Source of the DNA: a virus | Virus record (IMG/VR): IMGVR_UViG_3300042731_007874 | Direction: 5' to 3' (one strand) | DNA length: 64,000 nucleotides | Shown: piece by piece, positions 1 through 64,000 of the stretch | How positions within the stretch are numbered: position 1 is the first letter of the stretch | Layout of the letters: each line of letters begins with the position of its first letter | The notes under the pieces: model-generated | What the model saw: the letters and a program-made list of their open reading frames with translations, nothing else | Told to the model about the DNA's origin: nothing | Databases searched by the model: none | Made by a program: the position numbers and the translations under genes

Positions 1-1
1 C

Positions 2-313
2 TCAAAAATACTAGAAGATTTTATTACTAGAGAAGACGCAAAACAAATGATGCAGACATCTAATTTACCGGTTACGACTTCGGTAGATACTCTTGTTAAT
101 ACAGCGGTTCAAGTTGTTCCAGCAAGTGGTACAGGAACTGGTATTGGTAAAGGCACTGGGACAGGCAAGGGAAACACTTCTCCTATTTATAATGGATCTC
201 AACCAAGTGCTGGATCTAGATTACTAGAGCAGCGCCGGAAAGCCGAAAAAGAACGTGGTTATGTTGAAATAAAAGCACAAACAGCTCCTATTGAGCAAAC
301 ATCAGGACTATAA
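2..313 (+). CDS. 5'-truncated hypothetical protein with Gly/Thr-rich segment (GTGTGIGKGTGTGKG)
   Basis: Frame is open from base 2 (SKILEDFITREDAKQMMQ...), so the track start at 47 is probably internal; stop overlaps next ATG (TAATG). Confidence 0.6.
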   Translation, partial: SKILEDFITREDAKQMMQTSNLPVTTSVDTLVNTAVQVVPASGTGTGIGKGTGTGKGNTSPIYNGSQPSAGSRLLEQRRKAEKERGYVEIKAQTAPIEQTSGL

Positions 314-2229
314 TGGCTCTTATTGACGATTCGGCCGTAAAGGTAAACTTAAATAACCCTCGTGCAGCGCACGATTATACTTTGGTTATTGGTGCTTTTG
401 AGAAAAAGTCTACCGATCAAGTTAAAGAAAATTATGTTTTAGCTCCATCTTACAAAGACGTTTATTCTACTAGGAACTTTTCTCAACGAGTTCAAGAACA
501 GATGAACTACTATCCAGGTATTCATCAGTCTGCCGGGCAGCCAACTTATGATCCGTTTTATACTAATGCAAAACAAGACTCTAATGAAAATTTAAACTTT
601 TGGAATAACGCTCTTGATAATCCAAATTCTTTTATGAATGGTTTGCGCTCAAAAGAACAAGATTTTGACTATACTTCTATTTTCGGTTCAGATGCGTCGG
701 CTGAAGAGCGAGCAAAAAATATTGGAAAGTTAATAACAGAATGTGTTCCTTGCTTTGATAGGCTTTTGGATTTAGACAACCTATTACCTAGCGGAGATTT
801 ACTGGAAGTCCATCTATTAAACATAAAGATTAGAAGTGATCTTCTTCAACAGATTGCTGATTTGTTTAATAATCCTGGCGATTATATAGATATTTGTGAA
901 CTCTTAAATTTATTGTCGTCTATTTGTCCTCAAGATTTATTAGCAATGCTTGCCTTGTTAACACAAGTACTTGCAAAGATGAATCTAGATGTAAAATTTA
1001 ACTTAGATTTTATAGTTAGTCTTGTTGGTCCAATCTTGTCTCCTTTCTTAAATGCTTTATCTCAATGGTTAGATAAGTGGATTCAGTTAATTTTGGGACC
1101 GATGATTTGTGTTGTAGATCACATTAATGAAACAATCATTACTGCTCAACAATTCAAGATTCCCTTCCAAGAAGCAAGAATTAGTACAGAAGCAGACTTA
1201 GGGATTTTAGGCGAAGCCGGGCAAACGATCTTTGCTTCTACAGATGATAGAGCAGGGATTACTGGCGGATGGTCTCCATCCGAACAAGATAGACTTCAAT
1301 TATTAAGAGCCGAAAAGTATAAGAATTCTCCTCCTGAATGGCCAGACGAAGAAATCGAAATGTCTCAAGACGAGATGTCGGAAGCATGGAATCCAACAAT
1401 GTCTCCTGAAGAACGAGCAAAAAGAAATGCCGAATGGGAAGCCAAAAGACAAGAAAGATATAGAAAACAAATAGCAAATTCTCCTGTAATTCCCAATCAA
1501 AGACCTCTTCGAGATGGTACTTTATGGAGTAATGACGAAATTCCTAATTCTGAAAAATACGCTAAGGGATATCGTTTTGGAGATGAATATTATCCTCCAG
1601 AAAAGCAAGCAAGAGTGTTAGATTCAGAAGCCTATTTTAACCCAGCCCCAGTAGTAAATAGTATTGTTCAGTTAAGAAATATACTACAAATGGGAATCCA
1701 ATATGTAGATGATTGGTTTACGTATATTACCCAAATGATTTATGACTTGTTGGGAACTGATGTTGGGTGGATGCAAAAGAAAACTGGATCTGCTGTTATG
1801 AGATCCCAAATTGTAAAGCTAATTATATTAATAAAATCTATCTTACAGGCTTGGTCTAAAAACGGACTCCAATGCGGAATGAATTCAAATTTAGACATTG
1901 CTCAAATGAGATATATCTTCGAAAATTCTCTTAATAAATACTCTGATACAAAATTTGAAGTCTTGGATAATGGCGATATTCGGATAACTCCTCCAGGGAA
2001 CGATCCTCCACCTGAAGTAATTGACAATACAGATTCTTCAACTGGTTCTACTGATACTATTGATGGTGGAGTTGATACAGGAGACATAACTAACCAGAAA
2101 GATGAAGAAAACGAGCAAGAAACTGAAAAATCAGGTATTATAGTAAAGAACTGTCTAAAAGATCTGTCAGCAGATCAACTTAGTGAGGCCAGACGGTGGA
2201 TTTCAGAATATGAGGAGAGGCTATCTTAA
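313..2229 (+). CDS. Hypothetical protein (638 aa), directly upstream of and coupled to the portal gene; possibly virion-associated
   Basis: Long ORF with TAATG coupling at both ends; Cys-containing helical core (ECVPCF, ICELL, SICPQ, MICVV) and acidic linkers; no motif recognised. Confidence 0.75.
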   Translation: MALIDDSAVKVNLNNPRAAHDYTLVIGAFEKKSTDQVKENYVLAPSYKDVYSTRNFSQRVQEQMNYYPGIHQSAGQPTYDPFYTNAKQDSNENLNFWNNALDNPNSFMNGLRSKEQDFDYTSIFGSDASAEERAKNIGKLITECVPCFDRLLDLDNLLPSGDLLEVHLLNIKIRSDLLQQIADLFNNPGDYIDICELLNLLSSICPQDLLAMLALLTQVLAKMNLDVKFNLDFIVSLVGPILSPFLNALSQWLDKWIQLILGPMICVVDHINETIITAQQFKIPFQEARISTEADLGILGEAGQTIFASTDDRAGITGGWSPSEQDRLQLLRAEKYKNSPPEWPDEEIEMSQDEMSEAWNPTMSPEERAKRNAEWEAKRQERYRKQIANSPVIPNQRPLRDGTLWSNDEIPNSEKYAKGYRFGDEYYPPEKQARVLDSEAYFNPAPVVNSIVQLRNILQMGIQYVDDWFTYITQMIYDLLGTDVGWMQKKTGSAVMRSQIVKLIILIKSILQAWSKNGLQCGMNSNLDIAQMRYIFENSLNKYSDTKFEVLDNGDIRITPPGNDPPPEVIDNTDSSTGSTDTIDGGVDTGDITNQKDEENEQETEKSGIIVKNCLKDLSADQLSEARRWISEYEERLS

Positions 2230-4352
2230 TGCCAGACGATAAAAAACCACAAAAAGGGAAGCAGCTAGATCTTAATGTAAAAACAATTCCTTCTCCTGTT
2301 AAGGTTTATACTCGAAACCAGAAACGAGGTAGAGAGCCAAACCAAACTTGGGAATCGCCTGAATGGAATCTAGCTGAATGTGGTCGAATTGTTGATGTTG
2401 ATTCTTATGCTCGGCGAGCCTTTAGAGTAAAGAAAAATTTATTTACAAAAGAAGGTTACGAATTTGTTTCAGAGAATCCTGAAAGATCAAAATATATACA
2501 ACAAAGATTTCTTCAGATGGAATTGGCGACAAAGAAACCAATGCCGATTCTTGTTTCGGAAACAGTCTCTTCTTTGATTAGATGTTCTAACGCATTTTGG
2601 GTAAAAGTTCGTAATTATAAAGCTTCAGCAGGGAGAGTCCGATATATAGGAAAAAAGAAACTTGATCCGATTGCTGGGTATTTTCTTTTACCGCCGGAAA
2701 CAGTTCAAATCAAACGTGACGAATATGGAAAGATCTTAAAATACCAACAAGTTATCCGTGGCAAAAATAGAATTGAGTTTCAGCCAGAAGATGTTATTCA
2801 TTTTTATTTTGATCGAAGGGAAGGATTTTCTGTAGGAACTCCTATCTTAACTCCAGTAAAAGATGACATTCGGGCTCTTAGGAGAATAGAAGAAGATCTG
2901 GAATTACTTCTTCACAATCACCTCTTTCCTCTGTTTCATTACAAGGTGGGGACAACGGACGCTCCGGCAACACTTCTGGCAGACGGAAGTAGTGAAGTAG
3001 ATAAAGTGTCTTTAGAAGTCGCCATGATGCCAGCAGATGGTTGTTGGGTTACTTCGGAAAGACACGAGATCAAAGCAGTTGAAACTTCTCCAGCTCCATT
3101 CCCAGTAGATAAAATAATTGCTCATTTTAAACAACGTATCTTTACTGGGCTTGGAGTCTCCTCTGTTGATATGGGAGAAGGAGCAGGGGCGTCAAGATCT
3201 ACTGCGCAAACTCTTAGTAGAAATTTAATTGACGACACAAAATCAGATCAAAAAGACTTTGGTGCTCTTTTCTTCTTAGAAGTAATCTTAGAGCTTCTGT
3301 TAGAGTCGACTTTCCCTGTAGACTCATTATTACAAGATGATAATTTAGTGTTCTTAAAATTCAATGAAATTGATTTAGAGGCCCGCCAAGCTAAAGAAAA
3401 TCACTTAATGGATATGTTTCTCAAGAACGGAATTACTCATTCTGAGCTTCGAACAGGTGCAGGCAGGAAGCCGTTTGAAGGGAATGGCTGGCTCTCTACT
3501 GGAGATGGAGATTGGGCTGAAACTAATTATGGGATTATTGAGAGAGATAAGATTCTCCTACAGTCTCTTGATGAGCCAGGAACTCCTGAATCAAAGGAAG
3601 AGACGAAGTCAAGAACGAAAGCGAACAATACAAAATCTGCTGGAGGGAATGCAGTTGAAAACAAAAACAAACCTGCCAACCAAACAGGTTCTCGTCCATC
3701 AGCGAAGTTAAATAAAGATTTCGCTGATTATTCTTCAGTTTATCCAATAATCCAGTCTAAAAAACTTCCATTATCAACTGCATTTTCTTCAGCCAGAAAA
3801 GAAATAATTACTGCTATCCAAACAGGAACATTTACAGAAAGTTCTTCTAAGGCAGTATTAGATCGATATTTCTTAAAAGCAAACCAAAACTTATTTTCTG
3901 TTTGTCGGCAATCTTTTTATTCCGGCTATCAGTTAACGAATCAAGACATTACAGAGGTAGAACTACATAATGTTTATTTTAGTATTAGACAACAGCTTGA
4001 TTTTTATTTAAATAAACTTCAAAAAGATCTTTATTCTTCGTTAATTAGAAATACTGAACAAGATATCTTATTCAAACAGGAAGACGTCACCTTTACAAAA
4101 TGGGTTTTTGATGCGCATTCAAGACGAGTGTCACAAATTGAAGACTGCGAAATAAAGAGATGTTTTAACTACGGGCTAGCAATTGGTCTTGAACAAAAAG
4201 GAGTAGAAATAGACTTTGAAGCAGCAGAAAATAATGACTGTCAGCTTTGTGCTAGCTCTATTTTGAAATATAAAGACAACAATGCTATAATTTTTAAAGA
4301 GTTACCTCCTTTCCATCCATCTTGTGGACATAAAGTGAGGAATTCGAGCTAA
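2229..4352 (+). CDS. Portal protein with C-terminal MuF/SPP1 gp7-like head morphogenesis domain
   Basis: Portal-like motifs (CSNAFWVKVR, LLPPETVQIKRDEYGKILKYQQ, FQPEDVIHF, GFSVGTP) and position before protease/MCP; C-terminus CQLC...LPPFHPSCGH resembles the MuF CxxC...PPxHPNCRC motif. Confidence 0.85.
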   Translation: MPDDKKPQKGKQLDLNVKTIPSPVKVYTRNQKRGREPNQTWESPEWNLAECGRIVDVDSYARRAFRVKKNLFTKEGYEFVSENPERSKYIQQRFLQMELATKKPMPILVSETVSSLIRCSNAFWVKVRNYKASAGRVRYIGKKKLDPIAGYFLLPPETVQIKRDEYGKILKYQQVIRGKNRIEFQPEDVIHFYFDRREGFSVGTPILTPVKDDIRALRRIEEDLELLLHNHLFPLFHYKVGTTDAPATLLADGSSEVDKVSLEVAMMPADGCWVTSERHEIKAVETSPAPFPVDKIIAHFKQRIFTGLGVSSVDMGEGAGASRSTAQTLSRNLIDDTKSDQKDFGALFFLEVILELLLESTFPVDSLLQDDNLVFLKFNEIDLEARQAKENHLMDMFLKNGITHSELRTGAGRKPFEGNGWLSTGDGDWAETNYGIIERDKILLQSLDEPGTPESKEETKSRTKANNTKSAGGNAVENKNKPANQTGSRPSAKLNKDFADYSSVYPIIQSKKLPLSTAFSSARKEIITAIQTGTFTESSSKAVLDRYFLKANQNLFSVCRQSFYSGYQLTNQDITEVELHNVYFSIRQQLDFYLNKLQKDLYSSLIRNTEQDILFKQEDVTFTKWVFDAHSRRVSQIEDCEIKRCFNYGLAIGLEQKGVEIDFEAAENNDCQLCASSILKYKDNNAIIFKELPPFHPSCGHKVRNSS
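4263..4291 (+). promoter_or_regulatory. sigma70/sigmaA-type promoter for the head operon
   Basis: TTGAAA (4263-4268), 17-nt spacer, TG-c-TATAAT (extended -10; TATAAT 4286-4291), inside the portal 3' end, about 75 nt before the protease start (SD AAGGAG 4351-4356). Confidence 0.7.
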
Positions 4353-4367
4353 GGAGTTTTAAAACAT

Positions 4368-6464
4368 ATGCCGCAAATTGCACAATTTAGAGATTTTTTT
4401 GAGTTGGTTCCTCCCACCCAAGAAGATTTTCAAGCGTTTGAGGATTCTAAAGCTTCCAGTTCAAAAAAGAAAAAAGGACTGGAGGTTACTTTTGTTGCAA
4501 CTAATTCAGGAAAAGTAAACCATAACCTTCGTTTGTATCTTCCTTCTTTGATGGAAGAGGGGGCAGATTCTTTTATAAACAGAAAGAAACCGGCTAAAAT
4601 CTTAAAACACCACAACGGGATGTCTGATCCAGTTGGTAAGATTACTGGGTCGGAATATGTTTCTAACATTCCAGATAGTCTAAAAGACGATCCTAATGTC
4701 AAGATTATGACCGATAAAGAACTTCCTATTGATGTAAAACTAAAGGCAGTTCGAAATTTTATCGCAAGTAGGGTCCCGTTGTCTTCTGATTTTCAAGGAC
4801 TTGGCTATATAAAGTTAAAAGGTCTTATTTTAGATAACGAAACCATTGAACAAATTAAAGACGGAAGGTATGACGAAGTTAGTACTTCTTTCCATTCCCC
4901 TGGATTAGTATTTTGTTCAGAATGCGGCACAAATCTTACAAAAGATGATTGTGAGCATTATCCAGGAAGGATTTATTATGAAGACGAGGAAGAGAAAACA
5001 AACGGAGCTATTTGCGTAATCGTTCCTGGGAAACATTTGTATGACGAATGTAGTCTTGTAGTAAATCCTGCAGACAGTGATACCGAAATAAAATTCGGTG
5101 ATATGAAAGAAACACTAGTCTCTTTGGGAGACACAGATAAAACTATTAAGGAGTATCAAATTGCCCGAAAGGAGATCTTTAGCGATGATGCTTCTTATGT
5201 TCTTAAAAATGACGAGGAGGAACCAATGAAGCTTTCTGATTCTCAACAGAAGGTCTTCGAGGTTATCAAGAATCTCCGACCGGAAATGTCGGAAGAAGAC
5301 GCAAAATCAATGGCAGTTAAGATAGAGGCTATGGTCGATAAGGATGGAGTTTATCCTAATCAGCTAGAAGCAGAGATTGATAACAACACTGCAATTGAAT
5401 ATATCCTTGATGATCTTGAAACATCTGAAGAAGAAATTAACGCGGATGAGGTTTATGAGGAACTAGAGAAAGAATTGGTTTCTCTTGAACTTGAAGATGC
5501 AAAACTTTCCACTAAGCAACGAAAAGATTTGCCAGCAAGTGCTTTTTGTGGCCCTAATAGGAGTTTCCCAGTTAATGACTGTGCCCATGTAACGGCAGCC
5601 CGGAGACTTCTTGGCCGTTATAAAGGACCTGGCAATAAAACTAGTATTCTTGCTTGTATAAATCGAAAAGCAAAATCACTAGGATGTGACAGCTCAGATT
5701 CTACCAAGCCTGATGATCAAGAACCAACAAATGATTTTGTTTTACCAACATGCGAAGCAATTAAAAGCTTAAATGACGAAGATATGCTTTTGCTTTTCTC
5801 TATGGCAGAGACAGAACTTATTGACAGGAAGAAAAAGCTTCCTAGAGAGTGCTCTAGTTGTGCAGAAGCTCATGCTCTCAAAGACAAAGCTGTAGCGGAA
5901 AAAGAACTTACTACTGACGAACTTAATAAATTATCTTCTAAAGTGGTTGCTCTTCGAGAAGAATTTCGGCTTCAGGCAGCTGACTATCAGAATCTGGTTT
6001 CGGACTACGCTTTACTCGGAGCAAAACTAGACGACCTGAAACGAGATAAGCTTTCATTAATGAAGGTTCTTTCTGGTTCAGGAAAGATGTCTTTGGACGA
6101 AGCAAAAGATAGTCTTAAACAGGCAGATCTGGAACGAGCAGAGATTACGATTTCTGATAATTTTGATTTAGAGAAGATTTCTGACAAGCTTTTTGACGGA
6201 ATGGATCATACTCCATCAGGAGAGCAGGTAGGAGATCCTTCGGTTCATCCTGATAATCAAGGAGAACCAGAGTTCACTGCTAGGGAGCAGATCGCGATCA
6301 AAAGAATAGAGGAAGCCCTTCGAGACAAAAATGAAACTGAAGCCTATCGGCTCTATGATAAATTTGTATCTATTGAAGTAATAAATCCAACCAAAATTAC
6401 TTTTGAGAAAATAGCGGAAGACGCTACAGAAGATAATTCAGGAGGTAATAGTAATGACAATTAA
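4368..6464 (+). CDS. Prohead protease fused to scaffolding domain
   Basis: HK97-type protease-like motifs (ILKHHNGMSDPVGKI, YDEVSTSF, ECSLVVNPAD), Zn-finger-like CSECG...CEH, acidic/coiled-coil C-terminal half, position between portal and capsid genes. Confidence 0.85.
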   Translation: MPQIAQFRDFFELVPPTQEDFQAFEDSKASSSKKKKGLEVTFVATNSGKVNHNLRLYLPSLMEEGADSFINRKKPAKILKHHNGMSDPVGKITGSEYVSNIPDSLKDDPNVKIMTDKELPIDVKLKAVRNFIASRVPLSSDFQGLGYIKLKGLILDNETIEQIKDGRYDEVSTSFHSPGLVFCSECGTNLTKDDCEHYPGRIYYEDEEEKTNGAICVIVPGKHLYDECSLVVNPADSDTEIKFGDMKETLVSLGDTDKTIKEYQIARKEIFSDDASYVLKNDEEEPMKLSDSQQKVFEVIKNLRPEMSEEDAKSMAVKIEAMVDKDGVYPNQLEAEIDNNTAIEYILDDLETSEEEINADEVYEELEKELVSLELEDAKLSTKQRKDLPASAFCGPNRSFPVNDCAHVTAARRLLGRYKGPGNKTSILACINRKAKSLGCDSSDSTKPDDQEPTNDFVLPTCEAIKSLNDEDMLLLFSMAETELIDRKKKLPRECSSCAEAHALKDKAVAEKELTTDELNKLSSKVVALREEFRLQAADYQNLVSDYALLGAKLDDLKRDKLSLMKVLSGSGKMSLDEAKDSLKQADLERAEITISDNFDLEKISDKLFDGMDHTPSGEQVGDPSVHPDNQGEPEFTAREQIAIKRIEEALRDKNETEAYRLYDKFVSIEVINPTKITFEKIAEDATEDNSGGNSNDN
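5226..6464 (+). CDS. Probable nested in-frame scaffolding protein (412 aa) from an internal start
   Basis: Strong SD GAGGAGG at 5214-5220, 5 nt before an in-frame ATG at 5226 (MKLSDSQ...), right after the protease domain. Confidence 0.55.
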   Translation: MKLSDSQQKVFEVIKNLRPEMSEEDAKSMAVKIEAMVDKDGVYPNQLEAEIDNNTAIEYILDDLETSEEEINADEVYEELEKELVSLELEDAKLSTKQRKDLPASAFCGPNRSFPVNDCAHVTAARRLLGRYKGPGNKTSILACINRKAKSLGCDSSDSTKPDDQEPTNDFVLPTCEAIKSLNDEDMLLLFSMAETELIDRKKKLPRECSSCAEAHALKDKAVAEKELTTDELNKLSSKVVALREEFRLQAADYQNLVSDYALLGAKLDDLKRDKLSLMKVLSGSGKMSLDEAKDSLKQADLERAEITISDNFDLEKISDKLFDGMDHTPSGEQVGDPSVHPDNQGEPEFTAREQIAIKRIEEALRDKNETEAYRLYDKFVSIEVINPTKITFEKIAEDATEDNSGGNSNDN

Positions 6465-7863
6465 TCGCGGATTTACCGCTAACCACAAAGTTTATGACCG
6501 GATGACTCGGTTAACTCCTGTCGTGGAGAAATCCGAGTCGGAACGGCTATTTTCAAATGCAACTGTAGCTGCGTGGCTACCGGTTTCTCGACAAACAGAA
6601 GATGTTGGTGCTTATGTTGTAATCTCAACTGGTAAGGCTGTTGCTCTAGACAACGAGAATCACTATGTACCGGCTGGATTGCGAAAGACCTGGAACACTG
6701 CGACCAGCACAACCATTCTTACTTATGCTGCAGCAGACGTTACAGAAAAGACTACTGACTTAACAACTGGAGTGGCTGTTGCTGCTGCGACTAGTTATAC
6801 TGAAACTCAGGTAACAACTGCTCTTCGAGAAAGAGGTCTTATTCGAGCAACTGAACGAGCTACTGATTTTATCAGTAAGCCTATCGGGGTTGCTTCTTAT
6901 GACTTTTTGAATGCGGCTGGTTCAGATCCTAACGATCCTAAAACCTACCGTTTCAACAATCATAACCCCCAGGCGAAACAGGTTTGTACTGCTGACTATA
7001 TTCTTCAGTATCCTCTCTTCCCGGCAATTGCCGAAACAGAAGCCACTGCTGATCGTACTAGTGGAGCAGCTGGCTTGATGGAGGATATTTTTGATGGGAC
7101 AACTACTCGAAATTCTTCAGCAACTGGATTCTTTAGTTCAACTCAAATTGCAGAGGTAACTCGTTATGCTTCTGAAGTTTCTGCTGGAGACGACGTTGTT
7201 GCCTTTGTCACTGTTAATTATCCCATCTCTGCGAATACCGCGCAGACTCCGATGTCGACTTCTACTTCTAGTTGTCTTGTAAATGAAGTTGGAAGCATTG
7301 GGGCTATCCGGGCAGCTGGGGATTATTTCGTTGACGAGAAAATGGGAGTTATCTTCCTCTATGAATCTGGTGGAGACGCTGTTCCTAGTCCATGGGTTGC
7401 TGCTACTACAACCATTACCTACTACCACTACCAGACAGAAGGGACTGGCAATACACTCTCGACATTTGCTTGTGTTCTTGGTGACGTTGGTCCTGGAGAC
7501 TTTCTCACTTACGACGACAATAGTAACTTGATTAAGGCTGTTTTGGACATCTCGGCTGCAGAAGGATATGACTCTAGCGAAGCTCTTTATAGTGCAGATC
7601 CTGATTATGATGACGCTGGTGAAGATGCGGCTATTTCGTTACAGATTGAAAAAGCAGTCCAGAATTACGTAGAAGGTATTGTTGGTCAGGTTGTTGGAAT
7701 TGAAACTTTCCCTCGTGGGGGTTTAGACAAAGTAGCAACTGCTTTTATGGGAGAGACTGCAGTTAACATGCAAACTCCAGGAACAGCTACTTCTGGCCGA
7801 ACAGACAATCTAACATATGCATCAGCATCGACCAAGATGGTGCTGGTTAATTTACTGAAGTAA
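6454..7863 (+). CDS. Head decoration/cement-like structural protein (469 aa)
   Basis: Between protease and MCP; SD GGAGGT; Thr/Ala-rich beta-type composition; N- and C-terminal conserved-looking blocks (VVISTGKAVALDNENHYVPAG; GIVGQVVGIETFP). Confidence 0.65.
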   Translation: MTINRGFTANHKVYDRMTRLTPVVEKSESERLFSNATVAAWLPVSRQTEDVGAYVVISTGKAVALDNENHYVPAGLRKTWNTATSTTILTYAAADVTEKTTDLTTGVAVAAATSYTETQVTTALRERGLIRATERATDFISKPIGVASYDFLNAAGSDPNDPKTYRFNNHNPQAKQVCTADYILQYPLFPAIAETEATADRTSGAAGLMEDIFDGTTTRNSSATGFFSSTQIAEVTRYASEVSAGDDVVAFVTVNYPISANTAQTPMSTSTSSCLVNEVGSIGAIRAAGDYFVDEKMGVIFLYESGGDAVPSPWVAATTTITYYHYQTEGTGNTLSTFACVLGDVGPGDFLTYDDNSNLIKAVLDISAAEGYDSSEALYSADPDYDDAGEDAAISLQIEKAVQNYVEGIVGQVVGIETFPRGGLDKVATAFMGETAVNMQTPGTATSGRTDNLTYASASTKMVLVNLLK

Positions 7864-7880
7864 ATAGGAGGCATCACACA

Positions 7881-9188
7881 ATGAGTAAATTTACACAAGA
7901 GGTTTATGCTGCTGCTTTTGGAGACGCAGTAAAGCTAAGCCCTACTGACCCAAAGGTTAAAGAGACCAACCGCTCTTTTATTGACACATGGAAGAACAAT
8001 GGTTGGAATGAGGTTGTCTCTGAACGATTCGAAATAAGTGACCTTATCGCAACTCCGAATGCGACTCACTGGCTTCCCCAGGTTATTGAAGAGATCGTTC
8101 GAGAACCAGTCGAGCCTCTGACTATTATTCCGTCTATTCTTGACAGGGTAAACTATACTTCTGGTTTGCGAATTACCCTCCCTGCGATTGGCGCTATTGT
8201 TGCAGATGACATTGCAGAAGGACAGCCTTACCCAGAAACCCAACTCCAGATTGCTCCTGGTTCTCAGACAATCACCGTTGGTAAGAGTGGTGTAGCGTTT
8301 AAGATCTCGGAAGAGATGATTAAACATTCGATGTTTGATATTGTTAACCTACATCTTATGGCTGGACGGAAAGCCCTTGATCGACATAAAGAGGTTAAAG
8401 GTTTTAACTATATTACCGGCATGGGTGTTGAGCTTTTTAATAACAGGACTCCTACAACTTCAGTGCATGGTGTTTGTACTGGTCGAGCTATTGATGGTTC
8501 TGGTAACGGCTCCATGCGAATGGAAGACCTTATTAAAGCTTATGCTCATGTAATGTTCCAGGGGTTTATTCCTAACGCTCTAATCCTTCATCCTTTAACT
8601 TGGGCGATGTGGATGGCGGATCCGGTTCTACGGATCATCGCTATGAATACCGGAAATATGGGCGCTTGGTTTAACAATCCCAATGTTGCGCGACAGTCTC
8701 TGCCTTGGCAGAACTCTTCACAGGCTCGTCGTGGTCGTTCTGGTGGTTTTGGACAGTACACTCCTGGTGGGAATGCGGCAAGTGCTACAGCAACTGCTCT
8801 TACAGCAATGGATCCTACTCTTTCTAGTCGGCCAAGCATTCCGGGTTATTTCCCCTTCCCGCTGCAGACAATTGTTACTCCTTTTGCTCCTTATAATGTG
8901 GCGAATAATACTTGCGATATTATCATCTGCGACTTGAATAGCCTTGGGGCTCTTGTTGTTGAAGAGGATGTTAGTGTGGACGAATGGGACGACAAGTCTG
9001 TTGACATGACTAAGTACAAACTTAGAGAGAAATACTCTTTTGCGGTTTATGACGAAGGCCTGGGCATCGGTGTTATGAAGAACATTCCGGTGAAAGCAAA
9101 TGAGATTGCTCTGCCAATGCAGGCTACTATTTCTGGAGCTGGAAGCTTGAGCGAAATTAGTGCTTCAACTGCAATCGCTGGACTCTAG
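7881..9188 (+). CDS. Major capsid protein (HK97 fold)
   Basis: SD AGGAGG; WLPQVIEEIVRE, ITVGKSGVAFKISEEMI, PNALILHPLTW, YKLREKYSFAV pattern typical of HK97-fold MCPs; followed by a terminator. Confidence 0.9.
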   Translation: MSKFTQEVYAAAFGDAVKLSPTDPKVKETNRSFIDTWKNNGWNEVVSERFEISDLIATPNATHWLPQVIEEIVREPVEPLTIIPSILDRVNYTSGLRITLPAIGAIVADDIAEGQPYPETQLQIAPGSQTITVGKSGVAFKISEEMIKHSMFDIVNLHLMAGRKALDRHKEVKGFNYITGMGVELFNNRTPTTSVHGVCTGRAIDGSGNGSMRMEDLIKAYAHVMFQGFIPNALILHPLTWAMWMADPVLRIIAMNTGNMGAWFNNPNVARQSLPWQNSSQARRGRSGGFGQYTPGGNAASATATALTAMDPTLSSRPSIPGYFPFPLQTIVTPFAPYNVANNTCDIIICDLNSLGALVVEEDVSVDEWDDKSVDMTKYKLREKYSFAVYDEGLGIGVMKNIPVKANEIALPMQATISGAGSLSEISASTAIAGL

Positions 9189-9218
9189 TGGCCGCTGAGG
9201 CTGAGGTGATGTGACTTT

Positions 9219-9256
9219 GAATAGGGAGGTAGGTTTCTGCTTCCCTATTCTTTTTT
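9219..9256 (+). terminator. Intrinsic (rho-independent) terminator after the MCP gene
   Basis: 14-bp stem GAATAGGGAGGTAG / CTGCTTCCCTATTC (two G.U pairs), 4-nt loop, then T6 (9251-9256). Confidence 0.8.
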
Positions 9257-9277
9257 AAACAAAAGGAGATAAGTTTT

Positions 9278-9799
9278 ATGAGGTTAGTAACAATACAACT
9301 TGGAGCTGGTACTCCGTTTTGGTTTTTGGGCGAAGACGGAAAAGTTATGCTCACTTACGAGAAGCCAGATTCAGGCTTAATAGATATTGAGGAGTTAGAT
9401 GAAGACGATATTAAGACTATTAATAGTGGTATTCGTACTCGTTCTATAAAGGTTTTTGACGAAGACAACCGACGTCTTTTCGATTTAAATTTAGCTTCTC
9501 TTGTTAATTGTGCATATAATGTCGATCTAGAAGATCTTGAAGAATCAGAGCTTCCTGAAGTCCCTTCTGTTACAATAAGAGAAGAACCGGAAGAAGAAGT
9601 CATTACTGTTTCCGAAAAAGATTATGAAGAAGCTGAAATACTTCTATCAAAAAACGGCAATACAGTAAAGAAGTCTATTCTACAATTCTCTGTCTCTCCA
9701 GACTTAATTCCGTTCTTAACAGCATGTTTGGAATTAGAACAAACTGGCAAGCAGAGGAAGGCTGTACTCGGAGCACTTCAGGAAAAGTTAAATGGATAA
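9278..9799 (+). CDS. Hypothetical acidic protein (173 aa), head/neck region
   Basis: SD AAGGAG; intact ORF; helical C-terminus (LELEQTGKQRKAVLGALQEKL). Confidence 0.7.
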   Translation: MRLVTIQLGAGTPFWFLGEDGKVMLTYEKPDSGLIDIEELDEDDIKTINSGIRTRSIKVFDEDNRRLFDLNLASLVNCAYNVDLEDLEESELPEVPSVTIREEPEEEVITVSEKDYEEAEILLSKNGNTVKKSILQFSVSPDLIPFLTACLELEQTGKQRKAVLGALQEKLNG

Positions 9800-10046
9800 T
9801 AAAGAAAGACTAAGGGAAAAGTTTCTAAAAGGGTTAAAAGAATTTTCTGATAACTTAAAGCCTGATAGTACTTTTTTAGAAAGAAAAGTTCCAAAAGAAG
9901 AAGTCGATAAACTGAAAGAGATTGCAAAAAAACAAAAAGAAGACGAACAAAAACAAAAGGTTTTACAGCAAACACGAGAAATGAGTTCAAGTACAAATGA
10001 TCTTTTGGATACTTTGGTTAATGAATTTAATGTGATTGACGAGTAA
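9792..10046 (+). CDS. Small charged hypothetical protein (84 aa)
   Basis: Overlaps upstream stop and fills the operon gap; helical charged composition. Confidence 0.6.
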   Translation: MDNKERLREKFLKGLKEFSDNLKPDSTFLERKVPKEEVDKLKEIAKKQKEDEQKQKVLQQTREMSSSTNDLLDTLVNEFNVIDE

Positions 10047-10054
10047 GGAGAGAA

Positions 10055-11824
10055 ATGGCAACAACTCCTAGTATTGTAGATGTCTATCCGTCAAATCAGG
10101 CTAACGGTATTCCTATTGGAGATAGTGTTACAGTTACCTTTGATCAAGAAATGGATGAGTCTTCTATTAATGCCGGGACTTTTGTTGTTAGTGGACCAGA
10201 CACTTCTAATATCTTTGGTCCTGACTTAACACCAATAGAACAAGTAGGAGTAGATGACCAGGATTCTGTATTAAGCTCTCCTTATTTTGGCGGGTTTGTT
10301 GAAGGAATAATAACTTTTGAGAAGACAAACGCTTCTGGAGGTTCTGTTGCTGATTCGGTTTTAGATCAAACAGGAGCAGGAGATCAGTGGTATACAAAAG
10401 CAATCTTCACTCCATCGATACCTTTAAGACCAAATGTAGAATATACTGTTTTGTTGGCAGGAGACGAAGATCCTACAAACGCATTTGATTCTGGAGTAAG
10501 AACAAGAACAGTTTTTGATGCAGTAGAAGTTTCTGTTTCTGGAAGCGGGACGGTTGCTTTTTCCGGAGGGTATACTGGAGCAACAACTAGAACTTATGTT
10601 TTGGAGATTACAGGTGCTGGAGCTACTGGAGTAGCCGAATATCAATGGTGGAGGCAATCAGATCCATTAACCGTTTATGACGGTACTACAACAACCGGTT
10701 ATAGAGAACTAGAAGATGGTTTAGTTGTTTCTTTTGGAGCTGATGGTTCTTTCTCGGTAGGAGATCAGTGGTCTGTTGTTGTTGTTCCGTTTATTGTATT
10801 ACCAAACACATATTCTTGGACGTTCTCAACTGGATCGGGATCTGTCTTAACACCTCCCTCTTCTTCTAGTTCTAGTGGCATAAGTTTAATTGGTTCTGTT
10901 ACCACTGGAGCATTACAAGTTAGTGAGCTTTCTCCTTCTATAGGTCAGTATGGAGTTGAGATTTCAGAAGACCCTTATACTGGAGAATCAATTACAATTA
11001 ATTTTGCAGGAACCAGCCCAATAGACGCAGACACAGTTACTTCTGACACTGTTTCTGTTATTTCGGAACCGGCTCTTGCTAGTCTCGGATTTAATTACAC
11101 GGGAGAGCTAGAAGCAACCGCTACAGTTTCTGGTACTACAATTACAATTACATTAGAACCAGGACAGCTTTACCAAAATAACATTGTCACGGTTGTTCTT
11201 GATAAAGACATTGCAAACGAAGCTGGCCAAACATTAGGAGAAGATTATACTTTTTACTTCTCAACTCCTTATACTCCTTTGTATGCCGGAGACAGAAGAA
11301 TTTATCTTGATCTTGGTTCTGTCTTATCTGATGTCTTAGAAGAAACTATTTATTTGGCCCTGTTAGAAGCAAGTCTCGCCGCAGATAAGATTTCATTCTC
11401 AACTTCTATTTCAAACACTTCTTTCTTTCAACACGCTCGCAGAGAATATGTTCTTTGTTATGCAGAATGGCTACTGGCCGCAGGTCTTACTTCTTCTTCC
11501 GGAGGAGATAAATTATCAAAGAGGCTTGGTAATCTTTCTGTTTCTAGAGGATCTCTTTCAGGTCTGGAAAAACTAAAAGACGACAAAAGAGACTGCATGG
11601 CCTATTGGGAGATTACCGTTAAAACAGGAGGAGAAGTTACTCCGGACGCAAGCTTATTACCGCAGACAACCGTTAAAGGGCTTTTGTCAGAAGACTCAAT
11701 TACTGTAGGAAGACTATGGGAGCCTATGTCAAGAGTAGGCTATACTCCTGCCGCTAATACTCGGAGAGGCAGATATAACTATAGCTCTAGAAGAACTTTT
11801 AGAACTTACAGAAAGAAACACTAA
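10055..11824 (+). CDS. Head-tail adaptor-like protein with N-terminal Ig-like (SbsA/Big_5-type) domains
   Basis: Two Ig-like units (SIVDVYPSNQANGIPIGDSVTVTFDQEMD...; QVSELSPSIGQYGV...YTFYFST); C-terminal helical domain with KLSKRLGNLSVSRG, adaptor-like; position after MCP. Confidence 0.65.
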   Translation: MATTPSIVDVYPSNQANGIPIGDSVTVTFDQEMDESSINAGTFVVSGPDTSNIFGPDLTPIEQVGVDDQDSVLSSPYFGGFVEGIITFEKTNASGGSVADSVLDQTGAGDQWYTKAIFTPSIPLRPNVEYTVLLAGDEDPTNAFDSGVRTRTVFDAVEVSVSGSGTVAFSGGYTGATTRTYVLEITGAGATGVAEYQWWRQSDPLTVYDGTTTTGYRELEDGLVVSFGADGSFSVGDQWSVVVVPFIVLPNTYSWTFSTGSGSVLTPPSSSSSSGISLIGSVTTGALQVSELSPSIGQYGVEISEDPYTGESITINFAGTSPIDADTVTSDTVSVISEPALASLGFNYTGELEATATVSGTTITITLEPGQLYQNNIVTVVLDKDIANEAGQTLGEDYTFYFSTPYTPLYAGDRRIYLDLGSVLSDVLEETIYLALLEASLAADKISFSTSISNTSFFQHARREYVLCYAEWLLAAGLTSSSGGDKLSKRLGNLSVSRGSLSGLEKLKDDKRDCMAYWEITVKTGGEVTPDASLLPQTTVKGLLSEDSITVGRLWEPMSRVGYTPAANTRRGRYNYSSRRTFRTYRKKH

Positions 11825-12384
11825 TGGCAGGACGTTCTCCACATGGTGTTCTTTATTCTCAAGGTACAGAAATAGATCTTCGTGCAGAACTGTATAAAAC
11901 ACTATATGGATCTGTTGATGAGGTACCAAAAGGAAGAATAGGTCTTCTTCGAAAAATGCGCCGTAATTCTTCTGGAGAGCTTCTAAGATGTGTTTGTAGA
12001 AGTAATTTAACTGATGAACCGGATTCTGATACCTATTGCAGATACTGTTTGGGACATGGTTGTTACTGGGACGAATCAAAAATAACTTACTTTAAAGATG
12101 ATGAATCTTTTAGGCGACATGAAGGAGTAACTAAAGAATACGAAGATTCTATTTTTTATGTTGAACACGACGTTCTTGTAACAGATGATGATTATATTAT
12201 TGAAATTAGCGTTAACTCCAATGGAGATGTTATAATTCCTATTGAACGGATTGGTTTCTTTAAGATTTTAAAAGCTGATCCTATGAGAAGTGATAAAGGA
12301 CGTATCGAGTTCTTCCAGATAAGAGCAAAGGAAGAACGAAAATGGAGTGTTTATTATGGTGTCACGAATCGACAATATAACTGA
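11824..12384 (+). CDS. Head closure/stopper-like neck protein with Cys-rich Zn ribbon
   Basis: Position; CVC...CRYCLGHG; beta-barrel-like C-half (PMRSDKGRIEFF). Confidence 0.55.
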   Translation: MAGRSPHGVLYSQGTEIDLRAELYKTLYGSVDEVPKGRIGLLRKMRRNSSGELLRCVCRSNLTDEPDSDTYCRYCLGHGCYWDESKITYFKDDESFRRHEGVTKEYEDSIFYVEHDVLVTDDDYIIEISVNSNGDVIIPIERIGFFKILKADPMRSDKGRIEFFQIRAKEERKWSVYYGVTNRQYN

Positions 12385-13084
12385 TCTACCGACAATTACA
12401 ATTCCCCATCTAGGGGTTTCTTATAATGAGTCGGATCTTTATAAAATGATTCAGGAATATTGGGATACGTTAGCACAGAAAGATAACGCCAATAGGTTTA
12501 ATTCTCCACCATCTGGGTTGACAATCGTTGATTTTTTAGAGTTAGTTAAAAACGCAGTAGAACATAAACAGACATTTGAGTCAATTCCTTCGGACAGAAG
12601 ATTATTGTTCTTGACGGAAGATCCGCCTGAAGAAATCGATACAGAAGGTATTACTTGTGAACTAACTACTCGTAGACCAGGAAGTTTTTCTCGTGGCCCG
12701 GCGGCCCAAGGAAAAATTAAAGAAGTTACTGCTCACATGAGAGCAATGATAGATCATCCAGAAAGTCCTGGTGAAAAGCTTATTACTATGGGCCGGAAAC
12801 ATGATAATTTTATAACTTTTTATACTTATGCCAAAACAAACAGGTCTTCACTTAGACGGGCTCTGTGGTTTGAAGAACTAATGGAATCTTATCGGTGGTA
12901 CTTTAGAATCTTTGGTTTTAATGCCATTCAAGAGGAGATTTCAAAAAAAGAAATCGTTAATATAGGAGAACTCAAATTAAGAAGATATCCTATTAGATAT
13001 ATCGTAATGACAGATGATACTTTCCATGTCACTTCTCAAGAACTACGAGACGTTACATTAAAGGTTACTTTGTCGAATGGTTAA
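12347..13084 (+). CDS. Tail terminator/neck protein
   Basis: Immediately precedes the sheath gene; alternating alpha/beta pattern (DNFITFYTYAKTNRSSLRRALWFEELM). Confidence 0.5.
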   Translation: MFIMVSRIDNITDLPTITIPHLGVSYNESDLYKMIQEYWDTLAQKDNANRFNSPPSGLTIVDFLELVKNAVEHKQTFESIPSDRRLLFLTEDPPEEIDTEGITCELTTRRPGSFSRGPAAQGKIKEVTAHMRAMIDHPESPGEKLITMGRKHDNFITFYTYAKTNRSSLRRALWFEELMESYRWYFRIFGFNAIQEEISKKEIVNIGELKLRRYPIRYIVMTDDTFHVTSQELRDVTLKVTLSNG

Positions 13085-13097
13085 TTAGGAGGCTAAA

Positions 13098-14978
13098 ATG
13101 ACTTTAGTATATTTGCCACGAAAATCTGTATACAAGACAGATGGTAATACTTTGGATGCCGCAACGGTTCAGGCTAAAAGAGTATTGATTATAGGGACCG
13201 CAGGCAAAGGGCTTGCCGATCAAATTGTAATTCCTTCCTCTACTTCTGTTGCCAAGTCAGAGTTTGGTTCAGATGGCTCTCTCTTGAGGGGGATGTGGGA
13301 AGCGAAAGAAGGTGGCGCGGCTCAAGTCGCGTTGTATCGGATTGGAGCAACCGCAGCTAGCTTAACAGGTGTGGGTGACACCACGGGAGCGGCTGGTTAT
13401 ACAATCGCAACTGTCGATAAAGATGCCGATGCTGGAGGAGATTATGCGCTTTATTATGACGACACTACAGACCGCCTTGTTATCCAGAGGAACTCAGATA
13501 GCCAGGTTGTTTGGGACAATAACCCAGGTGACGAAATTGACTTATTTGAGGTTAATGTTAGCGGTGAAAGAGCAGCCGCTGGAGGTGGAGACATTGGCTC
13601 TCCTTCTAGTTTCGTTAACCTAGAAGATGTTACTGCAACAGGGACTACTTTCACAGCAGGAACAGATGGACTAGATCTCAGTAAGATGGAAACGTATGAG
13701 GCTTTGTACGTCGCCTATAAGAACTTACTGGTCGGTGGATTTGATGTTGTTGTTCCGATGGATGTATTTCTTGATGACTATAATATAATTGCCCAAGGGC
13801 ATCGAAAAGGATCAGTACTCCCTGTACTTCCCAGTGCTAATACTTATCCTACTAAAGATGCGTATTCTTTGGGTTCTGATGTTGATTCTTTAGGTTCTGT
13901 TTATGTTGAAGAATACGAGGGAGACTATTACTTCTGGTGGAGAACAACTACTGGGGCTTTTACCGCTGCAGAACTGTATCCAACTGGTGTTGGTTCCGCA
14001 AGCGCAACCTTAAAGATTGATGGAACTGCTCTTACAGCAGACGATTTTCATGAAGTTAACTTTGCCTATCAATTGGCCAGATTCTTGTACGAGGTCTCTA
14101 CTGATGAAGTAGACGCTACTGGAGTTATTGGAGTTCTTCCTCCTGATTCAAATAGCCTGCGAGATAAGGCTTTGTGGCTCGGCAAAGAACCGACTTGGAC
14201 AATCAACAGCACTACTGGAGAATATACAATTACTTCTTCTGGGAATAATGGCTCTGGTTTGCTGGGGAATAAGTTTAAGGTAGGTCGCTCAGATCATCGA
14301 TCTGGTGCTTTTGGTGGCGGTTTTATTCTTACTGATAGTGAGTTTATGGACGGCACAGAAGAGACAGACGAGAATGACTATCCTATCGATCTTGGTAAAT
14401 ACATTTCCGTTGTCGCCGACAATCCGTTTATGCGAAACAACTGGTTGACATCTGGATATATTGGCTCTTTTGCTGCATCGTATGGTGGCTTCTATATTGA
14501 TCGGAAACCCTCTAGCTCTCCGACAAACAAGCCAATTCCTAAATCGATCTCAATCCTTTATGATTTCAAGCCAGGAGATTTAGATAAGCTATCCAAATAT
14601 GGCTACACCATGTTGCGGCGGAAGACTACAGGTACTGTTGTTGCTGATGCCCCTACGGCTGCTCTTCCAAATTCTGACTGGAGACGACTCTCAACAGTTC
14701 GAATTGTTAAGCTTGTTATTGACGGTGTTCGACTTGCAGTAGACAAATATTTAGGAGAAGGGACTTCTTCTTCGACTCGGGCGTCAATGTATACTGACGT
14801 AGAGAAGGTTCTTCAGAAAGCAAAGAAGAGCAAGGATCTTCAAGACTACAAAGAATTTGAGATTAAACAAACGCCTTCCATGGAGGTTTCTGGCGTAGCA
14901 CAGATCCATTTAAGGCTAGTCCCAGCTTTTGAACTGAGAGTAATTGAAGTTACAATCAGCGTTTCAAAGTCTGGTTAA
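13098..14978 (+). CDS. Tail sheath protein (contractile tail)
   Basis: RVLIIGTAGKG N-terminus; C-terminal DWRRLSTVRIVKLVIDGVR...IHLRLVPAFELRVIEVTISV is a sheath signature; SD AGGAGG. Confidence 0.9.
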   Translation: MTLVYLPRKSVYKTDGNTLDAATVQAKRVLIIGTAGKGLADQIVIPSSTSVAKSEFGSDGSLLRGMWEAKEGGAAQVALYRIGATAASLTGVGDTTGAAGYTIATVDKDADAGGDYALYYDDTTDRLVIQRNSDSQVVWDNNPGDEIDLFEVNVSGERAAAGGGDIGSPSSFVNLEDVTATGTTFTAGTDGLDLSKMETYEALYVAYKNLLVGGFDVVVPMDVFLDDYNIIAQGHRKGSVLPVLPSANTYPTKDAYSLGSDVDSLGSVYVEEYEGDYYFWWRTTTGAFTAAELYPTGVGSASATLKIDGTALTADDFHEVNFAYQLARFLYEVSTDEVDATGVIGVLPPDSNSLRDKALWLGKEPTWTINSTTGEYTITSSGNNGSGLLGNKFKVGRSDHRSGAFGGGFILTDSEFMDGTEETDENDYPIDLGKYISVVADNPFMRNNWLTSGYIGSFAASYGGFYIDRKPSSSPTNKPIPKSISILYDFKPGDLDKLSKYGYTMLRRKTTGTVVADAPTAALPNSDWRRLSTVRIVKLVIDGVRLAVDKYLGEGTSSSTRASMYTDVEKVLQKAKKSKDLQDYKEFEIKQTPSMEVSGVAQIHLRLVPAFELRVIEVTISVSKSG

Positions 14979-14993
14979 TAACGGAGGTTAGTA

Positions 14994-15130
14994 ATGGCAG
15001 CACAAATTTCTAGTTTTCAACGTGCTTACAATAGCTTCAGTGGAGTTGATATCACTGCGGTTATTGGCACTAAAACACTTGGTTCGTTACAGGGAATATC
15101 GTACCAAGTAAGTCGCGAAAAAGCTCCGGT
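14994..15130 (+). CDS. Tail tube protein, exon 1 (not in ORF track)
   Basis: SD GGAGGT and ATG 14994; encodes MAAQISSFQRAYNSFSGVDITAVIGTKTLGSLQGISYQVSREKAP plus GT of a Val codon; homologous to N-termini of the two downstream tube paralogs (YSGTDIKV; YTGSQISV). Confidence 0.9.
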
Positions 15131-16074
15131 TAACTAAAAAGGTATGGGCCGGAGAAGAAAAATGTCGCTCAAATCGGAGAACTCGAAAGACAACTCCGAG
15201 GGTAAGTCTGATAGCGATATCAGAATCCCGTAGAGACTTTAAAGGATTTCTCAAGTGAGTAGATTAGTAATTAGAGATAGACATGGAAGATATATTGGAA
15301 CCGAGCAAGTCTATACAGACGAAGATTTGATTGGTTCAGTAGAGATTGCTTCAAAGATTTTAGGAAAGACCCCGACTTTCCATCAAATGAAAACTTTGTC
15401 AAGATCTCAGAATCTTCCACACCCTAAAACAATCCAAGAGAGATTTGGATCTTGGGAGAACGCTATCTCGATTGCTGGGTTAAGTTCAAACAAATATTAC
15501 GAGAAAGATTTTCTAGTAAAAGAGATAGAACGCTTTATTGCAGAACATAAGCATATTCCAAGTACTAATGAATTTAGGTTTTCTGAAGGCTATCCTGGAG
15601 TCAAAGCTTATAAGCGTCTATTCGGGTCTTTTAATAACGCACTTGTAGAGTTAGGTTATACTCCTGTTTGCGTTGCTAAGAAAAACAAATATTCTTGTAA
15701 TGTGGTTGCGGACGATGGTCATATTTGTGACAGTACAGAAGAAGGGTTAGTAGATAACTTCTTATTTAAGAAAAACATTTGTCACAGTATTCAACCGCTT
15801 TATCCAAGACATGAAAAACTTAACCCTAATGGTTATATTAGAGCTGATTTTTATTTAACAAAAACAAATACTTTTGTTGAATATGCTGGCTTAATTAACC
15901 GAAAATTTTACGCAGAAAAGTTAGAAGCTAAAAAACAGCTTGCTACTGTTTTAGATATCAACTTATTAGTTGTGTATCCTTCTGAACTTGGACAACTTGA
16001 GAAAGTCTTTAAGACGTACTTAGGTACGTAACACGCGACACCTCCGTAGCTGGAGGATGGAATAGTCCAATTTG
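15131..16074 (+). mobile_element. Group I self-splicing intron (IA2-like: P7.1 and P7.2) in the tail tube gene, 944 nt
   Basis: P1 CTCCGGT/GCCGGAG with U.G at the 5' splice site; P10 CTATACT/GGTATGG; P3 TGTCGC(15163)/GCGACA(16035); P4 TCGGAG/CTCCGA; P6/P6a hairpin with GCGA loop; P7 GACT(15235)/AGTC; P8 CCTCC/GGAGG; terminal G 16074; splicing restores REKAPVYTLGSADPR. Confidence 0.92.
15255..16031 (+). CDS. Intron-encoded putative homing endonuclease (two homing-endonuclease-associated repeats + PD-(D/E)XK/Vsr-like nuclease domain)
   Basis: GTG start, SD AAAGGA; repeats PHPKTIQERFGSWENAISIAGL and YPGVKAYKRLFGSFNNALVELGY; C-terminal DSTEE...RADF...FVEYAG; lies within the intron. Confidence 0.8.
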   Translation: MSRLVIRDRHGRYIGTEQVYTDEDLIGSVEIASKILGKTPTFHQMKTLSRSQNLPHPKTIQERFGSWENAISIAGLSSNKYYEKDFLVKEIERFIAEHKHIPSTNEFRFSEGYPGVKAYKRLFGSFNNALVELGYTPVCVAKKNKYSCNVVADDGHICDSTEEGLVDNFLFKKNICHSIQPLYPRHEKLNPNGYIRADFYLTKTNTFVEYAGLINRKFYAEKLEAKKQLATVLDINLLVVYPSELGQLEKVFKTYLGT

Positions 16075-16615
16075 CTATACTCTTGGATCTGCAGACCCCC
16101 GTGCAATTGCGCGTGGTAAGAGAGCTATTGCTGGGTCGTTAGTTTTTATTCAGTTCGATTCAGAACCAGTTATGTTTGAGTTAGCGAACATAACTGACGT
16201 TACTCGGCAGCTTTATTTCCTGAGTGATATTGATGACCTTCGTCCTGAGTATAATGCCGCTAATCAGATTCCAGTAGCTGGGACAACGGTTACTCCTGTA
16301 GGAGAGACCTCTCCTAATTTCCCAGGAGCTTCTATCGATCAGGCAGAATCAGATATTACTGCAGCTGGTTCTGATCAAATCCGGGCAGTCCCTTGGTATC
16401 CGGATCAGATTCCTGCATTCGACATTGTTCTTTCGGCGGCTAACGAGTATGGCGCTCTAGCTATTATGAAGATTCTTGGTGTCGAGCTGATGAACTCTGG
16501 CTATGGGGTTTCAATTGATGACATGGTTTGTGAGCATAGTTATACCTATATCGCTCATGGCCTTATTCCTTGGACCGCACAAGGCATCCACTCAAGTATG
16601 TTGAATAACGTCTAA
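16075..16615 (+). CDS. Tail tube protein, exon 2 (spliced product 225 aa)
   Basis: In frame with the track ORF 16172-16615; YTLGSADPRAIARGKRAIAGSLVF aligns without gaps to paralog DRCFGSVYPKSYVRGQRTIGGSMVF; shares PAFDIVLSAANEYG with paralog PPLDISIVFANEYG. Confidence 0.9.
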
Positions 16616-16638
16616 TTCCCTTCCCTGCGAGGCGGCTA

Positions 16639-17508
16639 ATGGCTGAGCAAAACATAGATTCTAGTGGTCGGTTAGTAGATCCTACTCTCTTGACCGCCTC
16701 TGATTATTTGGGTTATGGAACCTATAGTGGAACTGATATTAAAGTTACCGTTCATTATCCAGGCACAGAGAAAGCCAGAATAGAACTTAATTATGACAGA
16801 GAGACTACAGAACAAGAACTAAAAGACGAAGAAGCTTATTTGAATAAGCGCAGAGCTGCTGGCGCAGACCCAAGTGAGCTTCAAGAAATACAGAATAGTA
16901 TTGCTGCGATAGAGAGTAATCTTCAGTCTTTAGACGACCAAGATAAAAAGATTAGAGACCTTCCAACTTCCAAACAACTAGCTGAGCTACAAACTTTAAG
17001 TTGGTCTATCTATAGAGGTAAATCGCCAGACAGGTGTTTTGGATCTGTTTATCCAAAAAGCTATGTTCGTGGACAACGCACAATAGGCGGTTCTATGGTA
17101 TTTACCTTATTCTACAAGCATGTCTTGCACGAGATCTTGTCTTTAAACTTAGGTTTATATAGTACTGGGACTAGTGATGCTGATTCTTATGTTGAAACAA
17201 CTAATTTAATCGACCAATTACCTCCGTTAGATATTAGTATTGTTTTTGCAAATGAATATGGAGCATTGTCTCATATGGGGCTTTGGGGAGTAGAGTTTAT
17301 ACAAGAGGGAGGGACTCTGTCAATTGAAGACATATTTTCAGAATCTGTAGTCCAATATGTTGCTAGAGATCTTGATCCTATTAGAGAAGTTGCGAAAAGA
17401 GAACTTAATAGCCAAGGGGTTACCTCTCATTGGCAGACTACCGCCTCCGACTTGCTGAATAACGACAGTCTTAAAAATCACTTAAAGAGAAGGAATCCTT
17501 ATATTTAA
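16639..17508 (+). CDS. Tail tube-like paralog (tube initiator candidate) with coiled-coil insertion
   Basis: Clear sequence similarity to the spliced tube protein; about 70-aa charged helical insert after the first strand. Confidence 0.75.
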   Translation: MAEQNIDSSGRLVDPTLLTASDYLGYGTYSGTDIKVTVHYPGTEKARIELNYDRETTEQELKDEEAYLNKRRAAGADPSELQEIQNSIAAIESNLQSLDDQDKKIRDLPTSKQLAELQTLSWSIYRGKSPDRCFGSVYPKSYVRGQRTIGGSMVFTLFYKHVLHEILSLNLGLYSTGTSDADSYVETTNLIDQLPPLDISIVFANEYGALSHMGLWGVEFIQEGGTLSIEDIFSESVVQYVARDLDPIREVAKRELNSQGVTSHWQTTASDLLNNDSLKNHLKRRNPYI

Positions 17509-18410
17509 TGACGATTAGAGATCCATATGGCGAGGTTTTAGGAACAAATAATGCTGGAACTACGGTATATGAATACGACAAATATACCGGGTCTCAAATA
17601 TCTGTTCTTATTGGGGATGTTGTTATTGACGACGCTGTTGGATTGAGCTTTGTCAAACAACAGTCAAAAACTCCTATTTACGGATTTGCGTCTCAATATT
17701 TTTCTTTTGTTGCTGACGGACATGTACTTGTCCAGGGTTCTCTATATATCTCTTTTAAAGAAGCCGGATATCTGTTTTATCCGATCCAAAGGTTCTTGAA
17801 TAGAACTGCCAATTTATATGCCGAAAATAGCGAAACCGATTGGCAAAATACAGCACAGACTGCTACTTCTCCTAGATATTCTGTTAATGACGACGGAGAG
17901 ATAGTAAATTACTACAAGCCTCAAGACTATACTTTTACCGAAGCTGCTGCTGCTGCAGAAACAAAGAGAGTAATGCAAGCAAATGTAGAGCAAATGTATA
18001 ACTGGCAAAGTAGGGATGGGACTCCGAGACAGCAGTCCAAATACAACCAAGCTTGGAGAGAGCTTGCTGCGTTACCTGATGATAAGTTTGAGGATTGGGC
18101 CGAAGTCTTTGAAGATACTATTTGGTTTGGTTCTGATAAATCAAATCCATTTGTTAGAGATAAGCTCTTTAGTAAAAACATTCCTCCAGGGACGATGATT
18201 AACGACGAAGACGTATTAAGCCATCGAGGAGCAGATCAATATCCTGCTGTAGATATTTTTATTACTTATGGAGATATGAGTAGAAAACCCGCCAACCATA
18301 CAGTAAAAAAACTTTTAGATGTCCATTTTATTGGACAAGCCCAAACATTAGAAGTTTCAGACCAACCAGTGTTAGAAAAGTACGATTTCCTTGCAAGAAC
18401 TCTAGTTTAG
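17508..18410 (+). CDS. Second tail tube-like paralog with internal insertion
   Basis: KTPIYGFASQ...VQGSLYI, PAVDIFITYG and VLEKYDFLART match the tube-family pattern. Confidence 0.7.
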   Translation: MTIRDPYGEVLGTNNAGTTVYEYDKYTGSQISVLIGDVVIDDAVGLSFVKQQSKTPIYGFASQYFSFVADGHVLVQGSLYISFKEAGYLFYPIQRFLNRTANLYAENSETDWQNTAQTATSPRYSVNDDGEIVNYYKPQDYTFTEAAAAAETKRVMQANVEQMYNWQSRDGTPRQQSKYNQAWRELAALPDDKFEDWAEVFEDTIWFGSDKSNPFVRDKLFSKNIPPGTMINDEDVLSHRGADQYPAVDIFITYGDMSRKPANHTVKKLLDVHFIGQAQTLEVSDQPVLEKYDFLARTLV

Positions 18411-18419
18411 TTATATTAT
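18391..18419 (+). promoter_or_regulatory. sigma70-type promoter upstream of the tail assembly chaperone / tape-measure block
   Basis: TTGCAA (18391-18396), 17-nt spacer, TATTAT (18414-18419), overlapping TATAAT; SD AAGGAG before ATG 18443. Confidence 0.55.
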
Positions 18420-18442
18420 AATAAGAACAAAAGGAGAATTCT

Positions 18443-19207
18443 ATGGCGAAATACAAACTTCGTGAAGATCGGTTAGATCCAAAACTAAAACAACAGCTGG
18501 CCGCTGCTCAAAAACAAGCAGATGCCTTTAATCGAACTAAGAAAACTGATATCTATGGAAAACCTAATTTTAGCGTCAAAGAAGATTTGCATGAAATGCG
18601 AAGCACCAATCTTATTGACGTAGATTGGGAACAAACAACTTTAAAGGAGATAGAGAAAATGGGAAAAGAACAATCACTTCCAGAAGTTAATTCTGGAGTA
18701 GATGCAGCAAAAGCAGCTGGGTTCACGGTTCCAGAAGTAGAAATGCCACAACAGGGTCCTTTGCCTGAAGAGGCAAATTCTTCTCAAGAGCAAGAACCAA
18801 AAGAAGAAAAGCCTCTAACTTTCGAACAGAAGCTTGATATGGTTACTAAAGAGCTGGAGTCAATTTACAAAGGCTCTCCTTCAAAAGAGCAGCTTATAAA
18901 GCTTAAAGAAATGCACGGAGGAATTTTTATCCTTGATTCTCGCGCTTTAGGTGTCGGTAGTGACATTTTTATCTATCGGTATTTGAAGAGAGCCGAGTAT
19001 ATTCAGGTAATGCAAGCCTGGGGGAAGCTGGAACCCGACAAGCAGAATATAGCAATTGTAAATAAATGTCTCATCTGGCCGCGTTTGACTCCAGAATTTG
19101 TTGGTAGCTCTCCAGCCGGAATGTTTGAATTGTTAGCAGAACAAATACGAATCAGAAGTATGTTCTTGGATCCTACCGCAGTAGCTTCTGTTACTATGAA
19201 ACTGTAA
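18443..19207 (+). CDS. Tail assembly chaperone 1 (long disordered N-terminus)
   Basis: Position between tube and tape measure; C-terminal IFIYRYLKRAEY...VNKCLIWP...PAGMFELLAEQI chaperone-like domain. Confidence 0.7.
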   Translation: MAKYKLREDRLDPKLKQQLAAAQKQADAFNRTKKTDIYGKPNFSVKEDLHEMRSTNLIDVDWEQTTLKEIEKMGKEQSLPEVNSGVDAAKAAGFTVPEVEMPQQGPLPEEANSSQEQEPKEEKPLTFEQKLDMVTKELESIYKGSPSKEQLIKLKEMHGGIFILDSRALGVGSDIFIYRYLKRAEYIQVMQAWGKLEPDKQNIAIVNKCLIWPRLTPEFVGSSPAGMFELLAEQIRIRSMFLDPTAVASVTMKL

Positions 19208-19213
19208 TAAATA

Positions 19214-19897
19214 ATGTCAGTGATAAAACTACTTGAGTCAATTAGGCTTCAAGGTACAAATAGCCTATATGCCTCTATCTTCCCTGATGGGACAGAAGTA
19301 GTTTTTAGACTCCCTCCATTCAAAGAAGCAGCTAGACTTGCTTTTATCCTGTCTTTGGTCCATGAACAAGATCTCCAATATCTAATACAAAACCAGATCT
19401 TTTCTAACTATGTAATTGATGACTATTTAGCAAAACACGATAACGACATTCCTGCTGGAGTTGTTTCTTCAATTGCAAATGTAATCTTATATCTTTCTGG
19501 GGTTAATAATTCTGCAGATTTTATAGAAGAACAAATAGATCTTGCTCGTGACAATATAGATTTTTATTCCTCTATGAAGAGTTGGATTCTAACGGCTTTT
19601 AATGGATACACAATTGAAGCATTAGATAAACTTAACTATCAAGAGTTATTAGATTTATTTGCTCTCGCAGAGCATTCATTACTACAACGAGGTATAATAC
19701 AAGAAGGACTATCTCTATCTCGATCAAAAGAAGAGACTATTCCGTTAGGGAAACAAATTACCGAAGATGCTTCTGCTTTTAAACAGTTTGAACATGAATC
19801 AGCTCCTCCAAGAAGAAATAGTGCGGAGCTTGAAAGACAATCAAGACTAAGAGAGCAAGCATTCTACGAGAAGATGAGAAGACAAAGAGGAGGCTAG
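19214..19897 (+). CDS. Tail assembly chaperone 2 (paralog of chaperone 1 with C-terminal extension)
   Basis: VVFRLPPFKE...IPAGVVSSIANVI parallels chaperone 1; the extension (YTIEALDKLNYQELLDLFALAE) resembles GT-type chaperone tails. Confidence 0.6.
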   Translation: MSVIKLLESIRLQGTNSLYASIFPDGTEVVFRLPPFKEAARLAFILSLVHEQDLQYLIQNQIFSNYVIDDYLAKHDNDIPAGVVSSIANVILYLSGVNNSADFIEEQIDLARDNIDFYSSMKSWILTAFNGYTIEALDKLNYQELLDLFALAEHSLLQRGIIQEGLSLSRSKEETIPLGKQITEDASAFKQFEHESAPPRRNSAELERQSRLREQAFYEKMRRQRGG

Positions 19898-19900
19898 TAT

Positions 19901-22900
19901 TTGGTCTTACCAACAATCGCTTCAGGAGATCAGCCTCTTCCTTCAGATCAGGGAGATTTAACCCCTATTGCAAAGGCTGCGTTGGTTACTGGAAGCATAG
20001 GCGCTTCTGGTTTCATTCCTACTGCAAACGGCAGACTTTTTGATCGTTATGTAAATGCTATAAGAGCTGTTGAGACAGGATTTCCGGCTGCAATTTTAAG
20101 AACTTTCAGAACTTCTGAGTTCTTATCTCCTCTAGAATCTTGGTCTCAAATTGACGTTTCCACTTCTGCACTTCAACACGGGAAGTATGCAGAATTCTTA
20201 TCTTCTAGATTTGGTCATGCTACAGGTCTTTCTTTAAAACGTACAGGTTCTGTCTTTGGTCAAGTTACAAACGAAGCTGGAGAACTCTTAGGTTATGGTC
20301 TTCAAATCGAAGCTGGAAGCCAAAAGGGAACTGCCATCGCAGACTATTTTGCCCGGGTTTCCGGAGTCCAGCTTACAGAATTCCAATCTCTTAATGATGC
20401 ACTATTAAGATCTCAATATAGAATCGCTAATCCTGGAATTCCTTATGCTGAATGGTTAGAGTCTTTAGAACCTCAGTTAAGAAGACAAAGACTTATTCTT
20501 GGAAGCCGAATTAGAAGTAAAATAAATATACTTGGCAAAGATCTTCAGTTATCTAAGTCTTTTGCCGCAGGTCTTGCAAAAACAGAAACTGTCTTTAATT
20601 TACTTCGAGCAAAAGCAGCTTCCACTACAGGCCGTCTAAACACCCTTCTCTCGGCTCCTCTAGACATACCCTACCTGGGGGGTGTCTTATCTAAGATACC
20701 TGGACTGAGAAGCCTCTCTGTGCGTCCTGGTACAAGTACACAGATGATCAGTCGCTTCATTGGTAAGGGGTTGTTAATAGGTGCTGGATGGAAAGGGTTA
20801 GAGTATTTAGATTACTTAAGGCATGAAGGAAGTCCTCTAGCTCCAGTTTTCTCTACTGCCGCAGGTGCTGGAATTGGATCTCTAATTGCTCGTGCTCCAG
20901 GAGCAAAGTTTTCTAAGGCCGGATTGTTGATTGGTGGAGCAGTTGGACTTTTGGCAGGTATCGCTCCTAGATTTGACGAGGGTCTCTTTTATGGAGCCGC
21001 CACATTAGCTACAGATCTTACTTTAACAAAAGCAGAAATTTCAGAAAGTATTGGTTTAACAGAATCTCTTCAAGAACAAGAGAGAGTAACTCCTGGTCTG
21101 ACAGATATTTCTACTGGAATGGCATTTGCTGGTATCGGTGCCATGGCAGCTGGTTTTTTCTCTTATGGCGGGCTTTTGAAAGAATCAATTCTTAACAGAA
21201 AATCCGCATCCAGGTTTGCTGATGTTATTGAACTAACCAGAGCAGCTAGAAAAGAAAATTTATTAAAAGGAGTTTGGAAATCTAGATTTGGTCGAGCAAT
21301 TGAAGACATTCCTCTTCTAAAGAATATTACGAAAACAAAGTCCCCCATGCTATTAGGAGCTTTAGCCGGTTTTGCTGGTTGGCAACTCTTGTCTTCTGGT
21401 TTGTCTATTCTGTCTGGGAACCCTATGGCAGCTGTCCCCGGAGCTTCTGTATTAGGAACAACAGAAACACCAGAAGCACTACAAGCAATCTATTCTGGAG
21501 AAGAAGAAGTCCCTATAAGAAAAGGCAGATTTTGGGAATTCGGCCGGTGTTTGGCGGAACATACTGAAATCATTACGTTTTCTGGTATTTCCAAGAAAGC
21601 TAAAGATATTAAAATAGGAGATGTTCTTGTTGGGAGAGATTATAAAAAAGCAACGGTAAAAAATATATTTACAAGACATCACAAAGGAGAGATTTTAAAA
21701 TTTTCTTGTGCCTTTGATCGTGACTTAAAAGTAGAAGTTACTGGTAACCATAGGATACCAATATTAAGAAAATCATATTCGAATAAAGAGCATAGAGTTG
21801 AATACAAAACAAAAGAAGTTAAAGCATCTGAAATTAGACTTAATGATTATGTTGAAGTTCCTGTTAAAAAACTAGAATCAAATATTACAGATTCTGCGAC
21901 CAACCCGGCAGTTATAAACTATAAAGGGAAGATATATGCCGCAATTAGAACTATCGAAACAGAAGAATACGATGGTGTCGTTTATGACTTCGAAGTAGAC
22001 AACCCAGATCACCTATTCAGAGCGGGTCCTTTTCTTGTTCATAATAGTTCTTTCGAAGGGGATAAAATCCAATATTTCCGGCAACATGCGCTGCCTCGTC
22101 TTAGAGCAAGAGCGTATCAAAAAGGTCTCTACGGTTCTGAAGAGGAAAGATGGGGATATAGCCCTTGGCTTAACCCTGTAAAAGCTTTATTTGGTTCTGA
22201 TGAATGGAAGTATCACTATGAGCAGAAATACCAAAAAGAGAGACCTGCTCCAGTAACAGCTCCTGCTGGACAAGAGATTCCTTTTATAGGTCCATTGGTT
22301 GCAGAGACAATTGGTAAGCTAATAAAGCCTAGAAAATTAGTTCGTCCAGAAGAATGGATTACCGATACTGGAGTAAAGTATAAACCGTCAGATGAAGAGT
22401 TAGAACCCGCTTATGGAGTTGGAGGACTATCTGCTGGTCAACCTTTGTCTCCAGGAGAACCAACTCAATTATTTAACGAGCTGCTTTATAGAAGAAGAGA
22501 AGCTATTGGTTTGGTTGGTTTTACCGAAGGAGCCCTTGTCAAGTCATTATTGGGTCGTGAAGAGATCTTTCCTAACCAACAAACACTTGCACAAATGGGA
22601 AAAGAAACTGGTGGAGAAAATTGGCTTTTTCAACATTTGAATCTTGGAGGGGCCTATACTGCCAGCGAGCCCACAAGGCGATTTATTCCTAGAACTAGAA
22701 GTTATTTAGATACTTACAACCCTTTATCAAACCAAATGCCTTCTTGGATGCCGGGAGAAGATTACTTTATGGATTTTAAGACAGGAAATCCTTATCAATT
22801 ATCTCAACTTCCAGAAGCAGAGATTCGTCTTCCAGGTCCAGGGCTTGCAAGTTTATATCCTGCGTTAGAAGGAGTAGATCCTGAAAATTATCCGTTGGCA

Positions 22901-24565
22901 TATCGAGCAAAAGTATTAGGTGACGTTGCTTTTTGGAGCAATGAATACAGACAAACAATCTCCCAAGCAAAGAAGAACTTAAAATACATGTCAGAGGAAG
23001 AACAGCAAATTGTTCTAACAACAGAAGAACAAGTTAAGGCTAAAAAACAAAGAAGAAACTTTAAAGATTATGTTTTTGCCCAAGACCAATTACAACAAGA
23101 GACTGTTACCGTAACAAATGTTTTGTCTCCGCGAAGATTTAAAACAAAAGAATATGGAGATACTATATTAGAAGCAAAAGGTATTGGCGCGATTACCAAA
23201 CCACAAGAGGCTTTAGAGACGACCAGAAATGTTCTTGAAGGAAGTAGGATCTCTATTTATTCTCCAGGTCTAGAGTCTAGAAGATTTAGTCGTGTTTCTG
23301 AAGGGCCAAGAATGGAAGTTGTTCCAATGCTTGGAGATAGAGATTTAGGAACTGTTCTTACGGAAGCCGGGTATGCTCAACACAAAGAACTAGAAGATGA
23401 ATTTAGACAAATTAGATTTACTCCTTCAGAACGACTAGCTGGGTCGATCTCTGAAAAAGTACTCCATGGAGCAGAAACTCCTTTAGAATATCTGACTCCT
23501 ATCTCTCCTGCTTCTAAGTTAATTAGACAGCGATCTCCAATAGAAGAATACGAGAGAACAGAAGCAATTGGAACTGCAAATTCTTTCTGGGATCGCCCCG
23601 TAGATAACTTCTTAAAGCCTGCTTACAATATGACTAAATACGAGTTAGGTTCTAGCGAGATACCAGAAGAGATACAACAGCGGCGCGATATAACAGAATA
23701 TTTTGATAAGTTACAGTGGGTTAAAGCATCAAGACTAGAGGCCAAAGCAAAACTAACCGGAGACTTTCATTTAGCTTCAGAGTTTAAGAAACAAAAAGAA
23801 TCTACTGTTTTTGGTGTTAATGTTTTCGGCTCTCCCGTTAATGTAATGAGAGCTTTACCTCGTCGAGAAAGAGATTTCTTTAATGAATTTGTTCAAGCAA
23901 AAACAATAGAAGACAGAGAGAAAATTTTATCTTTAGTTCCAGAAGACGAAAGAAGGATTTATATTTCTCAATGGGCAAGACAAGAAGAAAATAGTTCAAG
24001 AGCTAAATTAGAAGCCAAAATTGCAACAGAAGACGACAACAAAACTCTAGGCTTAGTTGCTCAAATGAGAAAGTCAGAAGGGTTCTCTTTTGATGAGGCA
24101 ATGGCAAGACGATGGATGGAAGAGACTGGAGGTAAGATTCCTTTTGATGATTGGCTGAGAGAACAAAAAGCAGAAGAGTATTTTAGAACTCATTCATTAC
24201 CAGGTGCAGACTGGATCGGTTTTAACCCTGCGGTTAGCCTAGATGATATTCGTATGGTTGCTGTTGAAATGCTTGGGCAAGATTTCCATGAACATGATTT
24301 ATGGGATGACAGAAAAAGAATGTTAGCAAGAAAACCTTATATAAATCCCACTGTAGTATCAGAAATGCAAGAGCAGGCAGAATATCAAGATAGCTGGAAG
24401 GTTGCTAGAAACTCTAAAGCTTTAACTCAAATGTTTGGAGACTATAAGGCTTCTTTGTATCAATCAAAGATTGCTGCTAATATTGGCCCGCCGCGATATA
24501 ATATAGAATTAAGAGATGGAAGACAAGATCTTGTTGACAAAGCTTATGAGAGGATTACCGGTTAA
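19901..24565 (+). CDS. Tape-measure-like / ejection protein containing a mini-intein (precursor 1554 aa, spliced about 1388 aa)
   Basis: TTG start with SD AGGAGG; follows chaperones; several Gly/Ala-rich hydrophobic segments; intein at 21548-22045. Confidence 0.7.
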   Translation: MVLPTIASGDQPLPSDQGDLTPIAKAALVTGSIGASGFIPTANGRLFDRYVNAIRAVETGFPAAILRTFRTSEFLSPLESWSQIDVSTSALQHGKYAEFLSSRFGHATGLSLKRTGSVFGQVTNEAGELLGYGLQIEAGSQKGTAIADYFARVSGVQLTEFQSLNDALLRSQYRIANPGIPYAEWLESLEPQLRRQRLILGSRIRSKINILGKDLQLSKSFAAGLAKTETVFNLLRAKAASTTGRLNTLLSAPLDIPYLGGVLSKIPGLRSLSVRPGTSTQMISRFIGKGLLIGAGWKGLEYLDYLRHEGSPLAPVFSTAAGAGIGSLIARAPGAKFSKAGLLIGGAVGLLAGIAPRFDEGLFYGAATLATDLTLTKAEISESIGLTESLQEQERVTPGLTDISTGMAFAGIGAMAAGFFSYGGLLKESILNRKSASRFADVIELTRAARKENLLKGVWKSRFGRAIEDIPLLKNITKTKSPMLLGALAGFAGWQLLSSGLSILSGNPMAAVPGASVLGTTETPEALQAIYSGEEEVPIRKGRFWEFGRCLAEHTEIITFSGISKKAKDIKIGDVLVGRDYKKATVKNIFTRHHKGEILKFSCAFDRDLKVEVTGNHRIPILRKSYSNKEHRVEYKTKEVKASEIRLNDYVEVPVKKLESNITDSATNPAVINYKGKIYAAIRTIETEEYDGVVYDFEVDNPDHLFRAGPFLVHNSSFEGDKIQYFRQHALPRLRARAYQKGLYGSEEERWGYSPWLNPVKALFGSDEWKYHYEQKYQKERPAPVTAPAGQEIPFIGPLVAETIGKLIKPRKLVRPEEWITDTGVKYKPSDEELEPAYGVGGLSAGQPLSPGEPTQLFNELLYRRREAIGLVGFTEGALVKSLLGREEIFPNQQTLAQMGKETGGENWLFQHLNLGGAYTASEPTRRFIPRTRSYLDTYNPLSNQMPSWMPGEDYFMDFKTGNPYQLSQLPEAEIRLPGPGLASLYPALEGVDPENYPLAYRAKVLGDVAFWSNEYRQTISQAKKNLKYMSEEEQQIVLTTEEQVKAKKQRRNFKDYVFAQDQLQQETVTVTNVLSPRRFKTKEYGDTILEAKGIGAITKPQEALETTRNVLEGSRISIYSPGLESRRFSRVSEGPRMEVVPMLGDRDLGTVLTEAGYAQHKELEDEFRQIRFTPSERLAGSISEKVLHGAETPLEYLTPISPASKLIRQRSPIEEYERTEAIGTANSFWDRPVDNFLKPAYNMTKYELGSSEIPEEIQQRRDITEYFDKLQWVKASRLEAKAKLTGDFHLASEFKKQKESTVFGVNVFGSPVNVMRALPRRERDFFNEFVQAKTIEDREKILSLVPEDERRIYISQWARQEENSSRAKLEAKIATEDDNKTLGLVAQMRKSEGFSFDEAMARRWMEETGGKIPFDDWLREQKAEEYFRTHSLPGADWIGFNPAVSLDDIRMVAVEMLGQDFHEHDLWDDRKRMLARKPYINPTVVSEMQEQAEYQDSWKVARNSKALTQMFGDYKASLYQSKIAANIGPPRYNIELRDGRQDLVDKAYERITG
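21548..22045 (+). mobile_element. Mini-intein (166 aa, no endonuclease domain)
   Basis: Block A CLAEHTEI (Cys1), block B VTGNHRI (TxxH), block F VYDFEVDNPDHLF, block G LVHN followed by Ser+1; exteins RFWEFGR / SSFEGDKI. Confidence 0.92.
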
Positions 24566-27500
24566 TGCCAATTGACAATAGATATTATGAAGAAAGAAGT
24601 CCTTTATGGAGTTTGGCTTCTGCCAGTGCTCTTGCTGGCGGAATAGGATATTCTTATATTCAAGGGAAAGAAGACTTTGCCCGCGCTTTAAGAGCAGGGT
24701 CAAATGATATTTCTGAATCGATTATTTCAAGAGCAGCACAAGTTTCTGATTTTAATGTTGGTTCTGTAATGTCTTCTAATATAGACGAAGAATTCTTACG
24801 TTCTAATGTTCTCTCAATGGTTGGAGGGCCAGGAATTGTTAAGGGAAATCTTCATCAAGCAGCTTACGAATCTCTTCTTGCTACTGGAACAATAACAAAT
24901 GAAGAAGCTTTGTTGTCTTTAGCAGAAATTAACAAACAATCAACTCCGTTAGACGCTTACGAAGCAGCGATGTCTGTAATTAGAGGAAAAGGAGATCTTG
25001 ATGTTTTCGGAAACAAAATAGAAGAGATGACTACAGCTGGAGAAGCAAGATTAGCTTTACTACAAGACGCGGTAATGCCTTCGTCTCGTTATGGGGTTTT
25101 GGGTCCAAGGAATGTACCTTTCTCTGAACTATCAGCCACTGCACAGGAAAGGTTTGGTTCGTTAAAAACAAACATAACAGAAGCTGCTGGTAGTGGTTTT
25201 GATATCAACTGGAAGTTCAGAAACGTAGAAGACCTAATTGGAGGCAGATCTGTTACAACTCCAATGGCAATGTTAGAGATCAGTGGAGAAAGATTTGCTT
25301 TCCCTTTAGACCCATCTAGTAAGGTTGTTTATGGAGGTAAGAACCTATCCACAAGATATATGACAAGACAAGCATATACTACTGGTGGACAGCTTATGAA
25401 CTATGCGGATCTTGCCGAAGCAACAGTTGTTGATGCAATTCGCAAATCTCGTAACCAACAGGAATTAAAGAATAATTTATTTAACGCCCACAAAGGCTTA
25501 ATTGAGAACATATGGGAGTCAGATTCTGCCGCGAGGTCTGCTGCTATTTGGACTCCACCAGAACCAGTATTAACATCCGGAGGAAGAGCAAGAGCAAGAT
25601 TAACACTAAAAGAAGCGGTCGCTTATAATATTCCAGAAGAAGAAAGGATCGCTTTATTAGGAGAGAATCTTTATCCTTTTACCAGCCCAAATACAGCAGG
25701 GAAGGGAACTTTTGTTACGGCAAACATAAGAGAAGGTTTATTTGGTCCGCTTGGGAACTTAATAACTCCGGAGCAAAGACCTACTCAATTCATAAGATCT
25801 GAATGGGGAGTTACAGAAGCTGCCAAGCAAGCTGCTTCTCCATTTAGAGGAACTTTTGGATCGGCGTTTGATAGAGTTGATAGGAAGGTTCAAGGAGCTG
25901 ATTATAAAGCCCTCTTGTACGGAACGGCAGACCCAAGATCTGCTAAGGCATATTCAGCTCCTCAGCCATTGACTTTTTACGCTCGTCCTGGCGACAAAGT
26001 AGGCTATCAAAGAGAAGCGTTAAACAATCTTTTATCAGCAGAAGAAGGGGCCATATCGTCTTCGGCTAGAGGGATGTTCGAATACGAAAAATTACTACAA
26101 AAGAAAATCTCATTAACAAGCAACCTTCCTTTAAATAAACAATTAGCCTCTAAACTAGAAGGAGTTGCTCGTGGAACATTTGTTCCGATTGAAGGGATTG
26201 GAGCAGGAGCATTTTTAGGAACAGAGCTAGAGACTGGTAGAGAGTTAGCCTTATTGGCTGATGACGCAGTTGCTCAATCTGTTATAGGTGCAGAGATAAC
26301 AGAAGAAGGACAGGCTACTTTATTTCTTAAAGAGCGCCGCAGAATGCAGAAAAATGAACTTTGGAAATTCTTCTCAGAAGAGAATAAATATATGCTTGGG
26401 CTAGCAGACGATCTTAAGTTTAGAGAAATAGCTGAAGCTGCTGGTGCAGAATTAACTATAGGAGGTCAACGACTAGAGGCTATTCAATCCGGAAAATTAG
26501 TTGGAAGAAACCAATTCTCTCTATTAACTCAACAGATAGAAGCGGCTTCTGTATTTGCTGGTAATATTATAGATTCTGACGTAAACAATACTGTTAGGAG
26601 GAGAATAAGAAACCAAGAAATTCAAGCTTTTCTAGCAGACCCGGCTAAAGCCTTAAATGTTTCTGGGTTAATGGCCAATAGAGAGATTGATAGTGCCTAT
26701 GCAGTTCAAAAAAACCTTATTGGCCTCACAAAGGGATGGGGGTTCTCTGAACAAGAGATGCAACGTACATTTGGCTTAATGTCTTCTGGCCACTTAGAAC
26801 AAATGGTTTCAGAAGGAATCCTGTCTCCTGCAGAGCAAAAGTCAATTTTGAGTTCTAGTGGAGTTATTGGACTAGGCAAAGGTAGATTAGGGGATCTTGC
26901 TTCTGGTAACTGGGGACGAGGATCTTTCGAGCAATCCGGGTTTAGGCTTTTGACAGCCAAAGGAGAAGAAGGAGCTGCTTTTGCCACAGAATTAAGTAAA
27001 CGTATTTTAGGGAAAGGAGAACTTGGCGCAATCGCCAAAATGGAAGAATCTGTTTTAGGGCAAGAAAGCTTTTTGAAAAAATTCTCTAAAATGACTTCGA
27101 CTCCTATCTCTAAGATAGAAGATCTTGTTGGAGAAACAGGTAGATACGTTTCTTTAGGAAGAAAGTTTAAGGCTTTTGGCGGATCGAGTAGAATATATGT
27201 TCCTGGTACTTCTGAAGCATCTGGGTTATTAAAGCCAATTATTTCTAGAGGAGAAGAGATTTCTGCACCATTAATTTCTGAGCTAAGGTCTTTTCAATCT
27301 CTCTTAAAAGCCGGACGACCAGAGGAAGAACTTGAATCTGCAGCTGAAAGACTAAGAAACCTAGTTGTTCAGCTTTCTGAAACTCAGTCTGCCGCTAGAG
27401 GAAAAGTAGTTGGTTCTGAGATATTGACTGGCGTTAGAAGAACTTTTAAAGAACAAAGCGATACCTTTAGGATCTCTCAACAATCTGCAGATAGAATGTT

Positions 27501-28968
27501 TAACGATCTGATTAAGCGTTCTGCTGTTGGAGAAAAAGAATTTCTAGAACAACAAAGACAAGCTCTTATGTCTGGAGAAACCCTCATGGGAGGAATGTGG
27601 CGTCATCCAACAACCGGACCCGAGTCTTTTCAGTTTGTTAAATACAAAGTAGATAAACAACTAGCAGATGGAATGGTCGCTGCTCCAACCAAATTTGGGA
27701 CCTTAGCTTTCAAGGGAGGAAGATCATACAAAGCTGATATTTCAGAAATGGTTGGTTTTGCTGGAGACTTTGATAGAGACCAATTTGTTTTGTCTGCTAT
27801 TGCGGAAAAAAATACCGCTAATAAAGTTAGACGAAATATAGATACAAAGATGAGACAGCAATATACTAATTATGTATTTAATCATTACGGGATGAAAGAC
27901 ATAATTGACCAAAAAGTTAGTAAAAGCGCAATCTTAGATACGTTATCCAGAGAGGCTCTTCAATCTGGATACAAAAAACTAACAACAGCCAAAACAACAA
28001 CTGGGCAAGTTAACCTTGCTCTTCAAAAACTAAAGATTGGGTTACAATACACTGCACCAGAAGAATACAGACCATTAGCGGATCTGTTCTTCCATCTAGA
28101 ACAAACTGCTATCGGTGGTAAACATGGTGTCTTAACCTCTGATTTGTATCAAGCTATTGCTGCATCCACTAAGGGAGGAGAACAAGGTCTTCGAACAATG
28201 ACAGATGTTTTGACTACTTTGTTTGGTGGAGATAAAATTAATCTTAAAGGACAAGTTACTGATTCTTTTGGAAATGTTACTTCTCATGCTTTTAACATGG
28301 ATCTAAAACAAGCTGCGCAAGTTGCGATTTCTTCTTATGACGCGGTTAGTCAAGATGTTGACATTGCGGTAAGAGCAGCCTCTATGGCAAAAGGAAAATC
28401 ATCTGACTTTGTTACTTTAAACAAACTAACAGAACAGTTTTATGCTCGACGACAAGGATCTATTGACATTGCCCAACAATACATGCAGGCAAATGCCGAA
28501 AACCTAGAGACTCTTACGGGTAAAACTTCTCGACTAATTCGCAAAGCAGAAGCTAAATCAAAGTCATTACTAAGTGCAATTAGAGCACACAAGAAACCAA
28601 TCTTGATTGGAGCAGCTGCGGCAGTAGGGATTGCAGCTTTGTCCCCAAGTGTTTCTGGTGTTTTAAGGCCGGTTACTCCTGTTCCCAATAAGAGAAGAGA
28701 GATTACAGCAGAACACATTACCCCTGAAGGCCCGCCAATGAACCCGCCGGAACCTGGACCTAACATTGCACCTAGAGTTTACGATTTTGGTGGCGGTGAC
28801 GAATCAATCCGTGCTAATATTAGAACTAGAATCAATGACTTACAACAATCAGAAAACTTCATGGATAAAGTCAAAGGTTTTGGAGGACAATCCTCTCTTC
28901 GAATCAAAGATGATCGTTCTGTATTAGATCCTCATTTGTTGGCAAACAAGATACATGAAAGATTGTAA
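24565..28968 (+). CDS. Putative virion-associated single-chain two-barrel RNA polymerase (1467 aa)
   Basis: Ordered motifs: EEGAISSS (493), LFLKERRRMQKNELWKFFSEENK (K601, K608), GQRLEAIQSGKLVGR, WRHP (R1013), AGDFDRD (D1068/D1070/D1072), bridge-helix-like TTAKTTTGQV, trigger-loop-like QTAIGGKH (Q1180, H1187). Confidence 0.75.
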   Translation: MPIDNRYYEERSPLWSLASASALAGGIGYSYIQGKEDFARALRAGSNDISESIISRAAQVSDFNVGSVMSSNIDEEFLRSNVLSMVGGPGIVKGNLHQAAYESLLATGTITNEEALLSLAEINKQSTPLDAYEAAMSVIRGKGDLDVFGNKIEEMTTAGEARLALLQDAVMPSSRYGVLGPRNVPFSELSATAQERFGSLKTNITEAAGSGFDINWKFRNVEDLIGGRSVTTPMAMLEISGERFAFPLDPSSKVVYGGKNLSTRYMTRQAYTTGGQLMNYADLAEATVVDAIRKSRNQQELKNNLFNAHKGLIENIWESDSAARSAAIWTPPEPVLTSGGRARARLTLKEAVAYNIPEEERIALLGENLYPFTSPNTAGKGTFVTANIREGLFGPLGNLITPEQRPTQFIRSEWGVTEAAKQAASPFRGTFGSAFDRVDRKVQGADYKALLYGTADPRSAKAYSAPQPLTFYARPGDKVGYQREALNNLLSAEEGAISSSARGMFEYEKLLQKKISLTSNLPLNKQLASKLEGVARGTFVPIEGIGAGAFLGTELETGRELALLADDAVAQSVIGAEITEEGQATLFLKERRRMQKNELWKFFSEENKYMLGLADDLKFREIAEAAGAELTIGGQRLEAIQSGKLVGRNQFSLLTQQIEAASVFAGNIIDSDVNNTVRRRIRNQEIQAFLADPAKALNVSGLMANREIDSAYAVQKNLIGLTKGWGFSEQEMQRTFGLMSSGHLEQMVSEGILSPAEQKSILSSSGVIGLGKGRLGDLASGNWGRGSFEQSGFRLLTAKGEEGAAFATELSKRILGKGELGAIAKMEESVLGQESFLKKFSKMTSTPISKIEDLVGETGRYVSLGRKFKAFGGSSRIYVPGTSEASGLLKPIISRGEEISAPLISELRSFQSLLKAGRPEEELESAAERLRNLVVQLSETQSAARGKVVGSEILTGVRRTFKEQSDTFRISQQSADRMFNDLIKRSAVGEKEFLEQQRQALMSGETLMGGMWRHPTTGPESFQFVKYKVDKQLADGMVAAPTKFGTLAFKGGRSYKADISEMVGFAGDFDRDQFVLSAIAEKNTANKVRRNIDTKMRQQYTNYVFNHYGMKDIIDQKVSKSAILDTLSREALQSGYKKLTTAKTTTGQVNLALQKLKIGLQYTAPEEYRPLADLFFHLEQTAIGGKHGVLTSDLYQAIAASTKGGEQGLRTMTDVLTTLFGGDKINLKGQVTDSFGNVTSHAFNMDLKQAAQVAISSYDAVSQDVDIAVRAASMAKGKSSDFVTLNKLTEQFYARRQGSIDIAQQYMQANAENLETLTGKTSRLIRKAEAKSKSLLSAIRAHKKPILIGAAAAVGIAALSPSVSGVLRPVTPVPNKRREITAEHITPEGPPMNPPEPGPNIAPRVYDFGGGDESIRANIRTRINDLQQSENFMDKVKGFGGQSSLRIKDDRSVLDPHLLANKIHERL

Positions 28969-31900
28969 TGCCTAAAGAGTTAATATTTCCACAAAGCATA
29001 GAAGAAGAAGACTGGGAGAAAGATGTCTCTTTAGAGATTGGGACTTCTTCTCCAAGTGGCTTAGAACTTGAATATGCCAAAGGAGCCGAAAGAGAAGACT
29101 TATTTGTTTCTTTTGTGGGAACTGATATTTTCCCTGATGATGTTATAGTAATTAATGATGTATATTTAGATAATATTCCTACAAGCGCAATAAAAATCCA
29201 ATCTAGCCCAGATGTCTTTGTAGCAGAAACACTTAGAACTAAATCTCCTATAGTTACCTCTAAAGGTAAACAAGATTTTATTTTAGATTTAAGTTTGGTT
29301 TTTAAGCCAGGAAAAGCACAACAACAAAAGCTTCATCGATTAATTGCAGAGCTGTCTAAAACTCCTTTTACATTTATCTTTAATAATAAAATTAAGAAAG
29401 CCTTGGCTGTAAAAGATTTTGAAACAACTTTATTTGTATTAGAATTCGGCAACTTAAGATCTGTCTCTGACGCTGTCGGAGTCGTTGCTTTAGACTTAAC
29501 TTTTCATTTATGTAACTATAAACCTTTCAGTAACCACTGTTATTATAATGCTCGTTTAGGAGGACTAGAGAAAGAAAAAGAAACGAAGGCCGAAGAGGTT
29601 GGAACCCCTATTGAGCTAGGAGGGCTACAAGGTTTTGAAGCTGACGAATATACAATAACGAAACATACAGAGAAGGTAAGAGCTAATATTCAAAAAGGGC
29701 TAGAGGCAACTAAATCTGCTTCTCAAGGTAATATTCCAGTTGCTTTCCCGTCTGAATCAGATGCTTGGATGTATTACGCCAATAGACTAGAGTCTCAAGT
29801 TCAACAAATTACAGATTCTCCTTCTGATTATATTGGGTTAGCTGTCCAAGAATATAAATATATTTCTCCTCCAGACGAAGCAAAAATAGGTAAGTCTTTA
29901 AAAGACTTTTCTTTTGATAATCCTCTTCATCCAATTAGGGCTCCATATGTTGCAAATAATCCAGATTCAACTAGAACAATTAACCAACAGTCGGTTGATG
30001 AGCTAACAAGCTTAGAGTCTGATTCGTCTATTAAAACAAAATTTATTAACACTAAAACAGGACAGAGTATTAGTGTTAAGTTACTAACTGATCAAAACGA
30101 ACCGTCTGCAGAAGCTGCTTATCAGCTAAGTAAATTATGGAGAGTAGGAAAATATAGCGATTGTGCCTATGTTCAATTAGGGTTAGTAGGGAAGTTAGCT
30201 TTATTATCAAATAGGTTCCCAGGAAGAACAATTCGAATTATTTCCGCGTCTAGAAAACAAAAGAACTTATCAAAACCGCCTAGCAAACATGCTATAGGTC
30301 AAGCAATGGACCTAACCATTGATGGTGTTCCAAATGAAGAAATTTTTGCTTTTGCTAAACAACAACATAAAACAGGAATTGGCTTTTACCCAAACTCAAC
30401 TTTTGTTCATATCGATCATAGGGAAAAATCAACCTATTGGATAGACTTATCTGGACCAGGAGAAAAGGCCAACTATGTTTCTTCTAATGATAGGGCTAAT
30501 TGGTTAAGAGATTACTATCAAACTCATAATGACATAGAAGAAGACACTGATGAAATAAATCATAAACCAGATTATTTATCTGAACTAAACAACTCCAAAG
30601 GAGGAGAAGTATCTAAAACTCAAGAAAAGATAGACAGAAAAAAAGAACAAACTTCTCCAAACGAATCTAGAAAAAAATCTTTAGAAGCTAGAGAGCTTTG
30701 GATTAAAGCACAAGAAACTGAAGGTTGGTTTTATTACAGCAAAGACAAAAAGATAAAGAATCTTTTCTTTCGCAAAATCGCAGCAAATGTGTCTGGAGAC
30801 TTTTCTGCTCAACAACAAGGACTAGTTCTTCCCAATATAGTTTGTTCTGCTTTGTCACTTTCTTTTGGACATAGAATTTCTCCTCTTCGTCTTGTTGGCC
30901 AACCGTACTATTCTTATCAGTTTTTAGGAGCAGGCAATAGAACAGGTCAAATTGTGTTTACTTATGCGGGAAAGACTGGTCAGAAATCTGCTGATATTAT
31001 TAAAGAAATAATTTATAAAGCCCAAGAGAACTCTCGTAAATTTGGCGCTTTGGTTAAAGAAGCAGGAGCGGTTAATGTTGCTTCTTTGTCTTATCTGACC
31101 GGCGATCAGAATATTTTATTAGCCTTGCTTGGTGTTGAGAATATCGTTGTGACAGGAATAGAAGATGCTTCCTCTCCGGATTCCGCTGATAAAAATCAAT
31201 TGCTTATTGAGTTTATTGTACAGGATTTTGCAGAAGAAACAATAGAAAAAAGATTAACGACCACACTTTCTTCTAAACAACGAATTATTAAAAGCATTAT
31301 GGGAATGTTGTCTTCGCGCAAAGCAGCTGGACTAACAAATGACATTACGTCAATTTACCCAAATCGATCTATTGCAAAAGTGAATTTAGGAACTGGAAGA
31401 GCTTATGAAGTCGTAGAGGGGACTCCTTCATGGGTAGCTAATATTGCAGCTAAAGCTGCGGAACTTTGCCAAGACATAAATAACAAGATGCCTCCAGTTA
31501 AATGGAGAGCAAATAAGCTTGCTGCTAAAACTTGGAAAGATAATTATTCGGAATGGGGAGCTGGAAATCTATTTAATGGCCGAGTCAAGAATATAGATTC
31601 TGAAGAGAAGAACGGAGCTGGACCAACTTTTGGAACTTTACCCGGTAAAGAAATATACGAAAGTGTAAATGGTTCTAGTAATGCTCCTTCTCCAGAGTCT
31701 ATGTATAGTGGAGTATTTCAATATGATGGCGGCTCAAAGACTAATGAAATCCACGAACGAGTCTTCTTGGAATGGCTCAGCAGGATGGATGTTTTAGTTA
31801 AAGAAGTCAACCAGTATGCGGCAGACGAAGAGAATTTCGAAAAATATTTTGGCAACATAGGGCTAGAACTACTAGACGAGGTGAGTGATTCGTTAGGCGA

Positions 31901-34900
31901 TTGTTGTTCTGATTTAGATTTACCTAATGTTCCTGGTGCACGAGTTCCTCTCCCCCCAGAGTTTTACTTTTATGATGATTCAGATGAAGATCCATTAATA
32001 TCTTCGTTAACAGATCGAAAAAATTTAGAAAGTCTTCTGCAACGTCATATATTTAATGAACTTCAATCTGTTCGTCGTTTTATGAAAGACTGCTTTCTAG
32101 GAGGAGCTTATCTGTCAAAGAACCTCCCTAGAATATTAGAGAACAGAGCTGTTACTGTTAATAACTTTACTCCTGAATTTAACTGGATGGGACACTTTGC
32201 CAACATGTTTGGCGAAGGCGCTTTTGCATGGGATCCAATCTTTTACAGAGAAGATCCTTCTATTGATAGCAATGCAGGAGTTTTATCTTGGAAAAACTTA
32301 ATTCAATCAACTTTAGGAGGAGGATCTCCTGAAGAGCAACGACTTAATTTTATAGACAACCTCGTTTCCTTAAGTGGTTATCTAAAAACAGATCGTCATT
32401 GGGAAACTCCTTATACTGATAACGATAAACAATCTATAGTTGAATCATTATATGGAGAAGCCTGGGATCGTATTACCTTTGGGCCAAACCCCCGCTATGC
32501 AAGTGTAGATACTATCTGGGACGGAAAACCAATTGATTCAAACACCTTAGCCGGTAGAGAAGCAGCCTTAGAAGACAAAGCAAAACGAGAAGCCAAGGCC
32601 AAAGACAAACAAATTGAATTACCCGGCCATAAGACAGTTACAAACAAAGGTGCAGTTACTGTTGGATCTCTTGAAGCCGAAGAACAATCCTTTGGAGACC
32701 AGTTTTTAAGTAATGTAGAAAATGCATTTACCGTAGAGAATCTAGTTGATAAAGCTTTGGGATCACTAGGGATTTTAGGTACTGTTATTTCTACTGTTGG
32801 AGATACTCTTTCTCAATTTGAAAAAGCTGGATATAGAAGTGTAGCTAATGCTCAGTACTTAGCTGCCTTAAAACACCCAATCGCAGATTCAGTAACAGAA
32901 GAAAACACACCAGAGACTTTGGCTAAAATGACTTCTGGAATTGCTTTAGGTACTAAGCGAAACGACTTAAGCTTTCGAAGAGCTTTTCCAACTCTTAAGG
33001 TTCTTTTTATAGAAGACGACTCTGTGGACACGAAAATCTCAGGAGGAAAAGTTGTTAGGGCTTTTGATGATTTCTATTCGTATTCTGCGATTCAAGAAAT
33101 AAGAGTCACTAGAAGCCGAAAAATGGCTTCAGATTTAGCCGTCCTTCGAATGACAAATATCGGAGGAAAACTTTTACGACATCGATTTGGAGAAGAAGAA
33201 TACAAAAAACCAACAGCAGCTTCTTCTGAAAGACAAGGTATTTTTGCAGATACTGAAAGAGAGAATCCGTTTGAGAGAATGATTCTACAAGATGGAGTAA
33301 AAGTTCAAATTCGTCTTGGATATTCAGGATCGGCAAAACAGCTAGAGACTGTTTTTCTTGGGCAAATAGTAGAAACTCAACTAGCAGAAGATGGGAAAAT
33401 CCTAGAGATTATGATTCAGGGATATGGGGCAGAACTAGAATCTATTGAGCTAGGTCCTCTAGAAGATGGTCCAGTCTTTTATTCTTCTCAGCAAGTTTTG
33501 TCTGGAGCTATAATTCAAGACTCAATCGCAAACTTTGGGAGACAAGACAGATCTAATCGATTTAATCCTGCAGAAATTAGAAATGCTTGGACTGGAGGGC
33601 AGGGCGTTGGCTCTATTGGTTCTTTTACTGGGCTGATTTCTAGCTGGGCCGACAACAAAATGGACAAGTTGTTGGCTAAATATACTTTTCTGAATTATCC
33701 GCAAGACGATAATATCTTTGCTCCTCCTCCTCAGTTGTATACTTCAGAATGGGATCGGTTTTGGAATAATGCTTGTATCTATCGGCCGCTGAAACAAACA
33801 CCTTGGCAAATCTTTAAAGAGCACGAACTGAGACATCCTGGTTATGTTTCTTTGGCTGTTCCTTATGGACATGAGCCTAGAATGACTATGTTCTTTGGGG
33901 CGAAAGGACAACATTACTGGGCGAGGCCGCCTAGTGCTTTAGAAGTTTATCTGTCAGAAAACGCGACTAATGAGATTATTAAATTAAGGAAGATGGGTCC
34001 TGAGAATGATCTTACCTTAAATGTGCAGCAGCGATTAAGGTCTTTAAGCTCGCAATCTCCAAATATCACAAACGCAATTATAGAAGATCTATTAAGTAAT
34101 GGTTCTCCGAACGCAGTAAATCTAGAGCTTGGCAAAATGTTTGGTCGGTATGTTCCATTTAGAAACTATCATTATTTTGACAGCGAGCACCATATCTTAA
34201 AAAACAACATAAGAACCTCAGTTGATGGTACGTATAATGAAGTAGAGTTATTGTTCTTCGAAGACGAGGATAAACTTCAAGATGCAGATGCTGAAGACCT
34301 GTCTCAGTCTATTGCCGAAATGCGAAGAGAAGAAGACGGCATGCTGTCTGTTAAGCTTGATGAGAATATCCCTGAATCTGCATTAAGATCCTATAGAGAT
34401 GAGTTTCCTTCTTGTGTAACTGTTGAAATGGCCAGAAGATACGCCCAAGGTATTTTTGCTCGATATCTTAGAGATACCTATAAGGGAGAATTAATTGTTA
34501 TTGGGAATGAAAAAATTAAGCCTTATGATGTTTGTTATTTAAAAGACAGTACTTGTGATATGAGCGGGCCTATTGAAGTTGAAGCAGTAACTCACATTTT
34601 TAATCGAGACAGTGGGTTTGTTTCTGTTATTACCCCAGACCTATGTGTTGAAGTAAACGACATGTTCTCTGTTAGTACTCTAGACTTGGCCGCAAGCGCC
34701 ATGACTTATGTATGGGCTCTGCCCCGATTGGCCATTAACGAGTCAGTTGGTTATCTTTCAGGAGCCTCTACGGGGGTTGAGTTCTTGTCAGCAACAGCAG
34801 GAATTAAATTAGCTTCATGGACTCAAGATGGAGATCCTGTTGTAATTACTCCTCTTACTTTGGGAGGCAAGCCTTTCTGCAGTACCACGTTTGGGCCAAA

Positions 34901-35072
34901 GAATACAACTTTGTTCCTTAACTTGTTTGGTCAATGGAAGCAATACAAAGAAGATCTGGCTAGTGCTTGGGATGATTTTGATTTTGGAGAAGCTTTCTTA
35001 GATACAAGATTAAGTATTAGTTCTAAACTACTGACCTTATTAGGGACAGGTGCTCAAGGTGGGGTTATATAA
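28968..35072 (+). CDS. Baseplate hub / tail-tip megaprotein (2034 aa) with an internal M15 (YcbK-like) peptidoglycan peptidase
   Basis: Tube/Dit-like and hub-like segments (AIQEIRVTRSRKMASDLAVLRMTN; GELIVIGNEKIKPYD...VEAVTHIF); Zn-peptidase motif H441-x6-D448...H481 (SKHAIGQAMD; GIGFYPNSTFVHID). Confidence 0.75.
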   Translation: MPKELIFPQSIEEEDWEKDVSLEIGTSSPSGLELEYAKGAEREDLFVSFVGTDIFPDDVIVINDVYLDNIPTSAIKIQSSPDVFVAETLRTKSPIVTSKGKQDFILDLSLVFKPGKAQQQKLHRLIAELSKTPFTFIFNNKIKKALAVKDFETTLFVLEFGNLRSVSDAVGVVALDLTFHLCNYKPFSNHCYYNARLGGLEKEKETKAEEVGTPIELGGLQGFEADEYTITKHTEKVRANIQKGLEATKSASQGNIPVAFPSESDAWMYYANRLESQVQQITDSPSDYIGLAVQEYKYISPPDEAKIGKSLKDFSFDNPLHPIRAPYVANNPDSTRTINQQSVDELTSLESDSSIKTKFINTKTGQSISVKLLTDQNEPSAEAAYQLSKLWRVGKYSDCAYVQLGLVGKLALLSNRFPGRTIRIISASRKQKNLSKPPSKHAIGQAMDLTIDGVPNEEIFAFAKQQHKTGIGFYPNSTFVHIDHREKSTYWIDLSGPGEKANYVSSNDRANWLRDYYQTHNDIEEDTDEINHKPDYLSELNNSKGGEVSKTQEKIDRKKEQTSPNESRKKSLEARELWIKAQETEGWFYYSKDKKIKNLFFRKIAANVSGDFSAQQQGLVLPNIVCSALSLSFGHRISPLRLVGQPYYSYQFLGAGNRTGQIVFTYAGKTGQKSADIIKEIIYKAQENSRKFGALVKEAGAVNVASLSYLTGDQNILLALLGVENIVVTGIEDASSPDSADKNQLLIEFIVQDFAEETIEKRLTTTLSSKQRIIKSIMGMLSSRKAAGLTNDITSIYPNRSIAKVNLGTGRAYEVVEGTPSWVANIAAKAAELCQDINNKMPPVKWRANKLAAKTWKDNYSEWGAGNLFNGRVKNIDSEEKNGAGPTFGTLPGKEIYESVNGSSNAPSPESMYSGVFQYDGGSKTNEIHERVFLEWLSRMDVLVKEVNQYAADEENFEKYFGNIGLELLDEVSDSLGDCCSDLDLPNVPGARVPLPPEFYFYDDSDEDPLISSLTDRKNLESLLQRHIFNELQSVRRFMKDCFLGGAYLSKNLPRILENRAVTVNNFTPEFNWMGHFANMFGEGAFAWDPIFYREDPSIDSNAGVLSWKNLIQSTLGGGSPEEQRLNFIDNLVSLSGYLKTDRHWETPYTDNDKQSIVESLYGEAWDRITFGPNPRYASVDTIWDGKPIDSNTLAGREAALEDKAKREAKAKDKQIELPGHKTVTNKGAVTVGSLEAEEQSFGDQFLSNVENAFTVENLVDKALGSLGILGTVISTVGDTLSQFEKAGYRSVANAQYLAALKHPIADSVTEENTPETLAKMTSGIALGTKRNDLSFRRAFPTLKVLFIEDDSVDTKISGGKVVRAFDDFYSYSAIQEIRVTRSRKMASDLAVLRMTNIGGKLLRHRFGEEEYKKPTAASSERQGIFADTERENPFERMILQDGVKVQIRLGYSGSAKQLETVFLGQIVETQLAEDGKILEIMIQGYGAELESIELGPLEDGPVFYSSQQVLSGAIIQDSIANFGRQDRSNRFNPAEIRNAWTGGQGVGSIGSFTGLISSWADNKMDKLLAKYTFLNYPQDDNIFAPPPQLYTSEWDRFWNNACIYRPLKQTPWQIFKEHELRHPGYVSLAVPYGHEPRMTMFFGAKGQHYWARPPSALEVYLSENATNEIIKLRKMGPENDLTLNVQQRLRSLSSQSPNITNAIIEDLLSNGSPNAVNLELGKMFGRYVPFRNYHYFDSEHHILKNNIRTSVDGTYNEVELLFFEDEDKLQDADAEDLSQSIAEMRREEDGMLSVKLDENIPESALRSYRDEFPSCVTVEMARRYAQGIFARYLRDTYKGELIVIGNEKIKPYDVCYLKDSTCDMSGPIEVEAVTHIFNRDSGFVSVITPDLCVEVNDMFSVSTLDLAASAMTYVWALPRLAINESVGYLSGASTGVEFLSATAGIKLASWTQDGDPVVITPLTLGGKPFCSTTFGPKNTTLFLNLFGQWKQYKEDLASAWDDFDFGEAFLDTRLSISSKLLTLLGTGAQGGVI

Positions 35073-35488
35073 TGCCTAGAAATCTTGGTGGAAGAACAGA
35101 GTTAGGTCGACAAATTAACAAACAATCGCAATCGATTGGCCATGTTAAAATAGATAAACTAAATATTAAAAGAGCTATTTTATATAAAAGCTACAATAAT
35201 ACTTATGTTTTCTTTATGAAACTGATAGAAGATCGTTCAATCACGCGACCAATCCCTCTATTAGGATCTGCAGATGAGTTGGCGATGAGGTATGGATCTC
35301 CGTCTGAAATGGAGAACCAATGGGAAGTCTCAATCTATTATAAAGGGAATTCTGTTAATAGAGGATATGCGCAAGTTGTCGGCAAGATAGGGAATACAAT
35401 TGGTGCTGTTATTGAGGAATCAGAACAATCTAACCAATTGAATATAAAAGGAACAGCATTCGCCCCTCCAGGTGGAGGGATGGTATAA
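35072..35488 (+). CDS. Probable OB-fold spike-base protein (138 aa)
   Basis: Follows hub; short beta-rich; precedes a small beta-helix-like gene and the gp25-like gene. Confidence 0.45.
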   Translation: MPRNLGGRTELGRQINKQSQSIGHVKIDKLNIKRAILYKSYNNTYVFFMKLIEDRSITRPIPLLGSADELAMRYGSPSEMENQWEVSIYYKGNSVNRGYAQVVGKIGNTIGAVIEESEQSNQLNIKGTAFAPPGGGMV

Positions 35489-35508
35489 TAAATTAACAAA
35501 GGAGTAGC

Positions 35509-35844
35509 ATGGGTACTAAAGTAATAAAATCAGAACCAGGATCAGATGCTGGGGTCGTTGTTTCTAATACTGTTGTAAGAGCTACAGTAAAAGAAGATAA
35601 AGGAATCATGGTTGACGAGAGAGGGATTACTATCAGCGGTCCTGTAAGTTTCGTTTCTTCGACAAGTGACATTAGGTTTGGTGGGCTGTGGACCATGAAC
35701 AATCCAATTCAGATGTCTTTACCTTCCACTTATGCAACACCTACTCCTACTTTAATGATCGATCCTCCAGTCAAACAACTAAAAACAATTATGGCTGATG
35801 CTGCTGTTATGATTGCACTACTAGGAGGTCTTTCTGCTCTGTAA
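35509..35844 (+). CDS. Probable short spike/needle beta-helix protein (111 aa)
   Basis: SD AAGGAG; repeating short beta strands (GIMVDERGITISGPVSF); position in the baseplate module. Confidence 0.45.
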   Translation: MGTKVIKSEPGSDAGVVVSNTVVRATVKEDKGIMVDERGITISGPVSFVSSTSDIRFGGLWTMNNPIQMSLPSTYATPTPTLMIDPPVKQLKTIMADAAVMIALLGGLSAL

Positions 35845-36287
35845 TGGCACAGATATACGACAACAACGATATGTATTGGAGTGCACGAGGTGATTTTGTT
35901 ATTAATCACGATGGTGATCTTGCTGATTGCCATGGAGATCCGTTAAGATCTATTTACCAAGAGATTAGGACAAGACTAGCTTCTGATCTAGGAGAGTGGT
36001 CTCTGCATCCAGGGATAGGGGCTTCTGTTGGAGATTTTGTTGGAGAGCCAAATAATAAAGTGACGGCAGAAGCAATTAAAGTTCGAATTAGATCTGCCTT
36101 AACAAGAGACGGTCTTGTAAACAGCAGAGATCTAAAGATTCAATATGCCCCAATAGAAGAAGATCAAATTATGTTTCGGCTTTCTTTGTCTGTCGCGCCG
36201 ACATTTGCAAATGCTGGTTCTAATACTCTTGGAATGAATATTATTTACAATTATTCAGAAAATAATATTTATTGCGAAAAATTTTAA
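35844..36287 (+). CDS. Baseplate wedge protein, T4 gp25/DUF2634-like
   Basis: IYQEIRTRLASDLGEWSLHPGIGASVGDFVG...IRSALTRD pattern. Confidence 0.8.
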   Translation: MAQIYDNNDMYWSARGDFVINHDGDLADCHGDPLRSIYQEIRTRLASDLGEWSLHPGIGASVGDFVGEPNNKVTAEAIKVRIRSALTRDGLVNSRDLKIQYAPIEEDQIMFRLSLSVAPTFANAGSNTLGMNIIYNYSENNIYCEKF

Positions 36288-36296
36288 AAGGACATT

Positions 36297-37553
36297 ATGA
36301 CATTTTTTGACAGATCTTATGAAGAGATAGTCGCAAAAAGTATAGAAAGACTTAGCGCCAATACCAATATCACTCAGCTTGCTCCCGGCGGGAAGACAAG
36401 ATTTCTGTTAGAGACCGTCGCCGAAGAACAAAGCAACCAACACCAAATCTTTGATTCTAATTTAATGCAGGTCTTTATTCGGTATGCAGATGATAAGTTT
36501 CTAGGATATTTAGGAGACATGCTTAATCTTCCTCAGAGAGAAGCTTCTCATGCAGAGAGTGATGATTCTACCTTTATGTTTTATGTGTCATCTGGAACAT
36601 TTGGAGATATTAATGGAGGCTTAGATTTTTCAATTCCTGCAGGAACTGTCGTCTCTACTGTTCCTTTAGAATCAACAGTTATTACTCCTGGAATAGAATC
36701 TCAACCTGTTATTGAATATACTACATTGAATAACGTAACCTGTCTTGCCGGTCAATCTTTTGCCTATGTCCCGATTAGAGCTGTCGTAGAAGGTTCTTCT
36801 TCTGTTGTCCCTAAAAATGTTTTGAAGCAGCATGATTTTTCAAGTTATGCTTTGGCGTCTAGAAATCTATTAAAATGCACTAATCAATATTCGATTGCTA
36901 ATGGAGAAGATAGAGAGAGCCCTGCTTCTTATCGATATCGACTGGCTAATGTTTTTAAAGCAAGAGAGCTGGCAGTTCCAGCTTCTATTCGGTTGGCCGC
37001 GTTAAGTGTGCCTGGAGTTTCGGATATTAAAGAAGTTCTTTGTGAGCAAGGAACTGGATCTTATTCTATTTACGTCAAAAGCACAACACCTACAACAAGT
37101 AATCGGTTAATTAACGAAGTTATGGGAGTTTGTTATTCGGTTACTGCTTACGGTATCCGGCCTTATATTTTGGCTCCTGAACCAATTGGGTTAGAGTTTG
37201 TATGTGCGGTAAACTGGAAGACTTCTGCAACTACAGAGCAAATTGCAAATGATTATAAAAACATGAGAAATGCCTTAGAAGAAAGATTAAATACGACTGA
37301 AATTGGAGAAGAAATAATTCTTAAAGACCTAATAGACTTGTTGTTATCTTCTGCTCGTTGGGCTGTTAGTATTGGGGCTGAGAGGGCAAATAGCTTTGAA
37401 GAAGTATATGCGTACAGAACAGATCCTGCTTCTGATGGAACAACAAGAACGTTGGTTTACGGAGATAAAGTAACTCCATTATACAATGAGAGAGTAATTT
37501 TAGAAACCTCTGGTAGACACAGAGGGATTCAATTTTTAACTAGGCAAGTATGA
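36297..37553 (+). CDS. Baseplate J / gp6-like wedge protein
   Basis: FSIPAGTVVST, VPIRAVVEGSSSVV, GEDRESPASYRYRL, IRLAALSVPGVSDI signatures. Confidence 0.85.
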   Translation: MTFFDRSYEEIVAKSIERLSANTNITQLAPGGKTRFLLETVAEEQSNQHQIFDSNLMQVFIRYADDKFLGYLGDMLNLPQREASHAESDDSTFMFYVSSGTFGDINGGLDFSIPAGTVVSTVPLESTVITPGIESQPVIEYTTLNNVTCLAGQSFAYVPIRAVVEGSSSVVPKNVLKQHDFSSYALASRNLLKCTNQYSIANGEDRESPASYRYRLANVFKARELAVPASIRLAALSVPGVSDIKEVLCEQGTGSYSIYVKSTTPTTSNRLINEVMGVCYSVTAYGIRPYILAPEPIGLEFVCAVNWKTSATTEQIANDYKNMRNALEERLNTTEIGEEIILKDLIDLLLSSARWAVSIGAERANSFEEVYAYRTDPASDGTTRTLVYGDKVTPLYNERVILETSGRHRGIQFLTRQV

Positions 37554-39193
37554 CTCAATTAGGAAGCTACCCCTCTAGTCGATATGGCAAATCTTGGGTA
37601 ACCCAAAGATTAGTTAATAGAGCCCCAAGTTGGGCTCACTTAAGAATGAATACAATGTCTTTGGGTCAACAGCTATTGAATCCCATTGGGCTAGAGATAC
37701 AAGAAACCTTACAGCAGCTTGCTCAAGCAAGATATAACTCCTTCTTGTCTACAGCAAATGTTGCATTATTAGACCATCTATATAAGATAGAATTGACGAC
37801 AGGGATGACCTTTCAGTCTACAGAAGACTCTTCTGGAGTAAAGACTTATTCTCCTCCAAGAGTATACGCTACGATTAATTCAACAGAATATGAACTCACT
37901 CAAGCAGAGAAGAATAACATAGAGACTTTGGCCTACGACAATCTTCCATCAAGGATTGAATACTCTGATATAACTTATCTCTATTCAGCCGTAATTGACG
38001 AAGTATCTGTTTCTGGGTTAAGTGCCGTTACTCCTGGAGATCTCCCATTCTCTTCCCATTTATATATAACGCTCAAGAATAATACTGTATGGGAGACAAG
38101 GACAACCAGCAAAATATATTATCCGAAGTGTTACATTACTGGTCTTACAAGAAAAGGTACAGAAGAAACAGAAGCAGTCCCTTTAAGATATAACGGAACT
38201 TTTAAAACCATAAACGAATGGCAGGAAGTATCTTCTGTTTTTGTGTCTTATCTAGATCCTACAGCAACAATTGCAATTGATATATTTCCGTTTAACAGGG
38301 AATCTTACTTAGATTTACGTAATATTTGTGTTCCTAATAATGCTTCGGAAAAGATTCAGTTTACTAGATTAAATGATAGAATCTGGGGTTCTAGCTTTGT
38401 AATAGAATCTTTTACTGCTAGTGATATGGATATCATAAGAGCTGCTAATCTAACCGAGAAAGAGATTCTTTATGAATTAGAGTTATTGGACAATCTTGAT
38501 AATAATGTTACTTTAGTAGATTTTATTCATCGACCAAATAGTAGATTCATTTATGCCATTAGTAATGATACTTTTTATGTTTACGATACTTCTCTTTTGT
38601 ATCCAAGTGGTGTTAATTTAAACGAAGAGAGTCCTGAAACAAAAATCAATTTAGTTTCTGATCAATGGGTTGTGGCTCGGGATGAAGAGGTAACTATCAA
38701 AACTCAAAACAGAGATTTAGCAAATCCTCCATATAGAGTGAGATGGACCATATTGACACCAGGTGGGACAGAATATTATATGGGCCTTGATGGCAGTCTT
38801 TGGTCTACAACTACAGACGCTTGGATAGATAATGATTCTTGGAGTGAGGGTAGATTTACAGATCAGCAAATTGATTTTACATTATCAGAAAACGGAAACT
38901 ATATAGTTACTTTAGAAGCTGACTATATTGACGAATCAACAAAAGAGACAACAACTTTAAAGACTAAGTTTTTGTTTACCTGTCCCGCCATAAACCCAGA
39001 AGTGCAATTTGATCTTCCTTTAGAAATGACTGGAGCTACTAATATTGGGATAGATTCAGATCAGAACATTTGGGTTCTAAACTATAATGGGATTCATAAA
39101 CTAGATTTGTTTTTTGATTATTTTCTGGTTGATTATGAGAATAATCGGATTTGGCTTAAAGAAGAATATTCTTCTGTTAGGGTGACAACTTAA
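37550..39193 (+). CDS. Baseplate-associated structural protein (547 aa)
   Basis: Coupled to baseplate J; beta-rich; no specific family recognised. Confidence 0.55.
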   Translation: MTQLGSYPSSRYGKSWVTQRLVNRAPSWAHLRMNTMSLGQQLLNPIGLEIQETLQQLAQARYNSFLSTANVALLDHLYKIELTTGMTFQSTEDSSGVKTYSPPRVYATINSTEYELTQAEKNNIETLAYDNLPSRIEYSDITYLYSAVIDEVSVSGLSAVTPGDLPFSSHLYITLKNNTVWETRTTSKIYYPKCYITGLTRKGTEETEAVPLRYNGTFKTINEWQEVSSVFVSYLDPTATIAIDIFPFNRESYLDLRNICVPNNASEKIQFTRLNDRIWGSSFVIESFTASDMDIIRAANLTEKEILYELELLDNLDNNVTLVDFIHRPNSRFIYAISNDTFYVYDTSLLYPSGVNLNEESPETKINLVSDQWVVARDEEVTIKTQNRDLANPPYRVRWTILTPGGTEYYMGLDGSLWSTTTDAWIDNDSWSEGRFTDQQIDFTLSENGNYIVTLEADYIDESTKETTTLKTKFLFTCPAINPEVQFDLPLEMTGATNIGIDSDQNIWVLNYNGIHKLDLFFDYFLVDYENNRIWLKEEYSSVRVTT

Positions 39194-40137
39194 TGGCTGC
39201 TAAAATACAAGGTTTTACGTTTTACATAGATCTTCCAGAAGAAGTTACTGGGGTTCCAGAACGTGTTCAGATTGCAAATGAATTCGATTTTATATCTGAT
39301 CTTCTTTCTTTGCCTCGACTAGAAGAAGAAACAAATCAAGAGTTTAAGCAACGAATGATGGATGTTAGGGTTCATCAAGGAAGTCCTCTCTACGATGGGG
39401 TTGTAAATAATATTTCACGAGCTTTTGGATACAGTCGACAAAGAGCATTGTCCGTAGATTTAAAAACCGCTAGTAACGGAACGCTTGTGGCGACAAGCCC
39501 TCGTGTTGATATCTTAGCAAACAAATTTGTTTTATATTCTGATTGGCGACCTGATGGAACAGAAGTAATTGATAAAGAAATATACTTTTACAATCCCACT
39601 GATGAGGGTTATTTTGTTTCAGATCTTGTCTCTGAGATTAATGATTCTTCTTGTTTCTCTGCTGCTTTATATTCTGGCGTTCGTCCAAATCTACATACTA
39701 CTAGTTTAGTTAGAGGATCTTCTGATAATTTAATTAGAGGAGATGTCGCCACAGCAAGTTTAAAAATTGATTTAGCTGCTACCTACATTACAAGAGGCAG
39801 TCTTTTGTTTCATGAAAATGAAATATTTCAGACAGAGGTTTCTTCTTCTGCTTCTGCTGCAGGGGAATATTACGTAGACTATGAGAATGGAATAATTTAT
39901 CCATATTCTGTGCCTAATGGAGAATTCGAGATCTCTTATCACTTTGGTGCTTTTCCATTAGTAGTAGACTATAGTCTTATAAAAGCATATACTTTACAAG
40001 ATGATAATTTTATTCGTGAATTATACAATCACGAAACTTCTGCTGCAGGAACTGAAGTAAATACGTTGCCAAACGAAGAGGGTGCAGAAATCATACATCA
40101 ATTATTTATGGAAACAAGATATCTTTGGGGAGAATAG
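39193..40137 (+). CDS. Baseplate wedge-associated protein (314 aa)
   Basis: LLSLPRLEEETNQEFKQRM resembles the LxRxxxExDxxYRxR motif of baseplate I/gp7-type proteins. Confidence 0.55.
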   Translation: MAAKIQGFTFYIDLPEEVTGVPERVQIANEFDFISDLLSLPRLEEETNQEFKQRMMDVRVHQGSPLYDGVVNNISRAFGYSRQRALSVDLKTASNGTLVATSPRVDILANKFVLYSDWRPDGTEVIDKEIYFYNPTDEGYFVSDLVSEINDSSCFSAALYSGVRPNLHTTSLVRGSSDNLIRGDVATASLKIDLAATYITRGSLLFHENEIFQTEVSSSASAAGEYYVDYENGIIYPYSVPNGEFEISYHFGAFPLVVDYSLIKAYTLQDDNFIRELYNHETSAAGTEVNTLPNEEGAEIIHQLFMETRYLWGE

Positions 40138-40140
40138 TTA

Positions 40141-42456
40141 GTGGCTCTTAGTAAAACCAGTTTTAACCTTCGTACAAAAATTATTGTAACTGAAGAACAA
40201 TCAACAAAACCATATGTGGGGTTTGAGCATCTTGAAACAAAACCCGATGGATGGCTTTGGGATGTTAAGAGATGGGGATCTCCTTTTGATATTAAACTGC
40301 CCACGTTACCTAGATTACTAGATGTCTCGACTCAAGGAGTTAATGAATCAGTTTATTTTCGGCCCGGAGTTGGAAGTGTTTCTCTTAAAGATTTGTTAAT
40401 TTATCGAATTTGGGATACTTTTTACCAAGACTTCAATATGTGGGTTCCAATAGTAAAAGCCGGAAATTATTTCCGGTATAAAACTCCATTTTATTACTAT
40501 AGTGATAATAGCAGAGTCCAACATATCGACCCGACTGAAAACAGAGATGGTCGTAATTATATAGAACTAGATGCGACCCCTAAATTTGACAACTCTATCT
40601 TGGCTGCAAGTTTTTCAAGAGATCCGGATACAAAAGCAATTACCTATAAACATAAATTTAATCAGTGTTATAAATTTACAGGTCTTTACTCTGATGGAGA
40701 AGAACTAGAAACTGTTTCTGATGCTGGCAAAATAACTTGGGAGAATGTCGATACTACAAAGAAAGAGTTCATTGTCGATCAAACCATTGACGGACTAACT
40801 AGGTTGTTTTTTAACCGTAGCTATACCACACAAGTGGGGGTTGTTGTTTCTGATTATGAAGACTTGGCTTCCTGTGAATTTCTAGGTGTTTCAACAGGCC
40901 AAGGACATGAATTACTATACGACGAAGAGACAACTTTATATACTCAAACATATCCTTGTAGTAGCTTCCCAATCTTAAACAACGGTTCGTTTCATATGTA
41001 CGTTAGCGATAATTCTTCTTACTCAGAGTGGACGAGAGTTGATTCGTGGTGGGATATGATCAACTCTTCTAACGAAAGGCTTTATTATGTTGATTTTGAT
41101 CTAGGATATGTATGTGTCGGCTCAAACGATCCAACGCATTTACCGGCAGCAGGTAGAAATATTTCGGTAACTTATCAGAATACTTTAAGAATTGAATATG
41201 AAGAAGAAGATACTATAGATGAAATTCAAGCTGTTAATGCTAATGTAAATCCAATAACACAATCACTGAATCAAGGTTTTGTTTGTATTACTCATGAGAA
41301 TTTAGAAGCAGCAAAGATATCACTAAGGATAAATAAGTCAAAAATATTAAATACATCACCAAGAGAATATGGTCCGATTGTAATTGGATCAGATTATGCT
41401 ATTCTGACCGCGACAGTTACAAACATAACCGACCTCCCACTGGCGCAGATTCCGGTTACTTTTACCATGACCCCAATAGGAGTTGGTAGCATTAACGGAA
41501 GCTTTGAGGCTTTTGGTATTACCAATAGTAGAGGGGAAGCCTACGCCAACTACCAACCTCCTGTAAGCGCAGAAGAATTAGGATATTATTCTACCATCGT
41601 TAGAGATTCAACTAGTCCTTATTATCCGGCCCCCACATATAAAGAATTAGTTATATCTGTTTACCAACCAGGTTTACAAAACCAAGAAGAAAATCTTTAT
41701 CTGTATCAGATTCTAAAAGACGATATTATTTTAGGTTATAAAACAGTAGAAGATTATCTACTGTCTTTATATCAAGAAGACACTCCTAATTGGGTTGTTG
41801 ACGCCACGACATATGCTGAGTGGAAACAAGAGATGATTCTAAAATACGACCTTAAAGATTTTACAGAGCCCACTGCTCAAAACAAACCAATTGCAGGAAG
41901 AAAAGTTATTACTTATCAGATTAGTGGGGTAGATAACGAAGATCCGTATGCTATTCATCCAGTTACTGGAGAACTTGGTGCAGTTGTTCCTGTAAGACCA
42001 GATGTTATAGAACAAATACAAGGACTAGGAGACGGAACAGATGGATTATGGAGAGTAATTTATCCTGCAGGAGCATTACCTGATTGCGGGCCTGCTGAAG
42101 ATGTGGGTGGCTATTGGGCTGTTGCAAGCAAAACAGTGACATTTCAAGCTCACTGTTGGTCTCCTTATTATAATCGGGAGATCTATAGCAATAAAATTAC
42201 AGCAAGAATAACATTACCTCCGTATATGCTAGGAGAATATATTAATTCACTTGGACAAAAAGTTCCGTTTGGCTGGAAATTACCAACTGATACCGACGAC
42301 GTTGCTGCTGGATTAGATGGGGCTACTTTTATTACAGTTAATCCGTTTTCTGGTCCTTATGCTATCATTGATCTTGTAAATGGAGAAGATAGCGACGAGT
42401 GGGCTGACGCCCCATTTAGAACTATCGGGTTCCAGTTTTACATAGAGGAGTCATAA
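40141..42456 (+). CDS. Baseplate/fibre-attachment structural protein (771 aa) with an Ig-like (Big_1-type) segment
   Basis: GTG start; AILTATVTNITDLPLAQIPVTFTM...TNSRGEA is an invasin-type Ig motif. Confidence 0.55.
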   Translation: MALSKTSFNLRTKIIVTEEQSTKPYVGFEHLETKPDGWLWDVKRWGSPFDIKLPTLPRLLDVSTQGVNESVYFRPGVGSVSLKDLLIYRIWDTFYQDFNMWVPIVKAGNYFRYKTPFYYYSDNSRVQHIDPTENRDGRNYIELDATPKFDNSILAASFSRDPDTKAITYKHKFNQCYKFTGLYSDGEELETVSDAGKITWENVDTTKKEFIVDQTIDGLTRLFFNRSYTTQVGVVVSDYEDLASCEFLGVSTGQGHELLYDEETTLYTQTYPCSSFPILNNGSFHMYVSDNSSYSEWTRVDSWWDMINSSNERLYYVDFDLGYVCVGSNDPTHLPAAGRNISVTYQNTLRIEYEEEDTIDEIQAVNANVNPITQSLNQGFVCITHENLEAAKISLRINKSKILNTSPREYGPIVIGSDYAILTATVTNITDLPLAQIPVTFTMTPIGVGSINGSFEAFGITNSRGEAYANYQPPVSAEELGYYSTIVRDSTSPYYPAPTYKELVISVYQPGLQNQEENLYLYQILKDDIILGYKTVEDYLLSLYQEDTPNWVVDATTYAEWKQEMILKYDLKDFTEPTAQNKPIAGRKVITYQISGVDNEDPYAIHPVTGELGAVVPVRPDVIEQIQGLGDGTDGLWRVIYPAGALPDCGPAEDVGGYWAVASKTVTFQAHCWSPYYNREIYSNKITARITLPPYMLGEYINSLGQKVPFGWKLPTDTDDVAAGLDGATFITVNPFSGPYAIIDLVNGEDSDEWADAPFRTIGFQFYIEES

Positions 42457-42458
42457 AT

Positions 42459-45400
42459 ATGAGCACTGACGCAATGAATGATGTTTTTCCAATCGTTTTT
42501 GATTTTAAAGACGGAGAACAACCAACTGGCGAAAAACTAACTGGTCTTGTAAAACACGTAGACACAGCTTTTTCAGATATCACTAGAGCAGTTGGGGATC
42601 CATGGGATTATCAGTCTCATACTTGGGGATCCGGCTCTGGACAAACACTTAGTCTTGAGAATCTGTCTCAAGCTTCTCTTGCTAGGCTTATTGGTCCATC
42701 TGATTGGATTGGGCCTTTAGGAGGGGAATTAAACAGTGCTGTTTCTGGTACAATTACAGTTACTTTAAAATCAGGAAAAAACAGTTGGAGTTTAGGATAT
42801 CCTCTTGTTAAAGTATCTACGACAATAGAAGAATCTTCTGAAGTCTCTAATCTGTCTCCACTTACTTGGGGAACTGACATTGTTGTTACTACAGATACTG
42901 GAAACATTTTAGGAACTAGAAAAACTTCTGCAACTGCAGTAACTTCTGACGGCGATTTCTATGTAGATTTTTATACTGGAGTAATTTTATCTTATAATGT
43001 TTCAACTTCTGATATCCTACTCACCTTAATTAATTTTAACCAAATGGGAGCAGGAGTCCCGTGGGGAACTCATAATGTTATTCCAACTTGGAACGAGACT
43101 GTAGAGTTATGTAACGTTACATTGGTCTCTACAATAGGAGATGTTTCTACTTATACTCTTACTCTTCCAACTGTAATTTCTTCTCCTCGTGTAACTACAG
43201 TAGGGAAATCTTTTAATAGAGGAAGCTATACAAACTCAAGTGGTTCTATTGATACAGTTTGGAATAAGATGATTCCTGGTTCTGGGTCTCAGTATTTATT
43301 ACCTCCTTCTTTAACTGGAAGTGGCATGTTAGACGGAGAAACCATTCCAGAAGGGTTTATTCTTTTATGGGATGAGGTTAACGGCAGGGTAAAGCCTCAA
43401 GTCACTTTTAAATACAAAACGTCTTCTAGTTTAACATTAGAGACTTCAGCGGCTTGGTTAACCGAAGGGCAAAATTACCGAATAATTACAGTAGGGTGTT
43501 CTTTGTCTGAAGCCATTTCGTATCTTTTAGGGGCTCAGAGATACGATAGTCATGTGGGATTACAAAGTACTTCAAAAATGGGATTTTCCCCAATGCTTTC
43601 CCATGATGATCTTATAAACCTGTTCAATGGTGCGCTCACAACTTCAGCAACAGACTTGTTTAAGTTTCGAAAATCTTCTTATGTAACAAATCCTCACCCT
43701 CAATATTTGCACAGGGCAGGATATATGCATAATGATTTAGAGGGCAATAGCGCAAATGCAATGCGTGGTGATCTAGTATTTGCTGGATTAGAAAGCGACA
43801 ACTTTGCACTAGGGACAGGGTCTAACAGCGGGACTATGAATGCTACTTATGGTATTTATTGGGGAGGGGTAAATACAAGTCTTTCTGCAACTAGTACTTC
43901 TCTTGTATTCGAAGGTGGAGAAAACGACTCGTCTTGGTTATCTGGATCTGCTTCCCGATATGGGTTTGGACTAACTGAAGTCGGGGCTTGTCCCATGGGA
44001 AGCCGTTCAAGCGAGACCTATGGGGCTTTAACCTATTATCCCTTTGGAGGAACACCCTTATATCTGAAAGGACAAGGAGCTGGTCCTTCTGGCTCTACAG
44101 GTTATTTAGGAGCCTACTTAGCTTTAGATCTTGGTCGTAGATCTGAAATGAACTATATGAAGCTAATGATGGCCTATAGGAGCACTTTATCTTATGATCA
44201 GCCGAACCAGGTGGCTCATGTAGAACAAGCATGGGGAGAAAAGAATCCAATAACTCCAGCATTAGACAATTCTTATGATGCCGAACAAGTAAGAGAATTT
44301 AGATTTAGAGGAGTTTCTCGTGTTTCAGGAGCGACAAATACAACAGAGTCGTTAGGAGGATCAACAACCAGATCTGACGCTAGTGCTATACCAGAATTTG
44401 AACATTATTTTACTTCTCCAGGGGTTGTTGGAGCTGACTTTATAAATGTTTATGGAAACGCAATTTTCTTTTCTGAAACTGGCGATGGCAAAGCTACTGA
44501 TTTTACAACTGGCGCAAAATTATGGCTAGATAACCCTCAGCTATCAACTACGAACCCCTGGTATTACTTTTACCTTGATGGCCGGTTGAATGGAACTATT
44601 CCAACAGGGATGTATTATCATCCTTTTGATTCTTCTATCTCTTATAGTCATTGTTTTATCTTTAGTATAAAAGACTATAGTCTCTTAACTGGATATGATC
44701 ATACCCAGCCACTTAGGTTTGGAGATCGAGCTGGGTTTGAATATGCTTCTAACCTTGGTGGGAATATTAGGCTAAGTACTAAACCAAGAGTAGATGGTTC
44801 TGGAGGAGGAATTATTTTAGCCTCCGGTGCAACATCAAAAAATACAGTTGACAATATAGTTGGAACTACTGGGTATACTACTACTTTCGAAGACGATATT
44901 AGGTTTTACGCTGATCGCGATATCTATGCTCTTGCCAGCAGAGACATGCATATACAAACAGGAGATGATCTTTTAATTACAGCTACTGATGATGTAGAGG
45001 TAAGAGGAGATCAAATTACTCTTCTGGGAACTTCTTCGGCTACAGTTCAAGCAAGTTCAGTTTATGTAACTTCTACTTCAGCAAGTGTAAATATTACGGG
45101 TCAGTCAAATGTAAATATTGATGCAACAACCGGTATTTTCGGACAATGCTCTTCTCAAAACTCAAGTATCGAATTTTGGAACACTGCTAGTTCTCACCCT
45201 GTTTCTGACGCTGGAGATATTGGTCTATATGCCAATGATTCTGTCTATATATACACCTACAAAGAAGACTCTAATAGTAAGATTTCTTTACATACTAATT
45301 ATGAAGCAGGAGGAGGGAGTACAGGGAATCTAGACTTATATAAACATAAACTAGACGTAAGGTTACTTTACGAGTCAACCCCAACAACTTATGCCTCTCT

Positions 45401-45587
45401 TAGTTTAAACTCAAATGGCGCATCATATATTAATGTTGATTCAACTTTTACTCTTGAAGCTGGCGATGATATTGAAATTGATCCAGGATCTGGTAATAAT
45501 ATTATTTTAACAAATCTTCCCACTAGTGATCCTGGAGTAGCTGGAGCCTTATATAATAGTTCTGGTACTATAAAAATTTCTACATAG
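42459..45587 (+). CDS. Tail fibre/spike-like protein (1042 aa)
   Basis: Ser/Thr/Gly-rich; NPHPQY knot motif; beta-helix-like C-terminal repeats (DDIRFYADRDIYALASRDMHIQTGDDLLITATDDVEV). Confidence 0.6.
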   Translation: MSTDAMNDVFPIVFDFKDGEQPTGEKLTGLVKHVDTAFSDITRAVGDPWDYQSHTWGSGSGQTLSLENLSQASLARLIGPSDWIGPLGGELNSAVSGTITVTLKSGKNSWSLGYPLVKVSTTIEESSEVSNLSPLTWGTDIVVTTDTGNILGTRKTSATAVTSDGDFYVDFYTGVILSYNVSTSDILLTLINFNQMGAGVPWGTHNVIPTWNETVELCNVTLVSTIGDVSTYTLTLPTVISSPRVTTVGKSFNRGSYTNSSGSIDTVWNKMIPGSGSQYLLPPSLTGSGMLDGETIPEGFILLWDEVNGRVKPQVTFKYKTSSSLTLETSAAWLTEGQNYRIITVGCSLSEAISYLLGAQRYDSHVGLQSTSKMGFSPMLSHDDLINLFNGALTTSATDLFKFRKSSYVTNPHPQYLHRAGYMHNDLEGNSANAMRGDLVFAGLESDNFALGTGSNSGTMNATYGIYWGGVNTSLSATSTSLVFEGGENDSSWLSGSASRYGFGLTEVGACPMGSRSSETYGALTYYPFGGTPLYLKGQGAGPSGSTGYLGAYLALDLGRRSEMNYMKLMMAYRSTLSYDQPNQVAHVEQAWGEKNPITPALDNSYDAEQVREFRFRGVSRVSGATNTTESLGGSTTRSDASAIPEFEHYFTSPGVVGADFINVYGNAIFFSETGDGKATDFTTGAKLWLDNPQLSTTNPWYYFYLDGRLNGTIPTGMYYHPFDSSISYSHCFIFSIKDYSLLTGYDHTQPLRFGDRAGFEYASNLGGNIRLSTKPRVDGSGGGIILASGATSKNTVDNIVGTTGYTTTFEDDIRFYADRDIYALASRDMHIQTGDDLLITATDDVEVRGDQITLLGTSSATVQASSVYVTSTSASVNITGQSNVNIDATTGIFGQCSSQNSSIEFWNTASSHPVSDAGDIGLYANDSVYIYTYKEDSNSKISLHTNYEAGGGSTGNLDLYKHKLDVRLLYESTPTTYASLSLNSNGASYINVDSTFTLEAGDDIEIDPGSGNNIILTNLPTSDPGVAGALYNSSGTIKIST

Positions 45588-45595
45588 GAAAATAA

Positions 45596-48148
45596 ATGGC
45601 AACAACAGGAACAGGATCTGTAAATTTTCAGTTTAGGATTTCTCAAGTCCCTGGTTCATTTAACCTAAGAACTCGGACAAATGTAAAAAAGCATATTGCG
45701 AATATTATTTACATTAAAGAACCTCCTAACGATGCTATAAAATTAGAATATGTAGGAAGTAAAGAATCTTTACCTTCTGTTAATCTATTTATTGCAGATC
45801 GAAGTGACGATGTTTATAACAACACAAGAAATACTACTTTACAAGAGTTTATTGGGGATAAGTTGGCAACAAGTGTTGTTGTTGCTAATAAGAATTTTTT
45901 AGTTACTCAAGAATTTATTGATTCTGACGCAGACTCTATCCCTTTATACTATAGACACGAGTTGCCTAGTACTGTTTCTCTAGAATCAATTAAAGTTTTT
46001 GATAAAGATTTTAATCCAATAGATCCGGCATCTTACAAAATAACATCAGAATATATTTATAACGAAGACACAGGTATCAGAACAGATGTTTTAGATAAAT
46101 TTTATCTTTTTAACTCTTTAGAGTCTTTTCATGATCCAAAAACTGGCGACTATAATGTGTATTTTGTTCAATACACAAACTCCTCCGAAACAATAACAGA
46201 ACTGTTAGACAATGAGGCTGCCTATACAGAAGCAGCATTTTCGGACTTTTGGCACTTAACTCCTGGATTTTTAAAACCTTGGGCGAGAGCATACGTTCTT
46301 AGAGATGATGATTTCTTCTCAGATAATTATTTTATTTCTCTACCTGCAAGTTCTAAATATGCTGTAAAGTATATTGAGTCACAAAGAGTTAGGGTTGCGC
46401 CTCCTGTAGACATCTCAGACGAAGGTCCGTGGTTTCCAAGGGTAATTAATGGTGGGTTTTTACATGGTATTAATGGACGAATTTCTAAATACGATATTAG
46501 AGAATTTTCTAATCAATCTTTTAATCCAATCGAGCCATATAAGCTGTCTGGTCGTACAAAATGTTTGAAAATAAACGACAATTTAATTAAATTTCCTCAT
46601 GAAACGTTATCGTTCAATTCAGCATATTCTAACATAGATATAACTTTAGAAGACGACGGGGTAGTTAAATATGCGATTACTTCAAACCATACAAAAGCTG
46701 GAGATGAAGTTTATGATCTTGACGGAAGGGCTGTTCCAAACGAAGACAACACCGCTAATGTAACTTGGTCATATTCTAAATTCTTAGGAGTTGATAGAAG
46801 ATCTGGGATTGTGTTAGTTGATCAAAAAATTCTAGATTCTTATGAGATCTATGCAACCTATACATACAAAGAGAAGTACTTTTCTGTTACAGATCTAGTA
46901 ATGAATCCTATTTTTGATCTAAATGCGACTAACGAAAAACGAATAATATTTTTAGTTCCTCGAAATGAGAAGAATACTAATTCAACAACACAAACAGCAT
47001 CAATAGGCACACTCAGAGTAGGTAAGAATGGGAAGATTATTTACTCAAACCAAGATGGTCGTGACTATAACCCCAAGCTTGATTTTGACACACGGGTTTC
47101 TTCTTCTAATGGGTATTCTCTATCTGGTGTCTTAGGTTTACATTACTCATGGTTTTCGACGACAACTTCTTCAGAAGCTTTTGATTTTTCTTCCGGAACA
47201 ACACTTTCTGTTGTTTCAACAAATGGTTTTCCAAAAAGCGGATGGCTCCGAACTCTTGATACAAGTAGTAATTATCGATATTTTAAGTACACTAGCAAAA
47301 CAGATATTGCTTTTGTTTTATCTGAAACTGCAGAACATCATCCGTTAACAGGGACAATCCCTTCTTCTTCACAGATTGAGCTTGTGAATTTTATAGACGA
47401 GTTCGCAATTCAATCAAGACGTAACGCCCAAGAAGAGATTGACTATTATGGAGAAACTACTGGGTATCCTTCTTTCTATTCTCAGTATTTAATTCTAGGA
47501 GAATTATCGATAAACCCACCTCATGGAGTTCATGATTTAACCAGAATAGATGTTCGTCAAAATGGTGGAGGAATTAGAGAAGAACTCTATGACGAGGCTA
47601 AAGCGTTAAACCCAGAGATTCAATGGCTTAATGATTATGGAACTTTTAACGGACAAGTCTATCCTGGTAGTTCAGTACTTGTGGTAAAATTGCCAATCTC
47701 GTTAAAAGAAGATTTCTCTTTAGATAGAATTAGAGAAATTGTTAAAGAACATGTCCCAATGGGGGTTTATCCTTTAATTCGGTTTTATGGATATGAGCCA
47801 AGGATTATAAGTTGTACTCCCGAAGCTGAATCAATTACAATTGATTGGGAGAAAGAAGGTTCTGAATTTGTCTACGACATTCTGTATGCAACAAACGCAG
47901 ATGCAGAATATCACAAAGCAAATTTGGTTAGAATTACCGATGGAGCAGGAACTTATAATACTTTTACGATTACAGATCTAACAGCAAATCAGCCTTATTT
48001 TGTCAAAATAGACATGAGAGATAAATATTACCAATGGTGGTATGGTTATTCAAGTTATAATAGTATTGAAGGTGGGTTAGGTTTGTCAGAAAATGCTCCA
48101 ACTGCTCCATTTGGGAACGTGGTAAACTTTCAGTATAGAATTTTATAA
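45596..48148 (+). CDS. Baseplate structural protein (850 aa) with C-terminal FN3-like domain
   Basis: IREIVKEHVPMGVYPLIRFY (baseplate wedge-like); SITIDW...YDILY...FTITDLTANQPYFVKI (FN3-like). Confidence 0.55.
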   Translation: MATTGTGSVNFQFRISQVPGSFNLRTRTNVKKHIANIIYIKEPPNDAIKLEYVGSKESLPSVNLFIADRSDDVYNNTRNTTLQEFIGDKLATSVVVANKNFLVTQEFIDSDADSIPLYYRHELPSTVSLESIKVFDKDFNPIDPASYKITSEYIYNEDTGIRTDVLDKFYLFNSLESFHDPKTGDYNVYFVQYTNSSETITELLDNEAAYTEAAFSDFWHLTPGFLKPWARAYVLRDDDFFSDNYFISLPASSKYAVKYIESQRVRVAPPVDISDEGPWFPRVINGGFLHGINGRISKYDIREFSNQSFNPIEPYKLSGRTKCLKINDNLIKFPHETLSFNSAYSNIDITLEDDGVVKYAITSNHTKAGDEVYDLDGRAVPNEDNTANVTWSYSKFLGVDRRSGIVLVDQKILDSYEIYATYTYKEKYFSVTDLVMNPIFDLNATNEKRIIFLVPRNEKNTNSTTQTASIGTLRVGKNGKIIYSNQDGRDYNPKLDFDTRVSSSNGYSLSGVLGLHYSWFSTTTSSEAFDFSSGTTLSVVSTNGFPKSGWLRTLDTSSNYRYFKYTSKTDIAFVLSETAEHHPLTGTIPSSSQIELVNFIDEFAIQSRRNAQEEIDYYGETTGYPSFYSQYLILGELSINPPHGVHDLTRIDVRQNGGGIREELYDEAKALNPEIQWLNDYGTFNGQVYPGSSVLVVKLPISLKEDFSLDRIREIVKEHVPMGVYPLIRFYGYEPRIISCTPEAESITIDWEKEGSEFVYDILYATNADAEYHKANLVRITDGAGTYNTFTITDLTANQPYFVKIDMRDKYYQWWYGYSSYNSIEGGLGLSENAPTAPFGNVVNFQYRIL

Positions 48149-48158
48149 GAGGTAAACA

Positions 48159-48689
48159 ATGACAGTAAATTTAACATTATCTGGGACTAACGGAGGCAGT
48201 TCGTTTAGCGATACAGAAGACCTTGGTTCTGTCTCTCCTGGTAGCACTGTAGACTTTCAAGATGTTTTTATTTCGCATGATGCAGAAAACAACAAAATTA
48301 CAGACGTTGCTTTGTATCTCACTCAATATGCAGGAAGTAACTATTTAGGAAGTGATGCGCCTAGTGATTTAACAGAAATCCTTGGGTGGGGAGATGCTGC
48401 TACTGGTGGGTTTAAGGTTGTAATGGATGGTTGGGGAAGTTGGACAACAGGAACTCGGAATGACGTTGGTACTTGGCTAACATTTAAAAATGGTTATGGA
48501 GACGTTGATAGCCAAATTCCTTTAGCGAAAGAATCTATCGTAACTGGCGCTGTCCCTTCTGTTGACGGAGAGATTCCTGTTGACGGAACTGCCCATGTTC
48601 AAGTAGAAATCGACACTCCGTCGTCAATCCCTGCTGGAGCAGGATATCGAGCTTTTTCTTTAGTGATTGCGTATTCGGCAACATCTTAG
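48159..48689 (+). CDS. Small beta-sandwich structural protein (176 aa)
   Basis: SD GAGGT; Gly/Ser/Thr-rich beta composition like neighbouring virion proteins. Confidence 0.55.
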   Translation: MTVNLTLSGTNGGSSFSDTEDLGSVSPGSTVDFQDVFISHDAENNKITDVALYLTQYAGSNYLGSDAPSDLTEILGWGDAATGGFKVVMDGWGSWTTGTRNDVGTWLTFKNGYGDVDSQIPLAKESIVTGAVPSVDGEIPVDGTAHVQVEIDTPSSIPAGAGYRAFSLVIAYSATS

Positions 48690-48695
48690 TATAAT
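48667..48695 (+). promoter_or_regulatory. sigma70-type promoter
   Basis: TTGCGT (48667-48672), 17-nt spacer, TATAAT (48690-48695). Confidence 0.6.
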
Positions 48696-48701
48696 TAAAT
48701 C

Positions 48702-48773
48702 ATGAGTACTAGAAATTTATCCCCAGGAACTAAACCTTCTCCTCCAATAAAAATCATTCCATTATCTAGTTAG
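48702..48773 (+). CDS. Possible leaderless 23-aa peptide MSTRNLSPGTKPSPPIKIIPLSS
   Basis: ATG falls exactly at the expected +1, 7 nt after TATAAT; no SD; very short. Confidence 0.3.
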   Translation: MSTRNLSPGTKPSPPIKIIPLSS

Positions 48774-48793
48774 AAAAAATTACAAATAAAATC

Positions 48794-48822
48794 TTGTCTA
48801 TTCAAATTATAAAGAATATACT
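48794..48822 (+). promoter_or_regulatory. sigma70-type promoter
   Basis: TTGTCT (48794-48799), 17-nt spacer, TATACT (48817-48822), upstream of SD AAGGAG and ATG 48858. Confidence 0.6.
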
Positions 48823-48857
48823 TAACATTGGTCATTTTAACAAAAGGAGAAAGCTTT

Positions 48858-49433
48858 ATGAAAATTAAACGAAAAGAAGTCGCAAGTCTACTCGAAGGCA
48901 TTACTTCGATGAACAGTAGTAAGCTTAATGTACGTACTGTTTTTGATCTAGTAGCTAACAAGAGACAGCTCACAGCGGAAGTTGAAAACATTAGAGATAC
49001 ACAAAAAGCAATTTTTGAGGATAGTGAGTTTGCTAATCAAATCAAGGAATTCGATGAAAAACGAATTGCTCTTTGCGAAGAATATTCCGAGAAAGACGAA
49101 AAAGGGAAAGCAAAGAAAATTACACTTCCGCCTGTTAACGGAAAACCACGAGAAGAGTATGATATTCTTGCCGAAAAGAAAGATGAATTTGAGACACAAG
49201 TAGCTGAGCTTAGAAAGCAATACCAGTCCGCTTTTGATCAAGAAAAGGTTAAAATAGAAGAGATTCAGAATTTTCTAGAAGAAGAAGTTGAGCTGGAACT
49301 AACAATGTTTAAGACAGAAGATCTTCCTGAACAAATGACTATTAATCAAATGTCTCTATTGTTCCCAATAATCAAGCAGGATTCAGAACTTGTAGAAGTT
49401 ACCAAACTTCCCGTCCTTAAAGAAGAAAAATAA
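48858..49433 (+). CDS. Coiled-coil phage protein (191 aa), DUF1617-like; possible fibre assembly factor
   Basis: SD-supported ATG 48858, rather than the track's TTG 48828; RIALCEEYSEKDEKGK...EFETQVAEL pattern. Confidence 0.65.
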   Translation: MKIKRKEVASLLEGITSMNSSKLNVRTVFDLVANKRQLTAEVENIRDTQKAIFEDSEFANQIKEFDEKRIALCEEYSEKDEKGKAKKITLPPVNGKPREEYDILAEKKDEFETQVAELRKQYQSAFDQEKVKIEEIQNFLEEEVELELTMFKTEDLPEQMTINQMSLLFPIIKQDSELVEVTKLPVLKEEK

Positions 49434-49550
49434 CCCTATTAGCCTGAATTAATTCTTGTTCCTGTTTAAGTAATTGAGAATCTTCTCTTATAATGTTAAT
49501 ATAAAAAGGAGATTTTATATTCTTTTATCAAAGAAAGGAATTCTGAATTT

Positions 49551-49856
49551 ATGTACGTGACAAGATATTATAAGAATTCTTCGGACGAAGTGTTGAGGAT
49601 TGATACTATTACGTTTGAGTCAACAACAAATTCGTTAAATAAACCGATTACACAGAAAACTTATGCCAGAAAAGTTTCAGTCGAATTAGCAATAGGAGCT
49701 TTAGATCGAACTGTTGCAACAATTCATTTACTTACAGACGCAAACAATTATCCTTTTAATGTTTCTGGAGGTAATAATTACGAATGGGTTTCTTGGGACG
49801 ATCCTGCTTTTCGTTGTAATATGAGCGATCTTCCTCAAATTGGCGAAACGGTTTAA
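49551..49856 (+). CDS. Hypothetical protein (101 aa)
   Basis: SD AAAGGA; coupled by TAATG to the next gene. Confidence 0.6.
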   Translation: MYVTRYYKNSSDEVLRIDTITFESTTNSLNKPITQKTYARKVSVELAIGALDRTVATIHLLTDANNYPFNVSGGNNYEWVSWDDPAFRCNMSDLPQIGETV

Positions 49857-50326
49857 TGGGGGCTTGGGTTAAAGTATTTAAGGATTTTTCTACAGAAGGC
49901 GGCTCAGATCTAGACATTAGTAAAGGTAGAGCTTCCTGGTCGAAGGGAAGACTTAAGAATATAATTAGGGTATTTATTTCAGAAAAACTTTCATCTGCTA
50001 CTCTAGAATTACCAGACACCCAATGGCATCAATTTGACCGAATGGCATACATAGAAGGACAAACTCTTCGTCTATTCAGGGTTGTTCAGGCCAAAATTCT
50101 TGAACATCACAAAGATAGTTATTTATGTTATGCCAATGACGAGAACAGTAAGAAAGCTTATTTTTCATGGTGTTATCTTTCTGATGAGCCAAAAAGTCAA
50201 AACTCTTTCTTAATAGAATCTAGTCATATAGGTAAGTGGATTTCTATTAAAGTTTCGTCTAGTGATAACCCTGTCTTCTTTTTAGCAAATCGTTCCGGGG
50301 AGTTCAATGGAGCCATTCTTAAATAG
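49856..50326 (+). CDS. Hypothetical protein (156 aa)
   Basis: Intact ORF in operon; beta-rich. Confidence 0.65.
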   Translation: MGAWVKVFKDFSTEGGSDLDISKGRASWSKGRLKNIIRVFISEKLSSATLELPDTQWHQFDRMAYIEGQTLRLFRVVQAKILEHHKDSYLCYANDENSKKAYFSWCYLSDEPKSQNSFLIESSHIGKWISIKVSSSDNPVFFLANRSGEFNGAILK

Positions 50327-52283
50327 TCTTTTAGATACTTTGCCTGCGATACAAGCGAAGCAGATTTCGGAATTACTGCAGGACTTACAACAAGCTGGTT
50401 CTGTTAGGAATGCTGATGAATACGAAGCTAGTCTTCAAGCGCTGTCTGCTGCGATTAATGATACTTCTCCAACTCCTTCCTTCTCTCAGATTCGGGCACT
50501 ATCATGGAACTTGTGTAGCTCTGACGCGCACAACATAATGATGCAGGCAATGAAAAATGATTTAGAAGCTGCATTTCTTCAAGTTGATTCGCTTGGCGCG
50601 AAGCTATCTGATCATTCTGTCTTGTTTGTTAATGGTCTGTTGTCAGATTTAGAACGTGGCTTAAATTACCAAGAAGGTTTAATTAGACAGCTAGAGTGGT
50701 TAGCAGAAAAGAATAATGAGTTTACAAACGTATTAGTAAATAATTTTTCCTCGGCTTCTTTATTTAAGACATCAAGAAGCGCACCTAATGCCGATAGTCT
50801 TTATTACGACAACAGAACGTTAAAGAAACAATCAGAAATCACTATCCCGTCTGCTGTTGTTTCTGTGGATGGAAATAAGCTTATACTAGATACGGAAAAT
50901 ACTCCTCGTGAAGATCCGGTTTCCGTCACTCTTCTTTCTAATAGCTATTCTTATGGAACAAAATACCATGTAGACGACGCTGGCCTAGAAAACTTAATTG
51001 ATAAAACAAAAGACACTTTTTGGACTTATAATGTGTATACCGAATCTGCCGTAGAAAAGGTAAGTGCAGTTTTAAACTTTAGATTTGGTTCTGGGAAAGA
51101 TGTTGATTTTGTTGTGGTAGAAGGGGTTTCTTCTCCTTTTGTGTTAGAAGAGATAATTGGGTATTCTTTAGATGGTTCCACCTACGATTTAACCGAACAA
51201 CAATACACAATTGATGGGATCACTAGAGTAGATTTCCAGAGGATTAATGTAGAATCGATTACTCTTGTTTTTTCCGTAAAAACATTTAAAAAAGCAGAAG
51301 AATGGATTGAGTCAAATCGCCAAATTAATAATTTAGACAAACTCCTAGAACTTGATTCTGTAGGTAGACATGACGCTCTTGCTTCAGTTACCAGAGAAGT
51401 ATTAGCTTCTGAAACCCTTGCTAATGCAATAAATGTTATAAACTATTCGGATTTTCAAATAAATGCCTTCTTGTATAATATAGTTATTGACAATGTCTGG
51501 TTTGGGAATAGTATTTCAAAAGACACTGGAATTTTTGTTTCTAGTCCATTGTCTTTAACGAATGCTGGAGTAATTGCAGTAGAGGCTAAAGAATCCACAG
51601 ATACATCTATAATTAAAAATACTTTCGAATATGAAATTATTAAGATTGATAAATTTCCAAAATATAAAGAGACCAGATTTTCTATTCCGAGACTAGGGCA
51701 AACATCTGTTTCTTCAGAAAGACTAGTTTTAACAAACAGAAGTCATGATTCGGTAATTAATAGTATTGGGGCATTAAGGTTTTTCCCATATATCTCTCCA
51801 AATTATTCTCCTTCTGACAGTGAGCCAATTATTGTCTACAAGAATGGAGTTGCATTAAGTCGGGCTTTAGGTGATTGGACATTTGCTGTTTCACAAGAAG
51901 ACTCTACTCTTGTTTGGCAATCTAACTATACAGATCTATCTTTTTCAAGCAACAGTTATAACTTAACCCCTCTTAAGTTTCTAATAAAACTGAAAAATCC
52001 AGCTTTAAATGCGGTGTATACTGTTGATTATAATATAAAAACAAGTGACAATGTTACAGAAATTGAATCTACAGACGAACTGGATTTTGCTACTATTTGG
52101 CTAGACAATGAAAAGACCGTTTATCTTGGTGATTCAGGAAGAGTTTATTTCTTGAAACCAGATGCAGATCTAACTATAAATTCTGATTTATATTTACAAA
52201 TTACTTTACGAAGGAATAAGTCTTCTCAGTCCTCGTCTCCTTTCTTGTACGAATATGCCGTTTTAGGAGCAACCTATAAATGA
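50307..52283 (+). CDS. Virion protein, paralog family member 1 (helical N-terminus + discoidin-like domain)
   Basis: Shares N-terminal helical block, LIDKTKDTFW discoidin-like motif and C-terminal LQITLRR...SPFLYEY with the next two genes. Confidence 0.6.
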   Translation: MEPFLNSLLDTLPAIQAKQISELLQDLQQAGSVRNADEYEASLQALSAAINDTSPTPSFSQIRALSWNLCSSDAHNIMMQAMKNDLEAAFLQVDSLGAKLSDHSVLFVNGLLSDLERGLNYQEGLIRQLEWLAEKNNEFTNVLVNNFSSASLFKTSRSAPNADSLYYDNRTLKKQSEITIPSAVVSVDGNKLILDTENTPREDPVSVTLLSNSYSYGTKYHVDDAGLENLIDKTKDTFWTYNVYTESAVEKVSAVLNFRFGSGKDVDFVVVEGVSSPFVLEEIIGYSLDGSTYDLTEQQYTIDGITRVDFQRINVESITLVFSVKTFKKAEEWIESNRQINNLDKLLELDSVGRHDALASVTREVLASETLANAINVINYSDFQINAFLYNIVIDNVWFGNSISKDTGIFVSSPLSLTNAGVIAVEAKESTDTSIIKNTFEYEIIKIDKFPKYKETRFSIPRLGQTSVSSERLVLTNRSHDSVINSIGALRFFPYISPNYSPSDSEPIIVYKNGVALSRALGDWTFAVSQEDSTLVWQSNYTDLSFSSNSYNLTPLKFLIKLKNPALNAVYTVDYNIKTSDNVTEIESTDELDFATIWLDNEKTVYLGDSGRVYFLKPDADLTINSDLYLQITLRRNKSSQSSSPFLYEYAVLGATYK

Positions 52284-55200
52284 GTAACATTTATAAAAAA
52301 ATAAACTTTTCTTCTGTGTTGGCTGCGCGGCTTAAAGTTCTACTTGATTCAATTAACGAGACCTATACTTCTGGAGCGATGGCTTTAGAAAGTGATTTAG
52401 TAAGCCTATATCACAATTCACTAGAATTGTTTTTTGAGTCACTGAGTCAGTCAGTCTCTAAAAGTCTTTTTAATATAAAAGAAGGTTTACCTTCCGACCC
52501 AAGAGGGGTCAATTTATTTACTGGTTCTGTTCAGCAAGATCTTCAGTGTGTTTTTGCTGAGACTGGAGCTTTAGATAAATTAATTTCTGCAAGTTTTAAT
52601 GCCGTTTTAGTAGAGAAAGAACAGGTTTTGCAGATATTGAAAAGAACAGCCAGTAAAATTGGAGATTATCTTCTTTATGCAGATCCTTCTTTAGGAGCAG
52701 GGTTTTTCTTTGGTGATTCTTTTAACACGTCAGATAGGTTAGATTTAGGATCTTCTTTAGTAGAAGGAGAGGAATGTTATCACTCTCCAGAAGAGGGAGC
52801 TGTTTTCCTTCCGTTAGACGGCACTCCAATAAGGCCAAAAATTGATTCAGTGATTATAAATAAACCTAGCAACGGAACAAGAGGTAACAACCATCAGCTA
52901 GATATTACTGGCCATAACGAGATTGAAGTAATTACAGATGGAAAACCAAACACATGGTTTGAATACGAGAGTGTTGTTTCTAATGAGGTTAATACTCCTT
53001 TGGTATTAGACTTAACAATAAAACTCAAAGAGATTGCTGTTATAAACCATATTCATATTAACGCTATGTTTTTTGGAACGCCAACAACAATAAAAATCTC
53101 ATCAATTAGTACTTCGGTTGATGGCAAAGAGTATCTTTCTGTTAAAGATGAGGTTCCAGTTGCGGATTTTTTATTAGAAGATGAAGAAAACATATTTAGT
53201 CTTTCCCCTGCTTCGTCTAAGTTTGCAGGACAAGGATTTTATTCTTTTCTGGCACGTAAAGCTCAATTCGTTAATGTTGTTCTTGAACAAAGTTCTCCTT
53301 ACCCTATAGAAACAATAAACGGATCTAGATTAAGATATGCTATTGGTTTAAGAGATATTAATATATTAAGCCGAAAGTTTTTAGAATCAGGAAGTATTGT
53401 TAGTCGTTCTTTTGATGTAGAATCAGAGGTTAAAAAGGTTAGTCTTCTTGCGTCTGAAAACCCACTAGAGCCTTCTGTTCTGGCTTCTATTAATCATTTT
53501 GTTTCCCATAATGATGGTGCTGAATGGTGGGGGATTCAGCCCCAAAATGTAGATGCTTATGGAATTCCAGAAATTATTAACTATAATACTTATGAACAAA
53601 AAGCAATTATCACAGAAACCTCTGTTTCTTCTTTTAGGCACAAAATCTCTATGTCACGAGACAAGGCGGCATTTGAAGGAGGGCAAATTATAACAACAGA
53701 AACGATTCCAAAAGTAGAAATTTCTGATTTACCCTCTGGTGGAGAATTTGAAATATTTTTAAAAGAGAAGCCAGTTGAAGAAAGCATAAGGGTTCTCCTT
53801 CCTTATGTAGGTTCTTTTAGTTGTCCAAGAGATAGAGCTGGAGATTCTGTTGCAGAAGAATCTGCACCAATGGATTTGGATTTTGTCGAGTTTTCTGTTG
53901 ATGCCTCAAGTGACACTTCTCTAAGATATAAGCTTCCTTTTAAAGGGATCCCGAATCTTGAGAAACACATTAGGGTTTTTGTTAATAGGGCTCAGATTGA
54001 ATATTGTCCTAAAACAATAGACGCTTTCTCTTCTCCCACTCCGACTTCTTATGCGTCTATTGACAGCGAGAGTAGAGTTTATTTTCTTAATAAGAAAGGG
54101 AAGGAGCTTCAATTTGGATATACAGACTCAACTGGAATCCAAAGAGGTTTTATCCCCCCAGCAGGATCAAAGATTTCCGTTTGTTTAGATGGAGATAATC
54201 CTCTGTTAGAACTTACTGACAAAGGATATCAGATTCATTTTTCTGCTCCGTCTGACGGAAATACAGAAACAACTAGTCTTGTGGCCTTAAAAACACTAGA
54301 AGAAGAAGGAGCTTGTTCTTATGAAATTGAAATTCCTTCAGGATCAAGAACATGGATCGCTCCAATTGCAACTCAGTCAATAGGAGAGTATTTATCTTCA
54401 GATACAACAAAAGAAGACCTCGGTAAGTATACCTCTTCTAATGCTTCTAATACGAAAGAAGGTACGTCTGATTCTGTTGAGGTTGATACTGGTGCTTTTC
54501 TTCCTTTGTTTTTAAGCGGAATCTCTAATTTTGAACTTAAAGAATATGACTTAAGTGGAAATCTAATCACAGGAGATGATCGTCAATTTACAGACAAGAG
54601 AGAATATGTTGATGGATATCTAGAGCTGTATGGCTGGTTTGGAGACGACTATCAAGATCGATATACTTTTGATGCTGAAACCGGCACAGTGTATCTAAGT
54701 ATTCCCGCTCCAAAAGATAGAAAAGTTGTTTTAGTATGTAAGAAGATAGAGGCTTTTAAAATTCCTTCTTCTTCGTGGAATTTCGATAAAGGGATTGTCT
54801 CTAATAGAATTGACACCCAAAAAGTATTGCTCGATCCTTCTGTTGTTTATACAGTTCCTTTAGAATATTACTATTCAACTACAACAGATAATCAGAAAAG
54901 TATTTCATTATTCACTGGCAATAGTGAACAACATAATTGGTTTAATAAACGTCTTGTAAAAGGTACCGTTAAGCCAGATCAAAGATTTTTTGTCTCGGGA
55001 GCAAAACCTTTAGAGGTAACTTTTATTGATGGTAAAACTGAATTTCAAACTGTAAAAGAATCTAACTTAGAACCTTTAACTTTTAGTTCTGTCTCTACTA
55101 ATTTATGGTCGGCTACTTTGTCTCAAATTTCTAGCACTCAAACTCTTGCCTCTTCTGTAACATTTGCTCCTGTAAGATCGACAAATAGTGCTCTTACTCC

Positions 55201-55744
55201 AACCAACCAGTTTAGTCTTGGTGGAGAAAAAGAATCTTTTGCTGAGCTTAGCTCTAATGGATCAGATGGAGACTGGGCTGTAGAAAATGGAGTCGTAAGA
55301 CTATTTTTGTCCTCTACTCCTGCCGATCATACAGCGTCATACAAGTATCAAGTTGTCGATCCTGGAATAGACACCGAAAGTCTTTATTCAATAGATTATA
55401 TTAATGGAGTGATTTATTTTGCATCTCCTATTCAAAATAACGGGATTGTAAAATATGAGATTTCTGCCTACAGTGCATTTTATAACATTAGTGAAGTAAT
55501 AAAAGATACAGATATCTCAGAAATAAATCCAGAAGAAAAAACAGTTAAGTTCAAAACGGCGTTTGGGATGAGATTTCTAAAACAAGATCTTGCCTCCAAA
55601 ACAAGACCGCAAGTTTTAAAAATACTATATAATTATAATAAAGAATCTGTTGAATCTTTAGCTGACTTGGAACCTTATTTTTCGCCTGTTTGTAAAGATG
55701 TCGCCTTCCGAGCTGTAACTTCTGATTTACTGGAGTTGCTATAA
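52280..55744 (+). CDS. Virion protein, paralog family member 2 (1154 aa)
   Basis: ITDGKPNTWFEY...LVLDLTIKLKEIAVINHIHI; extra beta modules (YTFDAETGTVY, YSIDYINGVIYF). Confidence 0.6.
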   Translation: MSNIYKKINFSSVLAARLKVLLDSINETYTSGAMALESDLVSLYHNSLELFFESLSQSVSKSLFNIKEGLPSDPRGVNLFTGSVQQDLQCVFAETGALDKLISASFNAVLVEKEQVLQILKRTASKIGDYLLYADPSLGAGFFFGDSFNTSDRLDLGSSLVEGEECYHSPEEGAVFLPLDGTPIRPKIDSVIINKPSNGTRGNNHQLDITGHNEIEVITDGKPNTWFEYESVVSNEVNTPLVLDLTIKLKEIAVINHIHINAMFFGTPTTIKISSISTSVDGKEYLSVKDEVPVADFLLEDEENIFSLSPASSKFAGQGFYSFLARKAQFVNVVLEQSSPYPIETINGSRLRYAIGLRDINILSRKFLESGSIVSRSFDVESEVKKVSLLASENPLEPSVLASINHFVSHNDGAEWWGIQPQNVDAYGIPEIINYNTYEQKAIITETSVSSFRHKISMSRDKAAFEGGQIITTETIPKVEISDLPSGGEFEIFLKEKPVEESIRVLLPYVGSFSCPRDRAGDSVAEESAPMDLDFVEFSVDASSDTSLRYKLPFKGIPNLEKHIRVFVNRAQIEYCPKTIDAFSSPTPTSYASIDSESRVYFLNKKGKELQFGYTDSTGIQRGFIPPAGSKISVCLDGDNPLLELTDKGYQIHFSAPSDGNTETTSLVALKTLEEEGACSYEIEIPSGSRTWIAPIATQSIGEYLSSDTTKEDLGKYTSSNASNTKEGTSDSVEVDTGAFLPLFLSGISNFELKEYDLSGNLITGDDRQFTDKREYVDGYLELYGWFGDDYQDRYTFDAETGTVYLSIPAPKDRKVVLVCKKIEAFKIPSSSWNFDKGIVSNRIDTQKVLLDPSVVYTVPLEYYYSTTTDNQKSISLFTGNSEQHNWFNKRLVKGTVKPDQRFFVSGAKPLEVTFIDGKTEFQTVKESNLEPLTFSSVSTNLWSATLSQISSTQTLASSVTFAPVRSTNSALTPTNQFSLGGEKESFAELSSNGSDGDWAVENGVVRLFLSSTPADHTASYKYQVVDPGIDTESLYSIDYINGVIYFASPIQNNGIVKYEISAYSAFYNISEVIKDTDISEINPEEKTVKFKTAFGMRFLKQDLASKTRPQVLKILYNYNKESVESLADLEPYFSPVCKDVAFRAVTSDLLELL

Positions 55745-57867
55745 TGTCATTAGTAAAAACATACAATGAATTTATACTGGAAAAGATTTTTAAAGAATCT
55801 TTATATGATGGAGTTGTTTTAACAACAGAGGAATTAGAAGCAGCTTTAGAGACTTATAAACAACTTCACTTAGATTTATCTTTTCCCTATATTAAATACG
55901 TTGATTTGTTAGTAGAAGAGAGAGGCTCTTCTTCAAGTGCAAGTTTAATAAAGAATATTGTTGATGCTTTTTCTGATGATGTTTCTGTTATTACAAGAGA
56001 AATCTATTCAATCGCTGACAATAGTAGTAGATATCACGAACGTTGGATTTCTGAATTAGAAAGATTAAGAGTTAAATCGAAAAAGTTAGAAAATAGGATT
56101 GACGCTTTATTATTGCTTGCGAATAACACAGCTGGATATTATGCGTCAATTGTTGATCCTCTATCTGACTTGAATTATGTTGATACGGAAAACACCACTG
56201 CTCTGGTAGACACTATTGCGAACAATGTATTTATAAAGCGCGGGACAGAAAACTCTGGTTCATTAACTCAAGTAAATACAAATTCTATTACTTACAAAGA
56301 CATCAGTTTCTCTCCAATAAGCAGAAGAGGAAATACTTTTTATACAGAAATGTCGACCAATAACTCCGTAGTTCAAATATTAAAAAATCAGAATACGACT
56401 TGGGTTGGAAAAATAAGTTGTTCTACAAAAGGACCAATGACGGCAGAATTAAAGATTCATCTCTCAAACGAACAAAAAGAGATTTCAAGGATTGTTATTG
56501 ATTCCAATACTCCACATGGTCACAGAACAACCGTTACTGCTCTTTATTCTGTTGATAGCCACAACTGGAACATAGTTCCATCTAAACAAGCAACTCAGTA
56601 TCTTTATGATAGTATTGCCTGGAATTTTTCAAAAAGATCCGCAAGGTGGGTAAAATTTATTTTTTATAAAACAAGTCATGATTCTGGGTTTTATGAATAT
56701 ATTTATTCTTTAAGATCTATAAGATTTTATAAAGACGCTTATTATGAAGACAATGGAAATCTTTTTTATAGTATTCCGATGTCTGTTTTAAAAACAGATG
56801 ACACGTTATATTCTTTTGCAAAAGCCCAATTAGATGTTTGTGAAGTGTTACCCACAAATACAAATATAAAATATTCATTGGCGGCTTCAAAAGACAACTC
56901 TACTTGGACCTCCTGGTATTCTATAAACCCTTCTACTAGAGAAGACGTTAACTATCCTAAAATAGTAGCTTTTTCCGGGATTGACTGGAAAGATAATACT
57001 AGTAGTGATATTACAGAGTTAAATTCTTCTTATGAAAAGAATGTTTTAGTTTCAACTTTCGATGATTCTGACATTGAAACTTATCGACTACGGCCTTCTT
57101 GCGCAGTTGTAAATAGTAAAATTTCTATCTCTTCGGAAGAAGATTTAGAGCCAGTTGCCAATAGTGTAGTGGTCTGGAGAAATACTTTAGACAGAAGCAC
57201 CTTCCCTGATACTACAACAGTAAGAGATGTTGTTAGAGGATGGTCTTTGAATGGCCAAACTTATGGTTGCTATTTTGAGATCTTAAATCCAAACGGACGT
57301 CTTATTGATTTTGGAGCGAGAGAATGTGTTCTTGATGGGAATAACGTAAGTGGGGTTGTTAATTTAGGGATGGGTGTTCATAAATTTCAAACCGCAGCAG
57401 AAAATTGGTTTGATATTTCTTCGTCTATAGAGTCAATCTCTGTTGGATCCGAAGAGATTTTAAAGTCCGTAGATCCTCTTTACCCCTATAACCATAAACT
57501 TTTAGTTGAGGGATTCCCTTATCTTCTTGGTTTTGAAGGAACTAAAGTTTATTTAGGGGCAGATCGAGTTGCAGAATCTTATATGAAGCGGGTCAGCTTG
57601 TTTGATCTAGAAAATAATATTTTTGATTATGATTCTTTTGCGATTAGGGACATTAGTAATGCAGAAAACAATCCTATTATTGGAATTGTTGTTCGTTATA
57701 ACCAAGAGAATGTAGATTTTGTAAATGAACTCTTTCTTGTCAAGTGGCGTTCTGGAGGAGATAACGCTTCTTTATATAAGTATATAAAATTACAAGCAGA
57801 ATTATTGACAGATGACAGTGAGACTTCTCCATCGTTTTCTTCTTATAGAATTAAGCTTGGAGTTTAA
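55744..57867 (+). CDS. Virion protein, paralog family member 3 (707 aa)
   Basis: LKNQNTTW...AELKIHL...ISRIVID; C-terminal IKLQAELL...SPSFSSYRIKLG. Confidence 0.6.
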   Translation: MSLVKTYNEFILEKIFKESLYDGVVLTTEELEAALETYKQLHLDLSFPYIKYVDLLVEERGSSSSASLIKNIVDAFSDDVSVITREIYSIADNSSRYHERWISELERLRVKSKKLENRIDALLLLANNTAGYYASIVDPLSDLNYVDTENTTALVDTIANNVFIKRGTENSGSLTQVNTNSITYKDISFSPISRRGNTFYTEMSTNNSVVQILKNQNTTWVGKISCSTKGPMTAELKIHLSNEQKEISRIVIDSNTPHGHRTTVTALYSVDSHNWNIVPSKQATQYLYDSIAWNFSKRSARWVKFIFYKTSHDSGFYEYIYSLRSIRFYKDAYYEDNGNLFYSIPMSVLKTDDTLYSFAKAQLDVCEVLPTNTNIKYSLAASKDNSTWTSWYSINPSTREDVNYPKIVAFSGIDWKDNTSSDITELNSSYEKNVLVSTFDDSDIETYRLRPSCAVVNSKISISSEEDLEPVANSVVVWRNTLDRSTFPDTTTVRDVVRGWSLNGQTYGCYFEILNPNGRLIDFGARECVLDGNNVSGVVNLGMGVHKFQTAAENWFDISSSIESISVGSEEILKSVDPLYPYNHKLLVEGFPYLLGFEGTKVYLGADRVAESYMKRVSLFDLENNIFDYDSFAIRDISNAENNPIIGIVVRYNQENVDFVNELFLVKWRSGGDNASLYKYIKLQAELLTDDSETSPSFSSYRIKLGV

Positions 57868-57876
57868 TGTTACAAT
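57868..57876 (+). promoter_or_regulatory. Possible extended -10 promoter for the fibre block
   Basis: TG-T-TACAAT in the intergenic gap, followed by SD GGAGGT and ATG 57895; no good -35. Confidence 0.35.
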
Positions 57877-57894
57877 AATATTTGGAGGTAGAGA

Positions 57895-60800
57895 ATGACG
57901 CAACATTTCAACTGGTCATGGGTAGACACGTTGTCTTCGACCCTAAAAGCGTCGGCCTCAGTTGATCAAAGCAGCGGTACCTTTTATTCTTTTCGAACTG
58001 CAGCAAGAGGATCTATTAGTTCTACAGAGCTGAATGCTTCTTTAGATTCAATGAAATCGAACCTAAACCATCAGTGGAGGTTGTGGCAAAATAATATTCG
58101 TCCTGTCTTAGATTCCCTCCCTGCAGGAGCAAGAGACACTAGGTGGAGAGTGGGGAAAGGACTTCCTCCTAAGATTGATGCCTTAACATATGGCCTCCAA
58201 GGAACTACGCTGTTTGTATTTAACGACGCAAACGCAATTCGGGCTAGTGGTCGGTATTGGGACACTGATACTGAACGCCCAATTACTATCGCAGAAGCCT
58301 TTGAAAACTTATGGTATGCTATTGATAATTTAGAAATAACTTCTACTTCTCCAACTCCTTCTTCGGTTGATTTGGATCCTTTATGGAACGCTATTGGATA
58401 TCATTATCAAGATCCTTCATTAACTTCTTCTTCAGAATCTTTAGACTCTAGAGTTGGAGTTACAGAAGACTGGCTGGAGCAGTTAAAGAAAGATTTATAT
58501 GGGAATCATGAAGGTTATCTCCCTTGGACATTTGGGGTTCCTTTATCTTATAGCGTAGCAATGAATATAGATTATCTCCTGAAAGCCCATGGAATTCCAG
58601 GAGGTTGGCAAGAAGATCCTAGTCTTCTTGGACATGACACTTTCGCTACTGCAGAACACACTCACCCTTATACAGATATTAGACCAATGCCATCAGTAAC
58701 TTTGTCTCAAGGCAGAGTTGCTCCGTATAGTACTTTATATAACGACATTCTTCGTATCAGATGGGAAATTACAAGAACAAGAGGATCTTCTTCTTGGTAT
58801 ACTGATGCTACAGATCCAGTTACTTCGGCTGCAGGAGACCTAAATACACATATGAATTACGTGGGGTCTGGTTCTTCTTCTGTTTCTAACCCTCATGCCT
58901 TGAATTATTCTGATATCGGAGCCGATACTCTTCTAGAGAACTTAGCGCGTTTTGTAGGGATGACAGACTACACAAGTATAGTTGAAATGCCTACGTACTC
59001 TTCTACTAATTATGTCACCCAGGCAGGAGATTTAGAACAAGCTATAGGAGAGTTAGACGCAGCTATTAAAGACGCTATTACTGGGTTTGTTTCTAGAGTT
59101 GAATATGGACCTTATGACCGAAGTGGACTCTCTGATACTCAACGAGAGCAAACTCCAATTACTATTGTACACGGATATGGGCAAGAACCAGTTGTTAATA
59201 TTATCGATTTGTCTCCAGACCAGCAAGCCTGGGGAATGTATAGCACTCCAACATCAGATGTTGTAATTGACTTCCCAGATCTTAATACAATTCGTATTTG
59301 GACAAATGCTGAAATAGTAAAAGCAATCTGTCTTTTTGGCGGCGTCGCTGGAGGTGGAGGAGAAGGGACGACCGATCATGGTAGCTTAGGTGGATTGCTG
59401 GATGACGACCATCTGCAATACTTGTTGGTCTCTGGGGCTAGAGCTATGGCTGGGAACCTTAACATGGCCAGCTATAAAGTTCATACTACTTCTGGAACTC
59501 TAAAATTTTCTGATAGTTATAACGGGTCTTCTTCTTGGTCTCAGACTTATATTAACTTAGCTGCTTCAGCTGCAGAGTGGACTTTGTTCGAAACTAACTT
59601 TGGAGGAGAAGTTAGTTTAATGAACGCTATTAACCAGGCTTACGCTGCAGGAGGAGGAACACCTTTACTTACAGATACCTACATCGGCGTAGGGAATTCT
59701 TCAAATCAATTAAGCGGATCAGCAAATTTAACTTACGATCCAGATGGAGATAAATGGCTTCGGATTGGTATCGGTACTCCGGGCCATCTTGTTTCCGGAC
59801 CGCCGCCATTTGGGGACGTTGATTGTCTTTATGTTGTCGGGCCATCTGAATTCGATGGCGTTGTCAATCTCGATGCAGGTGCCAGAGTCTACGATGACCA
59901 AACAATCCGGTTTGGTGATGGGTCTGATGCTACTATTGGTTTCAACACGGACCAAACAAATGATATGCTTATACTCGGACTCGCAAGCCCGAGAGTGTTT
60001 GTGATTTGTGAAAAAGCAGACATAGCAACTGACTTTGGACATGCTGCTTCGACAGATCCAGCGTTAGTAATACAAAGCGCAGACGCAACAACAGTAGCAC
60101 AGTATATTTCTCTTTCTCATAACCAGACACACGCACATTTGATTTCAGGAGTAGGGTCTTTCCAATTTGAAGACGCCTATTTAGATGGCTCTACTTATGA
60201 TACTGCATTTGTATTAGCTGACGCGTCCGGTGAGTATGATACGTTCGAAACTAATTTTGGAGAAGTTAGTTTAATCAATGCCCTTAACCAAGCTTACGCT
60301 GCAGGAGGAGGAACACCTTCACTTACAGATACTTATATCGGCGTAGGAAACTCTTCAAATCAACTTTCTGGTTCTGCTAACCTAACCTACGATTCAGATG
60401 GCAACAGGTGGCTTCAGATTGGTACAGGGACGCCGAACAGGCTAAGTGGAAACGACTGTCTTTATGTAACCGGGCTCTCTGAATTTGATAGCCGAGTCGA
60501 TTTTGAAGTCGGAACTTATTTTCGCGGCGGATTTTATGTATTAGATAATCGTCTTATAAGACTTGGAACTAGCGATGATTCTCAGTTAGTTTATGCGGCT
60601 AGCTCACAAACAAATCCAGCTGTTTTATGGGGATTGACCGCAGAATCCAACACGCTGATATTTTGCGAGACTGCAGATATGGCGACTAATTTCGACCATG
60701 CTGCCTATACCGATCCGACATTAGTAATACAGAGTGCAGACGCGACAGACATTACACAATATGGTAGACTCACGCATGATCAAACAGATTTTGTTATTGC

Positions 60801-61518
60801 TGCAGGTTCTGGGTCAGTTAGGATTTCAAATGCCGATGTAGGTGGAGGATCTTCTCCTCTTATTGTAGATAATGCTTCTGATTCTTTATATTCTATTTGG
60901 TTGGAAGCATATGACGGAGATGGATCTATTATCTGGTCTGACGAGCCTATTTATCTCGGAATGACAGAAGGTTACTATTCTCCTTACTTTATGGTTGATG
61001 GTATACAAGGAGAAACTTATTACGCTGCCGCAGAGATGGGACTCAATGATTCTGATGCCTACTTAAGAATATATAGATCTGGCGGAGCAGACTATGATGC
61101 GACTTTTTCCGGTATTGATCAGGTACTTTTTGACGTAAATACACTTTCTCTTAGTTCGAGTCCAAATAACGCAGCGATCAAAAACGCTAATTCTATTTCT
61201 TTCGGAGCAACCGTTCCTAATGCAACAGGAATTACTTCTGGAACTCTATCTATAGATTGGGAAGAAAGATGTATGCAGCGAGTTACTGTAGATGAAAACG
61301 TAACAACTGTAACTTTCTCTAATAACCCAAACGGTATTGGAAGAATTTCTATTTTGTTATCTTTTACTGGATCTTATTCTGTTACTGGTTTTACGGGCTG
61401 TACTTGGGCAGGTACTTCTCCTCCATTTAGCGGGACATCAGGAGAAGTCTATATACTTACTTTCGAATATCATGGTTCTTCTACTTATTACGGTATAATA
61501 TCAGGACCTTTTAGTTAA
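57895..61518 (+). CDS. Tail fibre protein (1207 aa) with internal tandem duplication
   Basis: Fibre motifs (HTHPY, SNPHAL, DHGSLGGLLDDDHLQY, GGG hinges); duplicated ~220-aa module; C-terminal beta domain. Confidence 0.75.
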   Translation: MTQHFNWSWVDTLSSTLKASASVDQSSGTFYSFRTAARGSISSTELNASLDSMKSNLNHQWRLWQNNIRPVLDSLPAGARDTRWRVGKGLPPKIDALTYGLQGTTLFVFNDANAIRASGRYWDTDTERPITIAEAFENLWYAIDNLEITSTSPTPSSVDLDPLWNAIGYHYQDPSLTSSSESLDSRVGVTEDWLEQLKKDLYGNHEGYLPWTFGVPLSYSVAMNIDYLLKAHGIPGGWQEDPSLLGHDTFATAEHTHPYTDIRPMPSVTLSQGRVAPYSTLYNDILRIRWEITRTRGSSSWYTDATDPVTSAAGDLNTHMNYVGSGSSSVSNPHALNYSDIGADTLLENLARFVGMTDYTSIVEMPTYSSTNYVTQAGDLEQAIGELDAAIKDAITGFVSRVEYGPYDRSGLSDTQREQTPITIVHGYGQEPVVNIIDLSPDQQAWGMYSTPTSDVVIDFPDLNTIRIWTNAEIVKAICLFGGVAGGGGEGTTDHGSLGGLLDDDHLQYLLVSGARAMAGNLNMASYKVHTTSGTLKFSDSYNGSSSWSQTYINLAASAAEWTLFETNFGGEVSLMNAINQAYAAGGGTPLLTDTYIGVGNSSNQLSGSANLTYDPDGDKWLRIGIGTPGHLVSGPPPFGDVDCLYVVGPSEFDGVVNLDAGARVYDDQTIRFGDGSDATIGFNTDQTNDMLILGLASPRVFVICEKADIATDFGHAASTDPALVIQSADATTVAQYISLSHNQTHAHLISGVGSFQFEDAYLDGSTYDTAFVLADASGEYDTFETNFGEVSLINALNQAYAAGGGTPSLTDTYIGVGNSSNQLSGSANLTYDSDGNRWLQIGTGTPNRLSGNDCLYVTGLSEFDSRVDFEVGTYFRGGFYVLDNRLIRLGTSDDSQLVYAASSQTNPAVLWGLTAESNTLIFCETADMATNFDHAAYTDPTLVIQSADATDITQYGRLTHDQTDFVIAAGSGSVRISNADVGGGSSPLIVDNASDSLYSIWLEAYDGDGSIIWSDEPIYLGMTEGYYSPYFMVDGIQGETYYAAAEMGLNDSDAYLRIYRSGGADYDATFSGIDQVLFDVNTLSLSSSPNNAAIKNANSISFGATVPNATGITSGTLSIDWEERCMQRVTVDENVTTVTFSNNPNGIGRISILLSFTGSYSVTGFTGCTWAGTSPPFSGTSGEVYILTFEYHGSSTYYGIISGPFS
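59494..60810 (+). repeat. Tandem intragenic duplication, period about 660 nt (220 aa)
   Basis: FETNFG(G)EVSL..A.NQAYAAGGGTP.LTDTYIGVGNSSNQLSGSANLTYD.DG..WL.IG.GTP and DP.LVIQSADAT occur twice, with mostly synonymous nucleotide differences. Confidence 0.9.
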
Positions 61519-61519
61519 A

Positions 61520-62191
61520 ATGGGAACAACTTTTATAGCTTATAATTTTGACACGGCTAACGGAGCAACAGAGATTACTGTCGATAAGCCTACAGGGACG
61601 GTAGACAATGATCTAATGTTTACTCTTGTGGCAAGAGAAAATTCTACTGAAAATCCAACTCCTCCTTCCGGATGGACCAAACTTGCTTCTGCTGCCCCTT
61701 CGAGCCATAAATTTTGGTTTTATTATAAAGTTGCTTCTTCAGAAGGAAGTGACTACACTTGGACTTGGACAATTAATAGAGATATTGCAGTAATGATAGC
61801 TACTTATCGTGGTGGGTTTGATCCTTCTGATTCTATTGACTATGATCCTCCTGATAACGACACCTATGTAGTAAACGATACAACCATAAGGGCTAGTTCT
61901 ATTGATGTTGCTGCAGACAATAGTGTTTTAATTTTTGCAGGAGGTTGTGACCATTCGTCAGCTGTTTCTTTTACACCTCCAACTTCTTTTATAGAAGATG
62001 CCGAAGACGGAGAAACTTCCGGCACTGCAGATTATCATATGACTATGACTCATTATAACGGTGCTAGTGCCGGAGCAACAGGAAATATAGATGGAACTTT
62101 ATCTGTTTCCTCAATTACTAAACAAGCCTTTCTTGTTTCATTAAATCCTCTTCCTAATATAGGAGGGTTATTTTTTGGGGCTGGAAGTTAA
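61520..62191 (+). CDS. Fibre tip / receptor-binding accessory beta-sandwich protein (223 aa)
   Basis: Follows the fibre; ITVDKPTGTVDNDL...TPPSGWTKL...FYYKVA pattern common in phage fibre tip domains. Confidence 0.55.
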   Translation: MGTTFIAYNFDTANGATEITVDKPTGTVDNDLMFTLVARENSTENPTPPSGWTKLASAAPSSHKFWFYYKVASSEGSDYTWTWTINRDIAVMIATYRGGFDPSDSIDYDPPDNDTYVVNDTTIRASSIDVAADNSVLIFAGGCDHSSAVSFTPPTSFIEDAEDGETSGTADYHMTMTHYNGASAGATGNIDGTLSVSSITKQAFLVSLNPLPNIGGLFFGAGS

Positions 62192-62212
62192 TTAATATGA
62201 AGGTGATGTTTC

Positions 62213-62509
62213 TTGAGTAAAAAAGTAAAGAAAACAAAACCCGAAGAAATAATCCCAGAGCATGTCTTAAATGGAGAAATTACTTCGGTTAGGGTTTATT
62301 TTGACGATAATGGAGAACATTATATTAAAATCATAACGACAGGAGAAATTGAAAGACAAGATTTATTATGGGACGACATGACAAATCAAGAAAAAAAGTT
62401 ATGTACCGATGCTTGGGATCTTGCTCTTGATCACCTAGATGTAGAAGAATCGATGGGAAGTTTTATTCCGAAAACTAGGAGTAATTATGTCAAAATCAAA
62501 AATAGATAG
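62213..62509 (+). CDS. Small acidic hypothetical protein (98 aa), possible fibre chaperone
   Basis: TTG start with SD AAGGTGA; position after the fibre genes. Confidence 0.45.
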   Translation: MSKKVKKTKPEEIIPEHVLNGEITSVRVYFDDNGEHYIKIITTGEIERQDLLWDDMTNQEKKLCTDAWDLALDHLDVEESMGSFIPKTRSNYVKIKNR

Positions 62510-64000
62510 AGCTAATACTTCAAAAATCAACCATGGAACTTCTCTTCCTAGTTCTTATACTAGAGGAAATATCTATGGAAGAGATGGGGCTGCTACTGTT
62601 TATTTTAGAGATGCCTCTACTGGTGTTTGGAATGCTATTTCTGGCGGCGGTGGTGGCGGTGGCGGAGTGGGAATATTTGAAGAAGGTACTGGATCTGCTT
62701 CAGCTCAACGAATAGGCCAAAGCTTAGATGCTCTTGGAGATTCTTCTTTCTTAATGGGGTCTTCTTTAACTTGTACTACTTCTGCTGATTATAGTTTTTT
62801 ATTTGGTGCTAACAGTTCATTATCTTCTCCTTATTCTGCTGTATTTGGATATACTCATTCAGTAGCAGGTTATTCAAGTTATTCTGCTGTATTTGGATAT
62901 ACAAATACTATAGGCTCTTTTTCTTCTGGTAATGTTGTTGGTGGCAAAAGTAATACTATAGGAGGAACTGCAACTGCCAACAGTGTTTTTGGCGCAGAAA
63001 ATAATATTTCTAATAGCAGTTCCTATTCTTCAGTAGCTGGAAGAAGCAATAGTATTGGAACAGATTGTGATTATCTATTAGTTGCAGGCTATAGTCACAA
63101 TATTTCTTCCTCAACAAGTTATGCAATTACAGTAGGAAGAGATAATTCATTAGGATATTCTTCTACTGGATGTTCTTACTCATCAGTTTTTGGTAGAAAC
63201 AACCTATTATCAGACGCTGTTTATAGCACTGCTTTTGGTTATCTAAATGGTCTTTCTAACTGTAATTATTCATTTATATCAGGACAAAGTAATGCTCTTC
63301 AAGGAGATCACAATACGATTTTTGGTCAAACAGTTACTCTTTCTAAATACGGAAGTGTATATTCTACCTATAACTTTCTGGCGGGTCATAGTATTGCTGC
63401 GTTAGGAAGAATAACTTCTTGTGCGTGTTTTGGTACTAGTTATACGATTACCGGTATAAGTACTGGAACTTTTATTGCTGGAGACTCTCACTCTAATTTA
63501 TCTGCTGTAAATAGATGTGCAATTTTTGGTGGAGAAAATGCTGTTAATGGAGGAGGACATGTTGTTGGTGGCCAGAATAATACCTGTAGTTTTTCTAACT
63601 ACGATGCTGTTTTTGGAAGATTAAATATAGTTTCTAACTCCAGTTATTCTATGGTTACTGGTCAATCAAATTCTGTTGCTAATTCTGACTACACTGTTGT
63701 TTTTGGAGAATCAAACACACAGTCAAATGGCGGATATAGCATAATGACAGGAGCTTCTAATACTTTTTCTGATCTACTTTATTCTATGGTCATTGGTTAT
63801 AGTATTTCTGGTACATCAGAAACCAAATATAATATTATTTCTGGATACAACCATACTCTCTCTGCATTACAATATAGTTTGGTCGCTGGAAATGAACATA
63901 CTGTCTCTGGTTCCTATAATTGTATTGTCGGGACAGAGCAAGATATTACTGGTAACTACAATATAGTTAGTGGACTCTCTCAAGAAATAAGTGGTTCTTA
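62487..64000 (+). CDS. 3'-truncated beta-solenoid (YadA-head-like repeat) fibre/adhesin protein; not in ORF track
   Basis: SD AGGAG, ATG 62487; frame read by hand is open to the window end; poly-Gly hinge, then ~14-16-aa repeats of type YSxVFGxxNxI. Confidence 0.85.
   Translation, partial: MSKSKIDRANTSKINHGTSLPSSYTRGNIYGRDGAATVYFRDASTGVWNAISGGGGGGGGVGIFEEGTGSASAQRIGQSLDALGDSSFLMGSSLTCTTSADYSFLFGANSSLSSPYSAVFGYTHSVAGYSSYSAVFGYTNTIGSFSSGNVVGGKSNTIGGTATANSVFGAENNISNSSSYSSVAGRSNSIGTDCDYLLVAGYSHNISSSTSYAITVGRDNSLGYSSTGCSYSSVFGRNNLLSDAVYSTAFGYLNGLSNCNYSFISGQSNALQGDHNTIFGQTVTLSKYGSVYSTYNFLAGHSIAALGRITSCACFGTSYTITGISTGTFIAGDSHSNLSAVNRCAIFGGENAVNGGGHVVGGQNNTCSFSNYDAVFGRLNIVSNSSYSMVTGQSNSVANSDYTVVFGESNTQSNGGYSIMTGASNTFSDLLYSMVIGYSISGTSETKYNIISGYNHTLSALQYSLVAGNEHTVSGSYNCIVGTEQDITGNYNIVSGLSQEISGS

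Follow-up and report, generated by a model that had tools for sequence, protein, structure and literature searches.

The window analysed here, a single stretch of 64,000 nucleotides from an uncultured jumbo phage, holds a tail tube gene that was predicted to be interrupted by a group I intron devoid of P2, P9 and most of P5. According to the textbooks P9 belongs to the obligatory group I core, and the locus raises the question of whether such an insert is a working intron and, if it is, by what means the ribozyme would hold its fold and find its 3' splice site.

Three open reading frames cover the region: one of 47 codons (14994–15137) just 3' of the tail sheath gene, one of 258 codons (15255–16031), and a frame that stays open to 16615. 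The first 45 and the last 179 residues encoded on either side of the insert match adjoining stretches of the PHROG 9206 profile (positions 16–55 and 57–166, respectively), and one residue is therefore absent at the join. A protein search with exon 2 returned P0001, a protein of 225 aa which shows 100% identity across exon 2 and has the sequence ...SREKSPVYTLGSADPR, and residues 1–45 of exon 1 match residues 1–45 of P0001/L074. The contig L074 carries an uninterrupted tube gene of 678 nt, with 35 mismatches (95% identity) to the joined exons of the window. Since this gene consists of exactly 137 + 541 nt, the insert comprises exactly 944 nt, with the exons joined as CCGGT/CTATAC. The intron-less allele reads straight across this point, in agreement with the junction CCGGT/CTATACT given in the original prediction. 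The interrupted gene is thus divided as follows:

14994–15130, + strand: first exon of the tail tube gene (45 codons and 2 further nt); matched by PHROG 9206 positions 16–55 and by P0001/L074
15131–16074, + strand: group I intron; exact insert relative to L074, with the core helices
16075–16615, + strand: exon 2 of the tail tube gene; matched by PHROG 9206 positions 57–166; its first 7 nt, CUAUACU, form P10

The joined frame reads ...EKAPV/YTLGSADPR and encodes a tube protein of 225 aa, from which APVYTLGSADPR is predicted as the junction-spanning peptide. The insertion point is codon Val46, in an invariant stretch of the protein (R41-E42-K43-x-P45). Six of the 35 mismatches between the window and L074 fall within 15 nt of the junction (window positions 15116–15134 and 16078), one of them changing Ala44 to Ser; such a cluster at the insertion site is the pattern that would be expected of endonuclease-site divergence or co-conversion.

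The identity of the host gene as a myovirus tail tube gene, also part of the original prediction, is borne out by homology to a virion tube protein and by its position directly after the sheath gene. Exon 2 matches gp140 of Bacillus phage 0305phi8-36, a distant relative of the phage in the window, with 32% identity (E 2e-12). The gp140 record is annotated as 'tail tube; virion protein by mass spectrometry', and the gene adjoins that of the sheath and then a tube paralog; the order sheath, tube, tube paralog is the same in the window, where two tube paralogs lie downstream (16639–17508 and 17508–18410). An AlphaFold model of the tube protein reached a pLDDT of 62, too low for the fold to be confirmed, and gave weak Foldseek matches (E>0.4), the top ones being mostly tail tube and Hcp-like proteins. 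The third tube paralog of the window (17508–18410) is a 300-aa protein without an intein, and in relatives the third paralog measures 789–807 aa and includes a LAGLIDADG intein (PF14890, PF14528; L001 5025–7394, L002 5013–7436). Twort orf142, which had been put forward as a precedent for introns in late genes, is itself an intron-bearing tube gene (PMC11878797), and an intron has likewise been described in the tail tube gene of a Bacillus prophage (PMC2504315).

Apart from P9, the insert has a complete group I core (P1, P10, P3–P8, a bulged-A P7 and a terminal G), to which a P7.1/P7.2 insert is added. Its parts, in 5' to 3' order of their first strand, are:

15124–15130 with 15148–15154, + strand: P1, exon CUCCGGU paired with GCCGGAG, with the wobble U15130·G15148 at the splice site
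15141–15154, + strand: internal guide, GGUAUGG (15141–15147) for P10 and GCCGGAG (15148–15154) for P1
15141–15147 with 16075–16081, + strand: P10, 7 bp between GGUAUGG and exon 2 CUAUACU, directly 5' of the P1 guide
15155–15162, + strand: J1/3, AAGAAAAA, 8 nt, the whole P1–P3 interval
15163–15168 with 16035–16040, + strand: P3, UGUCGC with GCGACA, present in the MFE fold and backed by covariation
between P3 and P4, + strand: J3/4, UCAAA
15174–15179 with 15194–15199, + strand: P4, followed by J4/5 AAC; J5/4 is CAA
15183–15184 with 15189–15190, + strand: P5, UC/GA, 2 bp with a GAAA loop L5
15200–15229, + strand: P6 (GGG/CCC) and P6a (15207–15213 with 15218–15224, 7 bp), with a GCGA tetraloop L6a
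15233–15238 with 16064–16068, + strand: P7, G-A(bulge)-GACU with AGUCC, assigned by position and likeness
15239–15255 with 15996–16012, + strand: P7.1, 16–17 bp, closing the ORF loop
15255–16031, + strand: encodes a 258-aa homing endonuclease, with a pair of PF18780 repeats at the N-terminus and, at the C-terminus, a PD-(D/E)XK nuclease of the Vsr / I-Bth0305I-like kind
16014–16029, + strand: P7.2, hairpin ACGUAC-UUAG-GUACGU, then AACAC
16041–16056, + strand: P8, CCUCC-GUAGCU-GGAGG, 5 pairs, all covarying
16057–16063, + strand: J8/7, AUGGAAU, conserved
16069–16074, + strand: 3' tail, AAUUU plus the terminal G16074

The predicted absence of P2 follows from the interval of just 8 nt between P1 and P3, and P5 is indeed reduced to some 2 bp and a GAAA loop (UC-GAAA-GA, 15183–15190). 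Between P7' and the terminal G only AAUUU is found, which leaves no room for P9 or P9.0; the claim that P9 is missing was thus upheld, but P7' ends at 16068, one base beyond the 16067 first given. Without the ORF loop the ribozyme measures 125 + 79 = 204 nt, the size that had been foreseen. The description 'stripped-down' is accurate for P2, P9 and most of P5, but the peripheral P7.1/P7.2 domain is present and makes the ribozyme less stripped than the term suggests. The MFE fold of the ORF-deleted core (−78.8 kcal/mol) recovered every nested helix, the long-range P3 included; P7 is missing from it because this helix forms the usual pseudoknot with P3. Within P7, the guanosine-binding pair is presumably G15235–C16067. 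A pair of helices in the interval from P7 to P3' is the hallmark of subgroup IA, and P7.1 and P7.2, which the original description left unnamed, both lie there and are kept through sequence changes, which places the intron in this subgroup; the finer placement in IA3 we infer solely from the likeness of the core to the 23S rRNA introns described below.

The ORF in the P7.1 loop has the two-part build of the EDxHD family, in which N-terminal DNA-binding repeats are joined to a C-terminal Vsr-like nuclease (PMC3239194). The two N-terminal PF18780 repeats were detected with Pfam (E 1.8e-24), and in the predicted structure (pLDDT 85, with the C-terminal domain well modelled) the catalytic domain shows the Vsr-like fold of the EDxHD endonucleases. 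[quoted passage not shown] Sequence and profile searches of the endonuclease against the PDB, 3R3P included, gave no significant match. The invariant residues, candidates for the composite E-D-x-H-D catalytic set, are D154, H156, D159, E163, D167, H177, D198 and E209. The proposal that the ORF is looped out of the ribozyme is right for most of its length, but its start codon and last 12 codons lie inside P7.1/P7.2: the Shine-Dalgarno sequence AAGGA (15242–15246) and the G of the GTG start are part of the P7.1 5' strand, and the last 12 codons (15996–16031) run through the P7.1 3' strand and P7.2, giving 36 nt of dual use. With start signals and final codons placed in these helices, folding of the ribozyme and translation of the endonuclease would be likely to compete.

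A collection of homologs, one of the checks proposed at the outset, recovered ten further introns at the same tube-gene codon in metagenomes, nine of them with the same design (no P2, no P9, short P5). The scan for the P6-J6/7-P7 string returned 3 viral and 62 metagenome loci. The intron and endonuclease of the window recur at the same codon in L001, L002/L003 and L007, and the string scan added L062, L029 and L008/L009 (=L116) as further introns of the window type. L012, L058 and L066/L068 share the core and the codon and have a LAGLIDADG-like ORF, closed by P7.2, next to a small P7.1 hairpin. J1/3 is A-rich and 4–8 nt long in all 11 family members, and ten members have a short P5, whose stem of 2–4 bp carries an unconserved loop. 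Where the contig extends to the 3' end of the intron, which is the case for nine members, 5–7 nt and a G follow AGUCC; as the L029 contig ends before the intron does, the short tail is seen in eight relatives plus the window, and the terminal G is present in 9/9 minimal members. L6a is a GNRA loop in 9/11 members. Despite changes in sequence, P7.1 and P7.2 persist in 6 EDxHD-type and 4 LAGLIDADG-type members, the six EDxHD-type members retaining P7.1 as a duplex of 16–17 bp. In L012, L066 and L025, three of the four introns of the LAGLIDADG type, a GAAA tetraloop forms the end of the small P7.1 hairpin, which suggests a tertiary contact; in introns of the window type the ORF takes the place of this loop. 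The same core thus holds unrelated endonucleases in different loops (EDxHD-type in L7.1, LAGLIDADG-type in L7.2), from which it follows that the trimmed ribozyme is older than any single protein and does not depend on it. No ORF-less member was found among the introns at this codon.

Among the 80 best IMG/VR tube loci only one has the intron, a rarity that would be expected of a mobile element. Public gene calls of 174–179 aa that start with MGSADPR, found on several contigs, are exon-2 fragments of interrupted tube genes. No further intron of the same type was found elsewhere in the window, and a blastn comparison of 50,697 phage records with the locus and with its 5' core gave no meaningful match.

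Comparison of the family members provides a test of the proposed helices against chance. Across 11 homologous 5' domains, 93.0% of cells pair, compared with 82.2% in shuffled controls, and the covariation score of 0.284 (0.087 shuffled) was reached by none of 500 shuffles; when the partner strands were slid, 35–54% of cells paired. Compensatory changes affect 2 positions in P1, 2 in P10, 4 in P3, 1 in P4, 2 in P5, 3 in P6a and 5 in P8, those between exon and guide in P1 and P10 being counted across 9–11 introns. P1 is paired in 98.5% of cells and has the U·G wobble at the splice site in 10/10 scorable sequences, and P10, of 6–8 bp, is canonical in 53/54 cells and covaries with the first 6 nt after G16074. 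In P3, 4/6 pairs show compensatory changes (59/60 cells canonical), and both pairs of P5 covary, with 100% pairing in 11 sequences. P7, G-A-GACU/AGUCC, shows no variation among the members or the 23S rRNA relatives and hence draws no support from covariation; the order P3, P4, P5, P6, P8 is canonical, with the P3/P7 pseudoknot. The covariation of P1 and P10 between the guide and a coding exon implies selection for splicing. In combination, the ten relatives and the covariation confirm the original assignment to group I and identify the missing P2 and P9 as a family trait, not a one-off defect.

The nearest relatives found by common core motifs are bacterial 23S rRNA introns at position 2593 (L2593). 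Other loci with the same core string mostly look, by their flanks, like 23S rRNA introns inserted after GGGUUCAGAACGU, which by our own count we take to be position 2593 of the E. coli 23S rRNA, and all six loci with the P6-P7 string that were checked against Rfam lie in 23S rRNA genes, which the intron interrupts after GAACGU. Like the window intron, L2593 introns (found in bacteria and chloroplasts, among them those of Synechococcus C9 and Thermosynechococcus elongatus; PMC1995217) have P7.1/P7.2 between P7 and P3', and they are near-identical to it in J3/4-P4 (AAAUCGG(A/U)GAA), P4'-P6 (CCGAGGGUAAG), P6'-J6/7-P7 (AUCCCGUAGAGACU) and J8/7-P7' (GA(A/U)G.AUAGUCC). Unlike the window intron, which is in a protein gene, they interrupt rRNA and possess P2 and a P5-P5a of greater length, and their AGUCC is followed by a P9 hairpin; published members are described with a short P5, a short P2 and a P7.1/P7.2 insert of roughly 65 nt (PMC1995217). 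Judged by this motif search rather than by a phylogeny, the window intron would belong to an L2593-like IA lineage that lost P2, P9/P9.0 and nearly all of P5.

In the search with a group I covariance model, one of the checks proposed at the outset, Rfam RF00028 gave no match over the whole window at gathering, nor over 14900–16300 at E<=10; it also misses 4/6 of the ORF-less relatives. It reaches the gathering threshold of 50 in two of the six ORF-less 23S relatives (54.9 and 50.1 bits) and stays below it for the other four, which are ORF-less L2593-type introns with full P2 and P9 (L013, L021, L028 and L043). Because most L2593 relatives are missed as well, the silence of RF00028 on the window says little, and the ORF loop of 740 nt likewise hinders matching.

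Of the three losses, only that of P9/P9.0 is unusual: P2-less introns are common in IC2, IA1 and IB4, and a short P5 is normal for the lineage (PMC1995217). P9 is ranked with the mandatory helices in the literature, and for one algal intron its lack was described as very unusual and as a sign of accessory factors (PMC3873408); this trans-spliced algal mitochondrial intron was the one natural P9-less case that the literature search yielded, and it yielded none in phages. No conserved pairing partner of the 3' tail that could substitute for P9.0 was found in the family. Deletion of P9.0 or P10 singly was tolerated and deletion of both together was not (PMC11417360), which makes the long covarying P10 a sensible substitute in the window intron. 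Furthermore, the G-binding pocket of the Twort ribozyme is surrounded by P7.1/P7.2, which stabilise it (PMC1995217).

A P9-bearing sister is found at the same codon. In intron B of L025 (=L072) there is a P5-P5a extension, and AGUCC is followed by CUGUCA-GAAA-UGGCAG, a P9 hairpin; P2 is still missing. The original suggestion that L9 and its partner in P5 were lost together fits this intron, in which the P9 GAAA loop and P5-P5a are both kept, but the comparison is a single one and its 3' end is odd: a splice behind the closest G gives a frameshift, and for the frame of the family (PVYTFGSADPR) the last intron base would have to be A or U. The tube gene of L025 (reverse strand; oriented 11589–13005; identical 3' end in L072) holds two group I introns 5 nt apart, of which intron A, 254 nt long and with P9 and no P2, is inserted in the exon strand of the P1 of intron B. 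The full 7-bp P1 of intron B (CUCCGGU/GCCGGAG) exists only after removal of intron A, implying ordered splicing. At a separate locus (L010 7800–12200; the same in L011 and L065), a row of four homing-endonuclease ORFs, of which three encode LAGLIDADG proteins and one a protein with PF18780 repeats, alternates with group I core strings; repeated ATAGTCC-AA..G ends there have tails of just 5–6 nt. No Rfam match was obtained over L010 7800–12200, which may represent a further locus crowded with introns, P9-less ones among them.

Considered together, these observations make it probable that the insert works as a mobile group I intron, belongs to the subgroup-IA type and represents a trimmed, natural minimal form. 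The trimmed form is most likely working and not broken, at least eight related phages keeping the same design, and from the sequence comparisons we infer that splicing takes place in vivo. In the mechanism that we propose, P1 (exon CUCCGGU and guide GCCGGAG, with the U·G wobble) would present the 5' splice site, and a guanosine bound in the bulged-A P7 would attack after U15130. The 7-bp P10, adjoining P1 on the guide, would then align the 3' exon, while the terminal G16074, tethered to P7' by five nucleotides, would enter the G site and the exons would be joined as CCGGU/CUAUAC to give the 225-aa tube protein. The long P10 would take over the choice of the 3' splice site, and P7.1/P7.2, perhaps also the P6a GNRA loop, would provide the remaining peripheral stabilisation. 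The I-Bth0305I-like endonuclease is expected to drive homing into intron-less alleles. Whether all this proceeds as unaided self-splicing without P2, P9 and P9.0, the 3' site being set only by the long P10 and the 5-nt tether of the G, is a separate matter on which we judge the chances to be even. If it does, a helix regarded as mandatory is dispensable in vivo, and L025-B, with its P9 and P5a, and the fully equipped 23S L2593 relatives form a natural reduction series.

The main alternative accepts a genuine intron and makes its folding or 3'-site choice dependent on a protein, either the endonuclease acting as a maturase or an RNA chaperone of host or phage. Fungal mitochondrial introns without peripheral domains depend on CYT-18 or LAGLIDADG maturases, and in the present family P2, P9/P9.0 and most of P5 are absent and an ORF is present in every member found; the loss of P9 has, moreover, been read as a sign of accessory factors (PMC3873408). 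Conversely, the occurrence of the same core with two unrelated proteins in different loops makes a specific, co-evolved maturase unlikely, and a strong P10, P7.1/P7.2 and a GNRA L6a are still there. EDxHD endonucleases are not known to act as maturases, which also counts against this reading, and overall we regard it as unlikely.

Far less probable is a real 3' splice site elsewhere, or equivalents of P2 and P9 built from ORF or exon sequence. The tail AAUUU can pair with GGAUU in P7.1 in three members, but this pairing is absent in members with other tails. L074 fixes both boundaries to the nucleotide, P10 covaries with the very exon nucleotides that follow G16074, and the ORFs differ completely between the sub-families, so that ORF sequence is unable to supply conserved substitutes for P2 or P9. 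That the insert is a decaying, non-splicing intron in a tube pseudogene, with a downstream paralog (16639–17508 or 17508–18410) supplying the tube, is scarcely credible: such paralogs do exist, but both exons are intact and 95% identical to the uninterrupted allele, the endonuclease ORF is intact, and the core is conserved with compensatory changes among phages whose tube proteins are 70–77% identical.

If the functional, trimmed intron favoured here is the correct reading, a phage intron family in an essential and abundant structural gene manages without P9 and P2, arms that same-site and rRNA relatives keep. The family would then offer a comparative set for the study of 3' splice-site choice and core stability with a minimal periphery, in which P10 alone sets the site or P7.1/P7.2 are the only clamp, as well as, for ribozyme engineering, a natural scaffold with a compact size of about 204 nt. 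As the standard Rfam model misses the class, such phage introns are probably under-annotated and the split genes miscalled; L2593-type introns are likely to be under-annotated as well.

The 204-nt core is no smaller than known natural introns. The Azoarcus tRNA-Ile intron, ~205 nt long, and the engineered T4 sunY mini-ribozymes, which are laboratory deletions, have a catalytic core of about 200 nt like that of the window intron; unlike the latter, the Azoarcus intron retains P2 and P9, including their tetraloop contacts, and lacks P7.1/P7.2. The tail-tube-gene introns of the Twort type resemble the window intron in being group IA introns with P7.1/P7.2 in a late structural gene that depends on splicing, but there is no detectable sequence relation between them, and the Twort ribozyme retains P2 and P9/P9.0 in its crystal structure (PDB 1Y0Q). 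Finally, the endonuclease of the window and I-Bth0305I, the enzyme from the recA intron (group I) of Bacillus phage 0305phi8-36, share their two-part build but are encoded in different genes, in different introns and in different loops, P5 in the recA intron and P7.1 in the window (PMC3239194).

Follow-up and report, generated by a model that had tools for sequence, protein, structure and literature searches.

A 1467-aa protein, P0001, is encoded in the tail module of a ~184-kb phage that has not been cultured. On balance, this highly diverged relative of the cellular RNA polymerase (RNAP) is best explained as a virion-borne, injected, single-chain two-barrel enzyme. The stretch of DNA analysed here (the window) spans 64,000 nucleotides, and the P0001 ORF within it is real, with the boundaries that had previously been assigned to it (Table 1). 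It is very likely that P0001 has a two-barrel polymerase fold and that its active site is live, and DNA-templated RNA synthesis is the likely activity of the protein. Finding such a fold with an intact active site among contractile-tail genes makes it probable that a transcription enzyme of the phage's own is packaged and injected. From the position of the gene, we consider packaging and injection the more probable fate of P0001, and we infer from the same position that it would serve early transcription.

Table 1. Features of the P0001 locus, in coordinates of the window.
Feature	Position	Strand	Basis or remark
Tail sheath gene	13098..14978	+	phrog_16991, E 5e-59
P0002, upstream giant, 1554 aa with mini-intein	19901..24565	+	ME3_35 orthologue
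TAATG stop/start overlap P0002/P0001	24563..24567	+	
P0001, single-chain two-barrel RNA-polymerase-like protein	24565..28968	+	1467-aa ORF, homologues
P0001 N-terminal region, aa 1-320	24565..25524	+	
P0001 β-subunit-like module, aa 321-784	25525..26916	+	
P0001 first (β-like) barrel, approximate, aa 506-642	26080..26490	+	Strand pattern, model residues 186-322
K601-x6-K608 (WKFFSEENK), candidate basic pair of β-like barrel	26365..26388	+	Conservation, adjacent strands
P0001 β′-subunit-like module, aa 832-1300	27058..28464	+	
P0001 second (β′-like) double-psi β-barrel, aa 946-1078	27400..27798	+	
R1013-HPTTGPESFQF motif	27601..27636	+	Aligned to β′ NRAPTLH; hhalign puts R1013 on β′ R425
D1068-F-D1070-R-D1072, predicted Mg-binding catalytic triad	27766..27780	+	Conservation, hhalign, model
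LEQTAIGGKHG block, helix end, candidate trigger-loop-like element	28096..28128	+	Conservation; end of model helix 845-867
P0001 hydrophobic segment, aa 1346-1364, candidate membrane anchor	28600..28656	+	
P0001 conserved C-terminal module, aa 1414-1467 (IKDDRSVL...HERL)	28804..28968	+	
TAATG stop/start overlap P0001/P0003	28966..28970	+	
P0003, downstream giant, 2034 aa, baseplate hub or tail lysin, peptidase M15 domain	28968..35072	+	

A sequence-only reading had proposed that P0001 contains the active-site elements of an RNAP in β-then-β′ order, and all the motif strings that it quoted were found in place. These are AEEGAISSS at aa 492-500, K601 and K608 at nt 26365 and 26386, WRHPTTGPESFQ with R1013 at nt 27601, AGDFDRD at nt 27760-27780, and QTAIGGKH at nt 28102-28125. 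Their conservation was counted in an alignment (A4) of 110 full-length cluster representatives that are 16-50% identical to P0001. D1068, D1070, D1072 and R1013 are each present in all 110 sequences, K601 in 109, and K608 in 104 with Arg in four more, so the residues named as catalytic are retained in homologues almost without exception. Flanking positions are also well conserved, including P1015 (108/110), S1021 (103/110) and F603 (98/110). A lone DxDxD in 1467 residues could have arisen by chance; its conservation could not. The triad of P0001 reads DFDRD rather than the canonical DFDGD, while other family members carry DFDGD or DYDGD. In every member it lies 40-60 residues past the R-x-P...S motif. 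Annotators can thus recognise the family by K-x6-K in the first half, R-x-P...S, and DxDxD 40-60 residues further on.

The remaining assignments are plausible. Long helices at aa 1095-1187 and the near-invariant LEQxxIxGKH (E1179 in 107, I1183 in 104, K1186 in 108 and H1187 in 93 of the 110 sequences) fall inside a stretch that aligns to Rpb1 until about residue 1425, and may correspond to the bridge helix and trigger loop. Conservation is weaker around the putative AEEG element (E493 62/110, E494 70/110) and in the GQRLEAIQSGK stretch, where E638 is found in 60 sequences with Asp in another 23, and N649 in 78.

The predicted structure of P0001 shows the two-barrel RNAP architecture that the sequence-only reading had anticipated, with a β-like module followed by a β′-like module, each containing a double-psi β-barrel (DPBB), which in the model form one catalytic core. 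An initial AlphaFold2 model of aa 141-1340 drew on just 10 sequences and was of low quality (pLDDT 51.6); searches with it were not significant, but their weak rows already showed an enrichment of RNAP chains. Residues 321-1300 were modelled as a compact globular α/β enzyme with a pTM of 0.90. The best whole-model matches were fused β-β′ mini-RNAPs from ESM-Atlas clusters (TM 0.47-0.52, 554-616 residues aligned). In the model, K601 and K608 lie in adjacent strands (279-283 and 288-294) of the β-like barrel, where they may be equivalent to the β lysines. The loop with the Asp triad sits between strands 734-738 and 753-758, inside the second barrel; the boundaries of the first barrel are approximate. 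Profile comparison by hhalign aligned the P0001 family in register with E. coli β′ over 180 columns, yet with a probability of 20%; this register pairs RGKxxGS with FRQNLLGKR, RHP with NRAP, and GDFDRD with NADFDGD. The same family profile did not match E. coli β.

Outside the predicted polymerase core, the N-terminal region of P0001 has a segment rich in Gly and Ala near aa 12-32 and, at about aa 181-320, a β-rich domain. The segment at aa 1346-1364 is the only strongly hydrophobic stretch of the protein (Kyte-Doolittle 1.87 across 19 residues). Some distant family members have such a stretch in the corresponding position, and G1349 is present in 101 of the 110 sequences. Within the C-terminal module, D1449 (103/110) and R1451 (92/110) are conserved, and the module weakly matches the extreme C-terminus of 0305phi8-36 gp146 (hhalign E 6.6e-4, probability 27%).

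P0001 has 16 close homologues, and a profile search recovered about 130 cluster representatives of its family, nearly all of 1430-1640 aa. There was no Pfam family for P0001 at E ≤ 0.1, RNA_pol_Rpb2_6, RNA_pol_Rpb1_2 and the RdRP families included, no PHROG match, and no match among PDB sequences at E ≤ 10 by phmmer or profile hmmsearch. Likewise, tblastn of P0001 and of the distant members P0098 and P0076 found no match in 50,697 phage records, and our literature search found no paper describing the family. These results are consistent with the earlier suggestion that the family is undescribed. It is unannotated, and one of the phages that have it is an Acinetobacter phage in culture.

We examined the genes around P0001 in the window. 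The presence of a tail sheath gene, with tblastn matches to the sheaths of Acinetobacter phage ME3, Moorella phage MTATph1 and 0305phi8-36, indicates a contractile tail. It is followed by tube paralogues, two small ORFs in the slot of the annotated tail chaperonins of 0305phi8-36 and ME3, P0002, P0001, and the hub and baseplate genes. The same gene order surrounds P0001 homologues in nine viral contigs, and the slot is also retained by a family member of only 19% identity on a 245-kb contig. The P0002 profile (A8) matched ME3_35 with an hhalign probability of 100% (E 1.8e-48, 802 columns), and the ME3_35 record notes homology to 0305phi8-36 gp145 (YP_001429636.1), which according to its GenBank record was seen in virions by mass spectrometry. 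The P0001 family profile did not match gp145 by hhalign, and querying ESM-Atlas with the features of P0002 yielded no usable match. P0003 contains PF05951 and PF08291 at aa 408-484, belongs to phrog_20474, and takes the position of the hub genes ME3_37 and gp147. On visual inspection, P0002 and P0001 have similar C-terminal ends (Y-N-I-E-L-R-D-G-R and L-R-I-K-D-D-R-S); a shared C-terminal packaging signal was rejected, as these termini were not aligned when the two family profiles were compared by hhalign, and BLASTP of the proteins was insignificant.

A counterpart of P0001 is found in Acinetobacter phage vB_AbaM_ME3. ME3_36 (AND75197.1), a 1603-aa "hypothetical protein" that is not annotated as a polymerase, is likewise flanked by the P0002 orthologue, ME3_35, and the hub, ME3_37. 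This protein carries all three P0001 motifs, namely KFFSVGSK at aa 632, which falls at the place aligned to K601-x6-K608, REPAQGTMSSQ at aa 1174 and DHDQD at aa 1217. The match between ME3_36 and the P0001 family has an hhalign probability of 52% (E 1.5e-4). BFVD entry A0A172Q021, which we take to be ME3_36, is split into two parts of ~800 residues that match the P0001 model at E 2.6e-7 and 8.4e-6. ME3_36 has diverged too far for detection by HMMER or tblastn, and its C-terminus differs from that of P0001; the family HMM did not match the ME3 or 0305phi8-36 records even at E ≤ 10. A jumbo-phage survey assigned ME3 to group 2.2 and reported two-barrel RNAPs only for group 1 and for two phages of group 3 (PMC7824862). 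BFVD contained a second matching ME3 protein, A0A172Q0S6 (798 aa). The only ME3 ORF of that size, at 224453-226876 on the minus strand, has no DxDxD, no Pfam match and no relative in the three related genomes searched (G001-G003).

The P0001 family profile found one copy per record searched. PF00562, PF00623 and PF04542 had no match in G001-G003; PF00940 had none either, which is uninformative because the control was also without a match. In the complete 197.7-kb genome of G001, these searches detected no β, β′ or sigma-70 region 2 gene and no T7-like one, with the blank for the latter (PF00940) being uninformative. When every G001 ORF of 300 aa or more was scanned with a regular expression for the RxP...DxDxD signature, the P0001 homologue alone was recovered.

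Several phages are known to carry an RNAP in the virion. In Thermus phage P23-45, as in P74-26, G20c and TSP4, the two-barrel enzyme gp96 is fused to the tape measure (PMC10770324), where it forms the N-terminal part of a 5002-aa protein of a non-contractile tail. P0001 is not fused to a long tape measure polypeptide: it is a separate ORF in a contractile-tail operon, with only ~170 residues past the polymerase core, and it is structurally less similar to gp96 than to the cellular β and β′ subunits. In the relatives searched, we detected no second polymerase of the P23-45 gp64 type. The virion-packaged RNAP gp66 of crAss-like phage phi14:2 (NC_021806 g066; bioRxiv 10.1101/2020.03.07.982082) shares with P0001 a large single chain, two barrels, a DFDxD motif and a position beside other giant virion proteins. 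It is longer (2180 aa) and belongs to a podovirus-like crAss phage. The 110-sequence P0001 profile reached an hhalign probability of 0.1% against gp66, a comparison with a single target sequence that may miss remote homology, and the only crAss-phage matches in Foldseek were weak rows to giant proteins with a DNA helicase annotation (E ~2e-3 to 5e-3). Myoviruses that inject an RNAP are already known, as the jumbo phages phiKZ and AR9 inject multisubunit enzymes (PMC7598289; PDB 7OGP, 7S00). These are divided over four or five polypeptides, whereas P0001 is one chain in the tail module without a Pfam match; it is the single-chain enzyme in a tail module that is new. The fused β-β′ mini-RNAPs of phages and Chloroflexota (PF00562 and PF00623, ~900-1000 aa) have the domain order of P0001 on one chain. 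Unlike P0001, they are shorter, recognisable by Pfam, and lack the N-terminal 320 aa, the hydrophobic segment and the C-terminal tail.

In the mechanism that we propose, one chain joins both double-psi β-barrel halves in β-then-β′ order, with D1068, D1070, D1072 and R1013 of the β′-like barrel and K601 and K608 of the β-like barrel forming the active site. P0001 would be a late product, synthesised at the same time as the tail proteins and incorporated into the particle; its most likely site there is within or at the tail lumen, alongside the P0002 giant. Upon sheath contraction it would be delivered into the cell, perhaps be held at the inner membrane via aa 1346-1364, and use the incoming DNA to transcribe the first genes of the phage, with no need for the host enzyme. 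As a folded core of ~110 kDa cannot pass the tail tube, delivery would require unfolding, or storage in the head. A more elaborate version is possible and, in our view, doubtful: the P0001 family would be the sole polymerase of widespread 140-250-kb contractile-tailed phages, loaded into the lumen next to P0002, threaded unfolded through the tube as the sheath contracts and refolded at the inner membrane on its C-terminal anchor, where it would both start early transcription and help to pull the genome in.

An active two-barrel RNAP need not be packaged. P0001 might be made with the late proteins and work in the infected cell, on late genes or a special template, which would explain the fold and active site equally well and has a precedent in P23-45, where virion and non-virion enzymes coexist (PMC10770324). 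We consider this unlikely. A polymerase with its sole gene in the late tail operon, in translational coupling with virion giants, would come too late to start the transcription programme. The location of P0001, past the chaperone-slot ORFs and before the hub, is retained down to 19% identity, its neighbour P0002 is orthologous to a virion protein, and a soluble enzyme would have no evident need of the hydrophobic segment and the conserved C-terminal tail. A related idea, to which we give only a small chance, is that P0001 is delivered as a two-barrel nucleotidyl transferase of another chemistry or template, such as a QDE-1-like RNA-dependent RNA polymerase, a primase-like enzyme for priming the replication of the incoming DNA, or a PolD-like DNA polymerase. 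Each half of the model resembles cellular β or β′ better than the QDE-1/RDR2/YonO-like clade, in a comparison whose lists contained no YonO structure, and P0001 differs from QDE-1 and plant RDR2 in having no RdRP-family match in Pfam.

It is very improbable that P0001 serves a structural role in the tail or in ejection, perhaps as another tape measure, and retains a polymerase fold that is exapted and catalytically dead. Its slot is that of 0305phi8-36 gp146, recorded as a "hypothetical tape measure protein", and the last 50 residues, and only those, weakly resemble gp146. The position fits a tape measure loosely, as the second gene past the chaperone-slot ORFs. Conversely, aa 321-1300 are predicted to form a compact enzyme and not the extended, mostly helical ruler expected after the tail chaperones, and the invariance of the Asp triad and R1013, with K601 and K608 near-invariant, at 16-20% identity indicates selection on catalysis. 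That the polymerase-like motifs are a chance resemblance in an unrelated protein would fit the missing Pfam, PHROG and PDB sequence matches and the poor first model from a shallow alignment. Considering the high-confidence model that matches RNA polymerases, the motif invariance and the in-register alignment to β′, this has a negligible probability.

RNA polymerases carried by phages allow the viral programme to start independently of the host enzyme. In the literature consulted, the known virion RNAPs are those of N4 (T7-like), phiKZ and AR9 (multisubunit), crAss-like phages (gp66) and P23-45 (fused to the tape measure). To these, the P0001 family adds a sequence-orphan group of about 130 clusters in the tape-measure/hub slot of contractile tails, which takes in a cultured, therapy-relevant Acinetobacter phage that is absent from the published list of two-barrel polymerases (PMC7824862). 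The delivery of a large enzyme through a contractile tail, the promoters used by the family, and the kinship of fused β-β′ enzymes to cellular polymerases can now be tested. If the more elaborate and doubtful version of the mechanism is true, P0001 would represent a tail-delivered, membrane-tethered transcription motor, and its fused β-β′ form would be nearer in structure to the cellular enzymes than are the single-chain phage polymerases known so far.

The candidate two-barrel RNA polymerase P0001 is the middle one of three giant ORFs, with TAATG stop/start overlaps linking it to both its upstream (P0002) and downstream (P0003) neighbours. All strings and nucleotide coordinates quoted in an earlier sequence-only reading, which had described RNA polymerase motifs hidden in the tail module, match this ORF. 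The giants are preceded by a portal-like ORF, a capsid gene, the sheath gene, tube-like paralogues and a pair of small ORFs that occupy the slot of the annotated tail chaperonins of Bacillus phage 0305phi8-36 and Acinetobacter phage ME3, and are followed by baseplate wedge genes and fibre-like giants. This sheath, tube and baseplate gene content therefore identifies the window as a contractile-tailed phage's late structural operon. Records place the P0001 protein on contigs as long as 184,481 bp; one carrying contig stems from run SRR12668987.

Coordinates of the genes and regions discussed in the text
Feature	Record	Coordinates	Strand	Description
Tail sheath gene	window	13098-14978		phrog_16991, E 5e-59
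Post-sheath ORFs	window	15255-18410		four consecutive ORFs, 258, 147, 289 and 300 aa
P0002	window	19901-24565	+	1554 aa, first giant
P0002 C-terminal region	window	24470-24562		compared with gp145 and gp146 (L017)
P0001	window	24565-28968	+	1467 aa, middle giant
P0001 C-terminal region	window	28870-28965		compared with gp145 and gp146 (L017)
P0003	window	28968-35072	+	2034 aa, third giant
P0003 peptidase M15 domain	window	30189-30419		aa 408-484
ME3_36	L018 (KU935715.1)	28845-33656		1603 aa, 'hypothetical', follows ME3_35
Second ME3 ORF	KU935715.1	224453-226876	-	sole ME3 ORF of A0A172Q0S6 size
Nuclease-domain gene	L043 (245-kb relative)	14620-17394		924 aa, staphylococcal nuclease domain PF00565

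Several neighbouring genes have features of their own. The first post-sheath ORF matches phrog_22655, of unknown function; the other three match phrog_9206, labelled 'major head protein', while their position suggests tube paralogues. P0002 carries a mini-intein (approximately aa 544-715; Pfam Intein_splicing, Hint and Hom_end_hint, all under curated cut-offs), which splits a conserved motif between RKGRFWEFGR and SSFEGD. Intein-free homologues at five related loci (L002, L004, L005, L006 and L007) measure some 1380-1400 aa. Longer ones of 1770-1790 aa (L001, L003, L009) and 2618 aa stop-to-stop (L008) suggest bigger or additional insertions, whether at this site or at others. P0003, with its cell-wall hydrolase domain (DUF882/M15_3), matches the giant 'endolysin' families phrog_20474 and phrog_8809 and stands where ME3 and 0305phi8-36 have their baseplate hubs, ME3_37 and gp147.

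Sequence searches with P0001 found no family in Pfam or PHROG; no relative turned up among PDB sequences at E<=10, and tblastn against 50,697 phage records had no match. P0001 is nevertheless not an orphan. A word-indexed search recovered 16 full-length homologues (38-49% identity), and, with aa 430-1330 as the query, an exhaustive profile search identified 130 cluster representatives; 45 of these reach E<1e-30, and almost all have lengths of 1430-1640 aa. Nine IMG/VR loci share the three-giant synteny. We found no publication describing this family, which we regard as new in sequence and architecture within a known kind.

We assessed active-site conservation in an alignment of 110 full-length members, whose identity to the query falls to 16-20% in some cases. 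G558, P880, R1013, D1068, D1070 and D1072 are invariant, and K601 (109/110) and K608 (104/110, plus four Arg) nearly so. P1015 (108/110), S1021 (103/110), E1179 (107/110), K1186 (108/110) and H1187 (93/110) are also largely kept. The AEEG (E493 62/110, E494 70/110) and GQRLEAIQSGK blocks of the sequence-only reading are present, but only moderately conserved. Each member has one DxDxD at the aligned catalytic position, around residue 930-1260 of its own sequence, often in the canonical form DFDGD or DYDGD and 40-60 residues downstream of R-H-P-x-x-G-P-x-S-x-Q; a few carry a second, unrelated DxDxD elsewhere. Judged from the alignment, this conservation exactly fits the published two-barrel signature, in which one barrel contributes an Asp triad and the other two basic residues (PMC7824862, PMC10770324). 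Aligning the 110-sequence profile to E. coli beta' with hhalign gave one weak match (E 1.1e-3, probability 20%), which is in register over 180 columns (RGKxxGS/FRQNLLGKR, RHP/NRAP and GDFDRD/NADFDGD).

An initial AlphaFold2 prediction for aa 141-1340, made with 10 sequences, was of low quality (pLDDT 51.6). A template-free model of aa 321-1300 from 50 diverse homologues reached a mean pLDDT of 91.4 and a pTM of 0.90. Foldseek returned 103 PDB matches to this model at E<=1e-3; each of the 50 listed is either the second-largest (beta) or the largest (beta') RNA polymerase subunit, from bacteria, archaea, eukaryotes, plastids and poxviruses. In an independent VIA search of 48,161 chains the model splits cleanly, and aa 950-1080, which include R1013 and the Asp triad, are matched by isolated double-psi barrels (designed DPBBs and CDC48/VAT N domains). 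The closest ESM Atlas clusters are phage and Chloroflexota proteins with fused PF00562 and PF00623 (TM 0.47-0.52). In the model, the beta-like module has K601 and K608 on neighbouring strands, and DFDRD lies in a loop that links two strands of the second barrel. The bridge helix and trigger loop of the sequence-only reading are candidate assignments that would fit this model, as would a polymerase-like spacing of the lysines and aspartates. The predicted structure is unlike tape measure proteins, and its halves are nearer to cellular and jumbo-phage beta/beta' subunits than to single chains of the QDE-1/gp96 type. With the high-confidence model, the 110-member alignment and the hhalign match, predicted fold, invariant residues and beta' register agree. 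The polymerase identity proposed earlier is supported by predicted fold, structural matches and motif invariance, and P0001 is very probably a polymerase of the two-barrel kind whose active site is intact.

By sheath, the closest cultured phages are ME3, Moorella phage MTATph1 and 0305phi8-36. The two inspected, ME3 and 0305phi8-36, share the order sheath, tubes, chaperones, giant, giant, hub. Profile comparison indicates that P0002 and ME3_35 are clearly orthologues (hhalign probability 100%, E 1.8e-48, 802 columns); ME3_35 is annotated as homologous to 0305phi8-36 gp145, which mass spectrometry detected in virions (GenBank record). The next ME3 gene, ME3_36, contains KFFSVGSK at 632, REPAQGTMSSQ at 1174 and DHDQD at 1217, and aligns to the first barrel of the family (probability 52%, E 1.5e-4). 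An ME3 protein in BFVD, split into two parts of about 800 residues that we take to be ME3_36, matches the P0001 model (E 2.6e-7 and 8.4e-6). On its motifs, ME3_36 is a putative unannotated counterpart of P0001 in the same tail slot of a cultured phage, so that the family can readily be studied by experiment in ME3. A jumbo-phage survey credited two-barrel polymerases only to the phages of its group 1 and to a pair from group 3, with ME3 in group 2.2 (PMC7824862). In 0305phi8-36, P0001's slot holds gp146, annotated as 'hypothetical tape measure' and also virion-borne; it has no DxDxD.

Other phage proteins also match the polymerase model. One is a second ME3 protein, A0A172Q0S6 (798 aa; Foldseek E 6.8e-6, 714 columns), which may be a non-virion partner. 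The sole ME3 ORF of that size lacks a DxDxD and a Pfam family, and three related genomes (G001-G003) have no relative of it. Giants of the Microcystis phages MaMV-DC (A0A075BUT7_2, E 2.5e-4) and Ma-LMM01 (A0A7J4_2, E 2.9e-4, labelled 'PLD phosphodiesterase domain-containing protein') match as well, so the predicted fold may be hidden in further cultured phages.

Even a member with just 19% identity to P0001, on a 245-kb contig, keeps the genomic place. There, the nuclease-domain gene follows the polymerase-like giant and precedes a 1515-aa giant and baseplate J, an arrangement suggesting that this tail slot also carries other enzymes. In G001, a complete relative of 197.7 kb, the family has one copy. 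Searches of G001 found no beta, beta' or sigma-70 region 2 genes, no T7-like RNA polymerase gene (the PF00940 search control was also without a match) and no other ORF with the RxP...DxDxD signature.

Beyond the polymerase core lie the sole strongly hydrophobic stretch of P0001 (aa 1346-1364), a linker rich in proline and a conserved tail (D1449 103/110). This C-terminal module shows a weak likeness to the last 50 residues of gp146 (E 6.6e-4, probability 27%); profile comparison gave no support for P0001 versus P0002. The C-termini of P0002, P0001, gp145 and gp146 all show a hydrophobic-alternating strand followed by D-x-R some 15-30 residues from the end, a pattern that could be a common tail-incorporation signal.

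Virion injection, also put forward in the sequence-only reading, is plausible, and we lean modestly towards it. The core, about 110 kDa when folded, would either have to unfold for the passage or be kept in the head. The enzyme would be built into the particle together with the tail giants, be delivered upon contraction and transcribe the first genes, as has been suggested for P23-45 gp96, which is fused to a tape measure.
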